From: Minutocellus sp. GHC0000111
Taxonomy: Eukaryota
Assembly: GCA_977018835.1 (NCBI GenBank)
Contig: OZ361258.1
Coordinates: forward strand, 4,030,001 to 4,094,000
Length of the DNA: 64,000 bases
Reading direction: 5' to 3'
The notes beneath the pieces are model-generated. The model did no database searches, was not told the DNA's origin, and was given only the letters and a program-made list of their open reading frames with translations. Made by a program: the position numbers and the translations under genes. The stretch's first letter is position 1, and each line of letters starts with the position of its first letter. Of the stretch, positions 1 through 64,000 are shown piece after piece.

Positions 1-657
1 TCAAGCTGTCGGTGTGGGAGTGGCCAATCGTCTTGAGCGGCTTCGAGTCTCGGTGGTACACTCTGCCGCACAGCCAGCAGCCAAAGAGAAGACGAGGACA
101 TCTGGTGAAGTCCATGTATGATAGCTTTTCAATCCAGCGTGCCCGACGAAGGTCCATGGTCTGGATGATGAAGGTAGAGAGTACCGGTACTAGTCTAGTA
201 CGAGCATCTCGCTCATCAATCAGACTACTACCGGTACGTAGCTAGTGCGTGTAGAAGTTCATCATGTAGATACTCTTCCATTAATTTATTACTTGCATGT
301 GATCTCTTCGCCAAGTTCGGGCATTGATTTAAATTGGAGGCAGCAAGCTCCACCCCTGGCCCTCCCTTTCGATGAGAGAACGCATCAATATCTTGTTGTT
401 GTTGTTGTTGTTGTTGTATTGTACAGCGACGAGCAATACGCCTATAATCACTTACCCATGCATTGAGGCCCAAATTTGCATGTAGTACGTGAACAATAGG
501 TAACTGTAGCTGTTGCCCGTATACATTCCATCTGCCTTCTTTTTTAAATGGCAACTGATTCGGCCACCTTGCTCTCGTCGTCCTCTTCCTTCGAGTCACA
601 AGAATCCTTTTCGACAGCCTCCGTCGCGCCATCACTTGCACCATTCTCTATGGAGTT

Positions 658-2142
658 CTAGTTTTCCTCGTTCTCCTTGACTTCCTCCTCGTCCTCACCC
701 TTTTTCTCTTTATCGGCATTGCCATTGACATTGCCGTTGTCCTCCGCCTTCTTGCCAGGATTGTTCTCGTCGGGCTGTAGGAGCATCCTCCAATCGACGA
801 AATTGGAAACGATGCCCTTGCTCTCGTTCCAGTGCCGTTGGCACATGTAGTTGAACCTGATCCCCCGACTCTGACGCGGACAGCCCTTGACGGTGCAGGA
901 CTTGACCTTGCGCTTGCGGGCGCCCTCCTGCAGCTGCCGTTTGGACAGCGTCCCCCCCGCCTTGGCGGTGGTGGCCTTGCGGGGACGGAACCCGATGTGC
1001 ACCTCGGGGTTGACCCGGCGGTACTGCTCGGCGATGGCCAGGTTGGAGGTGATGTAGGAGTCGGGATCTTGGATGTACGTGTCCTTCTGCAGGCCGCTGG
1101 GTATGCCGGCGGGGGGTGGGTTGTACTGGTGGTGCGAGTAGGCTCCTTCCAGATTCGTGCCACCCGACGGGGCTGTTAGGAGAGATGGGAGGGATCCGTC
1201 GGCTGTGGCTTCCTCGTCGGTCGGTGGCTGGGGTGGGGGCAGAGCGCCGCCGAGGGAGAACGACCCGTCGACGGACGGCGGGCCCTGCTGGTCGTACATC
1301 ATCATCATACTAGTATGAGGCGGCGGCGGCGGTGGAGGCAGGGAATGAGGATGATGATGGCCGTAGTACTCGGAAGGTGGCAGTGGTGGCGGTGGAAGAC
1401 CATGCGGTGGGCCAGGCATTCCCATCATGGTTGGCGAGGGGCCGCCATGATGAGGATTGTAATGGGGAGGAGGAGGATACCATCCGCCTGGAGCGCCTGC
1501 ACCTGGAGGAGGGCCGTGCGGCATGTTTTCTTCCGCCGAAGCCGAATACGCAAGAGAATGGTAGTACTCCCCGCCGCCCCCGTACATCATGTGCGGTGCA
1601 TGCTCCATTTCTTCGGCGCCGGGAGGAGGAGGGCCGTAGTGATGCATCATCATGTGGTGATGATGGCTGCTTGGATTGTTCGGGTCTTGTTCGCTTATTC
1701 CTGCAGAATCAGCTCCCCCCTTGATACCACCACCCAGAGTAGGCATTTCGGCTCCCATTGGAGGAGGGAACGACGGCGCTCCCATGATATAAGGTGGACC
1801 ACCACCACAGCCGTACGGCATAAAGTGCTGCTGCTTATCCATGTTGTTGTCGTTGGGATCCTGCTGCTGTTCTCCACCATCGTATCTTGGCATCATGACG
1901 TTCGCATGATGGTGCTGCTGCATCATGGGGACGCCACGAAGAGGTACCGGGGCCAACGGAGCCGATGAATCCGACGCCGAGCCCCCTTGGTTGTGATAAT
2001 CTCCTCTTTGACTCATCTGGACTGGTTGGAGCGGCGGTGGCGGCGCTAGTTCACCGTTCCTGACTTGAAGATCGGTCATGGTTGTGTTTTCTGTGATGTG
2101 CCGGTTTTGAAGTGCAACGACTTTCGGCGATTGTAGACTCAT
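658..2142 (-). CDS. Pro/Gly/His-rich low-complexity protein with C-terminal Cx4C...CxxH zinc-finger (WRKY19-like repeat type); probable transcription regulator
   Basis: 494-aa ORF; basic stretch RKRKVK followed by CTVKGCPRQSRGIRFNYMCQRHW. Confidence 0.6.
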   Translation of the reverse strand: MSLQSPKVVALQNRHITENTTMTDLQVRNGELAPPPPLQPVQMSQRGDYHNQGGSASDSSAPLAPVPLRGVPMMQQHHHANVMMPRYDGGEQQQDPNDNNMDKQQHFMPYGCGGGPPYIMGAPSFPPPMGAEMPTLGGGIKGGADSAGISEQDPNNPSSHHHHMMMHHYGPPPPGAEEMEHAPHMMYGGGGEYYHSLAYSASAEENMPHGPPPGAGAPGGWYPPPPHYNPHHGGPSPTMMGMPGPPHGLPPPPLPPSEYYGHHHPHSLPPPPPPPHTSMMMMYDQQGPPSVDGSFSLGGALPPPQPPTDEEATADGSLPSLLTAPSGGTNLEGAYSHHQYNPPPAGIPSGLQKDTYIQDPDSYITSNLAIAEQYRRVNPEVHIGFRPRKATTAKAGGTLSKRQLQEGARKRKVKSCTVKGCPRQSRGIRFNYMCQRHWNESKGIVSNFVDWRMLLQPDENNPGKKAEDNGNVNGNADKEKKGEDEEEVKENEEN

Positions 2143-2515
2143 TCGACTGAAATTATCACGCTACCCATCCCACCACCCAAGCCAAGATACTAGTAGCACA
2201 TCATAGACCCCTGACCGACAATCAACGATGCCACCATGCTGTAGTTAGTTAGCAACAGTGCTGCTGGGCCTGCGTGCTTAGCTTTTTCGCCAGAGATGAA
2301 TTCGGCATGTACGTTGCAATGTATGTGTTCGATTTTTGTGTCCTCCGTTCAACTTTCACCTGGCAATAAGCAAAGTAGCGTGGAACAAATGAGGGTGGTC
2401 GTAGCGTGGAACAATCAGTCAGAGAAAGAAAGAAGAGGATGTTCAGATTTTGCTCGCCATTCTTGCATATTCCTTTCTTGAAAGTCAAGCGCAGCCACTC
2501 ATCGCTAATAATATC

Positions 2516-3124
2516 ATGACGAAACTTGTGCCATCCATCGCCCACGCCATTCTACTTGCGCTACTTGTGGGTCCTCCTGTCTCGGTCCAATCGGTCGACC
2601 TTGCCCAGCTGACCAGCTGCCTGGCCGACGGCGAAACCATCCAGCTGGCCTGTGACAATCTCGATTCGACCGCCACACCCGATGTGTCCTTCGAGAAGAT
2701 TCATCACGACGGCTACTACGTCCGCGCTCGTCTGGCGTGTTCTGGTGACATCGACGTTGCCGCCGTAGCCTGCTTTGTGGAAGAGGAAGATGGTGGATAC
2801 GGCGTCGGCGTCGCTTCGCAGAATGCCGATGCCACCGTCACTCCCATGTGCTTCAATTCTTTCAACTTCAACGGCGAGGTTCGCAAATACATCAGCATCT
2901 GCCTTGGTGCCGAAGTTGAAACTGCAGGCGGCGGCCGTGGACGTGAGCTCGCGTCGAACAGCGGTCCTGACACCAAAGTCCGTAGGGCCAAAAACAGCAC
3001 AGGGTCCACCGCCGGAAGTGGAAAAGGAAGCAAGATCGGAGGTGATCTCATCTGTAGCGAGCCCCCAACGCCATCGTTGTGGGAAATCAGACAGGTGCTT
3101 GAGTTTGTCGAAGTGGATGAGTAG
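2516..3124 (+). CDS. Secreted Cys-containing protein of unknown function
   Basis: ATG at 2516 gives signal-peptide-like MTKLVPSIAHAILLALLVGPPVSVQS; 202 aa, intronless. Confidence 0.6.
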   Translation: MTKLVPSIAHAILLALLVGPPVSVQSVDLAQLTSCLADGETIQLACDNLDSTATPDVSFEKIHHDGYYVRARLACSGDIDVAAVACFVEEEDGGYGVGVASQNADATVTPMCFNSFNFNGEVRKYISICLGAEVETAGGGRGRELASNSGPDTKVRRAKNSTGSTAGSGKGSKIGGDLICSEPPTPSLWEIRQVLEFVEVDE

Positions 3125-3350
3125 GAATAAGTGCAAATTCGCACATGAGGTAGGCAGGAATCACTGTTTGGTGGCTTCGAGAGCTACAAGATCTGCTCCC
3201 GCAGCCAACTACGAGTATTCAAGCATCGCATAGAGATCGATATATCTTCGATAGAGATAACGTACTAGACTAATAGAGCTAGTAAAAGTACTATTTAATA
3301 CCACCGGGTAACTACGTATTACCTAGGTACTTGTCGTCAATTCATTTATT

Positions 3351-6300
3351 CTACTCCGCGGCAGAGGCCTTGGCGTTCTGATTGACTTCCAGTTGCTGGA
3401 GACAGAGCTCCTTGATGCGACTATTGGATGCTATCATACCATCCATGTACACCTTGAGATGATTATCCTTGGTGATCTCCTTCCTATCGTTTTCTGTGAT
3501 GGGAGATGGCACAATAAACAATTCGCTGTACGCGTCTTCAAAGGCGGTGGGATCGGTCCAGCCAAACAGCTCGCCGAGCTGTTTGGGGGTTTCCGTATCG
3601 GCCTCCCAGCATGCCACAAGGCGATCGGGATAGGCCATCATTTGGCTGAGAATGACATGTTGCATTGAGGCAAGTGTCGTGAGCTGAACATGACGGGAAG
3701 CAAAGTGACGGTTCATCGACGTGGATCTCAAAACGCGATATGGGTCACGCACGACGACGCTGTGTTGACATTGAACTCCGGCGACGTCGCACGCCTGGTA
3801 GAGAATATCGAGATTTGGGAATTGGAGGGCTCGACTGATGTATGTAGAAGCAAAATAACGGCGCAGGGGTAGGTTGCGAATGGAAGATAAATGATATTAT
3901 GTGAGATAGATATTTGCCAATGAAAGAGAGAGAGAAACAAACGAAGTATGTCCTGTGCTTACCAAGGACCTCCAAGCATTGGATAGCTCATGTACGGCGA
4001 CACGCGCCGTTCACCCTTGGCGTTCCCTGCCACACCTCCATTGATGGCTACAACTAAAGGTTGCTCAGAACGAGAGAAGGAGCTGGAGTCGCTTTCCCTT
4101 TCTAACAATTCTTCGATATGCTTCTCGACAGTTCGTAGGCGGTCGACTAAAGAACTGAACAGAACATCGCCCTCGGGCACACCCTCCTCTGCCTTCCACC
4201 ACTCTCCGTCGCCTTTGTCGGCATTTGAGCAAGGTGCTGACCATATCCCAGCCGAAGGGTTGCCCCTGTCCCAGAGAGCAACTGAAAGATGAACAATGTC
4301 CTCGTCGACCCCTTTCGATGCGAGCCACTCGCCCACAGGCGACGACAGATACATCGTCCGGTGCAAATGATGACCGGTTCCCTCGACGCCGAGGAGGAAC
4401 TGAAACGTCACTTTCTTATTAGAACTAGAGTGTGCTTTTGGTGGCGCAGGCATATCGGATGACTCATGGCTACGGCTCTGCGAAGTAGCTGAGTTTTGAT
4501 CATTTTTATCAGCAGTGCTAATCGATCTCTCTTTGTACATCTTTTCGATCGCCTCGATGCCTCCATCTACGTTGGTCTTGGCGAATTTACGGAATTTCTT
4601 GATAACTTGGGTACACGCCGCGCTGTTGCCGCTTTCTGTACGCCAATCGAACAAGCAGAAGGAAGACCAGAGCGGAAGCAAATCTTCAATGGCGTGATGA
4701 TACTGGTGGTGGTACAACTGCAAGCTTCCTTCGTCGTCTTCCCGCCACGATTGATCATCGCCGAGATGGTAAGTTGCCTTGAGCTCATTGCTCTCAAAGA
4801 CTCGATAATTCTCGGCGTCTGCCTCGATCTGGAACAGGATGAAGTTGGCAAATGGAGGAAAGCCGAGATATAGATCTCCTAGCTTGATTTGTTCAAAGAT
4901 ATCTCTTCTGATGACAAAGCAGTCAGAGCCCGGATGCTCCTCTCCCTCTAGAGCAAAGATTCTGTCTAAGTCCAGAGCTGAAAAAGGAGAACCATCCTCT
5001 CCGACCGCCGAGACCGTCTGTCGATTGATTGTAAATGCATCGTGGCCGTGATCAATGGCGAGAGCGACAATGTCATAGAAGCGCTCGTGAACGATGATAT
5101 CTGAATTGGTGTAGATCACGTAGTCATAGGTAGTAAAGTCGTGGTGCCTCTTGAGGACCTCAAAAATGTCAGCGATAAAGGGGAGCCGCTTATCAGAAAC
5201 AAAATCAGGAAACTCGGACCGGGTCGATCGAAGAAGTGGATCGAGGCGTAGAAAACTGTCAGGAGTAACGGCATCGGCTTCATCGGCAAATGCAGTGGCC
5301 GCCAAAGTCACGGAAACCCTGGTAGCCTGACTTGCTGCACGTTGCATGCTAGCGATGGCCACAGTCTGGGCCTGGTCGTATGGACAATAGCGCTCGTCGC
5401 AATTCTGGATGCGGTAGGGAGAAAACAAATGAACCAGGTTCGGTGGAACAATGTCCAAGGCACTTTCGTCTGCGTTTACGCCGCCACCTAAATCGGCTCT
5501 TGTGGGCTTTTCGTCTCTATTGCGATGTCCTCCGTGGATCCCGAAGGTGTTCTCGACCTCATCGACTAAATGGTGGAAAGGGAAAATTCCACACCGATGA
5601 GCAACAAAACGCTCAAAATAAAAAATGAAATGAAAAATACCTACCTAGGTACATGCATGTGCATGTCTGTAAACTGTGGACAAAACAACATCACAAGCAC
5701 ACTCACATGTTTTGCTCGCCATCATTTCTGTCGCCTCTTCCATCTTCTTTACTCTATCGAGCGTTCTCTCAACATCAAGATCATAATCTTCCAGAAACGC
5801 AAACTTATTTAGCAGGTTCTTCTTGATTTGTTGGACTTTCCCCAATATCTCCTCGGATGAGCTCGAATCTGGTGAGTAAGCAAAGTCATCATAATCCACG
5901 CATAAGACTTTGGCGTAGCTGCAATACTTCTCGTCGATAAAAATATCCTTCTCGGCTCGATTTGCCACGACGTAGTAGATTTGTTGAAAGTGTCGACCAA
6001 AAGTTTCCTCTATGAGATCGATGTCGATCACGTGCGTCTTGGTTACGATGGTATCGGAGAGGTGGTATCTGGAGAGCTTGAGCTTACCCTCGTGAACGAT
6101 GAAAGGTAGTGTAATATCAGCGACGTCAGCCTCTTCGACGCCGGGGGGATAGGGACCAAACCGAAGATCATCCTGTCCTGGGGGGCGCTTGGGCAGGAAG
6201 GCATAGCTTGCATCTTCGTCGTCGAAGAAACCCTGAAGAATAGCGTTGAGAAGGGTAGATCCAGTGTGTGGTTTGGCAACCTGTGCAAAAACCCACCGAG

Positions 6301-8587
6301 GCAAAAAGGTGCGACGGGGAGAAGAAAGCAAAGCAAAGAAAGGATAGGGAAAGGAAATGGATTCAAGCTAATGAGATGGACAACGCAGAGTACCAGTATT
6401 TTAAGGATATCCGGTGAGCAGAATTCTCTCACCTGAAAAATATGAAACGGTTCGGCGTCGACATCTATCAATGCATTGTCTTCGGTTTCTGTATCCGGCG
6501 ATGGTTGCCTACCCATTAATCCAAAGACTGGATCACGCACAGATTGGGGCTCCCCTTCCATTGTCATTGCAGCGTCCTCCATGAGTTTGACTCGGTGGAC
6601 GGCAGCATCGATGTCCAAGTCAATTCGTGCAAAGAGTGGAATCTGAGACCTGAGAATGGAGGCCACCTCCTCGACCCCTTTAATCATCTCGTCATCATTG
6701 CTGTACAGGACACAGGAAAGAGCAATTCACGAGATGCTATGCTGTCCGCCGACGAAACAACCACAAACCATTCGTTCGAAATTGGAACACTGCACAATAT
6801 TCCTTTAACCGAATCGTCCTCTATGTAGTGCATGATCACAGGGATAGAAACGGAGTTTCTTGTGCTGTTTCCGTTGGGCAGAGATGATGGGCCTCGAACA
6901 ATTACGACGACCTCGGTGAAAGGATGAATAACGGAATCAAGGTAGCGAAGAAATCCTTCGGATGTCGCCCCCACCGATGCTGATTCCAAAAGAATAAGCG
7001 AGATAGGGTGGCTGGACTTGTCCCACTTGTCTCGGAGGAGCTTGCCGTGAACGACTGAGGCGCTCGGCGACACATGCTCGGACAAATAATTCGTGGCCCC
7101 AAAGTTCTCGATGGAGGCAGATTCTTTGATAATAGAATAATCTCTACCGGCGTGGATGATTTCGAGCCATAGCTCCTGAAAAGTAGCCGCCTTGTCCGGC
7201 AGAACGACTCCATTACCGTTGCCGTCCTTCATCTGGCGAAAAGGAAAGTCGGGCTTGACTCCTCTGGAAGCCTCATAAAACATCTGGGACAGTCGTAAGT
7301 CGTATGGCTGTTGGAATCCATTGATTGCAAAGCATAGAAATGATTAGAAACAAACGAAAGGGATGAGAACATGTTATCGTGTGGAATGAAGTATCGGAAA
7401 GCCCCTGAACCGCGACATTTCGACTTACGATTGCATGATAGAACGTTTCTCGCTCGGCCTCCAACTCTTTGACAAAGCGATTAAAGAATGGGTCCGTCAG
7501 ATTGAAGACCGAATTGCCCGTCAGATGATGCTGAAGAGCGATGGGCATAGAATTGCGGTTCTGCTTCCAGACCATTCCATGATTCTCGCTCCCGAGGATG
7601 GAAAAAGGTCTCTTGTCGGTAACTTCCTCGACGATCCGATCAAGCCAGAGCCCTTTCCATGGGCGAGCGTCAGCTTCCATGAGAAACACTGCATCATAAT
7701 TCATCTCCATGCTCTGAAGCTGTCGAATAGAGCGGATGAACTGTTCATTGGGACCGCTGACCCTATGAAGGAGAAAAAGAATCGGAAGTTGCAAGAGAAA
7801 ATTGAATGAGTGTTAGTCAAAGCCAGCATATTACCGTTCTAACGGGCTATATTAGCGGCAGGAGCGGCACTTGTGCTTCAATTTCAACTCACCAGAGAGG
7901 ATCACTCTGATCGGATGAAGATACGCCATAGCGGTCAGAATTTGGAGATATATCGGCCTCGATCATATGAATAGCACCAAAGCAGTTGCCCCAGGAGGAA
8001 TTATCCAAGAATTGCTGGCCTATATCATCGTTCACAAGCCTATCGATCATCTCCTTAACTGGAAGATGAGAAGAGAATGTCTGCGATATAGATAAGATTA
8101 GGTCGGCATCATATCGCAGCGTATCGTCCGTTGATCCTGGACGGATCCAAGCGTCGGTATCGCATGGTAGAAACTTGTCCCACTGCGCGAAAGACTCAAC
8201 GAGGTCGGCTGCATCGTCAGGAGCAAAAGGGCGAAGTAGAGCAAGACGGAAAGTCGGTGTGGTGCTGATGTCATCGGCGTCCGGTATACGTCTCGTAGAG
8301 CCTTCTCCAAGGCGACGGCGAGAGGATGGTGGTTGATCTAAAAACATTTCTCCACGAGCAGCAAATCCAGTGGTACCTTTTGGAAAGGATTCGTCATTGG
8401 CAACACCCGCAAAGTCGATTGCACCCGGTTGTAGATGTGAAATTGTCCGCCGAGGAGACCACTCCAAGAAGAAAAGCAATGCAGTGGTGACCCAGGAAAG
8501 GAATATAAATCCACCCTCGATGGCCGAAATCGAAAAGTAAGGCGAGGATACTTTACCGTGGTTTCTATTCACTCGAAGCACCACCAT
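3351..8587 (-). CDS. Multi-exon type II membrane protein with GT-A-like (DxD-type) and several sulfotransferase-like modules; frame break near 6700
   Basis: N-terminal TM; GT-AG introns at approx. 7890-7765, 7428-7308, 6431-6282, 5706-5566 and 3963-3835 link the ORF pieces; motifs VFLMEAD, YTNSDI, KPHTGSTLL, GVEGTGHH and RDPYRVLRS. Confidence 0.6.
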
Positions 8588-8845
8588 CTTTCTCTAAAAA
8601 CGATTGGGGCGCGAGAAGCATTGCCTCTACATGTATGGCTCCTGGAAACCAGCGTCGACAATAATAAGAACAACCAAGCCAAGTCTGCTCTACCGTCCTG
8701 GCTGATACAACATATGGGAGAAGAATCTGTCGTGTCTCATCTCAAGATTCCGGACAACCGCCCCCACGCCGATGTTTCCACGTTCCTTTCTTTCGTTAAA
8801 AATATTTTACAATCACGCTGTATCAAATCGCAACGGAATAAAGCA

Positions 8846-8975
8846 ACAGCGTGGACGTGGAAACAGAGCCTTCCCTGCCCACGACAAACTGACAAGACGA
8901 CCCCCGAGAAACAGCGTGGACGTAGAAACAGAGCCTTCCCTGCCCACGACAAACTGACAAGATGACCCCCGAGAA
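8846..8975. repeat. Tandem direct repeat, 2 x 65 bp
   Basis: ACAGCGTGGACGT(G/A)GAAACAGAGCCTTCCCTGCCCACGACAAACTGACAAGA(C/T)GACCCCCGAGAA at 8846 and 8911, two mismatches. Confidence 0.95.
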
Positions 8976-9087
8976 TAGAAATAAGGACGGCCTCCACGGG
9001 AAAGCGTAAAAATGCAAGAGGTGCAATGCTATTCATCTTTCCATCCTTTTGCACGCTGATGTCCAAACTCAAAGCAGCTTGGCATTT

Positions 9088-10275
9088 CTACTTGGTGACA
9101 ATGGCGAGGCCTTTCGTCTCGACATTGATTTTCCCCCGAGGTATATGGATGACTTGCTGCCTCTTGGGCTTTTCGACTACAGTAGTGCGAGTGTAAATTT
9201 TCTTGTTCTTCTCGAATACCGGGCGGATCGAATTCACAAACGAACCATGATCCATATCCGTCTTCTTTTTGTCCAAAATCAACTCCTTGATCTCACGAAT
9301 GTCAGTTGCATTGTGCCCCGGCGTTAAATGTATCCATATCCAACCCCCATTGCCATTGTTAGGAATATTGCCATGGATGCAGCCAGGATCGTGGAAAGGA
9401 ACGTAGTCCAAGCCAACTAGGTGCCACATTTTCTCATTATTGCAGCTACAAAGCTTCAATTCAAGCAGTCGCCGAGACAGCAGCGTCTGGTCTACCCCCC
9501 ACTCCCTTCTTCCGACGGTATTCGAATCGTCTCTGGCCACACCGTTCCAAAGATCATCCATGACAAATTTCCACAATGAGGACCGTAAGCCAATGAAGGA
9601 GAGGGGAAAAGTCAATCCATGGTATTCGCTATGGCTCCACTGCCAAATCCAGGACTGATACGTTCGATTCTGCAGTGGAGCTAGGACAACATCCGAACTT
9701 GGGAAGGAATCCACATCAGAAGTCACAATGATATCCTCATCTCGAATATCAGGGTGCTTGTATGCATACATGCGCTGAATTTGTGACTCCATCACGCACC
9801 CCAGACTCTCATCAAAAGGCGACACGACGCGTATTGCTGCAGCACCGGCATCTTTGGACCGGGCAATAACTTCATCTAGGCGACGCTTAGTGTCGGTATC
9901 ATCGCTCCCGACCAGAGTAACAACCACCTTGGCCCCGGCAACGGTCGACCAAAGCGATATAGCTGCCATCATGGCCTCTTGGTACGGGTATTCCTGTTTC
10001 CATTTCACACCCTTTCGTCGCAATTCCTCCGAGTTATCGTCGACGCACAGCGAAAGCGATATCCAAATATCGGAGGAAGTTGAATGAGCAAGGGATACGG
10101 CAGTACTACGATTGTTACTGCTGCCAAGTAGATCGAAAGAAAAGAAATCGTAGCGACTTGCATTGCCAATTGCCATGACCTCCGTGAGGAATCCATGAAG
10201 TCCGAACATACTGCAAATGGGCACAAGCACAAAGAGGCCGAAGGCAGCAGCGATGGCTCGGTGACATTGCACCAT
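9088..10275 (-). CDS. Type II membrane glycosyltransferase-like protein (DxD motif)
   Basis: 395 aa; N-terminal TM; SQIQRMY...IIVTSDVDSFP...WGVDQTLLS. Confidence 0.6.
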   Translation of the reverse strand: MVQCHRAIAAAFGLFVLVPICSMFGLHGFLTEVMAIGNASRYDFFSFDLLGSSNNRSTAVSLAHSTSSDIWISLSLCVDDNSEELRRKGVKWKQEYPYQEAMMAAISLWSTVAGAKVVVTLVGSDDTDTKRRLDEVIARSKDAGAAAIRVVSPFDESLGCVMESQIQRMYAYKHPDIRDEDIIVTSDVDSFPSSDVVLAPLQNRTYQSWIWQWSHSEYHGLTFPLSFIGLRSSLWKFVMDDLWNGVARDDSNTVGRREWGVDQTLLSRRLLELKLCSCNNEKMWHLVGLDYVPFHDPGCIHGNIPNNGNGGWIWIHLTPGHNATDIREIKELILDKKKTDMDHGSFVNSIRPVFEKNKKIYTRTTVVEKPKRQQVIHIPRGKINVETKGLAIVTK

Positions 10276-10903
10276 CCTTCACAAAAGCGTCGCTCCCTTC
10301 ATTCCTTCTCTGCAACAAAATACTTGTCTGCTCCTTCTTCAGCAGTCAGGCAACAGCGCGGGATCTAAAAGTTGCACACGGATGATAGCATGTGCTGATG
10401 GCTTGATGGTATGGTTTGTGGTTGTGGCCTGGCGGGCGCCGGGCATGGTCGAAATGGTCGAATGACTGATGGGCGTCGGCGGTTGGCTGCGATATTTATT
10501 TATGCCCCCACGCAGAACCAGCGCCAAGCGCCGGCTACTACCAGCTTTGACCCTGGCGCACCGACCAAGCACCAAAACAAAGCTTGCATGCCCAAGAAGT
10601 CCTACGGTACATGTATACAGCTAGCACAGATCTATCTTTTCATTTCACGTAGAATTTTAATTATTAGGGATCTGCAGATCCCTAGATCTAAATTTTCCTT
10701 CACGGTGGCTGGCTTAAAAAAGAGATCTGCCAATCGGCTCAACAACACACGGAGAGAGAGCTCAAAAGAAGATCCCACCCGCCCGGTGAAGTTGCATCAT
10801 TGGAGTTACAGATGCTTTTATTTATGGTATCTTTGAATCTTGCGCTCAGGCTCTATACTGTCCCAGCAGCAGCAGGCCAATGCTTTTGAGGCTCTTGCTC
10901 CCT

Positions 10904-12931
10904 TTAAGCAATGGTAGTCTGACAGTTTCTGCCGGTGAAACCTTCGGAACAGACACAGTCGTAACCTCCAGGAGTGCGAGTACAGCTGGCACTACCAGCA
11001 TCAGAGCATTTGTCGCACAAATCAATCTCGCACTTGCGGCCATTGTATCCATCACTGCAATCGCAGGTGTACTCGTAGGGATCACCGCTGCAGCCCGCTG
11101 TTCCCGTATCATCGCACAAATCACAAAGGTCCCTATCGCAGTACAGGCCGGCGTAATGGTCGGCACAAACGCAATCGAAGTCCCCTGCGCTCCTATTGCA
11201 GGATGCGGTGCCGGTTGCATCACAGAACTTGTCGCAAAGATCATTGTCACAACGAGCTCCAGCCCAGCCATCCTGTAGCACAGCGAGAAAGAAAAAACGA
11301 GAATGGGATTATTCGCACCAACTAGGGTCAGGTCAAACGTGAATCAAAATATTTTATGCGGGCAAGGCAACAACCGTCTATATATACTCACCGCGCAGTT
11401 GCAAGTCCACTCATTAGGGCCTCCAGTGCACGAAGAGGTGCCGGCATCATTGCAACGGTCACAGAGGTCCTTTTGGCAATAATTACCACCGTAGTTGTCG
11501 GCACAATTGCAAGTGAAGCCACCCGGGCTCCGCGTACAGGTGTCGGTGCCCGTGTCATCGCAAAACTTGTCACAAAGGTCAATTTCGCAGCGATCTCCAG
11601 CCCAGCCGTCCTTTTGATAAAAATGCGAATAAAAGGTAATATGATTTCGGGGAGAACAAATGAAGAGGGGAACTTCGTAAGCAAAAGAAGAGTTGCCACG
11701 CACAGCAGCAAAACTACGTAATATACGAATTCTTATATGGAGAAAAACAACTTCCTGCACTCACCGCACAATTGCAAGTCCACTCATTAGGGCCTCCAGT
11801 GCACGAAGAGGTGCCGGCATCATTGCAACGGTCACAGAGGTCCTTTTGGCAATAATTACCACCGTAGTTGTCGGCACAATTACAAGTGAAGCCGCCCGCG
11901 CTCCGCGTACAAGAGGCGGTGCCCGTGTCGTCGCAAAATTTGTCACAAAGGTCAATGTCACAACGATCTCCTACCCAACCGTCCTGTAGAATCATATTCA
12001 AATTTTGAGAGAACATTTAATAAAACGATCGTAAGGCAAAGGAGGCAGAAGATAATGAATAAATTTAACGGAAAAAAGGGGGATAAACCGAATATATCTA
12101 TATATATGTACTGCAACGAGCCTCCACACTTACTTCACAATTGCAAGTCCACTCATAAGGGCCTCCACTGCAGCTTGAGGTGCCGGCATCATTGCAACGG
12201 TCACAGAGATCAATCTGACAGTACTGGCCTCCGTAGTTGTCGGCACAGTTACAAGCAAAGTCGCCAGGGCTCTTGGTACAGGTGGCGGTGCCCGTATCGT
12301 CACAGAACTGGTGTGGGCAATTTTATTCAGTGCGTTTTGTATGTAGATACAGAGGAGAGGGATTGAACAAAAATTGATATAAGATTGTCCCACGGTGGAA
12401 AGAAATAGATAGAATTTCTAACAAATGAAAGCGTACGTACCTTCGTGCAGAGATCGATAGAGCATCCCTCTCGGGTCCAACCGTCGTTACAGTTGCACGT
12501 GGCGTCGCCAGGGCTCTTGGTGCAGGTCGCAGTCCCATCATCGTTACATTTGTCGGCGCAGAGATCGTACTGGCATCTAGTCCCGGCGTATCCATCCAAG
12601 CAAGTACAGTCGTATCCGGGAGACGTCTCGGTAAGGACACAAGTAGCGGTGTTATCAGCCACACACCGGGTACAGAGTCCTTCGGCTGTAGTCAAAGCTA
12701 GGCCTCGAAGCTGAAGAGGTAATAGATAGAGAAACATGGACAGGGGGACGTTGAGAATACGTGCCAGATTGAATGAATACACGCTAGATGAAAACAGCTA
12801 TCGCGTCGTAATCGCGCTCAAGGAATAATAAGACCTACCGATCCCTTGCCGTCACCTTCGAGAGGATGAGGCTCCGCAAACCCAGGAGAACTGGAAGCAA
12901 GAATAAGTAGAAGACCAGCGATGAGCTTCAT
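10904..12931 (-). CDS. Secreted EGF-like repeat protein, about 6 exons
   Basis: Signal peptide MKLIAGLLLILASSSPGFA at 12931; repeated CxCxxGWxGxRC / CxCxDNYxGxYC units; GT-AG introns separate near-duplicate exons. Confidence 0.85.
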
Positions 12932-13285
12932 TGTATTGGGTACTAGTAGGAGATGAATTGACTTCTGAACGTTTTTGTAGATTATGAAGGATGGGCATTG
13001 GTGCCGAGAGGATGTGTCGCATACGATTCTTGTCCTAGCGTGGAGCGTGGATTAGAAACTTGGATGGAATCGTGAAGCTAAAAATTTGAGGCCGTGGAAA
13101 AGCTGAATAACCTTGCGTGGAAATCCTGGCCATTCCCACACTGCCAGGATATGTACGTAGTATTCCACGCTAAAATCTCGGACGGCGCAAGTGCTACATA
13201 GAGGATGCGAACCTAGCTTGCGAACCATTCCACATCAATTGAAGGATGCAGCTGTACAGCCCGGTCGACAGCCGGGTCGAAGGCT

Positions 13286-15076
13286 TTATAATTGTTCTTC
13301 TCTGGCTTGCCGAAAGATATCTTGTAGATGTGGATGGAATAACAAGCGTCTGAAGAAGACAAGATTGAGCCCAAATATAAAGGAAATCATCAGGTTGAAG
13401 ATGACATAGAGAACAAAGGCACTGCCCGGTATGAATGCCTTTTCGATCTGCTCCAACCAGTCCTGAGACTCAAATGCAGCGGAGTAACAAACTATGAACG
13501 GGAACACAAAGAATCGACAGTAAAGAAAGAACGGCACCACGAGATATCGGTGCAATCGCTTCACAAATTTCGGCCGGCGAATAGGAGAGGATTCAGGCGC
13601 ATTGATACAAACCTGCAGCAACTGAAGGCTGATACTGCTACTCTCCAGCGTGAATATGCCGACTGCACCAAGCCGACGAAGGCCTGAGAATATGTAGCAG
13701 AGGAAAATGAGAGTAAGCGAAACCAAATGCTCTGCTAGAGGTCGGAGATAACTCTTCATGGATGTTTTCATGCTAATCATTCTCTCATTCCCCTCCTCGT
13801 ATAAGAGTAAAAGAGCCATCGATAGGATATGGAACCATAGACTGTGCAGTTGATAGGCGCCCTGTGCTAGGAAGAAGATGTGGAGGGCAGCGTTGTTGTG
13901 ATCAAAGTCGGAATCAAGGGATCCAAGTGCGATGCTGCCAGAGCGATCCCAACAATTCCGAGTACTCGAAGATGCCAGACCTCCAACGTAGACCGGCCAA
14001 AAATTCGCCGTTCGGAAGAGCGAGTAAGCCATTAGACAAGATGCCGAGCAGTATAGGCAACGAAAGATTGCGGTGGCAAACCTGGGCGCAGAGAAAATTC
14101 GTTGCGCCGCCGATGTATCAAGATTCTCAAAATTGGCGGCAGGAACAGGCTCATGTCCAAGCGATCGGCGGATAGAATCTTGTATTCTTGACCCCACACG
14201 CTCGCTGAAGAGAGCTGTTCGAGCATCGTCATCCTCCTCAGTATCTTCAAGGTCAATTTGATTGCTATAATCGTCTTTTTCGTCTTCACTGCCACCAAGA
14301 TCAGGAGCAGCCAGAGCGGACAAATTGCCACGGAGGGATCCGCCCACGTTATTCTTCCTGTTCACCGCTGGGGAAAACTCATACGATGAGGATGACGATA
14401 AGATGTGCGTAGATTTGCACCTTGTCATTGCGGCAAGACGCTGTGGTGCTAGTGCACGGGGAACGAGCAACGATACGAGGAGTACCCGAACGATAGCCAA
14501 AACCATTGCGCTCGTCATGACGAGCAGTAGATCATTGAGCGGAGTGCTGTCGCGGTACAAATGCCTTCGTGCACTGGCAAAGAATCCCGAATCGTCTTCC
14601 CCTACTTCGTCATCCATTCCGCACCATTCTGATGTTGCAATATATCCGCAGGCATAGCTGGCTGCCTTGCTGGAGTAATAACTGGCGTAACTCGACACGG
14701 TATCATAATAGGTCATTTCCCCCGCAGCCTGCTGTTCACCATCGTCCACTGACAACCAGTTGGACTGAAGAGCATCGATCACCCCCAGTATATGCTCCTC
14801 ATAAACTCTTACAATGAATCCAATAATAGCCGGGGCCGAAATGCATAGCCAATACAGCGTCGCTGCACCGATTAGCTCCTTCGCCGCCGAACCTCGCTGC
14901 CGACCCGGCATCTTCTTGGTCTTGGCACTTGACGAAGTACCGCCACCACCACCCCTTTTCACGACCGCTATACGAGGATTGTGATGATCATCACCGCCAG
15001 TGCTATCGAGTATCTTCCGCCGAGCTCCTCGGTCGCGTTTCTTGCCCGCCTCAGCGACCACAGGTTCACCCTTCAT
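13286..15076 (-). CDS. TLC (TRAM/LAG1/CLN8) domain membrane protein, ceramide-synthase-like
   Basis: 596 aa, multiple TMs; Lag1-like segment AEHLVSLTLIFLCY...RRLGAVGIFTLESSS, plus FFLYCRFFVFP. Confidence 0.7.
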   Translation of the reverse strand: MKGEPVVAEAGKKRDRGARRKILDSTGGDDHHNPRIAVVKRGGGGGTSSSAKTKKMPGRQRGSAAKELIGAATLYWLCISAPAIIGFIVRVYEEHILGVIDALQSNWLSVDDGEQQAAGEMTYYDTVSSYASYYSSKAASYACGYIATSEWCGMDDEVGEDDSGFFASARRHLYRDSTPLNDLLLVMTSAMVLAIVRVLLVSLLVPRALAPQRLAAMTRCKSTHILSSSSSYEFSPAVNRKNNVGGSLRGNLSALAAPDLGGSEDEKDDYSNQIDLEDTEEDDDARTALFSERVGSRIQDSIRRSLGHEPVPAANFENLDTSAAQRIFSAPRFATAIFRCLYCSASCLMAYSLFRTANFWPVYVGGLASSSTRNCWDRSGSIALGSLDSDFDHNNAALHIFFLAQGAYQLHSLWFHILSMALLLLYEEGNERMISMKTSMKSYLRPLAEHLVSLTLIFLCYIFSGLRRLGAVGIFTLESSSISLQLLQVCINAPESSPIRRPKFVKRLHRYLVVPFFLYCRFFVFPFIVCYSAAFESQDWLEQIEKAFIPGSAFVLYVIFNLMISFIFGLNLVFFRRLLFHPHLQDIFRQAREEQL

Positions 15077-15763
15077 CGTCGAGGAACGTTGATGTCAGGT
15101 CAAGTATCAGTCGAGATGCGCCGGCGTCAATAACTAATGAAAGAGATAAACGACAAGACGCCGATTCCAATGCACAGAGCGCAGGAAGAGAAGAGGAAAC
15201 AAATGGGATGTAAGTTTGAATGCGCACGGGGAGCCGAATCAGAGGAGGTCACTCGATCCGAACCAAACACGTTTATTATGCGCATGTTCGTGACACGCCG
15301 GCCAGAACACCCATCATGGTTGGCCACTTGCTTGTGCTGATGATTCATGGCAGCCGACCGCCTAGCCCACATCGACTATATGCCTGCAAATGATGACGAA
15401 ACAATTAAACACTCACTTAATTAATGGTCCAAACCGCTAATCTACTATCACTGCGAGCAGTCAGCAAATAATCTGACGAGAGATGACGAGCCCGTCTCGG
15501 AGCCAGAGCCAGAGGCCAGCAGGCCAGAGGCCAGAGGCACTGATGATCCCGTTTTTCCACTGATGATCCCGTGTTTGAGAGAAAAACGGGATCAGTCGTA
15601 GCCATCACAGTCAGACCACCGCCACCGCCACAAACTGAAGAGGCAAGTCGAGTCAGGCCGAGCGAAGGGAGCAACTGCAAGCAACAAAGCGCAGGCGGGG
15701 GATCAGTGAATACCTCAATACACTCGCAGTACCTAAGCACCAGGCCAGTACCGCGCCTGAAGA

Positions 15764-16282
15764 ATGTCCGACAATGACAAGGCAGCAATAGTGTCCGATG
15801 CCGGTCCAGTAAGCGTTGGTTGGACCAACGCATTGCCGGAGGCATTCGGAATCCGAGAGTCGGTGCAAAACAATCCCTTCCGATGGTGCGTCCGGGAAAG
15901 TTTCATGTGGGGAATTGCCACCGGGACGGCGATGGGGTTGCACCGGCTGCGGATGAAGTCACATCCATTCTTTGCCTTCAATGTCGCCTTCGGCACGAGT
16001 TTGCTAGTGGCCGCCCCGTCGTACTACTTCTGCTTCCGACGGAGGGAGTACAAGGAACAGACGATCGAAATGATGATGAAGGCGAACGACTTTCGACATG
16101 AGGAAGATATGCCAGAACCAGTGCCATTGGGAGAACACCCATTCATGGAGGAGGCGGCCGAGGCGGAGAAAAAATTGGGCAAGGAATTCATCGCAGAGCT
16201 CAAGGAGAGGAAGGAATGGCAAAAGGCACCACCGATGGATGAGCGAGATCCGAGCAAGATATTCAAGGAGGTTGGGAAGTAA
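15764..16282 (+). CDS. COX20: Cytochrome c oxidase assembly factor COX20/FAM36A-like
   Basis: CVRESFMWGIATGTAMGLHRL...YYFCFRRR with two TM segments. Confidence 0.75.
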   Translation: MSDNDKAAIVSDAGPVSVGWTNALPEAFGIRESVQNNPFRWCVRESFMWGIATGTAMGLHRLRMKSHPFFAFNVAFGTSLLVAAPSYYFCFRRREYKEQTIEMMMKANDFRHEEDMPEPVPLGEHPFMEEAAEAEKKLGKEFIAELKERKEWQKAPPMDERDPSKIFKEVGK

Positions 16283-16773
16283 GTGGTGATTATTCTCTTC
16301 ATGGTGATTAAAAATCCCATTTAGGAAAGAACAGAGATGACTTCTCCCCCGGCCGTCCCAGCCAATTATTTTTTTGACTGTGGATGGTTGAAATGATGTG
16401 CATTTCGGCGCCATGTTGTACATGAGAGTGATATCCTCACGAAATAGGTCTCGCTATTATCTTACAATGCAAGGAAAGCTGCTATTAAGATCTTCATTAT
16501 GCCTGAGAATCGAATCTTCCTCCTTTTGCCTCCGAAATGCTAAAAATTCTGTCTCGTGGGGTTGAGCAGGGCTTTCGAAATGACGCTTACTGGCGAAGGC
16601 CAGACGAAATCTATCTGATGGATAAAAGAGACCCGGAGCAGATCTTTGGCCTTGAACCTTGAAGCCCGCGCCTTTGGTGCTGGACCACGCGACCGCAGGC
16701 ATCTGAAAGTTCCGACCTTTGCTCTCGACCACTCACAATTCAACAGAATTTTTGTATTTCCTCTCTCGTAAAC

Positions 16774-17707
16774 ATGAAGACCGCCGCCTGCCTCGCTGCC
16801 ATCCTCGGCTCTGCCGCCGCCTTTGCCCCTGCCCAGACCGGCAAGGCTTCCACCGCTCTCCGCGCCTTCGAGGACGAGGTGAGAAAGATGTGAATTGTAG
16901 CCATTGGCGCAACATTGAATTCTGATGAGAATGTTGGCATTGTGAGATCGATGGAGATCAGCAAGCATTTGCTATGCTGCTACTGGCCCAAACTCATATC
17001 GTCTCTTGATGCAAAGCAAAGATTTATGAAATCTTATTCTAACATGTCAGGAGGCAAAGGTCGGATAGTAGAAAGTCTACCTCTAGCATTGGATCAAGCC
17101 GAGCAATGCTACTTTGATGATCATAGAACATTCAACTTCAACATCTCACAAATCGACACTTCTCCAAACTAATTTCCACCTCCAAACAATGCAGCTCGGT
17201 GCCCAGCCCCCTCTTGGCTTCTTCGACCCCCTCGGCCTTGTCGCTGACGGAAACGAGGCCAAGTTCAACCGCCTCCGTTACGTTGAGATCAAGCACGGCC
17301 GCATTGCCATGCTTGCCTTCCTTGGCAACATCATCACCCGTGCTGGTGTCCACCTTGGCGGTGCCATCGACCTCAGCGGCCGCGAGTTCTCCGATGTCCC
17401 CAACGGCTTCGCTGCCCTTTACGGCCCCGATGCCATCCCCCGCGAGGGCCTCCTCCAGATCGTCCTTTTCATCGGATGGCTCGAGCTCTTTGTCATGCGC
17501 GACGTTGCCGGAACCGGCGAGTTCCCCGGCGATTTCCGCAACATGCCCCTCGGCATTGACTTCGGCTGGGACACCTTCTCCGAGGAGCAGAAGTTCCAGA
17601 AGCGCGCCATCGAGCTCAACCAGGGCCGTGCCGCTATGATGGGCATCCTTGGCCTTGCCGTCCACGACAAGCTCGGTGGATCCCTCCCCATTGTTGGCGA
17701 TTTGTAA
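16774..17707 (+). CDS. Lhcf: Fucoxanthin chlorophyll a/c-binding protein (Lhcf type); exons 16774-16878 and 17195-17707, 205 aa
   Basis: Bipartite leader ...SAAAFAP; AFEDE|LGAQPPLGFFDPLG; EIKHGRIAM; ELNQGRAAM; phase-0 GT-AG intron. Confidence 0.97.
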
Positions 17708-17986
17708 ATACTGTGTGGGATGAACGTGGGGTAGAAGATCCGACACAGACCCATTCACTGTTGCACTTTTGCAATCGTCGCAATCATCATCAATCGCACA
17801 CGCACATCGTTTCACTCTCTTAGCTGGGAACTGGATATGTTCTACTAGCACTTGCACATTTACATTTGCATTTGATTACGTAGCTTAACGAAAGCAAAAT
17901 ATTACAAGTACATGTACGAATGTAAAGGAATACATTCTAATAGATTCCTACTAGGAATTCCTACTCTCTAAATTCTACCACATCAC

Positions 17987-19142
17987 TCACCCAACCTCTA
18001 GCTCCGGATTGAGATACAAAATAAGCTCATTGCCCTTTTGCATGCACCACCAGTACAAATAGAGGACCATTCCAAAGGATAATGCACATGCAGCTGTCCG
18101 CGGACAAAAAATTGGATAGAAATGTAATCCTATGCGATCCATAACAAAGAGATACAACGCCGAGTATAAAGCCACGACGATATACGCGACGTACAAGTCG
18201 GATTCGGTAAAATGTCTGGCGCTGCTACCCCAGATATTATTGACAATGGCCATGGGCAGATTCAATCCATGAATATTTGACATGAAAAAGCCACAGTTGA
18301 ACTTGAGAAAGTTTTGTCTTTTTCCTCCAGGGGGCATCGACTTGAAGTAGATGATTGGAAACAGCAGAAAATTCCAAATGGTAAAGGTAATGAAAGCGGC
18401 CACAGCTGCGGGAAACCGGAGAGATGATCCCCACACAGCCAGCTTGACGGCCAACTCAGGTCTGGACGGATTTATAATCTTTGCGGCGGCCTCCAAACCT
18501 GCGCGAAACGTCAGTATGCCCCAACTCCACCCAGTGTAACTAATCCAAAACCCTGAAATGGCGCCCATGTCATACCTCGCCTTGAGTACTACAATGATGC
18601 CCCAGGCAAATATCGCACAGTCGGCCCAAAATCCAGCATCATCCGTCTTGGTCATGGCAAACTCCAGTGGTGGTTTGTACAGATACATGCCGGTGTAGAA
18701 CCCAATAATGAAGAGCACGGCCACGGGGCTCCAATACCCAACCCTCATCCACAAGGGTAACCAATCAAACCAGGAATTATAACTTTTGGCATTTTTTCAA
18801 TACGAATAGGGCGATTAAAATGTGAATTAGCAAACATCAAATAAATTGAGCAATGCTACAATTTCATCCAACATCGAGCAACCAGACAATAACAACTCAC
18901 CTGCCTTGATTATCGTAAATGTGCCATTTGAACTTGGGCCGCCATTCCTTGGCATCTCTCGGGATATATGAGATTCTCCGATGGAAAGTTGTGGGTCCAG
19001 CGTGGGAACTCATGGATCGTTTGACCTTTCGCGACGATGACGACGGAGATGAAGCAGACTTGGGACTTTCAGTAGTATTATTACTACTGTCAGCAATCTC
19101 CCTTGCACTTCGGTTGCTGGCCTGATGCGCTCGATCAAACAT
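17987..19142 (-). CDS. Multi-TM protein of AIG1/FAR-17a/rolling-stone-like type; exons 19142-18901 and 18782-17987
   Basis: Intron GTGAGT...AAAG keeps frame (QG-S-YNSWF); motifs SYTGWSW, NIHGLNLP, FYPIF. Confidence 0.6.
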
Positions 19143-19458
19143 GCTGAGTGGTAGTAAATCGTGCCAAAGTGTTGGCGTGATGGATGTGATGTCTTTCGTC
19201 GTCGGTGTGTGACGCGGCGGTCCGCTCCAATCAAAATCACAACTTCTGCAAAATAAATATCTGCGCAATGGCACAACTGATACAACAAACGAACAATTCT
19301 GCGAGGTTGGTGTAGTCTATTGGAATAAAGTGATTCGTTGCTCTCTTCTGCAGCCTTTGGGTTCTTCAGCCGGTGCTCCGGTGCTCTTTCGGCGTTGTTC
19401 GGTGAAAATCGGGTTGATCCCGAAAAACCACAAACGGCATGTCATCATTTTGAGAACC

Positions 19459-21548
19459 ATGGCCTCCTCGCCAAGCGCCGCTCCTTTCAGCGCGGAAGGG
19501 GAAAGCATACGAAAGCAGGTATCACCCAGCCGGAGATCTGAGCCCAAATTAGCCGACCGCAACGACGCCAATATCCAAATCACGCACGTACCGCTGTCGC
19601 CATCCAGCACAAGTGATGCAGCCAACCGCATAATTTTATCGGGAGTGGCATGGAAGCGTCGTTCGGGATTTGGTCGTTTGTCCGATACCGTCGGCGTCGG
19701 CAAATCATGGGAACGTCGTCGATTTGTGTTGTATGCCGGTGGGGGTGGTGGTCCGAACGCAGTTGCGCGAGACGGTGGAACACCTCGACTCGTCTATTAT
19801 CCGCTTAATGAATTCCAATCTCAAACGACACCTCGGGGTACCCTCGACCTCTTGGCCGAGCGGGCCACGATCCATGCTACCTAGGTACGCACTTTGGCAA
19901 TGAGGTGGCCGGGGCACAACCCACGCCATATACTTTAAGCATCAAAACCACCGATGGTATCGCACCCGAAAGCACCAAGTGGAAGTTATGTTTTGATGAT
20001 CGGTACGCACAGATGGCATGGCTCGTCGCCCTGACGGATGTGGTCGTAGAGGCCAGCGTGCGGCAGTGTAACGCTGCGACACTGGCGGCCAAGGTTCAGG
20101 TCGACAGAGGGCTGCTAGGGTTCGGTGTCGGTGGTGGAGAACATGGTGGATTTCACAGGCTGTACGAGGAGGGTGTACCCGTGGGTGGAATGCTGGGCGT
20201 CGTTCATGGTGCATTAGTAGATGCTAGCAAATCGGACGACGACGACGACGACGATGATGATTATGAGAATGACGACGACGACAATATCGAGTCCGATAGG
20301 ACAAAAGAAACACAAAAAATACAAAAGCATACACAAACCCAAAGGCAAAGAGAAAGACGATACGCACCGATGGAGAGCTTCGTGGAGATGGAAGCGACCG
20401 CAGAAGCAGAATTGAAGGCAGCTGTCACTGGTACCGATGGCGACAAAAGGGATCATGATTTGGCATCTGACGAACCTGACTCAGACGCACCATTATCATT
20501 TGATTCGCAATCATTGCTGCATGCCTTGGCCGTGGTCAATCTATCGGTATTATATGCACACTTTACAGCCAAGAGCACATCCTTCCTGGTGATATCCTGG
20601 TGGCAAGTCCTGCTCGCAGTCAATGTGTGCCTTTACAAATGCCTGGCCCCAACGCCAACAACGAAGAAGACCGAAACAAATACATTGAAACAAGACAAGA
20701 CTGAAGAAAGCAAGAAATTAATCGAAGACGACATAGAAACCGAACAAGTGCAAGACGAGATAGCACCAATCGAAAAGAACGACACAGATGTGTCCATTCA
20801 AATGACGAAGAGCATGATTGGCGCAGAACTATTGAGGGGCGAGGACGTGCCATTGTCCGATGAGCCGGTAGCGGCGGGGACATCCAAATTAAATAAAGAT
20901 GCCAGTCATCTCAAGCAAGCATCGTCATCTCCACAACGGGTGGAAACGCTCACGGAAGAAGAAATGTCAGCTCATGACCACGAGCGATGGGCAGTGGCAG
21001 CTCCAGATGTGGATCTATCAGGTTCCTGGACGCTCATCGCCGATGATGCCTTCAAGGCGGAATATGACCAATATCTGTGCAATCTTGGATTCAATAGAAT
21101 CACCCGCGGGGTCGCCTGTTCTCTAATCAGCCGAACACTAGAGGAAACAAGACAATTTGAGGGTGGGCGCAAGCTCTTTTTATAGGGAACCAATCCGAAG
21201 GGATGCTGGGAGCGGACTCTAGTCGCATCGGGATATCCTGACTTTCATACCCACTCATCAAAGAAGGAAGGCCAAGATTATCAGCACAGTAAGAGCTTCA
21301 TCAAGACAGCTGATGCTGAAGATGTATCGGCCGAAGCATGGTGGGAAGATAGAGGCACAGTGCATCGATCATGGTTGCGAGGGGGGACAAAGTATGGAGG
21401 CGGAGACTTTCAATCTCTGAGATATCTCGAGGACAACGGGCAGGTGTTGGTCTGCAAGAGTATCTTTCATCCAAAAGACCCGTCGAAATCGGATGCTATA
21501 GTAACATGGCGCTTCAAGAAAAACGAAACCGAGCAAGCGCAGGCATAG
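19459..21548 (+). pseudogene. PH domain + TM + FABP/lipocalin-like protein, disrupted by a frameshift (~19881) and an in-frame TAG (21183-21185)
   Basis: PH motifs GVAWKRRSGF, SWERRRFVL, PRGTLDL, WKLCF...QMAWLVAL; C-terminal DLSGSWTL...EYDQYLCNLG; frame stays open after the TAG to 21548. Confidence 0.65.
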
Positions 21549-21737
21549 ACTTCTTCGTCAGTAGGAAAGAGCATTAGTAGTGTTATCATCTATTCGCGCT
21601 CAAGTGAATTATAAGCGTAAGCACAAGGAAAAAAAAAGACATAAATTATGAGCATGTAAAACGGGGGCGTAGCATTTACCCATGAGTTCCACAACGTATA
21701 CTTCATTCAACCAAAAACCATTGGTTCACATCATTGT

Positions 21738-23771
21738 CTACGCCTGCCGTCCGTCGGGAGTTTCTTCCGTGCCGTCAAAGCACTGGGTGCAGCACGAGCA
21801 CTCAATTTCCGGCGGATCACCAGCACAATCACTGGACAGTCTCTCCAGATCATTGGCGCAAATATCCGGGTTGATTTCGCCCGTCAGCATGTTGTTTTCA
21901 ACGCGAAAATCGACCAAATTGCTCAATTGACTGATAGTATCCGGAACAGTGCCAGTGAATTCGTTCGTCTCAAGACGAACCTTGGTAAGGGCTGTCAGAT
22001 CAAACACGCTGGATGGAAGGGTCCCCGTCATGAAATTACCATCGAGCTGAAGGATTTCAAGGCCTGCAATGTCTCCAATGGCGTCGGGAATTGGACCGGT
22101 GATGGAGTTGCCATAGCAGCTGATATCTTTGGTTTCAGTCAGGATGGCAATCTCGGAGGGCAGTGGTCCGCTCAATGCCAGCTCGAACAGCTGTACCTTC
22201 TTCACAACGAAAACTAGAGCCTGTGTCCGCCTCTGTTTGTTCTTTGCCTCGTTTGCATTCTTTCCACGAAGGCTGGCAGTAGTGCTGCTTTCATCTTCTC
22301 TCAATTTTCTTCCAGAAGCTGGCTGTGCCTCGCAACCAATGCCAATCCACTGGCACTCTGAAAGCTCGGGGTCCAACCAATCATTGTTCAGTCTCCAATT
22401 GTCACCGTCGGTAGCCAGATAGATGGTCGCCAGGGCATATCGCTGATTGATTTCGGTCTCAGTGTAGCCCGAAAGGCCGGGGTTGGTAAAGAGCCACTCG
22501 GCAGCCTGATACTGAGGACTCGATGGGTCCTCGAGAGCAGCACCGCCATCGGGGGAGATGGAGGCCAGATAGGAGAGGAGAATGTCGAACGCTGATACGG
22601 TAGGAGAAGAAGTAGGTGCCGCCGTGGGACCTGCAGGAACAATGGGCTCAGCAGTCGGTGCTCCAGGCTCGGGAGCGGCCGTGGGGGCCATGGTGGTAAT
22701 TCCTCTACTGCCGTCGTCTCTTCGGCTCAGGCCAAGTCCAAGACCGACGGCCACCACAATGAGAAGGAGAGCGGCAAAGACACCGTATTTGCACAGCTTG
22801 GACCGCTGCTCTCTCTTGGCCTCCTCGGAAAGGGGCACGGTCTTGATCGACTTGGGCGTTTCGGGAGCTCCACGGACGGGATTGCTCCCCATCACCACCG
22901 AGTCCTCATCCGCTGCAGGTGCAGCGGCTGTAACGGCGGTATCCTCGTTGACACTGGAATCTTCCTCGGCAACCTTTGCTTCCTCGGTGGCATCAGCCGC
23001 CGCAGCAGCAGCCGCGGCGGCATCCTGCTCGTTCTTGGCGGCAACGGCGGCCCCCAAACCAAGCGCCGCGGCAGCACCGGCGGCCCCGGCCCGGATGGAA
23101 TCGAAGACGGACACACGGCTCTCGTCGTCGTCCTTTAGTGCCGCGGCGGCGGCCTTCTTCTCCGTATCGACCTTCTTGGGATCGATCCCCGCTTCCTTGT
23201 TCTTGGCGGCGACGGCAGCGCCCAGGCCCATGGCGGCGGCGGTATTCTGACTGCCCTCCCGACCGAACACGGACAGGTTCTTGTCGTCACCGGGCGGGTC
23301 CTCCTGCTTCTTGGCGGGACTTTTGTCGGCGGGCGATCCCGGGATGGTGGGCATGGTGGCATTGGCCTCGTCGCTGTCGTTGTCGTCGGGAATGCTGCCG
23401 GTAAGCAGCGACGTGCCGGACATGGATTGCGGCAGCTCCTTGTCGTCGTCATCGGGGCTGGTGGGCATGGTACCAGCGAAGAGGGACGTCGAGCTCATGC
23501 TGACGGGCATTTCGTCGTCGGCATCCTCCAGACCTGGGGTGGTGGGGATGATGCCCGAAATCAGGGAAGTGGAACTCATGCTGACGGGCAGGTCGTCGGC
23601 GGTATCGTCGTCCATCCGGCCCAATGCGGGAGGGGAGTTGAGCGCCCCGAGGGCGGCGACGGCGGAATCGTCCGTGTCGGACGAGGCGGTGGGACGGATT
23701 TCGCGGTCGGATTCCGATTCGGAGGCGTTGCCGCCGCGGCGGGGGGAGGAGAAGGGGCTGCTGAAGGGCAT
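21738..23771 (-). CDS. Leucine-rich repeat single-TM protein (expanded diatom family)
   Basis: 677 aa; TM, PTAAP linker, SPQYQAAEWL...QRYALA cap, LxGxxPxxI plant-type LRRs, C-terminal DC...CxCCTxC. Confidence 0.9.
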   Translation of the reverse strand: MPFSSPFSSPRRGGNASESESDREIRPTASSDTDDSAVAALGALNSPPALGRMDDDTADDLPVSMSSTSLISGIIPTTPGLEDADDEMPVSMSSTSLFAGTMPTSPDDDDKELPQSMSGTSLLTGSIPDDNDSDEANATMPTIPGSPADKSPAKKQEDPPGDDKNLSVFGREGSQNTAAAMGLGAAVAAKNKEAGIDPKKVDTEKKAAAAALKDDDESRVSVFDSIRAGAAGAAAALGLGAAVAAKNEQDAAAAAAAAADATEEAKVAEEDSSVNEDTAVTAAAPAADEDSVVMGSNPVRGAPETPKSIKTVPLSEEAKREQRSKLCKYGVFAALLLIVVAVGLGLGLSRRDDGSRGITTMAPTAAPEPGAPTAEPIVPAGPTAAPTSSPTVSAFDILLSYLASISPDGGAALEDPSSPQYQAAEWLFTNPGLSGYTETEINQRYALATIYLATDGDNWRLNNDWLDPELSECQWIGIGCEAQPASGRKLREDESSTTASLRGKNANEAKNKQRRTQALVFVVKKVQLFELALSGPLPSEIAILTETKDISCYGNSITGPIPDAIGDIAGLEILQLDGNFMTGTLPSSVFDLTALTKVRLETNEFTGTVPDTISQLSNLVDFRVENNMLTGEINPDICANDLERLSSDCAGDPPEIECSCCTQCFDGTEETPDGRQA

Positions 23772-24415
23772 GGCGGTGCAGCTGGTTGACGACTAATGAA
23801 TAGATTGCCAATTAATTGCCAGCAATTTATTCTGTACGAGAGTCAGGCAAGGGAGGTGCGGCTGAACTCAAAACCAATCCTCAAGATGTGCAATGAAATC
23901 CACCGAGGCTACTCTTTCACTCCACAGACAGCAGGAGAGAGAATCTGGGTTCCGAGTAATTTATGTATGGGACCGAACCAAAAATCAGATCGGTTTAGTT
24001 GAGATGTATTGTTTGCTTCCGACGGCTGGATGGAAGGTTCAAAAAGTGAAAGTGGCTGACGTGCTGGATTTACGGGAGACCCGACCGGCTCGAATAAACG
24101 GATTTACATATTATATGGATCGAGCGAGTCCAAAGAATTTCGATTTCTGCAGTGCATCCGATGACCCGGTTGTTGGTGAAGTTGGTCGCCGTTTTTTGAC
24201 ACGAACGCGAGGGCAGAAGATACGCTCTCGGCACAAGATGTGCTGGTTTCACACCCGGCCGCTATTTGACAGAGTTGAACACACTTGACCACCCCCACCT
24301 CCTGAGTTGCCCAGTATCTTCTCTTGCTGGTTCTCTCGAGGGATATCAACACACGGAAACAGCAGAGGTGCGTTCGATCGAACGAACTCACAGCACAAAA
24401 CCCAAAAAACAAACG

Positions 24416-27400
24416 ATGCCCAAACCCGTGACTGCCGCCTCGGCTTCGGCGTCGGCTGCCTCCGTCGGAGAGGACAGCATGATGGCCGAGGCACGGCAGA
24501 TCATTGCCGCCCACGATCGGTCCGAGATGGGCGAGGCGACGAAGCAGCACTTTGCGAGTGCAAATGCCCCCGGCACGAGGAAGAAACCGCAGATGCTGGT
24601 GCAGAAGCAACCGCCAAAACCCGAAGCGATGTATAATGATGCGGCCACCCAAAATGCCGATACCAGCGAACTGGACCAGCATCTCCAAGGCAACGCCCAG
24701 CGAAACAAGAAGAAAGGATCGCCGGCCTCGGCCGCGTCTTCGGCTGCCCAAACGGCCCGGGTGCGGAACCAAAGACAACCAAACAATAACAAGACCAACA
24801 CCAACACCAGAAACGCCAGTAGCGGCAAGAACAGGAACAGGAATCGAATCGTCGTCGACACGTCGGGAAGTGACGCCGTCAAGGCTCAGGCGGCCGCTGC
24901 GGCGGCGGCTGCCGCCTCTGCCTCCCCAAAATCGGCTCGGACGGACCGTGCGGTGAACATGGAAGGTGCCAACACCTCACCTTCTTCCAATGCCAACAAT
25001 GGTGCTGCCCACTTTAACGTCAGCGGTGAATTTTCGGGGGACCACTCCGCCGCGACTCTGAGCACGGGGAACAAATCCCAGCGCAGGGTGCAGCAGCAGC
25101 AGGGTTCGCCACCGTCTGGACCGACCACCACGACGACGGCGAGTCAGGCACTGGCAGCCATATCGGAGGCGGTGCAGTTGGACCAGCAGAGCCAGGATGG
25201 TATCCACAACCAAAATGGAGGGAAGGTCGTGCATCGCCAGTCGTCGACTACCACTGGCATCACCACACTGGTGAGCGTGGGGGATGACGATCTATTGGGA
25301 TCGGCTCGGAATGGCGTGGTGCGGGGGGAAGGGACGAACCGATCCGTGGCCGGAGACGGAGACGTTGGCATCCCAGAGGCTGACGAAGGAGGAGGTGATG
25401 TGGACGACGATGACATGTCGGCCAGGACCGGAGCGACCGGCGCGACCAACGATGACTTTATGCGCAAGTTTGTATCCAAGCCCAGCATCGACGACGACGA
25501 TACGATGAGCCGAAGGTCTGTCCAGTCGGCACCGAGCGTCAGTGCGACGGTGATGATGAATGCGATCGATCCCACCCGAAGGGAGTCGCAGGAGTATGAT
25601 GACGATGATGATGATGATTCGACGCTCAACGGAACCTTGGATCAAGATGACGATGCAAGCTCGGCCACTGATTTGATCCAGACGCCATCGAGGGATTCCA
25701 ATCCCAATGTGCGAAGAAGTCCGCCTCAGGCAACCTCTGACGTATCGCCCGCAAGCAAAATGAATCGAATGAACAAGGCTTGGAATCATGCCAAGGCAAA
25801 TCCCAACAAACAGGTTGTGGCAGTTGTCGGTGAACCGATTTCGGCGGATGCATCGATCGATGGAAGCATGGCACAGCGGTCTACCGCCACCGATGCTGCT
25901 TTGAACGGAGAAGAGCGTTCCGGTCGGACCTATGTCACCGACTCCACCGAGAGTGTCAAGGAAGCATCGATTTCAGCAGCAGCAACGGCGACGGCGTCTA
26001 GTCGAACATCACCGGCCAAGAATACGAGCCCCAAGGTGGCGTCTCCACTTTCGGTCCAATCAACTCGATCACCTTTATCTTCTCCCGACAGCCAGCGAAG
26101 CCATCGGCAGACGGGATCGGCCAAGGTCGCCTCTCCACACTCAGTTCAGTCGGCTCAATCTCCCTTGTCATCTCCTGATAGCCAGCGAAGTCAGCGGCAA
26201 GTGGCGGCCAACCCCAGTGCTGACAGTCATGATCCATCCATCGGAGCCGTGAGCACTCTGTCGGCCGTCAGTGCCGGGGCCCGAAGTGTTCGATCGTCTC
26301 AGAGTCAGCGCAGTATCAAGCAATCTCACAGCACCCGATCAGGCCAATCAAAGGTGCCAGATATCGACCTGAACGCAGACGATGGCAGCAAAATGATGAC
26401 CGATACCAGGCAGCTCAATGACAAACTTCGGTCCAGCGTAGATAAGGAACGGAAGAGTTCGCGGAAGTTGAAGAATATTGTTGGTGTGCTCGGTGAGGAC
26501 GACCCGCTGAGTCAGGCCATACGAAAGGTGGAGGATGGTGATAGCACAAGGAGCGGTACTGGGACTGAAGCTTCAGCTCCTGACCCTCCAACAGCGAATT
26601 CACTATGGAAAAGCACGGACTCCTCGAGGAGTCAGCTTTCCAAGTCCAGCAGTACCTCGAACAGAGCATCGGCCAGTGATGTCATTGCAGCGATAGCATC
26701 ATCTGCGGATGATTTGAATGGTAGCAGTAACGGGGCCTCCGCTAGCGATATTGTCGCTGCCATAGCATCATCTGCGGAAGATCTTAACGTGCGTACTTCG
26801 CCCAGCAGCAGCCTACGCAATGGTGCCAGATCATCAAGCAATCAGAGCGTCGGTGACGGTCCTCTACGCGGAAGTGGAAATAGGAGTGTTGCATCTGCTG
26901 CTGCACACACAACGGCTTCCACAGTGTCGCGCAGGTCGGATGCAAGGACGGCAGCTACAGTACCACCAACGTTGTCCCAAACGACGTCCACTCCATACAG
27001 TTTCAGCAACAAAGATATCATTCAAGACAATATTGAGAATGGAGGACAAAGTGGCAAGACTAATGGTGGAGCAAGGACATTTGACAACGAACCCAAACCC
27101 ATGTATAGAGACGAAAGGACCTTCGTCCAGCGGAATCGCAAGGCGTTGCTCCTCGGATTTGGTCTGGTTGCTATTGTCGCGGCTATTGCCGGCATTGCAG
27201 TTGCCGCGTCATCTAAAGGGTCATCTACATCGAATACAGCCGACGCAGATGGTTCTATGGGAACTCCTGCGCCCACGCCGTTCCTTACCCTTGAGTCGTT
27301 ACTCTCCACCTGGAGTCCTGATGGCGGAGTAGCCATGAAGACGCTGCCATTTTCACCTCAGGGTATCGCATATGCATGGATCAAGGCCGACCTACAGGTT

Positions 27401-28717
27401 CTTGGTTATGATCCCGACGATTTGTCTGGATATGACAGTTCTGTCGCGGCATTTGAACCCCGGCGCATGGCCGATCGAGTCAAAACCAGATATGCACTCA
27501 GTGTTCTTAACTACACCTTTTGGGGGGGCTCAGGAGCAGGAGTTGCAACAGACACATTTGATGCTTGGTCTCACGAAAATGACGAGTGTAATTTTGCCCG
27601 GGTCTTCTGCGAATATGATGGTGAGGGATTTGGCGACGGCCTTGTTCGAGTGCTTGATTTCGATGAAGCCGACATTCCCGAAGGATCTGTACTGCCAGGT
27701 GAGGTGACCATGCTCAACGACTTGAACGTACTTATCTTCACTTCCACAAGGCTAGGGGGCAAGATACCGGATGTCTTTAGCCCAATGCAGGACCTGCGAA
27801 TACTTGATCTGGACGATTGCGTCTTTACTGGAACGGTGCCCGAATCCATAGGAACTCTGCTGAATTTGGAAGAATTGAGATTGAACGACAACATCCTGGA
27901 GGGCCCACTGCCAGATATCTTCTGGAATCTCAAATTTCTACGAGTGCTTGAGCTGCAGAAGAATCTATTTACTGGGACAATTAGTCAGTCTATCTGGTCT
28001 CTCGGTCCGTCACTTGAAGATTTGCGTATTGGCGATAACGAGCTGACTGGAACCCTATCGACTCAAATTGGAAACCTCAGAAACCTCGAGCGGTTTTGGG
28101 CCTACACCAACCAGCTCACTGGCAAAATACCGACGCAATTTGGCCAGCTGTCGCTTCTCAATGATCTAGCCATGGACGATAACCGATTTGTTGGTGCAAT
28201 ACCGAAGCAGCTCGCTTCTTGTCCACTGACAGAGCTATGGCTCAATACCAACCGTCTCAGCTCGAGTATTCCTGCAGCTCTTGGCGAAATCTTTGGCCTT
28301 GAAAACTTGTACCTCGATGAGAATCTCCTGACTGGAACTGTGAGTAATTGGATTGCGGTGTGACTGTTGTGCGTAAATGTTGTCTGTCGAAGACGCCATT
28401 TTCTAATCGCTTGGTTCTCTATTGTCCACTTTATTTTCATCAAAAATCACAAACAGGTACCTTCCCAGCTGGGCAATCTGTACAATTGCACAGACTTATT
28501 CTTAAACAATAACAAGCTCAGTGGCAAGGTACCCGATACCCTGGGAGATATGGAGTCCCTTGAACGTTTGCGACTTCACGCCAATAGTCTAACCGGGGCA
28601 GTGCCATCGACCCTCTGTGCACTTAATCTCGATCAGCTTACAGCCGACTGCGCCGACCTTCCCCAGCTCGGCGTCTTGATTTCCTGTCCGATGGGATGCT
28701 GTACGGAGTGCTATTAG
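24416..28717 (+). CDS. Leucine-rich repeat single-TM protein with long Ser-rich N-terminus; intron 28340-28456
   Basis: TM near 27150, SPQGIAYAWI...RYAL cap, more than 10 LRRs, C-terminal ADC...CCTECY; phase-0 intron. Confidence 0.9.
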
Positions 28718-28793
28718 ATGTTCATACATAGTCATATATACTCGCAAATATATGTCCTACTTTTCCATATTTGTTTACCGCCTAAGTAGAGAC

Positions 28794-29919
28794 CTATTTG
28801 GCAGCATCTTTATCTTTGTTCAGCTCGTACTGCTTCATCTTCTTGATGAGCTCCATCACCTGCTTACACTCGTCCCGATGTCCATCCTCGGATCGGTCCC
28901 AGTGAACCTTTTGGCATTCGACGCTGCAGTAGCAAAAGGTCTTGCAACCCTTGCATAGCTTTCGAGTGGTGGTATTGAGATCAACTCCGCAAACGAAGCA
29001 GGTCTTTCTCATTTTGCAGAGGGCTGAATGGACCTCCACAATGTCCTCGTCACGTCCTTCCCCGACATCTTCTCCTCTCTTTCTTGCAATTCGAAACCAA
29101 AACCTCGCTTGGGCCCAAAGGGTGGGTTCGCTGAATTGGCAACACTGCACGGAAAGAAGAGCTGACCTTTGGTGTCCCTGTAGGGCAGATGCTGTTGCCC
29201 ATTCTAGGCCTAAAGTGTGTTGCTCCATGTGGTAGTACACGCGGCTAAGGCCGTGCTGCGCTCCGGAAACACCTCTTTCTGAAAGTGGCTGGAGTGCGCT
29301 CCGGAAACACCTCTTTCTGAAAGTGGCTGGAGTGTGGCTATAGCCTCGTCAAAGCGTTCGTCGCAAATGTATTCAAGTGCAATACTAGCCATTAAATCCC
29401 CGGCATAATCTACCAGTCTCGGATCAGCATTCAGTATCTTTTCGGCATATTTGGCTGCTATGGATAGGTCGCGCTTGCAAAACGCGGCACCATCTTGGTG
29501 CCAAAGGCCCAGTCTCCAAAAGGCAAAGGGATGACCCTGCCCCGCCGCCTTCTGAATCCACCGCAGGGCGTCGTGATCAGATTGCACAGCTCCCCTTTTC
29601 CCAGAGAGAAAGCGTTGTCCAAGATAATATTGAGCCCACGCATGTCCTCTCTTGGCTTGCTTCTTGAGTGTTCCGATGTGACCCATCCCGTGGAGTTGCA
29701 AAGCAGGCATCTGTTGCTCTTCGGTTCATAGACACGGCCTTGTCCTTCACAAACTAAGCAGACGTCCTTGCCACAACACGAATGCATACGGCACTCGTCA
29801 CCACGATTTCCGCCCGGAAACATCTTCAAGCAAGATGCACATCGCAGAGGATCATCATTGGTGTTGATGATGCCCTTGAGGGGATGCGCCGAAGGAGCAG
29901 ACTTTATGGGCGTCCTCAT
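28794..29919 (-). pseudogene. RING-like/Sel1/zf-MYND paralog A, frameshifted twice
   Basis: HPLKGIINTNDDP start motif, Sel1 repeats, MYND CKGCKTFCYCSVECQKVHW; 1-nt loss near 29686 and a 38-bp duplication at 29257-29332. Confidence 0.8.
29257..29332. repeat. Perfect 38-bp tandem duplication inside paralog A
   Basis: TGCGCTCCGGAAACACCTCTTTCTGAAAGTGGCTGGAG twice. Confidence 0.95.
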
Positions 29920-30301
29920 GGTTGTGCCCGGCGCTGCGGCTACGTGCACGATCGTAATGTAATGCGGTGGCGACGGTGGCGATAAATGGACTGTAGTGGC
30001 ACTGCGGCTCTCAGACGAGCAAAGAGTCGACGGGCAGCGACGCACTGTACGACGCAACTGGCTGGAAGCTCTCTCTCTCTCTCTCTCTCTCTGGGATTTG
30101 GGAGGAGGTGATGGCGATTTTGTGATTTGCTGGTCCCGTTTCCAATGCATTCCCATGCCGAACGTCGAGGGGTGCCTCCATCAAAAGCTACCGCAGCGAT
30201 AGAAAAGAGGACACGGTTCGGTTCCAGTGCCTTCTTCTTGGTATCTTATTCGGAACAGGAGCCTTTTGAATTTTTGTGGTGCGGTATCTTGCGCCCAAGA
30301 G

Positions 30302-31384
30302 ATGAGTGCCTCATCCTCATCCTCACCAACCTCTTCGGCGCATCCCCTCAAGGGCATTATCAACACCAACGATGATCCCTTCGTTTGTGCAATCTGTCCT
30401 GCGCCTATCAATAAAGAAGAATCGGCTATGAATATGTGCTGCGGAAAGACAGCGTGCACGCAATGCAATGACTCTGGGAGGTTTTACAATAAGCAGACAG
30501 GCCAATGTAGCATATGCAAAGTTATCGGCAACAGCAATACTGCTCTTGCGAAAAAGAATGCCAAGAGGGGCCACGCGTGGGCCCAGGCTGAATTTGCAAC
30601 ATGCTTCGTCGAAGGTGATGGTGTGAGACAATGCCATTACGATGCAGTTCGGTGGTTTCGGAAGGCAGCCGCTCAAGGCCATCCGTTTGCTCTGCTGCGT
30701 CTGAGCTACTATCTGCGTACTGGTGAAGGTTGCCTTCGTAGTTTGGCAGAAGCAAAATATTTTGCAGAGAAAGCAATCTTCGTGAGTCATCCTTTTTTCA
30801 TTTGGGTTAGTGATTTGGCGCATGGGCAGCTCGTGGAAGTCGGTCGGGCATTTTCCGATAGCGGCGACAATGAGACTGCAAAAGCGATTCTTTTACCTCT
30901 TGCTGAAATGGGCATGGCAAAAGCTCAGCATGAACTCGCAGTGACTTACTCAAGGGACGACGATGGTTATGCAGGTGCTCTCCTCTGGTTTGGAAAGAGT
31001 GCGCTGGGAGAGGCCAACGAAAAGGCAGCTTTTAGCGCGGCAGTTTGCTGCAATTCTCTTGGCATGTTCGCAGAGGCGAAATTTTGGCATTCCCTTGCAA
31101 TGAAAATCGGTCCAATTCCCGACGGATGTTCTGAACTCTTCTATCGTTTGCTTTGGCATTGGCGCGGTCTTCGAAAAAGCTGCAAGGCGTGTGGCATCAC
31201 CTTGAATTCCGATACTCGGAAGCTCTGCAAGGGTTGCAAAACGTATTGCTACTGCAGCGTCGAATGCCAAAAAAATCACTGGGACCGATCGGAGGATGGC
31301 CATCGAGAGGAGTGCATGAAGGTCACGGAGCTGAAGGAGAGGGTGAAGGCTATTGACTGGCAGGAGAAGCAGGGCAAGAGGTAA
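30302..31384 (+). CDS. RING-like/Sel1/zf-MYND paralog B (intact)
   Basis: CAIC...CCGKTACTQC...CSIC; AVRWFRKAAAQGHP; C-terminal MYND. Confidence 0.9.
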   Translation: MSASSSSSPTSSAHPLKGIINTNDDPFVCAICPAPINKEESAMNMCCGKTACTQCNDSGRFYNKQTGQCSICKVIGNSNTALAKKNAKRGHAWAQAEFATCFVEGDGVRQCHYDAVRWFRKAAAQGHPFALLRLSYYLRTGEGCLRSLAEAKYFAEKAIFVSHPFFIWVSDLAHGQLVEVGRAFSDSGDNETAKAILLPLAEMGMAKAQHELAVTYSRDDDGYAGALLWFGKSALGEANEKAAFSAAVCCNSLGMFAEAKFWHSLAMKIGPIPDGCSELFYRLLWHWRGLRKSCKACGITLNSDTRKLCKGCKTYCYCSVECQKNHWDRSEDGHREECMKVTELKERVKAIDWQEKQGKR

Positions 31385-31621
31385 GCGCGGTGTGAAGGAG
31401 AGTACAACCATACAGCTGTAGGATAGTTTTGAGATTAGAGCGATCAGCACTATAGAATTTGAGGTATTGGGCACCTGCTGATTTCATCGTTTCGAAGATA
31501 CTGCTCAGCTGTACAACTCAGTCGCGTGGTTCAATCCAATAGCATTTGCGTCTACCACATACCCTTACAGTACATAGCTATACGATAGTAGCGTCGATCA
31601 AGCTCCGCGCCTTTACTATAA

Positions 31622-32644
31622 ATGGACCTTCCCACCACTACCCAGCATCCTCTCAAGGGTGTCATAAATGCAAACGACGACCCCAACCGCTGCGCTCGGT
31701 GCTATGCCGAACTCCACGAGCGCCAAGGGGTAGAGGCAAACGGATTGGAGATTTGTGCAGAATGCGACGGGGAAAAGAAAGATGACTGCTGTGTCCAATG
31801 CAGAATGGGTAGACATAGCTTCTTGAGCGTCCGTAGACTAGCCAAGAAAAGTGGCAGCCCGTGGGCGCAGTATCTGTTAGGTCTCGACTTCAAAAACAAC
31901 ATCAAGTCCCAATCATCGTACGAAGCTGTTCGATGGTTTCGCAAGGCAGCTGCTGGTGGGCATCCTGGTGCAATGCTGGAACTTTCCAAACATTACCGCA
32001 GTGGCAAGGGTTGCGGGGAAGATATCGACAAAGCAAAGGAATGCGCCGAGACAGCACTTCAGTACGAAGAGTGGTTTGGCGAGGAAAACAACCCCAAGAT
32101 TGAACTCAGTCGCCTTGCGTCCGATATCTACGAAGAAAACCGGGAAGTGGCAGAGGCAATACTCCTTCCACTCGCCGAGGAGGGCATCAAGGAGGCCCAG
32201 CTTTGGAGCACACATCTGTACTGGCACTACGACGAATACGCCGAAGCCCTCCGGTGGGCGCATGCGGCCGCCCAGGGTGGGTATCTTGTGACTCCCTGCA
32301 TGTTGATGAAATGTTGCTAAGAACTGAACCGCTTGGCCGAGTCACGACTGTGGCTGTCCATTTCCACCAAGAACAATCCAGGGGCGTGTGAGTGCGATGC
32401 TCTGCTTCTTTGTCGGGAAGTTACCACTGACTTGAGAAAGTTCTGCTGGACTTGCGAAGCCCAGTTGGATTCTGCTATCCGCAAGCTCTGCAAGGGCTGC
32501 AGGGCACATTGCTACTGCAGCGTCGAGTGCCAAAAGATTCACTGGACCCGATCGGAGGATGGCCATCGTACGGAGTGCAAGGAGGTCATGGCACTAAAGG
32601 ACAGCCTAAAGGCAGTGCAGTTCAAGGAGGATGTGTATGGATAA
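31622..32644 (+). pseudogene. RING-like/Sel1/zf-MYND paralog C with in-frame TAA at 32318-32320
   Basis: Same frame resumes after the stop (ELNRLAESRLWL...MYND). Confidence 0.8.
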
Positions 32645-32738
32645 GCTCGTAGAATTTGCAGTAGAGCTTAACCTGTAGCGTGTAGCTGCCAGCCTACAAC
32701 TTTATCATATCTCGAGCTACAGTGGTGCCCTTTCACTA

Positions 32739-33689
32739 TCACGCTCCCGAAAGCAATCGATTGGCCGCCGCCTCAACGTTGTTATCTGTCTGCCCCAAAG
32801 CTCGAATTACCGCCTGACGCTCGAATCCCATCGCCGTCAGCTGCGATATCGCCTCTTCGGACGGAGGAGGCGGCGGTGGCGGTTGTTGTGCTGCCGCCAT
32901 TGCTGCCGCGCCCCCACCAAAGTTGGGAGCCACTCTCTGTCTTGGTCCACCGCCAGCTCCACCGGCACCACCCCTTGCCGCCCCCCTGCCCCGTCGAGCC
33001 GCCAACGTCTGTGGTACATCCGATTCCAACCAGCCAAACATGCTCTCCGGCAACATAATCTTGCCAAATGGCAACATGGGACTGGTGTATATGGCACCGG
33101 CAATGGCTCCGCACAATACCGGCTGGAGCGTCCCCATTCCCCCACTGAACATGACCTGAAGAGCAAATAGGTACTGCAAGGACTTTTCGCTAAAGTCAAA
33201 TCCCATCAGACCAAAGAATTTGGGATGCAACCTCGGCGCGTACACATGGAACAGATACAGCACCGCCCCCAGCGTCGGGTACGGTCCGGAATATCGCACA
33301 TCCACCAGGTCGGGGAACGACGACGCCACAATCAACTCGAGGAAGGTTCCCACCACGTTGACAAAGACCACCATGGTTCCGAATTTGACCGTCCCCAGTT
33401 CGCGTTCGTACCGCCTCAGGAGCGGGACCACCACCAGCATTCCCAGGATGAGCTGGGCCATCGTCCCAAAGGTGAGGTTGCACGTGAACAGCCGATGGAG
33501 TTCGTTGTCGGCAATCAATCGGTCGTAGTCGAGGCTGAGGTCTTCGTGGAGGTGGCTGGTTTCGAACATTACGTAGAAGAGGGCGGTGGCACCGGCCAAT
33601 ACGCGGGTGAGGGGGGCACCGGCGAACCAGGGCTGGTGGACCGCGCCGCCGGGATGAGCGCCGCCTTGCGGAGGGAGGAGGGCCGCCAT
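32739..33689 (-). CDS. Rhomboid-like pseudoprotease with C-terminal UBA domain (UBAC2/Dsc2-like)
   Basis: ELHRLFT, LRRYERELGTVKF, SGPY; UBA EEAISQLTAMGFERQAVIRALGQTDNNVEAAANRLL. Confidence 0.85.
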   Translation of the reverse strand: MAALLPPQGGAHPGGAVHQPWFAGAPLTRVLAGATALFYVMFETSHLHEDLSLDYDRLIADNELHRLFTCNLTFGTMAQLILGMLVVVPLLRRYERELGTVKFGTMVVFVNVVGTFLELIVASSFPDLVDVRYSGPYPTLGAVLYLFHVYAPRLHPKFFGLMGFDFSEKSLQYLFALQVMFSGGMGTLQPVLCGAIAGAIYTSPMLPFGKIMLPESMFGWLESDVPQTLAARRGRGAARGGAGGAGGGPRQRVAPNFGGGAAAMAAAQQPPPPPPPSEEAISQLTAMGFERQAVIRALGQTDNNVEAAANRLLSGA

Positions 33690-33951
33690 CGTCGTGGTTG
33701 TTTTTATGACGAAAAGTGAGTGAAAGTGCGGTCCGTCCGTCGCTTTTTGAAAACGGGATCAGACAAGACACAAGATGTGCCGTATCTTGCGTATCCGCCA
33801 AAGAGCTAGGAATTCCTAGGTCTAGAAGCTAGAGCGCTGCATAGAGGAGTGGAGAAGGAGTGCCACCGTGACCGCCCTCTAGTATCATCAGATTGGCAAT
33901 ACGGCTCAGATCAGCACGGTTTTTCTGGCAGTACCGCAGCGCGCCTCCAGA

Positions 33952-35001
33952 ATGGCCAGCAGCAGACCCACCGTTCGGTCTGCTCACCCGCTCAAGGGAA
34001 TTATCAATACTAATGACGACCCTCTTCGTTGTGCCACGTGCTCTGTGGTATTTCCTGACGGTTCCTATTGCAATTACTCTTTCACATTGACTTGTTGTTG
34101 CAAGCAGATATGCTACGACTGCGAAGAACTGGTCTACGACGACAAAATTTCCAGCTGCCTGCTCTGCAACGGCAAGGGCACCATTGGACTCCTCAAGAAG
34201 CACGCCAAGAGAGGGCAAGCGTGGGCAAAGTATCATCTTGGACTTCAATGTCACTATGGTGAGGAAGTGGCGAAATCTGATTATGATGCGGTTCGATGGT
34301 ATCGCAAAGCAGCCGCCCAGGGCAATCCTATGGCATACCTTTGCCTGGCATTACATCATCGCAAAGGAAATGGCTGCAAGCGAGATCTCCCTTTGGCCAT
34401 GGCACAAACGGAGAAGATGATGGAAATTGACCCTAGACTGACCACTGCGGCTTACGTTAGCATGAGCGGGATTGCAGACGAATACACCGACGACAAGCAC
34501 TTCGACACTGCCATTGCCATCCTCACGCCTCTCGCAGAGGCCGGTCACGAGCCGTTCCAGAACAGTCTCGGCCGCACGTACTACATCATGAATCAGGAGG
34601 CACTGGGGCTAAAATGGGCAACAAAATCTGCTTTGCAGGGCGGCCGCCATTCGGCAGTTCTTGCTATGCAGTGCTGTCGATTCAGCAAACCTGCTCTTGT
34701 GGCACAAGCAAGATTTTGGTTGAGCGAGGCAACAAAGATAGAGGATCTCACACCTTTTGAATTGGAAAATATGGGTCACGTTAGGTCGGACCTTCATGAA
34801 ATCAGGAGGAGTTGCACGACATGTGGCGTCGATCTGAATTCAAGCACTCGAAAGCTCTGCAAAGGGTGCAAGACGTACTGCTACTGCAGCGTCGAGTGCC
34901 AAAAGATTCACTGGGACCGATCGGAGGATGGTCACCGCGCCGAGTGCAAGGAGGTAATGGCTCTGGCGAAGAAGATCAAGGATTGCAAAGTCGAGACCTA
35001 G
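33952..35001 (+). CDS. RING-like/Sel1/zf-MYND paralog D (intact)
   Basis: 349 aa with the same architecture as paralog B. Confidence 0.9.
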   Translation: MASSRPTVRSAHPLKGIINTNDDPLRCATCSVVFPDGSYCNYSFTLTCCCKQICYDCEELVYDDKISSCLLCNGKGTIGLLKKHAKRGQAWAKYHLGLQCHYGEEVAKSDYDAVRWYRKAAAQGNPMAYLCLALHHRKGNGCKRDLPLAMAQTEKMMEIDPRLTTAAYVSMSGIADEYTDDKHFDTAIAILTPLAEAGHEPFQNSLGRTYYIMNQEALGLKWATKSALQGGRHSAVLAMQCCRFSKPALVAQARFWLSEATKIEDLTPFELENMGHVRSDLHEIRRSCTTCGVDLNSSTRKLCKGCKTYCYCSVECQKIHWDRSEDGHRAECKEVMALAKKIKDCKVET

Positions 35002-35122
35002 CTAGAGCAAACTGCAACCGTTGGTCATCGAGCCGACAATCTTCAATTCGCAAAATACTTTAGGCAACATGGTCTAATCCGTTAGTAACATATGCAGGGA
35101 TCTCAACTGTAATTCATTTTAT

Positions 35123-35944
35123 TTATTCTCCACCGCCACAATCCCCTCCACCACCACCACAATCCCCTCCCCCCCCAACCTCACAATCTCCGCCTCCGCC
35201 GCCGCCGTTGCCACCATGCCAACCTCCGCCGCCACCGGTATCGTTGTAGTGATGAGGATTATGGCCATATCCATGCCCGTGGTACCTGCCGCTGCCCATG
35301 TTATAGCCATTAAAACATTTTCGAGACGTTCCGGGGAGGAACGGGAGACAGCAAAAGCAAGTGGCCATGAAAAACAAAACGATGGGGACCAACCACAACG
35401 CCACAAAAGAACCGTTGACGGCATTGAAAGGGTCCTCGGGATCGTACAGTACATTGATTGTATTTCCAACTCGAGGAGCAGGCCAAGAACAAGTGTTGGA
35501 CGTGAAGCGATGCGTAACGGACGAACCGTCATTCTCAATGCGATACTCAATGACGGGGGCATAGGTCGGATTACTTTGGCCGTCGCCATTTCTTCCACCA
35601 CTTGTGCTTGTCCCGGTCGAACAAAGCACTGTATCAACAATCGTGCCGTCTACCGAAATCCAGGTAATCTGCCTATGTGCTTTGAATCCAACCGTGATGC
35701 CACCCGCTGCAAGAAGAAGAAAAGCGACGGAAAAGGCAAGAATCTTAAGGCACTTGTTCGGGGTGGAGGAAGACGACGACGATGGGGCGCAGCAGAAAGA
35801 GCTTTTGATCAGGCCGTGGTCTTCAGTGGTATTTTTTCCACTGCCACCTGACTGCTGTTGTCTGTAGTCCTGTATGGCGCCACCACCGGCGGTTCCTCCT
35901 CCTCCTCCTCCTTCATTTGCGTTATTAGTGCTATAGTCTTCCAT
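35123..35944 (-). CDS. DUF3592-like two-TM membrane protein with Gly-rich tail
   Basis: TM-WISVDGTIVD...YAPVIEY...VGNTINVLYDPEDP-TM; tail GGGDCGGG. Confidence 0.7.
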   Translation of the reverse strand: MEDYSTNNANEGGGGGGTAGGGAIQDYRQQQSGGSGKNTTEDHGLIKSSFCCAPSSSSSSTPNKCLKILAFSVAFLLLAAGGITVGFKAHRQITWISVDGTIVDTVLCSTGTSTSGGRNGDGQSNPTYAPVIEYRIENDGSSVTHRFTSNTCSWPAPRVGNTINVLYDPEDPFNAVNGSFVALWLVPIVLFFMATCFCCLPFLPGTSRKCFNGYNMGSGRYHGHGYGHNPHHYNDTGGGGGWHGGNGGGGGGDCEVGGGGDCGGGGGDCGGGE

Positions 35945-36155
35945 GGCTATTGTAGTTTATAAAACGTTTATCGAAGATGATGGGCGTTGATTGATCAACC
36001 TCGGAGTGTTTGTGAGGCGAGCGAGAGGCATTCTCAAACTGCACCTCCACGTCTGATTTTCACGCATATAATTTTTAATCCGGCACATGCTCTATAGACT
36101 GTATCGACATTAAACCCAGTCGATTCCAGAACACACCCGTTGATAGCACAAACAA

Positions 36156-36749
36156 TCAAACTGTCAGCAAATGCATCGACCCAAGAAGAACGCCAAGACC
36201 AATCACTCCTCGATTGATGATGCAGGAAACATCGGAATTCGATAGCAGCCTTGCCAGCACAGCAATCACGAGGCTTGCCGCATCAAGCTGCAGAAATAAC
36301 TCGCCATTCCCAACAGCTAGCTCGATCACAGCCTCTATCGCAACAAGAGCGCCAATTATTGATAACGTTGTGCCGACCTTTGATCTGATACTTGGCTTCT
36401 CAACTGGCGGCGGCGGTATCTCGATTTGCTTGAGTCCCAGCCGAACGAGCAAAATATCAATGGCCGATCGGACCGACTCTGCCAGTTTTGCCAATGCGTC
36501 GTCTTGGTCGCCTTCATCGTCTACAGCCGCATTTCTACCGCCTCCACGAGGCACCGCTGCCATGGACGTATCCAAGTGGAACTCGTTTGATGGTCTGCTC
36601 TCTCGCCGTTGATGAGCTGTAACGTGTTTGGATCGCGACGGCACATGATGATGATGCGCTGGTCGAAGCGCCAAGACTCCTGCTGCTGCTGAAATGGCGC
36701 ACACCACAATGGTAAGATGAAAGAAAGAGATTAAGCTGCGCATGGTCAT
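36156..36749 (-). CDS. Signal-peptide protein with PRGG motif and C-terminal TMs, function unknown
   Basis: MTMRSLISFFHLTIVVCAISAAAG; three hydrophobic C-terminal segments. Confidence 0.55.
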   Translation of the reverse strand: MTMRSLISFFHLTIVVCAISAAAGVLALRPAHHHHVPSRSKHVTAHQRRESRPSNEFHLDTSMAAVPRGGGRNAAVDDEGDQDDALAKLAESVRSAIDILLVRLGLKQIEIPPPPVEKPSIRSKVGTTLSIIGALVAIEAVIELAVGNGELFLQLDAASLVIAVLARLLSNSDVSCIINRGVIGLGVLLGSMHLLTV

Positions 36750-36970
36750 TAAGCCACTCGTAGCAACGGCCCGATATTCTCCTGCACTCCTGGCAGCGGA
36801 GGATTGATTGTGAGCGGCAACCGGGTGGAGGCAAATTCTTTCTTTCCACGTCAAGCCAGAAAGCATGAAATTGACAGCAGAACGCCGCCAACCGTAACCG
36901 GCATACGGTATGGACCTGCCAACTCTTTAGACTCGTATGCGATACCCTCCTACCGGTATTCTTAATTATC

Positions 36971-38254
36971 TTACGAAAAGAATTGGAAAAAGTCCTCGTA
37001 TGGAGGCAATGGAAGCTTGTATTTGCGAATCTCCTTCACAGAGACTCCATTTGCTTTGTTCATTTCGACATCGACGTCGCTCCACACCGGAACCTGAAAG
37101 AATGAGTCCTTTGCTTTCTGAACACCAACATCGTCTTCTCCACCACTGCCACCTTCTTCTATCATCTCGGACAAGGGTTTTGCCCACTCCTCTTCAGCTA
37201 CACGGTTGAATGGCCTCGCGCTGCCATGTCCCTCTTTATCTTGAATGCAAATATCTTTCCAAAAAGCAACCATGAACGTCACCCGACGCCGTTCTCTGGA
37301 TGCCCCTTTCGATGCGCCGCCATCATCAACATTATCATCATTCGATCGAGCGGCAGCAACGCGCGGACCAGGAACAACTCCATGAAGCAAGTCACCTCGA
37401 AACACGAGTAGCCGATTCCTCTTGTTTGTACAGAGCCATCCCTTCGTGGCCAATGCTCTCCCCGATGACGTTTGTGTGGTGACCAATGTCTCTCCGCCCA
37501 TTCCAACATCAGACGATATATTAATGACGGTGCTGCAGACAGGGTTTCTCACGCCACCTCGTCCTTCATCATCGGAATCAAAGTGAAGCTGATGGCCAGA
37601 GGAGTGCGGTCGACAGTGAGCCCACCACTCACAATATTTGCACTCGTTCACATCTGGAAATACCTCCGATATCTGTCTTTGAATTTTTCTGATGATGATA
37701 TCAAGTGCTGTTGACGGCTGAGCCGAAGAAGCGTCATCGTTGTTGATTGGTACTATGTAGGAAAAGTATGGGCTGGGATCCTTCCCACCACTACCATCGC
37801 TATAGTCATGCCGCTCCCAAAATTTCGAGGTTGGCCCAAAGGTTGCATCCAATCGATGGAGAAGAGAATCGGATAGGATGCCATCCCATGCGGCCGAGTA
37901 TCGCAATGGCGGATTCGAGGGATTAGAGTGCTTACGTCTGAGCGACTCAACTGATAACCGATATGCGAATCCACGCTCTGATAACAATGTAGATGCTTCC
38001 TTTGTCGCATCCTCCTCTCTCTTTTGCAGCAGCAATGTAGCGAGGAAGATGCCCGTGTTGGTCCAGGTTGTCTTCTGGTTGGCATCACCGCCACCGGTCG
38101 TCTCTTGGATATCGTTTGTCGAGAGATCCGCCAGAATTTCTCGCAGCTTTACTTCCACTACCGACAGATCATCCTCACTCAATGCATCTGTACGAAGTGC
38201 ACGTATTTCGGCGAGGCGCCGGGCCAGATCACATGCGCCGGCGGTTGTCGTCAT
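36971..38254 (-). CDS. 2OG-Fe(II) oxygenase-like protein
   Basis: EWWAH...QLHFDSD...NRLLVFRGDLLHGV...RRRVTFMVAFW (HxD...H...R). Confidence 0.8.
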   Translation of the reverse strand: MTTTAGACDLARRLAEIRALRTDALSEDDLSVVEVKLREILADLSTNDIQETTGGGDANQKTTWTNTGIFLATLLLQKREEDATKEASTLLSERGFAYRLSVESLRRKHSNPSNPPLRYSAAWDGILSDSLLHRLDATFGPTSKFWERHDYSDGSGGKDPSPYFSYIVPINNDDASSAQPSTALDIIIRKIQRQISEVFPDVNECKYCEWWAHCRPHSSGHQLHFDSDDEGRGGVRNPVCSTVINISSDVGMGGETLVTTQTSSGRALATKGWLCTNKRNRLLVFRGDLLHGVVPGPRVAAARSNDDNVDDGGASKGASRERRRVTFMVAFWKDICIQDKEGHGSARPFNRVAEEEWAKPLSEMIEEGGSGGEDDVGVQKAKDSFFQVPVWSDVDVEMNKANGVSVKEIRKYKLPLPPYEDFFQFFS

Positions 38255-38357
38255 GGTTGAGTCTGTGGAATGATGCGAATTGATGGTGAGTGGGCCTGTC
38301 CTTCATCCGTCAAGCGAGGAAAAATGACCAAACCGCGGAACGGCGGGTCAAAGCACG

Positions 38358-38931
38358 ATGAGGCTCCCATCCGACGACAGCAGCTTAGAGGACGATGCCA
38401 GTGTGTCGGACAACCTCCCTGCGCATGTGCACGACGAGGAGCAGGTTGGTCTCGTGGCGGCGGCGAATCGCACAAAACGACTGTCCCGACGAACGACCTC
38501 TCGTCATTTGCCCTGGCTTTGCAAACGCAGGCGACAACCGTCCCCCCAGACCCATGGGAGGCAACAAGGACAAAACAACGAAGAGTGAGTGCGACGAAGG
38601 AAGTGCTGCTTCATGGTTTTAGTCACAGCGATTGTTGTGGCCGTGGCGGCTTGTTTGGTGATGGAGATGGCAGGGGAAAGCGAAGAAGCCACGCTCGAGA
38701 CAACAACGCACCATCAGAGTCACATCCAGCACATGACGATGTGCCGCAACTGATGTGTGTGTGACGAACACCAGAGAAAAGATGACGATGATTTGGCAAT
38801 TGACACTAGCTTTGATGACGATGACAACATTGTAAAAGTGACTTTGTCAACGAGACGGTCTATGCCAATGTTGTGGTGGATAAACCGAACGACGAAGAAG
38901 AGTTTAGTTGTTATCGGACAAATCGTCATGT
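38358..38931 (+). pseudogene. Degraded 5' part of a type II membrane protein gene, possibly the front half of the methyltransferase at 53477
   Basis: MRLPSDD...; after an in-frame TGA, VRRRKCCFMVLVTAIVVAVAACLV TM; then acidic linker ...SCYRTNRHV. Confidence 0.35.
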
Positions 38932-39402
38932 TGCTCGAATCAGCGGCGTGGAAAGCGAATCTGAGGATGAATTCTCAGGAAGTGCCGTTGCTTCAAAAAT
39001 CTCTTCTCTCTTTTTCCCTTCTCTCCTGTGCGCTGTGTGTGCTGTCGCGCGCGCGCGCGCATCTGCAGGTTGCTCTCCTCCCTTGTTTTCACTTACTTGT
39101 TGTGCTGCTTGCTGTGCGGTGTGAACCGCGCGCTCGAGTGAGTCAAACAGGCGAATCTGCTTCAAAAGCAGACGAGAGCTTGATTCGAGTGAGTCAAATC
39201 AGGCGCGTCTGCTTCAAAAAACGCACTTCTTAGCGCTCGACAATCTACAAATGGCGTTTCCTTCTTAGCGATCGAATTTTTTGCGTCACTCAATCACGCA
39301 AAAATAATTCCAAACGTGCGGCAGGCGGGCTCTCAAGACTTGGCCAACGTCACAACCAAGACAGACAGACCAACCCACTCACCCCTCCATCCACCGCTCG
39401 AG

Positions 39403-41187
39403 ATGGACGACAACGACGACGAATCCTCGGTCGACACTACGACACTGGCAGCCCGAGAGCTTGGGGAAAGCTCGAGGAAGCTGCTAGAGGCGGTCAAGGG
39501 TGGCAGGCTCAAGAACATCATCGAGGCCATGAACGAACACACCGAGACGTGGATCAATCAGGTCGATTTGGATCCTGACGTTGCTTCGAGCATACGAGAG
39601 GCGTGCCTAGTATCGTACAATCCCAACTCGCGGAAGCGAAAGAACTCTAGCGGTGGTTCTGCTGGAGGTGGTGGTGGTAATGGCGGTGGTGGTGGGGGTG
39701 GCAATGGCAACGGCAACGGCAACCAACAGCAGCAGCAGCAGCAAGAGGGCGAGCAATCAGGCGACGACGAGGCCAACGACAACGGTGACGCGACCGCCGA
39801 GGCGATTGCAGCGGCTCGATTGGCCACTCTCCAGGAATCAAGAGAGCACTGGCTGGGGCTCCGAGAGGACCGGAAGCTGGGCGAGTACAAGTCGGTCTTT
39901 GCCTTTGTCAAATTTCCCTCGATGATGAAAATGGCGGAGGAACGATTGGAGGATTGCTTCCATGAATACGACTGTGGAGATCCCCATTTTGTAGACGTTG
40001 TCATTGGGCAGATCATTACCGACTTTGTCCAGCAGCGACTGTTTGGGATGCAAATGGGAAGGGTGTACCGTCAGTCTGACGACGTGGCATGGAAACCGAT
40101 CTGCTTTAGAACAATTGGACAATTGGGCAATGCCCTCGATGAGGACAGCAATGGCACCAGCGCTGTCGCCTCTAGCCTCCCCATTGTAGAGGGCCTCAAA
40201 CTGGCTGCCGAGCAAGCCAGAGACTCGGGTATTTTCTCTCTGCCATCCAACCAGTCCGCCGATGCTCTTCTCAAGCAGTGGCTGACAATGGACGAGCCAT
40301 CGAGGAACTACAACCTCGTCATGTTGAACTGCCTTGCGGGATGCTATGCCTTCCGGTTTTTGGAGTTGTCGGATTTGACCGAGGGCGACGATCCCATCCT
40401 TTCCGACGACGTTCTGGATGCCATGGGAGTCGAGGAAGACGCGATGCCCTCCGACGCGAACGAGCTCCTTGTAATGTTCAGGCTTTGTTTCGACGATGGA
40501 GACATTGACCATGAAGACAAGGTGACCATCATGCTGTCCCTCCTTCGGATCATCAAGCTCATGAAGAAGTATCCCGACTCAACGTGGAAGAAGGTGGATG
40601 GGTACAAGAGCGGCAGTGGTGGATCTGTTGTTCATGCTGGCAGCGATGCTCGTGCCGACCTCGCTGATGAGGATGGTGACGATGGGGACGACGACGCGAT
40701 CAAGCGATACTTTACTACCACTGATCGAAAGAACAAGGCCCTGCTGGCCATGTCAGTGCTGGTGTGTTCTGACTTCATCTACGACTGTACTCGCGAGTCG
40801 GTCCTGTATGGCCAAAAGTTCAAGGGAGTCCTCCCTGTGATGCTCCGATGTTCGATTGACTCCTTTTTCAGGAACTCGATGTACCTAATGATGCGCAAGG
40901 TGTACGATGGATCAGCCACCGAGGAGTACATGACCACGGTCCACGAAGGCCTCAACAGCGCAGTAACGAAAGCGAATGCCGGTAGCGGCAGGGGACAGAG
41001 GCGCTCGACGTATGCAGATGACGTTGCAATCCTCACCAGCTTGGGTTGGTCCAAGAGAAAGTTCGATAAGCAATTCGCCCTCTATGGATTCGAGCTGGAG
41101 GAGGCCGGCATCGAGTGCTCCGAGGAGGACAGCGACAGCGACAGCGATGAGGAGGAGGATGGTGATGGTGGCGACAAGGAGAATTAG
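39403..41187 (+). CDS. Intronless hypothetical protein (594 aa), acidic ends, Gly/Asn/Gln tract, NLS-like RKRK
   Basis: Long ORF with coding-like composition; no family recognised. Confidence 0.7.
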   Translation: MDDNDDESSVDTTTLAARELGESSRKLLEAVKGGRLKNIIEAMNEHTETWINQVDLDPDVASSIREACLVSYNPNSRKRKNSSGGSAGGGGGNGGGGGGGNGNGNGNQQQQQQQEGEQSGDDEANDNGDATAEAIAAARLATLQESREHWLGLREDRKLGEYKSVFAFVKFPSMMKMAEERLEDCFHEYDCGDPHFVDVVIGQIITDFVQQRLFGMQMGRVYRQSDDVAWKPICFRTIGQLGNALDEDSNGTSAVASSLPIVEGLKLAAEQARDSGIFSLPSNQSADALLKQWLTMDEPSRNYNLVMLNCLAGCYAFRFLELSDLTEGDDPILSDDVLDAMGVEEDAMPSDANELLVMFRLCFDDGDIDHEDKVTIMLSLLRIIKLMKKYPDSTWKKVDGYKSGSGGSVVHAGSDARADLADEDGDDGDDDAIKRYFTTTDRKNKALLAMSVLVCSDFIYDCTRESVLYGQKFKGVLPVMLRCSIDSFFRNSMYLMMRKVYDGSATEEYMTTVHEGLNSAVTKANAGSGRGQRRSTYADDVAILTSLGWSKRKFDKQFALYGFELEEAGIECSEEDSDSDSDEEEDGDGGDKEN

Positions 41188-42285
41188 ATTATTAGATTGA
41201 GTAGATCTATGTGCAATAATAATTTATGTGCATGTAGCTACGTAGTAGTTAGATCTACTGTGCATGTAGCATCGCGGGGTGCATGGTGCTTGCTGCTTGC
41301 CCGGTTTGTAGATTTTCTTACAGGAAGCTCCCGATGACCCAGGTCTCGTTTTGCTGCTTGAAGCAATCCTACAGACAAAACACACAAAAGCAAAAGCAGC
41401 ACCACAACTTCTGCCACAACCTGACCATTGCCCACACCGCCTGTCGGTACCCAAGAGCATATCGTATCTCCCTCGCATACACACGCATATCATTGTCGTC
41501 GTCGTCGTTCGTCGTCGGTGTTATCGTCGTCGTTGTTGTATCATCCGTGAGTATCTGGCGCATCTTGTGCTCGTTCGTGTTGCCTTCGTCGGCCGGTCCT
41601 GTTTCCTCTCCTTCGTCGGCTGTCCTTTGTATTGCCTTGCATCTCTCATACCCAATCAATGCCTGATACCTTCCTTACTTTCTCTCCTCTCTATTATATC
41701 TGGCACATCTTTGTGCTCTCATCAGTGCTGGTGGCGTCCGTACCGCCCCAACGTTCCATCGTTCGGCGTCGGCCTTCCTTCAACTCATAACCTATTGACC
41801 ATACAATCCCCTCCTTCTCTTTGAGCACATACGCTGCCCACCACCGATACTTGGTCCATACCGCGCATCTGCCGCGCCGGCTGTAGGAACGAGGACCTTG
41901 TCGTATCCGGTCTCGTCGTCGTTGCGTCAGCGTCGGCTGGAGCTGTCTGCCTCAAGAAATACGTCCTTTTTAGTAACTGGTATCCAATACCGACCAACTA
42001 AGCAAGCACATCCCTGGTACATACATCAGCATCACGTCGGCCTGAGCGCTGTACTGTACTGATCGTCGTTCTCATCATCACCTTTGTTGTTCACGAAGGT
42101 TTGGTGCCTTTTGTCAGCCTCGTCTGTGCCATACAACCCGCCGCTAATACAATACTAGTACGGAGGCAAGGTCAGTCCATTATCTTTTCATTTGACTTTA
42201 TCTCAGCTGCAAGCCGATATATCTTATCGTTTCTTGACCATTATCTTCTTTCTATGCATACTAGTACCCTGTTGAGGCAGTCATC

Positions 42286-45200
42286 ATGGGCAAGACTCTC
42301 CCCAAGACCGAGGAGGCGAGGAAGAGGAGGAATTGGATAAGGAGGCAGCGGAGGAAGAGAGCAAGGGATCGCAAGAAAGGATTCCTTTTTCCATTTGAGG
42401 TATGTTGATGCCTGTATGTCATCAAATTGTGCAGAGATGCTACCTACCTAGGTACGTATTACATACAGACCTGTATTGTTGTGTGAAGAGTGTACTCTTA
42501 CGAAGTCCGTTTCGCGAGAAATCGAGCGCAGGGTCGGGACCAAAACAGCGACTTTTTGGGCCCGCAACCGCCTGAATCTTAGATCTACCGGCATTGAATA
42601 CATGTACAATGCAAAGTACATGTACCTAGGTATTGCAGCAGCTAGTATCCAGATCTACAATCCAATCTAGTATTATTAAACACAATATAACTTAAAAGCA
42701 CCGCAGGACTAATTATCCATGGTTGGATCAGCAGGAGGAGGAGCGATAATTTTCCCATCTATCCGAACCATGCCATTTTCAGTCGGCCTGAAATCCTTTC
42801 GCACCCCAACATGAATGCCTTCACCGTTTCCAAGAAAATCATTGTTGCCTTTTGCAACGATTACCTTCTTTGCAATTCTATGAGCCTGGATGTATGCCGA
42901 TGCGATCTTCCAGTTTTCCAGCCCCATCCAAACTTCCTCCGCTGCATCCCAAGTCTGATCCTCTGTCAAAACCTTCAGCCCCTCCCGATCGCGGCACAAC
43001 ATTGTATGCTGCTTTGACATGCAAGGGAAAACAGACAGATCAAGAACATTCATATGGGGCATTTGCGGGGCCTGAGGTTCCCAACGCCATCCCTTGTCCC
43101 GACAGCATCCTTCCACATATTCCACAAATTCAGTCTCGGCATGGGGCCCAGCATTGTCGCCCTGGAAAATAGGGACACAGCCTTCAAACTTTCCGCCAGG
43201 TCCGACCAAAGCCTCAACATCCGGAAATATCTTGTTCTCAAACAAAGCTTTCAGTGGGAACTTGGGATTATCAAGGGTGCCATGGCTGCATCCAGTCACC
43301 GCGCAATCCACAAGGTGTAGATCGTCTTTCTTCCGAACCACCGGGCCGCAATATTTGATTCTACCATCTGCCTGCCGCACCGCCTCCCTTACCATCTGCC
43401 TCGCAATTTTATGCGCCTGAGCCCGAAAAAGTCCAAGCTTGAACGCAATGCCGCCATTCTCAATGCTGTCAATAAAAGCCAAGGCAGTGACAGCTACCAC
43501 CATGCACTTGTTGATGTGATTTCGGTGATATGCCGAGAAGGACCGAGGATCAATACCCAATTCTGCAACTTGCTTGGCATACGATCGAAGAACCAAGCCC
43601 CAAAACCACTTCTCATCGAACATAACAAGGAGAAACTTGCCACCGCCGAGCCCCCAATTGTTTCGGAATTTCCGCGCAAATGCCAAATGTTTCTCCATCT
43701 GATGTGTAGTAAGGAGAGGGATGATCCTTTCGGCATAGTACCGGAACCCTTCCCGCGACATTATCCACCGCCGTATTGCCGAGTAGGAACACCAAAAGTT
43801 GACATCCACCTCCAGCTCCCGCCAAGATTCCCGAGGATTTCGTATCAGAGCATCAACAATAACATCTCGAATGCATGGCTGCATAGCCAGATGAGATCTC
43901 CTCTTCATCTCCCACATCGCCTTCTCAGATGCAGGTAGAGCACCACACGCCTTCATCCATCCCGAAAATCGTGCACCATGCTCTGCGCTGGACAGCACCG
44001 AATAGTCCACCTTTGCCTGCTCCCTGCACTTGGCAATTGCAAAGAGACATGGTGCAGCACACCGCCGGGTCGCCGTTGCAAGATCGTCGATGACAGAACG
44101 GAAGGCGGCCGAATCAGATGAATCATCGGCACTCGTTGGGAAGCAGTATACCGGTCCAAGTATGCCGATCGCGTCATCGAAATGCTCAGCTTCGACTTCC
44201 GCCCGAGACACAATGGATTGAACACATGCTCACCGCTGTCTTCTTGGCCATCATCATTGACCAGGAGAAAACTCTCAAGATTGACGGGCCCGAGGATTTT
44301 GAGAAGCACATGCTCCTCAATGTCGTCAGTCGACTCGTCTGCCGGGCGATAAGGGCCGAGAACATGCCCCTCGACATGGATGATGTCGTGGCAATAACTG
44401 AATCGGTGTACGACAAGGCCGCGGAGATGTTCCACTCCTCAGTTACCTTCATCTACAAGTTCAACGGCGTGAAGCGGGAGCTAAAGAAGCTCAAGCTCAT
44501 CCCGGATTGGCTGTGGTGCGAGATCCGGGACGAATGCATCATACTGCCGATCCGAGGCGAGCATCATGCCATCGTTCAAGATGAAGACGAGATGGAGGCC
44601 GAACCGTCGCGTCGCACGAACGCGTCCATTTGATTAGAGCCGCTGAAATCTAAAGTCTTATCCGAATTATTGTTTCACATGAAGATAAATCAAAATTAGA
44701 GTAAAAATAGCCATTTTCTTAAATATTTCAGCATGACTATTCTTCGAGGCGCTTTTCAATCCCCTCGAAAGCAGTCAAAAACCGGGCGCTCGATTTCTCG
44801 CGAATCTGACCTCGTATGTATCTGATATGTTGTTCCTTTTTCCGTTTAGTCTCAAACGCAGCCAGTGAGTGATGTCAGTCTGGCTATCCGCCCGTCTGAC
44901 TTTCCAACGCATAACTTTGCTGCTTGGCAACCGTCAATTTCGGGACAGCAGCATGATCTACTGCAGTCTCGTGCTGCATCGGGCGGCCAGCCTCGTGCTG
45001 TGCATGTATCGGGCGGCCAGCCTCGTGCTGTGCATGTATCGGGCGGTATCGATGGTCCCACCTTCCCACTGGCTCCGTCGTTCCAGCCTCGTGCTGTACA
45101 TGTATCGGGCGGCATCGATGGGCATGCCGGTACCTTCCCACTGGCTCCGTCGTTCCGGAGTCTGAGTGTCAGTTCTGATGATTCCCTATGGGGAGATTTT

Positions 45201-48200
45201 GAACCAGTTCCGTTGGGCCAGTCTTTTGCTGCATTGGCCCTGCATGCTGCCGTGGAGGGACGTCATCGACCGGATACTGGCTCTCCATCTCTCCGGAGAC
45301 AGAGTGTCTGTTCGGATGATTCCTCGATAGGTCTATGGGGAGATTTTGAACGTGATCCATCGCCACCTGTGCCACCTGATGCAAGAGTTGCCAGCCCAAT
45401 TGATCTTTTTGGTGTTGCGCCTGGTGGCAGTGGCATCGATCCTCGGACGGAATCTGCTGCAATTCATCGTCTCATGAATCGATCGGATGCCGGCCTTCCA
45501 TCACGTGGCGTTATGGCCGGCCAAGTCAACCCGAATCAGCATCGTCATAACGTTGTTTCTGATCTATCTGGTCATCAGAATCCCACCGTTGAAGTCCTCA
45601 ATGCAGGTGAGGGTGCTTTCCGCCGAGCGACTGAAAGTAATACAAGGGAGGCCATGTGTGTCATCCACAATAGGCAAGCCTTTGAGCTGGCGGATCACAA
45701 ACTTTTGCAACTTCAACAGACTGGGCGGTAAGTAGTGCCGGTATTGTCTGTATTCGAATTGAGATTGCTCTATTCACCAAGGGCGTACATGCATTCTCAT
45801 ACTTCTCTATTTATTCATTCTATATTTATCTGCACACACACAGAATCCGTCAAGATGATCTTCAGATCACCAAGCCACACAGCACGATCTACCATGACGT
45901 TCCTATCAAGACTTTCTCTTCATTGAAATCCGAGCTTATGTCCAAGCGCAACGTCAGGCTCGGCACTATGGGTGCTTTTGACACGCTGAATGCTCTTGTA
46001 AATGGATGCCCTCATTCTGCTGCTGAGATTCGTCGAGAGATTGATACCCACGATATTGTCATCCTGACTCTATATGTTGGTAGCCATGAGGGTCAAGGAG
46101 ATGGTCACGTTGTGCACGCGGTCTCGTATTCGGATCCCATCGACAAGACCATTCGATTTTTATTCATCGATACCTTGAACGCGATGCGTGACAGCCATCG
46201 AGCCTATTTTGAAGGAAAGTTCCGCTCCGCCGGTATCATCAAGCCCGAGGAGGTGATGATCAATGTGTGCTTCGATCAAGTCGAGCTCGAGTGCGCGGCT
46301 CTATCCTTTTACGTTGCAGTCGCCCTTAGTCGTTGGCTCGCGGAGGATTCATCTCATCGTTCGGCGAGTACTCTTCCACCTTTTCATGGGCGGTATGATC
46401 CTTCTGCTGTGCGAGCCTGGTTGTTTCGATCAGTTGTCGAGGTGACGGTAGAAGACGTCCATGGCCATCAGGCGGTACTCCCTACTCCCTTTGACTTTGA
46501 TGGTGTCATTCAATATCCGACAAATCTTGGTGGTGGCCCTTCCCACTCCGACTCTGATGATGAATCTACATGGACCACTGTTTCCCACGGTCGTCGCTCA
46601 ACATCACCCACGCATGGTACCAGCGCGCCAACTCCCACTCGTAACCGTCTGAGTCGGAGGAGCAAGACGATTGCCGGGAAACGACTAGCCCACACCGATT
46701 GCACCGTCGACGACGATGGCAGCGATGATGAGTTCCTTGATGAGGATGTTGAGGTAAGCACTGAAGTCCTGATAGCTTGGAGTTGCCATGATCTTATTTA
46801 CCGAATTTACTTCTCACCCTTTTCGTGCCTAATGCTGTCCTCACTCTACATGTTCATGCAGCATCGATCCTCTTCGTCTCGGGGCAACGTCGGCCGCCGC
46901 ACCACTCATCAGTCTTCTCGGCCGTCCACGTCTACTTCGTCCATTACATCCAACTCTACCGCCTCGTTCCGCTCCCCCTCGTCTCGCTCATCCCGCCGCT
47001 CGACTCGCTCGTCTCTATTTTATGATGACTACCAGCCAGACAGTTGGCAGAACATAGCCTCGTTCATGTTGCTCCAGTACCTTACCATTTTCGTGTCCTA
47101 CAACTACGTGGAGAACAGCACCACCCTCCCCCCGAAATATGATTCCCTCAAGTCAAAGGATGAGTACATTGAGAAATCATTTCGGGAAGCGATATTCCTT
47201 CAACGCAGTCCTCTTCAGTTGTATGCTGCCAAGGACCTCGGTACCAAGTACCATGCTTCGACCAGTGACGACGGTCGTCAGCGGTTTTTGCAACGACACC
47301 AAACCGTCGAATGCACCACTCTGCCCAACACAAGGGATCACCGTCTCCCTGGATTGGTGGCGCTGAACGAAATGAAGGTCCGCTGCGTGGACGGTGATAA
47401 CGAATTTGTACTCGTTCGCCTCAACAATCACTACGACAAGTTGTTGCCAATCATCGAGGCCGAGCCTGGCGTCCTCACCGATTCCAAGGTAATCAACGTC
47501 GACAAGGAACGAAACTCCCTTATTGTTCACATCGGCCCCACCGACGTCGACGCTGATCAGTGGATTCTAACTCCAAAAGGCAAGCGACCAGGTCATTTGA
47601 AGACCACCAAGTACATTGGCGAGACGTATCCCAAATTTGCGAGATGGATCGGGGAACTTCTGGCTATCATAACCCATGATTTCCAGAATGCGGTACTTGC
47701 GGCATTTCCTGACCACGAACCAATGTTTGTAATGACTCCAGTTCGTCAGTTCTACTGCAATGAATTCGCCTCTCTCATCGGATGCGACGACATTCGTCAT
47801 AAGATACTCGTTCCAGCCTGTTCGTTTGGGTTTGAGATGAGAAATCTGGTAAGTGCTTGTATTGGGATCAATGCCCATCCCCACGTTTACAAGTAATTTG
47901 CTTGTCCAGTTACTAATTCTGCCTATGTCTATCCTTCCTATTCCTCAGCTCGAGCATCTCGACACGAAGAATGGCGTCGGTGAGGGCAACAACTGGGTAA
48001 CCCTTGCCATGAAGATGTTTTCTCTGAGTTCCATTAGCCCCAAGGCTCGCTATTGTCTGGATCAGGCCGGTGTCGAAGGTACCGATATTATGTGCTACGT
48101 CATCGGATATACCCGCCGCATCGTCGACAATTGGGACAAGCGCACCAAGGCCAAAGTTCCGTCGTTGATCGAGAAGCCCGTCGAGCATCTCAGCCGGGTC

Positions 48201-49929
48201 CGTCGTCAACACCCCGGTTTCAATCTCAAGACCGTCATCGAGGACACCAACAAGCTCTCGGAAATCTTCACAGACAATGTTGTGGACGGATCGAGGACGG
48301 ACATTCGAGTCAATCGCTCAAAGGCAAAGACCGACCGATGCAGTTGCCGCAGCTGCCGCAGTGCTAGGTCCGGCGTCGTCCACGAGCCATGTGATTACCG
48401 CCATGGCCGGATTGCGGTTATCAATGGATGTAAGTTATTTTTTCGACATGCCGACAAGTAGATTTTTTTGCTGATGTGAATATTTTGTATTTTAACACAG
48501 TCTCATTTTCTAGTTGCATTCTCATTCTCATCTCTACCACATAGCTGAGTCGAGAGAAATCGGCTTTCTTGGGTCTCTCATTGATCTCATCCTCTTGGTG
48601 TCTTGTCGGTTCAAGCTCAGCATGTTCCAACTGCTGACCCTCGCCGTCGGAATCGTCGTTAGCAGCAATGGCGTGCTCAAGATCCTCCACATCCTCGAGG
48701 ATTGGGCCAACGATCGTTGCGTTTTGGGCTCCTTTTCGGAGTTTGTGTCCTCGTCACCATTTGCCAACCTGTTTCTGCTACTTCAGAAGGAGATTGATGG
48801 ACACCACTCTACTAAGGAGTGCATCAATCGCAAGAAGACGGCGACCCATCATGGTCGGTATCAGTTCCAGGCTGGTACCAACATGGCTTTTGACAGCATC
48901 TGCGATTGCCGATACGACGATAACGAATGCCTTGTCGAGGAGATGGATCCTCAGCTTCCTACCGAAGCGCCGCCGATGGGGGAGGTCCAACGTCGAGTGA
49001 TCAAGAAGAAGGGCCAGGAGCCTCGCAAGGACGGCTCGTTCAATATTTTGAGCTGGTTCGTTGCCATTATGCTGGTGCTCAAGGCTGCCGCCGCCATCCC
49101 TGCCGACCGAATTCAGTCCCAGTACAGTGGCCTCGTCGACAAGCTGAGCAAGTTGGATGGTTTTGGATCCTTCTCGGCCAACCTGCTAGTTCAACTATGC
49201 GCTCGCATTGGTCTTACCAGCGTCGACGTTGGTACCTGCGGTGGAGTGTGGTCCATGTCGCTTGGTACGTACAAATTCCTCAAGAGGTCTCTTGGCGATG
49301 ACGTCCCTCTGTCCCTCGAGAAGGCCCAGGAGATGTTCGACGAGCTACTTCGGTACCACCAGATGACCCTCAAGATGCATCATTTCACCGCCGAAGATCT
49401 CGATTCTACTCTTTGCGAGGCCAATCGTCTTCTTTGGGGCATTCCCAAGAAGGACGTGTTCCTGATATCTTCCACGGGTGAGCTGCAGAACGTCATTACC
49501 ATCCGCAAGAAGAAGATCAACTCCAAGAAGGGATACCGACCCGACAATACGACCAATGTGCTGACGATACACGCTGGCGGACATTACAACTCGCTGAGCT
49601 ACCGATACCAAGACCTATCCGAGGGAATTCGATTCCATTGCAACGTCGGTGAGCTCGATGATTGGACCCAGCGCGGTGGATACGTCCATGCCAATGCCTT
49701 GGATGCCATGCCATCCTGGGTGAAGCGCATGAGGCCCGTCGATCCAATCACCGGCGAGCTTCAGCACTTTCACTCCAACGTATTCGTGGCCCCGCGTATC
49801 GAACTGCCCAACGATCCGGTTATCATCGAGATTGATGACGACGAGAGCGAAGATAACAAGGGCGGCGAGGGAGACACTGGCTACGATGGTGGAAGTATCG
49901 GAAGTTGGTCGGATGTGGACTTTGAGTAA
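42286..49929 (+). CDS. ~1584-aa multidomain nuclear protein: Ulp1-like protease + TET/JBP-like segment + HhH/aGPT-Pplase-like helical domain
   Basis: Exons 42286-42399, 44850-45727, 45844-46753, 46862-47848, 47949-48429 and 48545-49929; all GT-AG, phases compatible, total 4755 nt. Confidence 0.7.
42709..44211 (-). CDS. Mariner transposase (true start codon unclear)
   Basis: FDEKWFW...QGDNAGPH...QAPQMPHMNVLDLSVF. Confidence 0.9.
   Translation of the reverse strand: MSRAEVEAEHFDDAIGILGPVYCFPTSADDSSDSAAFRSVIDDLATATRRCAAPCLFAIAKCREQAKVDYSVLSSAEHGARFSGWMKACGALPASEKAMWEMKRRSHLAMQPCIRDVIVDALIRNPRESWRELEVDVNFWCSYSAIRRWIMSREGFRYYAERIIPLLTTHQMEKHLAFARKFRNNWGLGGGKFLLVMFDEKWFWGLVLRSYAKQVAELGIDPRSFSAYHRNHINKCMVVAVTALAFIDSIENGGIAFKLGLFRAQAHKIARQMVREAVRQADGRIKYCGPVVRKKDDLHLVDCAVTGCSHGTLDNPKFPLKALFENKIFPDVEALVGPGGKFEGCVPIFQGDNAGPHAETEFVEYVEGCCRDKGWRWEPQAPQMPHMNVLDLSVFPCMSKQHTMLCRDREGLKVLTEDQTWDAAEEVWMGLENWKIASAYIQAHRIAKKVIVAKGNNDFLGNGEGIHVGVRKDFRPTENGMVRIDGKIIAPPPADPTMDN
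44226..44633 (+). CDS. Small ORF inside the mariner, opposite to the transposase
   Basis: Globular-looking sequence MLTAVFLAIIIDQEK...IPDWLWCEIRDEC. Confidence 0.35.
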   Translation: MLTAVFLAIIIDQEKTLKIDGPEDFEKHMLLNVVSRLVCRAIRAENMPLDMDDVVAITESVYDKAAEMFHSSVTFIYKFNGVKRELKKLKLIPDWLWCEIRDECIILPIRGEHHAIVQDEDEMEAEPSRRTNASI

Positions 49930-50249
49930 TGAGGGAGGCTTGTTTGGCTGTGACTTTTGAGTTGGATGTGAATCAATTTACCCGAATAGTAGTAATAATA
50001 ATTTGTATTTTATCGTCTTCATGCGATTTGTGATGAAATGAATCCCGTGCTATGTATTGTTACTGTTCTATCTATCTCGACCGAAGTTCGCAGGATCTAA
50101 AAATGTTTGCCTCCCAGGCAAAAACACTATCGCGATCAATTCGGGAGATTTACTGTTGGAGACCGTCGGATTTACAAATATTGCCATTCAAGGCAAGCGC
50201 TATCTCGATGGATTCGGGAGAGGGAAGGAAGACTGTCAGTCCAACAAAT

Positions 50250-51739
50250 CTACTCCAACGACTCAATGAACTCTTTGACTTCTTTCTTGCTCCGGAACAC
50301 TTGGTTGTTGTAGTAGTATATGTAGTACTTGTCACCGGCGTTCTTGCAATCACTCTTCCTTGTACCACGAACACGGGTGTCCATGGTCCAACCTGGACCG
50401 AATTCGGGGCAAGGCTGGTCGCCGACTTTGACTCCGGGACGGGGAATGCGCTCGTAGTCGTCACTCTCGTCGCTCTCCTCTCCATCATCGGACTCCTCTT
50501 CACCAGACTTATCCTCGTCCTCGCCGTCCTCGTCATTGGGCTGGAACTCATCATCGTCACCAGACTCATCCTCGTCCTCGCCGTCCTCGTCATTGGGCTG
50601 GAACTCATCATCGTCATCGGACTCAACCTCGTCCTCGCCGTCCTCGTCATTGGGCTGGAGCTCCTCATCGTCGTCGGACAGCTTCTCGTACTGGCCGTCG
50701 TCGGACTCGTGGTCATGCTCTTGGAGGGAGGAACGAGGCTTCTTGAGGCTCTGGGTCCTGGACCTGTTGAGGCTCCGACCGACCGTGTCAATGGTATCCT
50801 CGTCGGACGACGACTCCTTGCTGTGCTTCTTGTCGTAACGTTCGAGTTCGGACTCATCGGACGAGTCGAGCAGGTTGTTGTAGCCAGGAGACGTGAAGAG
50901 CAAGGAGTCATTGAGGAACGAGGTGTTCTTGGTGAAACTCTTGAGGAGCGAGGGATCCTTGAGGAACGAGGAGGACGCGGTGGCATCGAGGGACTTGTCA
51001 ACGTCATCGTCGTCACCATCCGAGTCGGTGTCCTCGATTGCATTGCGACGACGGAGAAGACGTCGGGGCTTGCTGACACTCTGGTGAGGCAAGAGAATGG
51101 AAAGTACAAGGCCACGATGGGACGATGGCTTAGCAGAAGCACGCAGTGGGACACACAGAAGGATACGATTTCGTCATTGGATACGCCAACAAACAAAAAG
51201 TAGAAATCAAAAAGATGTGGTCTTACCATCTCCTTGAGCTGGGCCAGGAGACCGGCGACCTCGGTCTCAAGACCGACGACCTTGGTCTTGTGTTCATCGA
51301 CTTCGTCGTCTAGCTCCCTGATGGTGTAGTTTTGGTCCTCGACCTTGGCCTCCAAACCCATCATCGTCTCTTCGAGGGCAACAATCTTTTCATCCCTGGC
51401 CTTGATCACCTCGTCCTTGGCCGTAATCTCCTCGCGCATGGTCTTGATCTCACCATCCCTGGCCTCGACCAATTCATCACTGCTGTCGTTGGCTTTCTGC
51501 AACTCGTCGATGAGATCACCATCTTGATTCTGCTCATTGAGCAGTTCGGTAACTGAATTGTTGAGACGACCCTGGAGCTGATTCGACTCTCCGACCATGT
51601 CCAAAGCACTCCTCAACGAAACACGCTGTCTCTTCCGGTCAACCAAAAGGCCGGTGACTGCCTTCACAACGCCATCCGTGCCGAGCATTGCAATGGCCAA
51701 GGCTTCTTCCCTCTCCTCGCGATGGTGTTCACTATCCAT
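50250..51739 (-). CDS. Coiled-coil + acidic repeat + C-terminal methyl-CpG-binding (MBD/TAM) domain protein; exons 51739-51227 and 51080-50250, 447 aa
   Basis: PEFGPGWTMDTRVRG...AGDKYYIYYYNNQVFRSKKEVKEFI matches the MBD pattern GW..e.r.R...D.YY.....FRSk.e+. Confidence 0.8.
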
Positions 51740-51818
51740 CTTGGTGTAGTATCGATGTATCAAGATCTGTGGTTGACTTCGAAATGAAAAAAAGTGTGGT
51801 CGCTTTTCGCATGTTGCT

Positions 51819-53444
51819 GTGACGGCCGAAGACAAGCGATCAAAGTTAGTCAATGACCTCATCAATGAATGGACCACCAAAGTCGTTCCGATTCTTGATG
51901 GTGCCTACCACGACCTCATTTCCACGGCTCCGCACTCCGAGATATCGGGTCAGCGCGAATATCGGTACCAGGTTGCCGACCCAACCGACCAATTCCAGAA
52001 TGACCTCATTGAGGTATACAACTCATCTATTCTATCCAAAGGAGAGGAGAAAGCCTGGTTGATTACGAGCAGAGTAGACTATGGAGTTTTGGCCAAGTAC
52101 ATCAGCGAAACGCCAGAGTTAAAGGAGATGAAGACTTTTCTCCAGCGTTGTTTCAGGTTCTGGCGAGAACACAGTGAGTCGACTCATGCCAATGTTCTGC
52201 GAACAAGTTTTCTTGTCGTTGCTAAGAATGCATTTATCTAACAAAATGAATTTTTTACTTTGTTCTAACCCAGCCAACCAAACGCGGAGACGCTCGACAG
52301 AGTGACGGCAGACTCGACCGAAGCCGCCGACCACCACCGAAAGGTTAGCAAGCACAGCGCCGAGCAAGGCTGTGACGCAAGGGAGTACGCATTCACCAAG
52401 AAGAAGTCGTCAAGAGAATACACTGCTGCAGTGTACGCCATGCGCCTAGATGGCGGCGAGAACGACGACCAACGCGCAGTCCGAAGCAAGATCGGAAAGA
52501 TCAACTCGAAGGCCAACAGCTTACGAGAATATTTCTTACCCGGCGACTCATACAACAAGAGACGCAAGCCATTCAGACTAGATCCTAGCAACTCAAACGA
52601 GACTGTTTCACCCGACAATGTCGTCGGCGAGATTCTGCTCGACATTGGGGAGATTGCAATCGGAACTCTCTTTGAAAAGGTCAAGTTTCCCCACACGAGC
52701 AACTACGCCATTCAGGCGATCGAGTCTCTTGCTACGGCGTCATTTTTTCCAAACCTCACAATTTGCCCATCCATTGACCAGATAGGCGACGGAGGAATAG
52801 CGTTGCTCAACAACGCCAATTGGAAGAAGAACCTCGAAGCGTTCCTAGACCTTCGACGAATCAACGGCGGAAGTTTTCAGTACTTTCCTGGGGGCGGCAC
52901 GGCAAAAACTCCAGACGAAAGAAAGAGACAGTCGCTTACGAATTGGTACAACAACGAGCTAATGCAGTACAAGAAGGGAGAAATGCCAATTGACCGAGTC
53001 CGCGTCTTGGATGGAATGAGGTTCTTCGAGAACAACAATCGGGGCCAGGACTACCTCAACAAGTTAGAAGCAAAATGGGTGCAAAGATACGACGATCTGA
53101 GCAACCTGATAGTCCAGCTAAAAGAGCAAACCGAAGAAGACGAGGGTGGCGAACACGAGGAACTTGACGACAACGATGAGGACAGTGAGATTGAGTGGGC
53201 ATCGGAATGGCCACTGGAAGAATTTTGGGTTTACCTACATTCGGATGACTATGGCCCGGACTCCAGAGAGTACAAACTTTCTAAGTGGTACAACGACCAA
53301 GTAGCACAGCTTGGGAGACACAAGCAACACACTACGAGTTCTCGGTTTGTCAACGGCGCTCTGCCGGAAATGTACCAGCAGAGGGCAGAGAATCTTCGAG
53401 AGCTAGGCGGCCCGCACTCTGACAAGCTTGGAAACTACAGTTAG
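51819..53444 (+). CDS. Helicase-associated (HA) domain-like protein; 5' structure unresolved
   Basis: LTNWYNNELMQYKKGEMPIDRVRVLDGMRF and KWVQRYDDL...LSKWYNDQ...QRAENLRELG. Confidence 0.55.
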
Positions 53445-53476
53445 GCCTACATTGAGAACTACATGTAAAATAGACC

Positions 53477-54065
53477 ATGATCGGCGATGACTTTATTTCA
53501 CCAGTAAAATGGCCATCTGCATTTAACGCGAAAGCTTTGGATCAAATAGCATGCCCGATGGGACCCCCTCCGCCCTCTGATAACGACAAACCGGGAAACT
53601 TTGACGAGCACATAGAAGCGGACAAAACAAAGCTGACTGCAACTGGCGCGCTTGCCGAGAGTACTGAGGACTACAGGAATGAAGGCTACGATGGATTTAC
53701 AATTTCATATGAACAGGCCAAGGCAAACATCTATGATTATATCACGGAGTGCTTTGTGCCCCCACTTCGACGAAATGGCGGAGGCTCAATTTACGAATCT
53801 GCATGCGGAACAGCAGCTAATTTGCTCATGACGCTTGAAATTATCTCAGAGAATGGCGTTGAAGATGTGACTGTTTATGGGTCGGAGTATGTCGCCGACT
53901 CGGTCACCGTTGCGAGGCAAATGCTTGAGGCGCACATGCCTGGTACCTTCCACATGGGATCAATATGCCAGGCGGACAGTACAAAGCTCGAGCACGTCCC
54001 ATCGAATTCGATGGATGTTGTTTTCACGGGCTATATTGATCCCCTGGTTGACCCTCTAAATTTGG
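53477..54065 (+). pseudogene. Class I SAM-dependent methyltransferase fragment, truncated at both ends
   Basis: SIYESACGTAAN, VYGSEY, CQADSTKL, SMDVVFTGYIDP; runs directly into antisense PDCD2 sequence. Confidence 0.65.
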
Positions 54066-55269
54066 ATCCAGAGGAAGACGGTACATTGGTGGAGCTCACC
54101 CACAGCGGTCCACCTTCCTTGGCTTCTCCATCGTCGTCACCATCGTCGGCGCCGGCATCGGTTTCCTTCCATCGGCAATACCGGAGACACTGTTCCTTGA
54201 CATCACCATCGCCTCTGCCAATGCGAGAGTAAAATTCAAGAGTAGCCGCATCGGATGTGCCAGTACCTGCCGCTCCGGTCATATCATTGAGGTCTGTCTG
54301 TTCCAGGTTCTCGTCAAGTTCTTCTTCGTCATCCTTCCCGTCATCGCCGCCCTCATCATCACCCATTTCTTCCACAATTTTCGCTTTCTTTTTCCCTTCG
54401 TCACTTGTGCTGAACATGGCCACCTTATCCATCTCTTGTCTCAATCGCTCTTCTTCGTCTGCGGTTGTCTTCTTCGATGTTGGCTCATCCTCCACAACAA
54501 GCTCCGATTCCACATAAACAGATGGCAATAATTTCGATATGGCGTCTTCTTTATCATCGTCCTTGGCATACTTATTGTATTCCTATTGATGCTCCTTGCC
54601 ACAGAACCACAAGTCTTGCTTGGGACAACGTCCGCCCGCTTTGCAACCACAAACAGCACAAAGGTTGACCCCGTGAACCTCTGACTCATTATGGGTCCAG
54701 TCATCAAAGTCATCTTCTCTATCTTTTGTCGACCGAGGATAAAATTCGTTATCTTGTGGCAACTGGCTGCGCAATACCAGCACGGAATCTGGTGTTGGGT
54801 TGGTCGAGCATTCCGCCGAGGGACAGGCAAACACATACAGCGTCCGATGGAATGCGGCTGGATTGGGCGGGCTGCTCTCCTCATCGGCCGGACAATACGT
54901 TTGGCACAAGAAGCGCATGATCGTTGATTCTTTTGTTTTTGAAGAATCGTTGCCCAAACCATTGCCATCGTCATTTTCCTGGGCTTCGTTGCGTTTGGCA
55001 CATGCTCTGCATCGGAGAGGACCAACTGGAACATCCCGTGGGTTGAGCAAGCTGGGCTTTCCACCTATCTTGCCTCCATCCCAATCCGACCAGATGGGTG
55101 AATTGTGAGCAATTGCCTCGAGATCACCCGGTGATTCAATAGGAACAGAGAATCCGAGATGTACAGCTATCGATGACGCCGAGGCGGCGGAGGCATCGTC
55201 GTTGTCCACCCACCTGGGTGGGTGGACGACAGATGAAAAATGAGTGAAGCTGAAAGGTCTGTCCGTCAT
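54066..55269 (-). pseudogene. PDCD2: PDCD2/TSR4-like protein with in-frame TAG (54583-54585) and missing C-terminus
   Basis: GKIGGKPS, FLCQTYCP, FHRTLYVFAC, VLRSQLPQDN, MYND-like CAVCG...FCGKEHQ, QCLRYCR, PLWVS. Confidence 0.8.
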
Positions 55270-55681
55270 CCATTTTCGCTAGGAATGACACCCGGATACG
55301 CGAACATCCAGGATCAACAGTGATCCTACTAGGACCCGGAATTGTGAAAAACAGGAGGAAATCCTGGGAAATTCGATTTTTTGTGAAATGGAGCTCTGAC
55401 CTCATGCGATGCACCAATGAATAGATCTCACAAAGTTACACCTGGGTTCGAAAGTCCGAAGTTTCAATTCCGAATATTAGTTGAGATATTCGCACATCAT
55501 GGGTGCTTCGCCCTTGCTTCCACGCGTTGAGTTTTTCTCCCAAAATCAGGCCTTTTTTCCTCCGTTTTTCGCGCCGCTGGGTCCTAGTATGCATTCAAAG
55601 CAAGCCTCACAACACAACAAAAGAAGCAAAACGCCAATACCAGCACCCCTGTGCGCACACCACGAAGAGAAATATTGCAAT

Positions 55682-56152
55682 ATGAAATACGAAAAGGTTG
55701 TCCAGAAGGAAAACGAAGCCAGCATGGTAATTGTAAATGCAGAGCGAGTGGGCGATGATGCCCCAGTATCTTTTTCCGCGGATGCAAATAAAAATCCTTA
55801 CGAGGACGATGAGACTATCGTCAGCGAGGACAATGGGAAGCAAGTTGCCCATGGTGCCGCATTCTTCTGGGGCCTCTTTGGTTGCATCCTTGGCGGCTTC
55901 CCTCTAGCACTGCTCGGTGCTTGGGGCGGTGCTCACACGGCCACTCACAATGATGGTCCTGTTGGAGAATTATCCCGAAGTCTAGGAGAAGTTGCCATCG
56001 CCGCAAGCAATAAGGCGAAGGAGAAACAAATCAAGGAAAAGACCGGTAAGGTAGCCAAGGCAACGGTGAGACAGCTGAAGGAGTCATTCAAAGGCCGCAA
56101 AAATACCTCGGCGACCGCATCCTCCCAGAATCCGAATGCACAAGTCCTTTAG
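55682..56152 (+). CDS. Small protein with Gly-zipper hydrophobic segment, function unknown
   Basis: GAAFFWGLFGCILGGFPLALLGAWGG...GELSRSLGEVA. Confidence 0.6.
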   Translation: MKYEKVVQKENEASMVIVNAERVGDDAPVSFSADANKNPYEDDETIVSEDNGKQVAHGAAFFWGLFGCILGGFPLALLGAWGGAHTATHNDGPVGELSRSLGEVAIAASNKAKEKQIKEKTGKVAKATVRQLKESFKGRKNTSATASSQNPNAQVL

Positions 56153-56242
56153 CACTTTTATTTGTTTGTTTGTTCAGAAAGCGAAAAATGCTTGAAAATC
56201 CGAAAATAGAATGATTGTATATTAGAGATAAAAGAGTTGCAT

Positions 56243-56982
56243 CTACCACATGCTTTCCAGCCGCTCTTTCAAGTACTTGGCTACGCCATCGTTGGCGGCC
56301 AGCTTGTCGGCAATAGCGTTCAGGGCAGTGCATTTCTCGGCCGCCTTGGCAGTGTCCTCCAAATCAGCGGCCATGCAATCACGAAGCAGAGCCCAAATGA
56401 CGACATCGGCATATGAAGTGCTTGATCCATATGCGTATCCCTCGCTTCCGGTCTCCTTGATCACTGCTTCAATCTTTCCCAACATCTCAGGCATATCACT
56501 CTCGAACCATTCCTTACGAAGCTCGGCCTTTTCCTCATCTGTCTTTCCCTTAGCAAAGCGGCTGAATCCCTTGCGCATGGCAGCATCCTTGACATCACGG
56601 CAGTGCTCGGCGATACAGTCAATCATGGCCTCGTCCTCGGGCGTTTCTCCCACCAGGCCGAAACGTCGCGAGAGGTATCGCTCAATGGCCTTGCTTTGGC
56701 CGATGGTAGCACCGGATGGCGTGATGAGTACGGGCGCTCGGTTCAGATTCATTTTGAGCTCACCACTTTCCTTGGCCTCATTAAAGTGGGGGAGCTGAAC
56801 GTCTTTTGGTCAATGGCAAAGCGATCGTCATCATACACCTCACCCCCCAGAGCGAAGAGGATGCGTGAAGTCTCGGTAGCTCCCTTGATGTCGAAGTATC
56901 GAAGCCGATAGTTCGAACCGCTGGTCGCCGATGCCGATGCTACTGATAGCGATGCGACGAGGAGAAGGTTGAGGCGCATCAT
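56243..56982 (-). CDS. Glutathione S-transferase (Tyr-type, sigma-like) with signal peptide; apparent 1-nt frameshift near 56790
   Basis: YRLRYFDIKGATETSR, NRAPVL, IGQSKAIERYL, SYADV; one added C in the C5 run restores ...SPHFNEAKESGELKMNL. Confidence 0.85.
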
Positions 56983-57027
56983 GGTAGCTTGACTTCGGAT
57001 GATGACTGAGCCGGATGACTCGACTCA

Positions 57028-58671
57028 CCTACGTAGGCCTAGTAAGTACCCTATAGGCAACACTGGGTGTTGCCAGGCTCACCGTGGCGTGACGCACGCC
57101 CTGGCTGTTGCTCACCCTGTCCTTGTCGCGAGCCTAGCTTCTGCTCTAAAATAGTTGAAAATATTTTCATGTCTGTGTGTTTTTGCAATGTTGGCAGGCT
57201 CGCATGGCGAAAGCTGGCAACAACCAAAACTTTTAGCATCCTTGGGACTTGTTTCATGCACATCAGGAAACAGCTGGACAGAGAGCTAAGGAGCACTGAT
57301 TGTTGCGAAGTGTAAGCAAGCGAGCTGGGCCAATCAGTTGAGTCCGTTCAAAACCGCAAGATACCGGCTTCAATCGGCTTGGTTTGTGTCCCGTCTTCTG
57401 TATCCCGTCTTTTCACGAACACGAGAACGGCCAGAGAAAGAGAGAGAGAGATAAAGCACCAATGGCTCGTTCTCCCGCGACTACAAGCGGCCGAGGAGGC
57501 CGAGGAGGCCGTCGTACTACCAGTAATAACGCAGGACGCGGCAGCGGTGCCAGTACTGGATCGCCATCTCGTCGCCCAGTCGATGCTCGTGTTCATGGTC
57601 CACCGGCACCGGCTGCACCACCTCGTCGAAATGGCCCTCAGAACAAAAATCGAAGCTTTCGAGACGTCATTCGCAATCAGCTTGCGCACGTAACGCAGCA
57701 TATTCCTTTTCAGCACCACATCCCACACCACCCACCAGGAGGTGGTGCTCTCGTTCCTGCTGCAGCTCCCGCCAACATTCCGTTTCGAGGAGAGGTTCGA
57801 ACCGGCGGTCCAACTCAAGAGTCGGTATTCAACACAATCCGCGAAGCACGCGAAACTCACGTAGAAAGCCGATCCAACCGAACGACCGATATATATTCAC
57901 AGTTTATTCCCCGCTGGGAGAAATGGTGCGCAGCTGTCGATGGAGATGTGCTTGATGGCGTGCTGATTGAAGGGAAAGGAGATCAACCATACAGCCTTGC
58001 CGTCACTCAGTTCAAGACCGTGAAATTTATGGCATCATATGGTCTAATATTATGGACCGGGAAAGAAGAGGGGCAATCTTCCAACATGGCGCTCACAATC
58101 TACAAGAGGAGCAGGCATTCGTAAATATGATCAAGAAATGTGCAGAAGGAAGAAGCTGTACGATCAGATCGATGCTGGCGTCACAGCTGATGTTTTTTAC
58201 GACGTTGTGAGGCGAGAGAACAACGAGTTGTTTTCAGACCCAAAATACCAGCGCGATGGCACGATTCTTAGATGGCTAATTCAGTACTATACTAGAAAAG
58301 GCAGCCGATACGAGGAAAATAGAAGACGTGCCATTGAAAGAAACAAGAAGAGAAAGGAGAATCGCATGATCCATCAAAACCATCAAAATGAGGACAACAA
58401 CGAGTTGGACGATGAATCTGATGAGCCACCATTGGAGATCATGGAGGATGTATAACTACACTTAGTCTGCTTTTACACATGTATAGGCATTCCTGCTCAT
58501 TTGTCTACGCCGTCATGGCATAGATCTATCGGTACATGTAGCAAAGATAAAAGAGAGAAGCAAAGAAGCAAAAAAGGCTTCAATTTTTTTTCGTTTTGGC
58601 GCGCGGTCCCTTCCCCCTGTTTTCCGGGCCATTGGTAGTTCCTTTTCTGGCTATTTCCTACGTAGGCCTAG
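57028..58671 (+). mobile_element. Putative internally deleted Crypton-like (tyrosine-recombinase) element bounded by 15-bp direct repeats
   Basis: CCTACGTAGGCCTAG at 57028-57042 and 58657-58671; ORF remnants 57462-58455 with RTTDIYSQFIPRWEKWC...VTQFKTVKF and GCR1_C-like TWRS...MCRRKKLYDQI. Confidence 0.5.
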
Positions 58672-58899
58672 CTAGTCACTCATCCTGTCATCATGAGAGC
58701 TGAAAAGCAAAGCGATGATCAAAATCGTCTGTCCTCGTCCGTCGACCAGGTCAGCAAATCAATCCGCCCGCCGTTGTTGCTGCCATATTGTTACGAGGTC
58801 ACCTTGTAGGCAATTTGCTTTACTAGCTCTAGTAGGGCTGCCCTTATTACTGGAAGAACCAAGGGCCGACGCGGAAGAACTGGCAGCATCGACGCAACG

Positions 58900-59559
58900 A
58901 TGCGATACACATCCTCTCTGCCGCTGGTTGCCGCCCATTTTGTGGCATCTGGGCCATGTTCATGCTCTGCATTTGTCGGAAGCTGCAGATCCGCAGCCCC
59001 CCGGAAGACGAGGCTTTGTGGCAAGAGGTGGCGGTATGACAGTCCCCTTGAAAATCATGTTCGTGTTGACGACGATGTGCCTGATGGCGGAAATTATAGC
59101 AGTGGCCGTCCACGAAACCCAATCGATGATGGCAAGCCTCATGGATATCGAGACGACCAGGCGGTTATGGAGATGCCAAACAATGCCTACATTGACGGAG
59201 AGTTTCGTGGCAGTGCAGGCAACCCAAAGCGCAAGAAGAGCAACGAGTTGGATCCGCCAGATGCATATCAAATACTGGGCCTCAAGGATGGCTGCACCGA
59301 CAAAGCTACGATCAAGAAAGCGTACTACGACCTCGTTGCAAAATACCACCCTGATCACAACAAATGGATGAACGATGAAGAGCAGAGAGAGGCAAGAGAG
59401 AAGCTGTACAAGATCAACGCAGCCTTTGCGTGTATCAAGTCAGCGCTGCAGAAACGACCCAAGTTACGTCCGGGCTTTGGAATGCCTGGGATGGCGACTG
59501 GTGGAGGTGGCAACTGGTATGATAACAATCGCGATAATTCCTCGTACTTTGGGTACTAG
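58900..59559 (+). CDS. DnaJ-domain protein with likely bipartite plastid-targeting leader
   Basis: CSAFV leader; DAYQILGL...IKKAYYDLVAKYHPDHN...INAAF. Confidence 0.85.
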   Translation: MRYTSSLPLVAAHFVASGPCSCSAFVGSCRSAAPRKTRLCGKRWRYDSPLENHVRVDDDVPDGGNYSSGRPRNPIDDGKPHGYRDDQAVMEMPNNAYIDGEFRGSAGNPKRKKSNELDPPDAYQILGLKDGCTDKATIKKAYYDLVAKYHPDHNKWMNDEEQREAREKLYKINAAFACIKSALQKRPKLRPGFGMPGMATGGGGNWYDNNRDNSSYFGY

Positions 59560-59651
59560 GAGTAGGAATTGCTAAGTAAAAAATTGAATGGCCACTGCGC
59601 AAATACACACTCTCACATTTGTTGTACTATATAGATATCTATTCTAAACTG

Positions 59652-60959
59652 TCATGTACATATCCTATTGTTCCAACGTAAAAGTACTAAGCCCTTAGCG
59701 GCCGCTGGATCGGCATCGTTGCCAGCAGCTTCCTTGGAATCTCTCATGGCCCTGGCCTTGCTTCTGTAGGAACAGATGTATGCCGTCTTGGTGGTACAAC
59801 CACTCGCCATGTATCTGTGGAAAGAGGGAGCAGGGCGACGCTCTTTGGGTGTAGTAAACCACTTCTGGAGAACCTCTTCTTGGGGGAAGAGATATTGAGC
59901 ATGTTCGGCCCGGATGCGCAGGCCGAGCGAAGGAGGAAAGTGCTGGTCAAGGAGGGTGTTGGTACGAACTCTTGGCAGGCTTTTCTCGTCGAAGGCAGAC
60001 TCACAGAATATGCGACTCAAATGGCCATCTTCCATGATGACTGAGCATGACCTTCTTCTCCTGGTTGGTTCGGTACCGTCTGGTGCTCTGGCAATCAAAC
60101 TGCCAAGATCGATCATGCGCACATCATGGCCGCATGATGTGGCTTCGTCGTAGGCATCTCGAAGACGCACAAGGGCCTCTTCTACATCATTTGTAGCGAC
60201 AGGATGATCCCATCCACAACGCAGTGCAATGCCTACCACCTTCATGCCCTTGGCTTTGGCCACACGTAGTGTCTCGGCTGCCCTGGCGGCTTCCTTATTA
60301 TCGGCCGTAGATGCCAGGCTAAGGACAAGCTCAACAGTTTTGCTGGCGCTGGATATTCTCATGACCTCGGCTGGATATGAGACCGTCATGCGGCTGACAC
60401 CGAGGCTGAGCGCCTCGAGGATGTGGCGACGTGATTTGGCCGGGGCAGAAAAGCAGCAGTCTTGTTGGATCCGGATGTCATCGATGCATTCGGCGGTCAT
60501 TCGTACGGCCTCGATGGAGGTTAGGTTTAGAGCGATGGCGTTTGTCGAAACTTCTTCTTCTTCGCCAGAATTGTAGAGGGTGGAAAGTAGAGATGAATTG
60601 GCGCTCTTGGCATTTTGAACGTGTAGATCGACTGCATACGATGGCTGGGCACGGGGATGGGACTTGAGGAAGGATTGAATGTGAGTTGGTACATCCGTCA
60701 CATTTGCGACCTCGAGATGACATGTGCTGGGACTGCTGTTTTCGGCAGCAGCAGAAGTTTCGCGAATGTAGCAGTAGTTGGTGTGATGGCGCTGCTGCGA
60801 GGCGCATGAGGCATATCTTATGTTGTTCTCCGTGTCGTTCAACATGTTACGTGGTGAAAATGAATGGATGCGCTTGTCGAGGAAAGATGAATGGCTAAAA
60901 GTACCGAGTAGGTTGTAGTGTAAGCAGACTTGTTCTGCTTCTTCGATTTCCATCGGCAT
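59652..60959 (-). CDS. Degenerate ornithine decarboxylase-like protein (fold III PLP barrel, catalytic residues lost)
   Basis: PRAQPSYAVD, FSAPAK, GVSRMTVSYPAEVMRI, VVGIALRCG, MIDLGS, IRAEHAQY. Confidence 0.65.
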   Translation of the reverse strand: MPMEIEEAEQVCLHYNLLGTFSHSSFLDKRIHSFSPRNMLNDTENNIRYASCASQQRHHTNYCYIRETSAAAENSSPSTCHLEVANVTDVPTHIQSFLKSHPRAQPSYAVDLHVQNAKSANSSLLSTLYNSGEEEEVSTNAIALNLTSIEAVRMTAECIDDIRIQQDCCFSAPAKSRRHILEALSLGVSRMTVSYPAEVMRISSASKTVELVLSLASTADNKEAARAAETLRVAKAKGMKVVGIALRCGWDHPVATNDVEEALVRLRDAYDEATSCGHDVRMIDLGSLIARAPDGTEPTRRRRSCSVIMEDGHLSRIFCESAFDEKSLPRVRTNTLLDQHFPPSLGLRIRAEHAQYLFPQEEVLQKWFTTPKERRPAPSFHRYMASGCTTKTAYICSYRSKARAMRDSKEAAGNDADPAAAKGLVLLRWNNRICT

Positions 60960-61240
60960 CGATCTTGGAAGAACAAAGTTGCGTCTTGCGTCTGGTTGCG
61001 GCTTCTCGGCTTCTCATTGTCCAGAAATTCCAAAGAGAGGCGGATTCGGGGTGATAGGAGCGACCTGTGTATGCAAGCAGGATGAGCTTAATTTTTGCGC
61101 CATCGCCATGCATTAAGAGGGCGCTGTCCATAATTTTCCCCGTTTTTAATCCCCCTTATTCTTATTTCTTATGACGAGCGAAGCATGACAAAAACTCGAC
61201 CCCACCATGAGAATCGCCGCTCTGCCCCCTCTTCATTACG

Positions 61241-62470
61241 ATGAAGCGCAGCGCTGATAATAGTGCCGGCCCGGCCCACAACGCAGATACGCGGTTGCGG
61301 AAACTCAAGACAGATAACTCCGGTCGCCCGATTTTGCCTGTTGACAAGAAGAAAGAGAAGGCGGAGGACAAAGCGAAAGACGCCGTTACCGAGATACTGG
61401 AGGGCCTCGCCGTCACGTTGGAGAACGACCCGAACGGACAAGGACGAGAATTATGGAACAATCCCGGCGTCGGCCATGCACTTCAACATCTTGTCAAAGC
61501 AGTCGAGGCTCGCGCTGATAAGTATCATGTTCGGGATGATATTGATGTCGCTGCTGAGCGGCCCGGCCTCGTAGTTACCAACCTGTCCGTGGCTGATGTG
61601 AAGTTGAGGCTGACGGTCGGCATCGTCGATCAATTGCAAGATCCCATGTTTGACGCCGGACCTGAATTCTTCCCTATATTTCAACTTCATGGGAAACGGA
61701 TCGATATTGGATCGGCTCTTGCTGCGCACGGCCGACCTTTCAACACCACATCGCTTACTTTGCTTGATGGAAGCGGAAAGCTTATCGTCGCTCGTGTTGC
61801 CCTGACAATTACCGAAAAGGCCCGAAGTCTACAACAGGGCCATGTGATCAAATTGACAAAGTTCCACCGATGGCATGTGGCTCCATATGATGACATACAC
61901 TCTACTGCTGGGATTGGACTAGTTGATTTTGATATTGTTGGAATGGGCCAACTTCTGCAGGTAGATGGTGGGCCATCAGCAGCGATCAGATCGGACACGG
62001 ATGCTCTTGTTGCGGCCGTTTGTGAGGAAGCCGACGATGATCCGACGGCAGCGCCGGAGGCAGACACATTCGGTAATTGGGACGAGACCAGAGAGAGGCC
62101 GCCAATACCCCCTGCTTGCTGCACTGCCGCCAACCGAAGCTGCTCAATGTACGGCACACTCTTCTTTCAGAAATGCGTCTGCGAAGAAATGCTTGTGCCG
62201 ACGGAGGAGGACCTGGAGGATATCGCTGACAAATACTACGCAACCACCATGCCAGTCGAAGCCATGGCAAATAATTTGAAGAGGAACATGCTGTATTGGT
62301 ACTATGCAACTGAGGTGTATCATGTGAGAGGTTGGCTTGATCGGAAGCCCTTGCCAACCTGTCTAGTCTTTTGCATTAGGTTCATTTATCCAAATGATAA
62401 AGGTGAACGATATGTTGGATTCATCCCTGGTCATCAAGATGAAGAGGAAGAAGAAGAGGAAAATGCATAA
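61241..62470 (+). CDS. KolX/P2X7-ballast-like accessory protein with central OB-fold-like segment
   Basis: NNLKRNMLYWYY...RKPLPTCLVFCIRFIYPN...YVGF preceded by a Cys cluster CC...C...CVC. Confidence 0.6.
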   Translation: MKRSADNSAGPAHNADTRLRKLKTDNSGRPILPVDKKKEKAEDKAKDAVTEILEGLAVTLENDPNGQGRELWNNPGVGHALQHLVKAVEARADKYHVRDDIDVAAERPGLVVTNLSVADVKLRLTVGIVDQLQDPMFDAGPEFFPIFQLHGKRIDIGSALAAHGRPFNTTSLTLLDGSGKLIVARVALTITEKARSLQQGHVIKLTKFHRWHVAPYDDIHSTAGIGLVDFDIVGMGQLLQVDGGPSAAIRSDTDALVAAVCEEADDDPTAAPEADTFGNWDETRERPPIPPACCTAANRSCSMYGTLFFQKCVCEEMLVPTEEDLEDIADKYYATTMPVEAMANNLKRNMLYWYYATEVYHVRGWLDRKPLPTCLVFCIRFIYPNDKGERYVGFIPGHQDEEEEEEENA

Positions 62471-62574
62471 TCATTACCTCAACACATGTAGACAACAAGA
62501 ATGTGCGTAGCACGTGAGTAACAGCACACAATAAATCCATTTTTATTTACAGTGATAAAATATTTTACACGTGT

Positions 62575-64000
62575 TTACAAGCTGCCATTTTCTCTCAGTA
62601 TCGCCGGCATCCAAGAGCTAACATCATTTGCCGATACACCGAAGTTTGTCTTAGCTTTCTTATTATTTCTTGCAGATTTCTTGTTGCTGCCTGGGCTTCT
62701 GCGCTTCTTTCCGGCGTAAACGACAACGTCGTCAGCATCGTCGCATTGACATTCAGCCCGAGTGTGGCCAAGCTGCTTGCATTTCTGACACTGCTGGTCA
62801 ATCTTCTTCTTGCGGCCAGGCCTTGCTGGTTTCGCCTTACCAGCAGCTAGGGCCCTGTTCTTCTTGTACACATAGTCCTTGTCGTCTTTCTCACTTCTGT
62901 TTCGCAAGGCTGCTCGAAGGCGCTTGCTGTCGCTCTTGCTCTTTTTGTACTCATCGGTGCGCTTACGCGCAAGGTCGCCCTCGAGCTTCCGGTCAATTGC
63001 ATCGAATCCATCTTTTCGGGTAGGAGAATCCCTCGATCCCAACTTTCCAAGAACTCGCTCATTGAATTCCGTACCCAGTGACTTGTGGCCAGCGGCTCTA
63101 CTTGTTGCATTTGGGTAGGCGTCTGAAGCAGTCAAATTCGGCCTTTTCCCCATCGTGAACTTCGTCACCATCCCGTTGAGCTGTTCGACGCCGGTGGTAG
63201 ATTCCTTCTTGCAGTTGGAGTCGGCAGTATTCTTGTTGATTCTCTTGGTTATTTCAAGCGTCATCTTGCGAATCGTGTCGTCACTAATCTCCAATACGTC
63301 GCCATCGAATTGATTCCCCGAGCTCCATTCCTCATCGAGCTTGCCATCACTCCAATCAGGATGAGCAATGCTGAGGCGAATCCAATCACACGTGTTGGTG
63401 GTGCAAAAAGTGTGAATGCCACATTGGTGACGAACGACGGACTGGAGTTCTTTCTGAAGGAGGGCCAGATGACTTTGTTTTCCTCCTCGGACACAGCACC
63501 ATCGGGCTGATCGAGAACGCTGTGCTTGTGCCGATCAGTAATCTTCGAAATGTCCTGTTTCATCCGATTGATGCGTGGTCGGGGGATGGCATTAAAATTT
63601 TCAACTCCCAACATTCTCGGCCAGATGCTCCTCTGCCACACCGGGGGAGTAGGAAGAGTTGCGATAGCAGAAGCCATCATGGTCGCACAGGGCCAGTGTC
63701 TCATCCTTGCTCATGTTTTTGAGCTCACTCGGCGTCATTGGATTGCCGGCTTCCCGCCTCTCCCTCAATCTTGCATTGCAGGCTCTCACGCAATAGTGGC
63801 AGCTTACCTGAGAGATTCCCTTGTCAACAACAAGGCCAGTTTCCTTGTCTACGGCAAATACCGCTGCAGCAGAGCCAGTGCAGCAATGGCCGTAGTCGCG
63901 TTTGAGGGCGCTGCCGTCTTGGGCCACCGTAACCACCGCCGCCGTGTGCATCTCGCCGCCTTGTTCAAACTCAACAGTCTTGCTGCTAGCGGCACATGCT
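62575..64000 (-). pseudogene. Degenerate Kolobok/Mutator-like DDE transposase with C-terminal CCHC knuckle
   Basis: VAQDGSALKRDYG...ETGLVVD...SCHYC...CYRN; HQCGIHTFC; TTGVEQLNG; CQKCKQLGHTRAEC; frame breaks near 63600 and 63480. Confidence 0.7.

Follow-up and report, generated by a model that had tools for sequence, protein, structure and literature searches.

The window, the whole 64-kb stretch of DNA analysed here, holds a SAM-methyltransferase gene of the host whose two parts lie on either side of a segment of about 14.5 kb (Table 1). The four cargo genes listed in the original prediction are all present in this segment, namely an orphan ORF, a large fusion gene, a gene for an MBD-like protein and a gene for a helicase-associated (HA) domain protein. 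In addition, a Tc1/mariner element is nested in the first intron of the fusion gene.

Table 1. Features of the interrupted methyltransferase gene and of the inserted segment (positions in the window).
Feature	Positions	Strand	Details
5' half of host SAM-methyltransferase: acidic N-terminal part and membrane anchor	38358..38977	+	tblastn with P0002/P0006 (E about 1e-10), P0004, P0005
Junction overlap, left copy CA	38976..38977	+	target duplication or microhomology; empty-site joint
Inserted element	38978..53513	.	14,536 bp between CA copies; ~12.2 kb without nested mariner; empty site in X1, X3, X5, X9
Left subterminal repeats TGCTTCAAAA	38989..39219	+	starts 38989, 39158, 39210; last two within duplicated ~40-bp unit
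Orphan ORF, 594 aa, acidic, predicted mostly helical	39403..41187	+	ATG at 39403
Spliced 5' leader of fusion gene	41409..42285	+	introns 41547-41725 and about 42169-42262; GT..AG joints in RNA run X9
Fusion gene, 6-exon model, 1,584 aa open	42286..49929	+	all five introns GT-AG, one open frame
Nested Tc1/mariner	42499..44816	-	fusion-gene intron 1; TA-bounded 36-nt inverted ends; HTH_Tnp_Tc3_2 E 2.2e-6
Ulp1/C48-like protease region	45844..46480	+	H419, D440, Q476, C481; motif order by eye against known pattern
TET/JBP-like dioxygenase region	47027..48130	+	H966-x-D968-xx-N971; Y1017-T-R1019; family alignment and P0033 model fold searches
Helix-hairpin-helix, aGPT-Pplase/amino-acid:DNA-transferase-like region	48545..49600	+	G-F-G hairpin at aa 1329; C1414-E1415
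Coiled-coil and acidic-repeat protein, C-terminal MBD-like domain	50250..51739	-	about 445-465 aa, one intron
HA (helicase-associated) domain gene	51777..53444	+	PF03457 E 8e-6; start provisional
Junction overlap, right copy CA	53514..53515	+	empty-site joint
3' part of host methyltransferase	53516..54079	+	78-91% to P0002-P0006; cut at 54080 in window

The proposal that the two flanks are parts of one gene was borne out by the homologues: full-length P0002 (437 aa), P0004 and P0005 matched both 38358-38831 and 53537-54085. The empty site that had been predicted was found in contigs of all four runs considered (X1, X3, X5 and X9, from three studies), with 38975 joined directly to 53514 and 14,538 bases skipped; X9 is an RNA run, and runs with small word shares were left out of this count. 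At this joint the left frame ends in ...EDEFS at 38977 and the right one begins with SAFNA... at 53516. The joined frame has zero stops, no host bases are lost and the methyltransferase is restored to the order that is contiguous in P0002, P0004 and P0005. Because the empty site exists and the homologues are full-length, the segment is a large cargo-bearing insertion in the host methyltransferase gene, and the gene also exists without the 14.5-kb stretch. In X1, the joint has a depth of 81 and the core a depth of 94, compared with 177 on the adjoining flank contig; the left flank contig, at 138, stays below the expected sum of 175. From the contig depths we infer one filled and one empty allele. 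That the island is ancestral and the apparent empty site a later deletion, or that the joint is an assembly artefact, is extremely improbable: the joint contig covers only 30 letters per side and was placed at 85% likeness, but three relatives have the restored frame in one piece, the joint recurs in three studies and the depths add up, which largely refutes both versions.

The host gene in the window carries further damage, with TGA codons at 38586 and 38751, a frameshift near 38830 and the cut at 54080, beyond which relative P0001 extends for 117 aa. A second break lies within the methyltransferase locus, at 54077-54080. Another joint was seen in contigs within the HA gene, where 51847 is connected to 52586.

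The boundaries had originally been placed at a CATGT direct repeat. Copies of CATGT do occur at 38927-38931 and 53462-53466; they lie about 50 bases off the true ends, and we reject them as a 5-bp target duplication and regard them as a chance match. The word has 77 occurrences in the window, 20 of them between 38.0 and 54.5 kb, and four of the eight 5-mers shared near both breaks give an in-frame join. The frame obtained by joining the CATGT copies does not stand either, since its TAG and its 'MIGDDF' both consist of element sequence. The real overlap is the 2-bp CA, which fits either side of the 38975/53514 joint, and the ends are placed to within 2 bases; by computation, chance alone gives an overlap of at least 2 bases in 16% of cases. 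Read from one CA copy to the other, the element begins with GGAAG and ends with ATGGC. In agreement with the earlier observation that terminal inverted repeats are lacking, no terminal inverted match and no convincing hairpin was found for the large element, the ends of which fold weakly (-2 to -4 kcal/mol). All three exact TGCTTCAAAA copies of the 64-kb window are confined to the leftmost 245 bp of the element, with none at the right end. The ends and genes of the element had no match elsewhere in the window at E 0.01, Rfam gave zero matches in 38-55 kb, and the GC content of the island was not distinct from that of its surroundings. Third-position GC was 0.58-0.72 in the four cargo genes versus 0.49-0.62 in 12 flanking ORFs (two rows in the wrong reading frame excluded), a difference that is suggestive only.

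These ends also bear on the reading of a single end-joining event that placed a stretch of genomic or extrachromosomal DNA, which may have belonged to a larger element, in a double-strand break, with CA as microhomology and the piece itself immobile. Such a one-off capture would account for the lack of a mobiliser and of inverted ends, the 2-base overlap (chance probability 0.16), the single-copy appearance of core and left end, and the location in a rearrangement-prone locus with its second break and a 738-base skip. However, all genes of the segment are complete and of element type, its non-coding ends are short and ordinary host genes are lacking; repeats are present at its extreme left end, and the empty site shows no host base loss and a restored frame. 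We give this reading a minor yet appreciable probability.

The copy number of the element genes was compared by contig depth. Bins of the orphan ORF had a depth of 270-340 as opposed to 87-98 in the core, and further diverged copies of this ORF were present in the same runs, including one in RNA run X9 (record 23). A second near-identical copy of 52586-53488, in the HA gene region, was likewise contained in the runs (depth 188 and 159 versus 94 and 88). Hence both terminal genes are multi-copy in the same runs and the core is single-copy, as is apparently the left end (depth 93 near 39305). The extra copies are partial only, and no loose ends at either terminus were present among the matches listed. 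An additional insertion sharing both ends but set in other flanking sequence did not turn up in these runs. Partial extra copies of both end genes together with the left-end repeats lean towards an element family, and multi-copy terminal genes with a single core are the pattern that a family with deletion derivatives should show.

The nested element is a Tc1/mariner by its inverted ends, its TA flanks, its DDD/E transposase (ORF 42709-44229, D,D38D as counted) and its many copies, the depth in X1 being 14,000-42,000. Because it lies with its transposase inside the island, the earlier statement that no transposase is present holds for the large element itself and not for the island. The mariner transposase was rejected as mobiliser of the large element because the latter lacks TA flanks as well as the ends of the mariner.

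A different candidate for this role is the orphan ORF. In an autonomous element of an undescribed class it would be the mobiliser, comparable to the captain of Starships, with the left-end repeats as its binding sites and a 2-base core as its cleavage site. Counted from the left end, the orphan comes first among the genes; it is intact and multi-copy, its sole relative (P0028, 81%) stems from another assembly, and a diverged copy occurs in X9. On the other hand, it gave no Pfam or Atlas match and, in PHROG too, none to a recombinase or transposase, and an accessory role, like that of red-algal PAG1 (function unknown), fits equally. Its predicted structure is mostly helical with two short strands, at a pLDDT of 33 that is too low to say much. 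On balance we regard an autonomous element as unlikely.

The fusion gene was modelled with exons at 42286-42399, 44850-45727, 45844-46753, 46862-47848, 47949-48429 and 48545-49929. This exon model is computed, and splicing seen in RNA is limited to the leader; the leader contig (X9 record 24) contains no other letters. X9 contigs were absent over 45132-50443, the coding part beyond the mariner, which is not read as non-expression as contigs show presence only. The protein is predicted to combine an Ulp-like protease motif, a TET/JBP-like domain and a domain resembling phage-type amino-acid:DNA transferases. A profile of six relatives, built without the fusion itself, matched aa 744-1073 and 1323-1449 (E 7e-36, single-sequence search), and all named relatives are diatom proteins. 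In the protease region the putative triad and oxyanion Gln follow the expected order, but the Trp after the His is missing, and neither Pfam nor PDB gave a match to this region.

In the dioxygenase-like family, HxDxxN is invariant in all seven rows of the alignment (about four independent clusters). A conserved His between HxD and YTR was absent from the same seven rows, which leaves the usual iron triad without its third ligand; a His that is conserved does occur, but far upstream. The fold evidence comes from a model of relative P0033, not of the fusion in the window, and this model is of low confidence (mean pLDDT 43.8). It aligned with TET2 (Z 6.0, rmsd 5.4, 208 aligned), NgTET1 (Z 5.7, rmsd 4.9, 149 aligned) and FTO (Z 6.3, rmsd 5.5, 175 aligned), and the top 26 rows of a second-look fold comparison comprised FTO, TET2, NgTET1, CMD1 and CcTet at Z 5.0-6.3. 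Foldseek gave no match for the model at E 0.001 or below, no Z reached 8, and a wide fold search placed generic helical bundles on top. The C-terminal region reached Atlas values of 0.94 and 0.93 to the PF18723 and PF18724 clusters and had no Pfam match; in the P0033 model, AGOG glycosylase was found at Z 6.0. In the fusion family's own alignment the transferase-like Cys is present in all five rows that reach it, and the adjacent Glu in three of these five.

Most of the nearest Atlas clusters of the C-terminal domain are viral, and the source of the phage-type base-modification genes could accordingly be a remnant of an endogenised virus or of a virus-like element. We judge this very unlikely given the spliceosomal introns throughout, the failure to find capsid, polymerase or packaging genes in the island, and named relatives that are all diatom proteins, with no relative in phage records or in the viral contigs and structures searched. 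Phage tblastn gave no match, the viral structure library had none at E 0.001, PDB sequence searches gave no useful match, PHROGs returned weak unknown families only, and no genomic context of the relatives was recovered from metagenome or viral contigs.

The MBD-like domain of the gene that follows was weak in Pfam (E 0.032). The idea of a putative writer, reader and deSUMOylase is plausible in unequal measure: the writer is supported by fold and language model, the reader by this weak domain match, and the protease by a motif read by eye.

Several known systems were compared on the basis of the cited accounts. TET/JBP cargo is described from 11 fungal transposon lineages (PMC12730594), and these elements (KDZ, Plavaka, EnSpm, ESTA, hAT7, IS3EU, PHISTA, Helitron) are likewise large, encode a TET/JBP-like dioxygenase and are proposed to counteract 5mC silencing. 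Here, in contrast, the host is likely a diatom, neither a transposase, CA..TG or TGT..ACA ends nor a 6-8-bp duplication was found, and the dioxygenase is without the distal His and shares its chain with protease-like and transferase-like domains. KDZ elements (Kyakuja, Dileera, Zisupton) have a 7-8-bp duplication (PMC12730594), as opposed to the 2-bp overlap, and the mariner holds the only transposase-like ORF. For the CMCT group (EnSpm, Plavaka, ESTA) the CA agrees with a 2-5-bp duplication, at a chance level of 0.16, and the CA..TG or TGT..ACA inverted termini were not seen. Helitrons and Replitrons would be marked by an HUH endonuclease and by either a CTRR end or terminal direct repeats with a hairpin. 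Here no HUH endonuclease ORF was found and the end folds are weak; Replitrons were undetected in diatoms (PMC10288648).

Closer in host lineage are the giant KDZ, EnSpm and Sola-1 families of Ectocarpus, which include transposase-less families with nested TEs (PMC12477816). They too belong to a stramenopile, exceed 10 kb and have a nested unrelated TE, transcribed accessory genes and DNA-modifying cargo; this cargo is a ParB-methyltransferase, whereas here it is TET-like and transferase-like, and the ends give no superfamily. The red-algal Plavaka PAG1-3 (bioRxiv 10.1101/2025.02.11.637652), likened by description, are comparable as a multi-gene accessory kit that includes an orphan gene, chromatin enzymes and a putative 2-oxoglutarate oxygenase and whose proposed target is the element itself, while no ParB, SET or adenine methylase domain and no DDE transposase of the large element was found here. 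CryptonS of oomycetes and diatoms (PMC3212892) are stramenopile elements of low copy without inverted ends that may carry an Ulp1-related C48 peptidase. Their overlap is 5-6 bp (mostly TATGG) versus 2 bp, TATGG did not occur within 38900-39100 or 53400-53600, and no tyrosine recombinase was found. Starships (PMC11162782) resemble the element as low-copy large cargo elements with a short direct repeat, no clear inverted ends and a candidate gene in first position at the 5' end; here this gene has no DUF3435 match and the host is not a fungus.

In phage thymidine hypermodification (TET/JBP, 5-HMUDK, amino-acid:DNA transferase; PMC8989533), dioxygenase-like and helix-hairpin-helix transferase-like domains also go together, and the window protein has the Cys followed by Glu. 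In contrast, the fusion is a eukaryotic, intron-bearing single chain whose sequence is too dissimilar to be matched by Pfam, PHROG or tblastn. The phage transferases require a kinase-activated base (PMC8989533); ORF and Pfam searches found no kinase in the island.

Given these findings, our best explanation, held with moderate confidence, is that the element is a giant DNA transposon, non-autonomous and equipped for anti-silencing or self-marking, in a likely diatom host. An enzyme encoded elsewhere would mobilise it in trans, possibly by binding to the left-end TGCTTCAAAA repeats. The TET-like domain would oxidise a methylpyrimidine, and the helix-hairpin-helix domain would transfer a group to the oxidised base or excise that base; the protease region would remove SUMO, and the MBD-like and HA proteins would do the targeting. 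Young TEs are silenced by 5mC in a diatom (PMC9998398); through the predicted action of its cargo on DNA bases and chromatin, the element would escape silencing. A bolder version, which we consider decidedly doubtful, is that this is a large diatom mobile element of an undescribed class, moved by the orphan at a 2-base core, in which a single TET-like and amino-acid-transferase-like enzyme with a non-standard iron site writes a phage-type hypermodified base into nuclear DNA and the element's own MBD-like protein reads the mark.

Giant elements with epigenetic cargo are already known from fungi, brown algae and red algae. We found no literature report of a TET-bearing giant element in diatoms, nor of a eukaryotic fusion of TET-like and amino-acid-transferase-like domains, although older papers by Iyer and colleagues may cover the latter. 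Should the fusion protein prove active, a modified base not yet known may occur in diatoms, and its maker would do without the usual third iron ligand.

Three close, full-length relatives of the methyltransferase (P0002, P0004 and P0005), among 26 proteins found by a homologue search with its 3' fragment, each align with two parts of the window, one starting at 38358 and the other at 53537. Judged from these matches, the two flanks are the halves of a single membrane-anchored SAM-methyltransferase gene, as the original prediction had proposed. The 5' half contains two stops and one frameshift and the 3' half ends abruptly at 54080.

Contigs of four runs, from 20 listed as containing the sequence, were mapped onto 36500-56400, and all allele and copy evidence comes from this one alignment. 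Runs X1 and X3 belong to one study, and the assembly may derive from either of them; X5 and the RNA run X9 come from two further, separate studies. In all four runs a contig (depth 81, 80, 7.2 and 3.4 in X1, X3, X5 and X9) joins 38975 to 53514 and omits 14,538 bases; the dinucleotide CA at the joint fits on either side. The joint comprises 30 letters on each side and contigs were placed at 85% likeness, a flagged risk. The left frame (...EDEFS, ending at 38977) and the right frame (SAFNA..., starting at 53516) are in phase without a stop, and the joined frame agrees with P0002 in having an acidic run followed by a conserved CP motif. Contig depth, which is not equivalent to copy number, was 87-98 in the core versus 138, 167 and 177 in the flanks for X1, 87-88 versus 126-144 for X3 and 8-10 versus 11-17 for X5, which is consistent with one allele carrying the island and the other lacking it. 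From the empty-site joint, the frame match and the depth pattern we conclude that the island is a derived insertion, 14,536 bp long and bordered by a CA copy on each side. The insertion is real, and an artefact is extremely improbable. Its ends must be corrected, however: CATGT does occur at the two positions proposed as boundaries (38927 and 53462), but the joint places the ends about 50 bases away. This 5-mer is found 77 times across the window, 20 times between 38.0 and 54.5 kb, and four of the eight 5-mers shared near the two breaks give an in-frame join.

Features of the island and its surroundings (window positions)
Position	Strand	Feature	Details
21738-28363		Leucine-rich-repeat ORFs	two, divergent, GC-rich; 684 and 1,387 aa
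28794-35001	both	Sel1 and MYND-finger genes	cluster surrounding a rhomboid-UBA gene; probably duplicated locally
36867-36911		Presence/absence difference	43 bases, window versus X3 and X5
38978-53513		Island
39403-41187		Orphan ORF	one relative, 81%, in another assembly
42499-44816		Tc1/mariner in fusion intron 1	inverted ends of 36 nt, flanked by TA; counted spacing D,D38D; high copy
44094-44633	plus	Second ORF of the mariner
50500-50672		57-bp tandem repeat	in frame, 3 copies, 94%; acidic part of MBD-like gene
	minus	Coiled-coil protein gene	weak C-terminal MBD match, E 0.032
		HA-domain gene	E 8e-6
54077-54080		Second break	truncates methyltransferase (plus) and minus-strand gene
54079-55278	minus	Presumably PDCD2-like gene (by motifs)	no Pfam match; in-frame TAG at 54583-54585
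55317-55587		MITE	short repeat, inverted ends CTAGGACCC...GGGTCCTAG

The second break is likely a deletion polymorphism, because 1,382 other letters precede 54077 in X3, P0001, another methyltransferase relative, retains the complete C-terminus and an X9 contig spans the junction in the same way as the window. The start of the relative P0003 matches the neighbouring gene (37873-38010, minus strand) in another frame and then continues into the methyltransferase, an arrangement suggesting independent rearrangement of the locus in a relative. At the MITE, depth is raised, flanks are many and different, and a joint (55316 to 55588) represents the empty site. The host is likely a diatom; the window contains a chlorophyll a/b-binding-family gene, and among the relatives of the methyltransferase and of the cargo fusion, all those with a named source belong to Proboscia and Attheya.

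No terminal inverted repeats were found at the ends of the large element, in agreement with the original prediction, and only weak hairpins are present. The CA overlap may be a duplication or chance, since an overlap of at least two bases is expected in 16% of random insertions. Exact copies of TGCTTCAAAA occur in the window only at 38989, 39158 and 39210, the latter two within a duplicated unit, and none lies at the right end. Capture of the segment during repair is regarded as possible but unlikely. Terminal tests gave no match to the mobile element groups KDZ, CMCT (EnSpm, Plavaka, ESTA) and CryptonS (PMC3212892), and Pfam and Atlas searches with the orphan gave no match to the captain of Starship elements (PMC11162782); the element is therefore assigned to none of the four. 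It would work in the way of the fungal transposons that carry TET genes (PMC12730594) and of the giant Ectocarpus families without a transposase (PMC12477816), and it recalls the red-algal Plavaka cassette (10.1101/2025.02.11.637652).

The orphan ORF had no family match in Pfam, Atlas or PHROGs and its predicted structure model was unusable. Depth over its coding part (270-340) points to additional diverged copies, one of them in X9. That this ORF drives a new class of element is improbable. The HA gene is doubled in depth over 52586-53488, and a joint from 51847 to 52586 reveals that a shorter version also exists. In this near-identical second copy (51812-51847 plus 52586-53488), 738 bases between two TAG triplets are absent and the upstream sequence seems to differ. 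The depth of the Tc1/mariner reaches tens of thousands; the other copies among the mapped contigs have an additional A behind 44211 and miss 3 bases at 44239.

The large fusion gene has six predicted exons with GT-AG introns and a single open frame of 1,584 aa, undisturbed by the mariner. Its leader is spliced in X9, where no contig covers the exons beyond the mariner. Residues 419-481 contain His, Asp, Gln and Cys in what we take to be the Ulp1 protease order; Pfam and PDB sequence searches gave no support for this region. Exon 4 matched 6 of 1.84 billion representatives and a profile search added three relatives, two of them named Attheya. Full-length relatives have a common two-domain layout. 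Algal TET/aGPT fusions may have been described already by Iyer et al. in 2013 (Nucleic Acids Res) or 2014 (PNAS). HxDxxN and YTR are invariant in the seven-row family alignment (about four independent clusters), in which no conserved His lies between them. The predicted model of the relative P0033 is poor (pLDDT 43.8). Nine of its top ten Foldseek rows were 2-oxoglutarate dioxygenases, none at E 0.001, and the top 26 rows of a second-look fold comparison were FTO, TET2, NgTET1, CMD1 and CcTet (Z 5.0-6.3). In an unbiased wide search the dioxygenase-like region matched NgTET1 (Z 5.6) and FTO (Z 5.8), and the C-terminal region matched two AGOG glycosylases (Z 6.0 and 5.2), alongside many generic helical matches.

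The C-terminal part of the fusion, with Cys-Glu at 1414-1415, scored 0.94 to PF18723 and 0.93 to PF18724 clusters in the Atlas. Both are phage base-modification families, and a viral remnant is a very unlikely origin for the island. According to PMC8989533, the phage amino-acid:DNA-transferase class moves amino acids onto a kinase-activated hydroxymethyl base and sometimes adjoins TET/JBP genes. No kinase was found in the island; given this and the missing distal His, the fusion may perform different chemistry or DNA binding alone. It would be an unusual and testable enzyme.

We lean slightly towards a transposase-less element of a family that would be moved in trans and whose cargo would defend it. 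In a diatom, young transposable elements are repressed by DNMT5-dependent 5mC, as stated in PMC9998398. The cargo would protect the element from such silencing, with the MBD-like protein as reader, the dioxygenase-like domain as writer or eraser, the transferase- or glycosylase-like domain acting downstream of it, and the SUMO-protease-like domain completing what may be an anti-silencing or self-marking kit.

Follow-up and report, generated by a model that had tools for sequence, protein, structure and literature searches.

A spliced host gene carrying a probable phage-type thymine-hypermodification domain and a Tc1/mariner insertion

Gene structure and the insertion in intron 1

Analysis of the window (the whole 64,000-nt stretch of DNA) revealed a forward-strand gene whose six coding segments, 42286-42399, 44850-45727, 45844-46753, 46862-47848, 47949-48429 and 48545-49929, join in phase into 4755 nt encoding 1584 amino acids and a stop, with GT..AG at the ends of all five introns (2450, 116, 108, 100 and 115 nt). 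Upstream, RNA supports a 598-nt leader with no ATG before 42286. Non-coding leader exon A (41415..41546) is joined to non-coding leader exon B (41726..42170) in RNA contigs X7 and X11 (joint 41546>41726, GT..AG, 179 nt skipped), and a further RNA joint skips 94 nt (GT..AG at 42171-42264) to reach exon 1 (42265..42399), which holds the end of the leader, the first ATG of the spliced RNA at 42286 and 38 Arg/Lys-rich residues that are likely a nuclear localisation signal.

Exon 2 (44850..45727) is of low complexity with short repeats, carries an in-frame indel in the related organism B and likely yields a disordered product, and exon 3 (45844..46753) encodes a globular stretch at about 45965-46480 containing H422, D440, Q476 and C481, followed by an acidic linker. 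In exon 4 (46862..47848) a Ser-rich linker gives way at about 46976 to the first half of a conserved core, which aligns with the metagenomic homologue L001 at 31% identity. Exon 5 (47949..48429) contains EHLDTKNGxGxGNN (H966 at 47955, D968, N971) and YTRR at 48108-48119, both conserved in P0003 and P0029, as well as H1051 (48210) and a CxCxxC..C cluster at 48339-48392. Exon 6 (48545..49929) encodes a helical HMUDK_hel/ADDT-like domain at about 48680-49450 (FGSF at 49162, D1410 at 49402, C1414 at 49414, and GIPK), a beta-rich C-terminal domain at about 49450-49810 and an acidic tail.

Six GT-AG exons giving about 1584 residues in phase had been proposed in a preliminary description of this DNA; joining the exons, the introns of the homologue and the cover in run X14 confirmed them, and the motifs quoted there were all found where it had placed them. 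The gene structure is more than chance, because L001 has matching intron positions, X14 covers exons 2-6 and the leader lacks an ATG. In the contigs of five of nine RNA data sets, no splicing was seen at any of the five coding junctions. X7 and X11 have no contig over 45008-51000, and X8, X12 and X18 none over 44850-52517; this absence from contigs carries no evidential weight. Intron 3, which preserves the frame and contains no stop codon, may be kept in the mRNA. The neighbours at 54077-56960 are covered by RNA contigs of X8 and X12.

Intron 1 is not a plain 2450-nt intron, a reading we rejected since removal of an inserted element leaves a 134-nt GT..AG intron. The 2.3-kb element (42499..44816), missed by the preliminary description, is a Tc1/mariner DNA transposon by its terminal inverted repeats (36 nt, 42499-42534 and 44781-44816, 86%), its TA target at both ends, its transposase with an HTH and a DDD triad, and its many copies (depth about 10,000-24,000 versus 64 on the gene in X1). 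The transposase frame (42709..44229, reverse strand) is D,D38D by count and matches PF01498 HTH_Tnp_Tc3_2 at E 2.2e-6 with 28.3 bits, below the 31.5 cut-off; a second open frame (44094..44633, forward strand) has no Pfam family. RNA contigs X7 and X11, from two studies, carry both upstream splices yet run unspliced across the donor at 42400 by 126 and 50 nt, and RNA reading through this donor meets a stop after 40 codons, giving a 40-aa product. No empty-site joint was found in X1 or X5. This copy of the gene is likely silenced by the insertion, as judged from RNA contigs, which drop rare forms, and exons 2-6 still form an unbroken reading frame. If the copy in the relative is uninterrupted, the insertion provides a natural loss-of-function background.

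A conserved core with a variable N-terminus

Homologues of the protein are few, with seven at E<=0.001 among 1.84 billion. L001 matches residues 673-1546 (exons 4-6) at 36% and E 1.5e-169, and its introns of 98 and 102 nt coincide in position with introns 4 and 5, whereas its N-terminus differs, being a zinc finger plus a Tudor-like region in place of the Ulp1-like region of the window protein. Exons 4-6 are thus a conserved core to which the N-terminus is swappable. In organism B (run X14), exons 2-6 are covered at about 93-95% identity; intron 4 has been replaced there, and two indels keep the frame. The P0001 lineage comprises a 13-member cluster in which the reading frames are still open. 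Word searches gave one real homologue among 7994 for the exon 4 core and none among 6560 for longer homologues of exon 6; none of 344 viral contig stretches matched, nor did any phage record, and the literature searched yielded no report of such a fusion in diatoms.

The preliminary description had pointed to KDZ/Zisupton-type transposons as known carriers of such domains. Here that link failed: no such transposase occurs among the 41 and 15 ORFs scanned, the gene has the depth of its flanks (64, X1) and the locus is syntenic in organism B, so recent transposon cargo at this site was rejected. In the same three respects (flanking transposase, depth, synteny) the gene is unlike KDZ/Plavaka cargo.

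Searches of Pfam and PHROGs returned no significant family on exons 2-6, and PDB and Foldseek no significant match for the parts of the protein searched; PDB matches to 6-phosphogluconate dehydrogenase (also obtained for locus L002), to TarM (through a Lys-rich stretch) and to a repeat were all spurious. Together with the scarcity of homologues, these results favour an explanation in which a diatom-restricted protein of another fold has short motifs that merely resemble TET, Ulp1 and HhH sites. We regard such chance likeness as very doubtful, as three exon 6 motifs have the order and spacing of HMUDK_hel, and profile alignment and language-model features, independently of each other, indicate one clan.

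Clan CE peptidases present their residues in the order His, Asp, Gln, Cys. The Ulp1 assignment made earlier stands insofar as H422, D440, Q476 and C481 follow this order, as in Ulp1/SENP (C48, clan CE); unlike in that family, exon 3 as a single sequence has no match at E<=10 in Pfam or PDB, and the region is missing from the long homologue L001. The Ulp1-like identity, suggested only by motif order, is unproven.

The HxDxKN module

EHxDxKNGxGxGNN and Y.xR, including H966, D968 and N971, are invariant in three of three lineages at 33-37% identity, and to this extent the TET/JBP reading of the preliminary description stands. The module recalls TET/JBP (PF12851; phage T-dioxygenases and fungal transposon-borne TETs) in having HxDxxN, then a strand, and a final Y.xR. 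The Arg of the RxS motif in the last TET/JBP strand binds 2OG; against the phage consensus YR.SvVyYA, all three lineages lack an Arg six residues before the Tyr and have Met, Gln or Pro there. In the covered part of PMC12730594, the 2-His-1-carboxylate triad of TET/JBP takes its distal His from before the last strand, and no His lies between HxD and YxR in any of the three lineages, as the preliminary description had cautioned for the window protein. The window protein also lacks the central strands, the spacing from HxD to YxR is about 50 residues versus about 70 in phage enzymes, and, unlike for fungal transposon-borne TETs, no transposase adjoins the gene.

Four tests likewise gave the TET assignment no support. 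The references were phage T-dioxygenases throughout, so a remote relic of the double-stranded beta-helix may have escaped them. In the first profile comparison, 46 of 60 shuffles reached the score; with templates of 100 sequences, the full template, its N-terminal half and a post-hoc template (cut afterwards to fit the missing strands) were reached by 33, 28 and 32 of 40 shuffles, respectively. With the new homologues the score was 11.5-12.2, and all TET profile tests lay at or below the shuffle mean. A feature search of the Atlas with the HxD part of P0003 (10-115) returned no usable match. The conserved HxDxKN...Y.xR is a predicted metal-site motif and is not complete as a TET oxygenase.

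It appears quite unlikely that the protein is an active two-step writer, with T or 5mC first oxidised by a reduced TET/JBP-like domain whose third iron ligand would be non-canonical (H1051 or the upstream H906) and a group then transferred to it by the HhH domain. This reading draws on the invariance of the two motifs, on H1051, which lies after YxR, is kept in two of three lineages (window and P0029) and is missing solely from the lineage in which the Cys of exon 6 is gone too, and on H765, H780, H794, H857 and H906, common to the window protein and L001. Exon 4 also resembles by eye the RTFG..P and G..YP of phage T-dioxygenases, which, according to the part of PMC13229309 covered, adjoin kinases and AADTs. 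The missing His and Arg, the short spacing and the profile and Atlas results argue against such a writer, as does its need for a 5hmU kinase step; no kinase was found in the protein or among the 41 and 15 ORFs scanned around the gene.

The exon 6 domain and its proposed function

Evidence from two directions makes exon 6 a likely member of the helix-hairpin-helix superfamily of phage HMUDK_hel/ADDT (aGPT-Pplase) domains. In the Atlas, PF18723 HMUDK_hel and PF18724 ADDT were best at 0.94, with 202 of 256 features and 10 of 10 named matches in one clan, a match that the Atlas itself grades weak (recognition 1969, below 2300) and whose 10 of 10 is also reached by one third of shuffles. Alignment by hhalign of exon 6 and its homologues to 76 phage HMUDK_hel proteins scored 28.6 (E 0.0036) over 97 columns spanning G.F, E/D..LCE and G.PK, a score that none of 60 and none of 56 shuffles reached, and alignment to 67 ADDT proteins scored 29.6 (E 0.0028), reached by 0 of 50 and 1 of 56. 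As controls, the two phage clades scored 33.2 against each other, and exons 2-5 and a reversed alignment 10.8-19.5. The hhalign probabilities were only 3-11%, with pairwise E of 0.003-0.018; once P0026 and P0028 were included, the scores fell to 24.1 and 25.1, with the best of 30 shuffles at 23.8 and 22.7, a six-sequence profile gave E 0.26, and hmmsearch bit scores were negative. Pfam returned no PF18723 or PF18724 match on the window exons and a weak ADDT match for P0003 (E 0.16, 12.1 bits versus a 26.2 cut-off). Of two AF2 models (pLDDT 38-39), that of the exon 6 domain (pLDDT 38) was helical as expected, of a quality too low for use, and gave nothing in Foldseek at E<=0.001. The HhH/aGPT-Pplase likeness noted earlier thus gains modest convergent support from Atlas features and from hhalign against shuffles, but no curated family match.

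The catalytic Cys corresponds to C1414, and D..LCE is retained in the window protein, P0002 and P0028. At the position of the essential Glu, four residues N-terminal to the Cys, these three of four lineages carry Asp (Asp1410 here, a substitution already flagged in the preliminary description), whereas Glu is found there in 66 of the 67 ADDT proteins and in no fewer than 62 of the 76 HMUDK_hel proteins; in the P0001 lineage both Asp and Cys are gone. In the covered part of PMC8989533, Cys and Glu mutants are inactive and the Glu is essential. That the change from Glu to Asp is family-wide and the HxDxKN module is fixed suggests an altered chemistry rather than decay of a single copy.

Alternatively, the HhH domain could read modified bases, or erase them in the manner of a glycosylase/lyase, rather than act as a transferase, with the HxD module a structural or DNA-binding relic. 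We consider this unlikely. The Asp, the complete loss of Asp and Cys in the 13 open frames of P0001 and the lack of a kinase partner among the scanned ORFs favour it, as do the nearest folds of PUGT, which are glycosidases and DNA lyases in the covered part of PMC11472151; retention of the Cys in three of four lineages and the absence of any glycosylase family match in Pfam or the Atlas oppose it. Domains that are merely readers or relics would be of moderate significance.

To an even degree of confidence, we propose instead a spliced host gene whose nuclear, base-flipping, DNA-acting product is built on a phage-derived aGPT-Pplase/ADDT HhH domain and whose copy here is silenced by the Tc1/mariner element. 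The exon 6 domain, likely a descendant of phage thymine-decorating enzymes, would flip out a pyrimidine; Cys1414 would act as C6 nucleophile by analogy with phage amino-acid:DNA transferases, and Asp1410 would stand in for the metal-binding or acid Glu. The HxDxKN module of exons 4-5 may bind metal and DNA and would not be a canonical TET/JBP oxygenase, so that other genes, or some unusual chemistry, would have to supply a substrate that is already oxidised and phosphorylated (5hmU/5-PmdU or a 5mC equivalent). Targeting to chromatin may fall to the variable N-terminus, which is Ulp1-like in this protein and zinc finger plus Tudor-like in L001. A bolder form is decidedly doubtful: diatoms would have a family of writers that combine, in one chain, a reduced TET-like iron site (His-Asp and a relocated His) activating T or 5mC and a phage-type Cys transferase adding a group to it; if true, an undescribed hypermodified base would be a nuclear mark, the N-terminus would be swapped for chromatin targeting, and the strain would be a natural transposon knock-out comparable with a relative holding the gene.

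Eukaryotic aGPT-Pplase domains were reportedly described by Iyer et al. in 2013, so their occurrence in eukaryotes may already be published. Thymine hypermodification by amino-acid:DNA transferases is demonstrated only in phages within the literature covered, and a conserved, intron-bearing algal gene, likely from a diatom, with both the domain and its Cys points to a candidate nuclear DNA-modifying or modification-reading activity.

Comparison with the two phage clades places these features in context. In the covered part of PMC11472151, E243/T244 of PUGT (PaMx11 gp46, 8Z2M), a member of ADDT/clade 2 (PF18724) with M6 gp51, bind metal, C247 is the proposed nucleophile and the FGPW helix binds DNA. 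Exon 6 aligns with this clade over only 41 columns, has D/S for E243/T244, lacks a counterpart of the R94-H95 loop and of Trp146/Lys150, and has no adjoining 5hmU kinase, but it presents FG.F for the FGPW helix and a Cys at the C247 place. HMUDK_hel/clade 1 (PF18723; PaMx11 gp50) has no demonstrated activity in the literature passages covered. From this clade exon 6 differs in its Asp for Glu, in NL..Q for the YE..D of the helix, in its fusion into a 1584-aa intron-bearing eukaryotic protein and in falling under all curated cut-offs, yet it shares with it, in equal order and spacing, the G.F helix, a small-residue motif further along, acid-x-x-L-C-E, and finally G.PK.

Gene structure and the element in intron 1

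Analysis of the gene confirmed the six exons of the preliminary description (42286-42399, 44850-45727, 45844-46753, 46862-47848, 47949-48429 and 48545-49929), which join in phase across five GT..AG introns into 1584 aa and contain all of the motifs it had quoted. Spliced leader RNA supports the start of the gene: two GT..AG introns 5' of the ATG were spliced in one contig each from the RNA runs X7 and X11 (two studies), and the spliced 598-nt leader lacks an ATG. No coding junction was seen spliced in the contigs of the five RNA runs viewed (of nine RNA runs, among 23 runs listed).

Intron 1 contains a Tc1/mariner element that has a TA at each end and is bounded by 36-nt inverted repeats (42499-42534 and 44781-44816). 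Its minus strand encodes a frame for a transposase of the Tc1 type (PF01498, E 2.2e-6, below the cut-off), and a second open frame (44094-44633, +) has no Pfam family match. The element is plainly repeated, with a depth in sequencing run X1 of ~10,000-24,000, which is not a copy number, versus 64 on the gene. Sequences related to the second frame also turn up in other surroundings (loose ends at 44498, X1), and a subfamily lacks this frame (joint 44164>44616, depth ~3100 in X1). Without the element intron 1 measures 134 nt, similar to the other four introns, indicating that exon 1 is part of the gene and that the element arrived later; no empty allele was seen, with no joint spanning the element listed in X1 or X5. 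The exon 1 donor was unspliced in X7 and X11 contigs, read through by 126 and 50 nt, and the unspliced RNA meets a stop after 40 codons, suggesting that the insertion spoils splicing. Silencing of this gene copy by the insertion is slightly favored, on evidence that is a hint because contigs drop rare forms.

A reading of the gene as recent transposon cargo was rejected: none of the ORFs scanned matched a transposase of the KDZ, Zisupton or Plavaka type, and single depth together with synteny in organism B, a related organism, points to a resident host gene. Since giant algal elements can bear genes without a recognisable transposase, according to the part of PMC12477816 available, an old capture by such an element is possible.

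The window also contains Sel1 + MYND and HA-domain genes, a gene content by which the host is probably a diatom. Directly 5' of the gene lies a 664-aa frame without a Pfam family match (39193-41187, +), whose 3' end has a second diverged copy or allele in X1 (variant 41117, loose end 41159); the downstream neighbor, on the minus strand, is an acidic coiled-coil gene with three to four 57-nt tandem copies (50494-50703). A 443-aa frame 4 kb upstream (36971-38302, −) has a full set of 2OG-Fe(II) oxygenase-like motifs (HxD, a subsequent His and RxT), matches no Pfam family, has a weak PHROG match (E 0.0046) and is probably an ordinary hydroxylase. A 263-nt element with 35-nt inverted ends (55327-55589), absent from organism B (joint 55318>55594), is a small non-autonomous transposon. 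Uncovered in organism B were 51879-53156, with an HA-domain frame (52269-53444), and 56983-58709, with an unnamed 260-aa frame (57342-58124). A repeated element at 61113-64000, with a sharp left end near 61112, has good coverage in organism B and in three of the RNA runs; it has frames at 61211-62470 (+) and 62575-63534 (−, zinc knuckle), with an extra base at 63477 in other copies.

Relatives and the exon 4-6 unit

In organism B (run X14), exons 2-6 were covered with ~5-8 differences per 100, intron 4 was replaced, and, among the indels listed, those in linkers (48 nt; net 57 nt) were in frame; the downstream neighbors were also present and three mobile-looking stretches absent. Distant homologues were scarce (2 of 4748 candidates, separately a 13-member cluster, and one true of two loci), and a search of 1.84 billion proteins gave seven matches, of which two share 93-99% identity with the window protein.

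The metagenomic locus L001 encodes a counterpart of aa 673-1546 (36% identity) and shares the sites of introns 4 and 5. The first 407 aa of L001 did not match the window protein (best E 1.8), so that the conserved unit is exons 4-6 with a swappable N-terminus. Where the window has its Ulp1-like part, the L001 N-terminus (541-1760) has a zinc-finger-like CxxC..CxxC stretch and a Tudor-like stretch. In exon 3, H422, D440, Q476 and C481 follow the Ulp1 order, but no Pfam or PDB match was found at E<=10, leaving about an even chance that the protease-like assignment is right.

The exon 6 domain and a proposed mechanism

Several comparisons connect exon 6 to the phage aGPT-Pplase helix-hairpin-helix (HhH) families HMUDK_hel (PF18723) and ADDT (PF18724). 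The language-model comparison Atlas grouped it with both (0.94, flagged by Atlas as weak evidence). Its profile scored 28.6 (E 0.0036, 97 columns) against 76 phage HMUDK_hel proteins, reached by 0/60 and 0/56 shuffles, and 29.6 (E 0.0028, 41 columns) against 67 ADDT proteins, reached by 0/50 and 1/56; alignment of one phage clade to the other gave 33.2, and controls (other exons, reversed alignment) scored 10.8-19.5. Adding two homologues lowered the scores to 24.1 (HMUDK_hel) and 25.1 (ADDT), against shuffle maxima of 23.8 and 22.7, and neither a small profile, hmmsearch nor Foldseek with the exon 6 AF2 model (both AF2 models being too poor to use) gave a match. We consider descent from the HMUDK_hel/ADDT superfamily likely, and chance likeness very unlikely.

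In excerpts of PMC11472151, PUGT (PaMx11 gp46, an ADDT) binds metal through E243 and T244, with C247 the proposed nucleophile, and Cys and Glu are each essential in phage enzymes in the part of PMC8989533 available. The window site instead reads D-S-T-L-C (D1410, C1414), whereas 66/67 ADDT have Glu. Because D..LCE is also common to the homologues P0002 and P0028, Asp in place of Glu is a family trait; both residues are lost in the P0001 lineage, the cluster of L001, yet frames are open in 13 members.

We propose that exon 1 would direct nuclear import, that the variable N-terminus would target chromatin, and that the HhH domain would flip a base for attack of its Cys on the pyrimidine; that this domain is a reader or acts glycosylase-like is doubtful. 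Phage transferases require 5-phosphomethyl-U made by a kinase, which is not in the 1584-aa protein, so that a full two-step writer, oxidising and then modifying in one polypeptide as first suggested, is possible but, in our view, unlikely. Our literature search, with most matches judged by entry only, found no paper on the fusion in diatoms; Iyer et al. are said to have reported aGPT-Pplase domains in eukaryotes in 2013.

The HxDxKN module and known dioxygenases

EHxDxKNGxGxGNN and Y.xR were invariant across three lineages, which favors a functional site in exons 4-5 that likely binds a metal. Among candidates for a relocated ligand, H1051 ranks first; it lies past the YxR strand, was kept in two of three lineages and was lost in the lineage without Cys. 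Neither 17 nor 100 phage/bacterial sequences gave a TET profile score above the shuffle mean, nor did a template cut to fit, and Atlas gave no match for the HxD part. The module may still be a TET/JBP relic, as these tests drew on phage and bacterial references rather than eukaryotic TETs. TET/JBP enzymes are defined, in the available part of PMC12730594, by a 2-His-1-carboxylate triad, whose distal His is absent here along with the last-strand Arg; where phage T-dioxygenases have their central strands, the window protein has one short helix.
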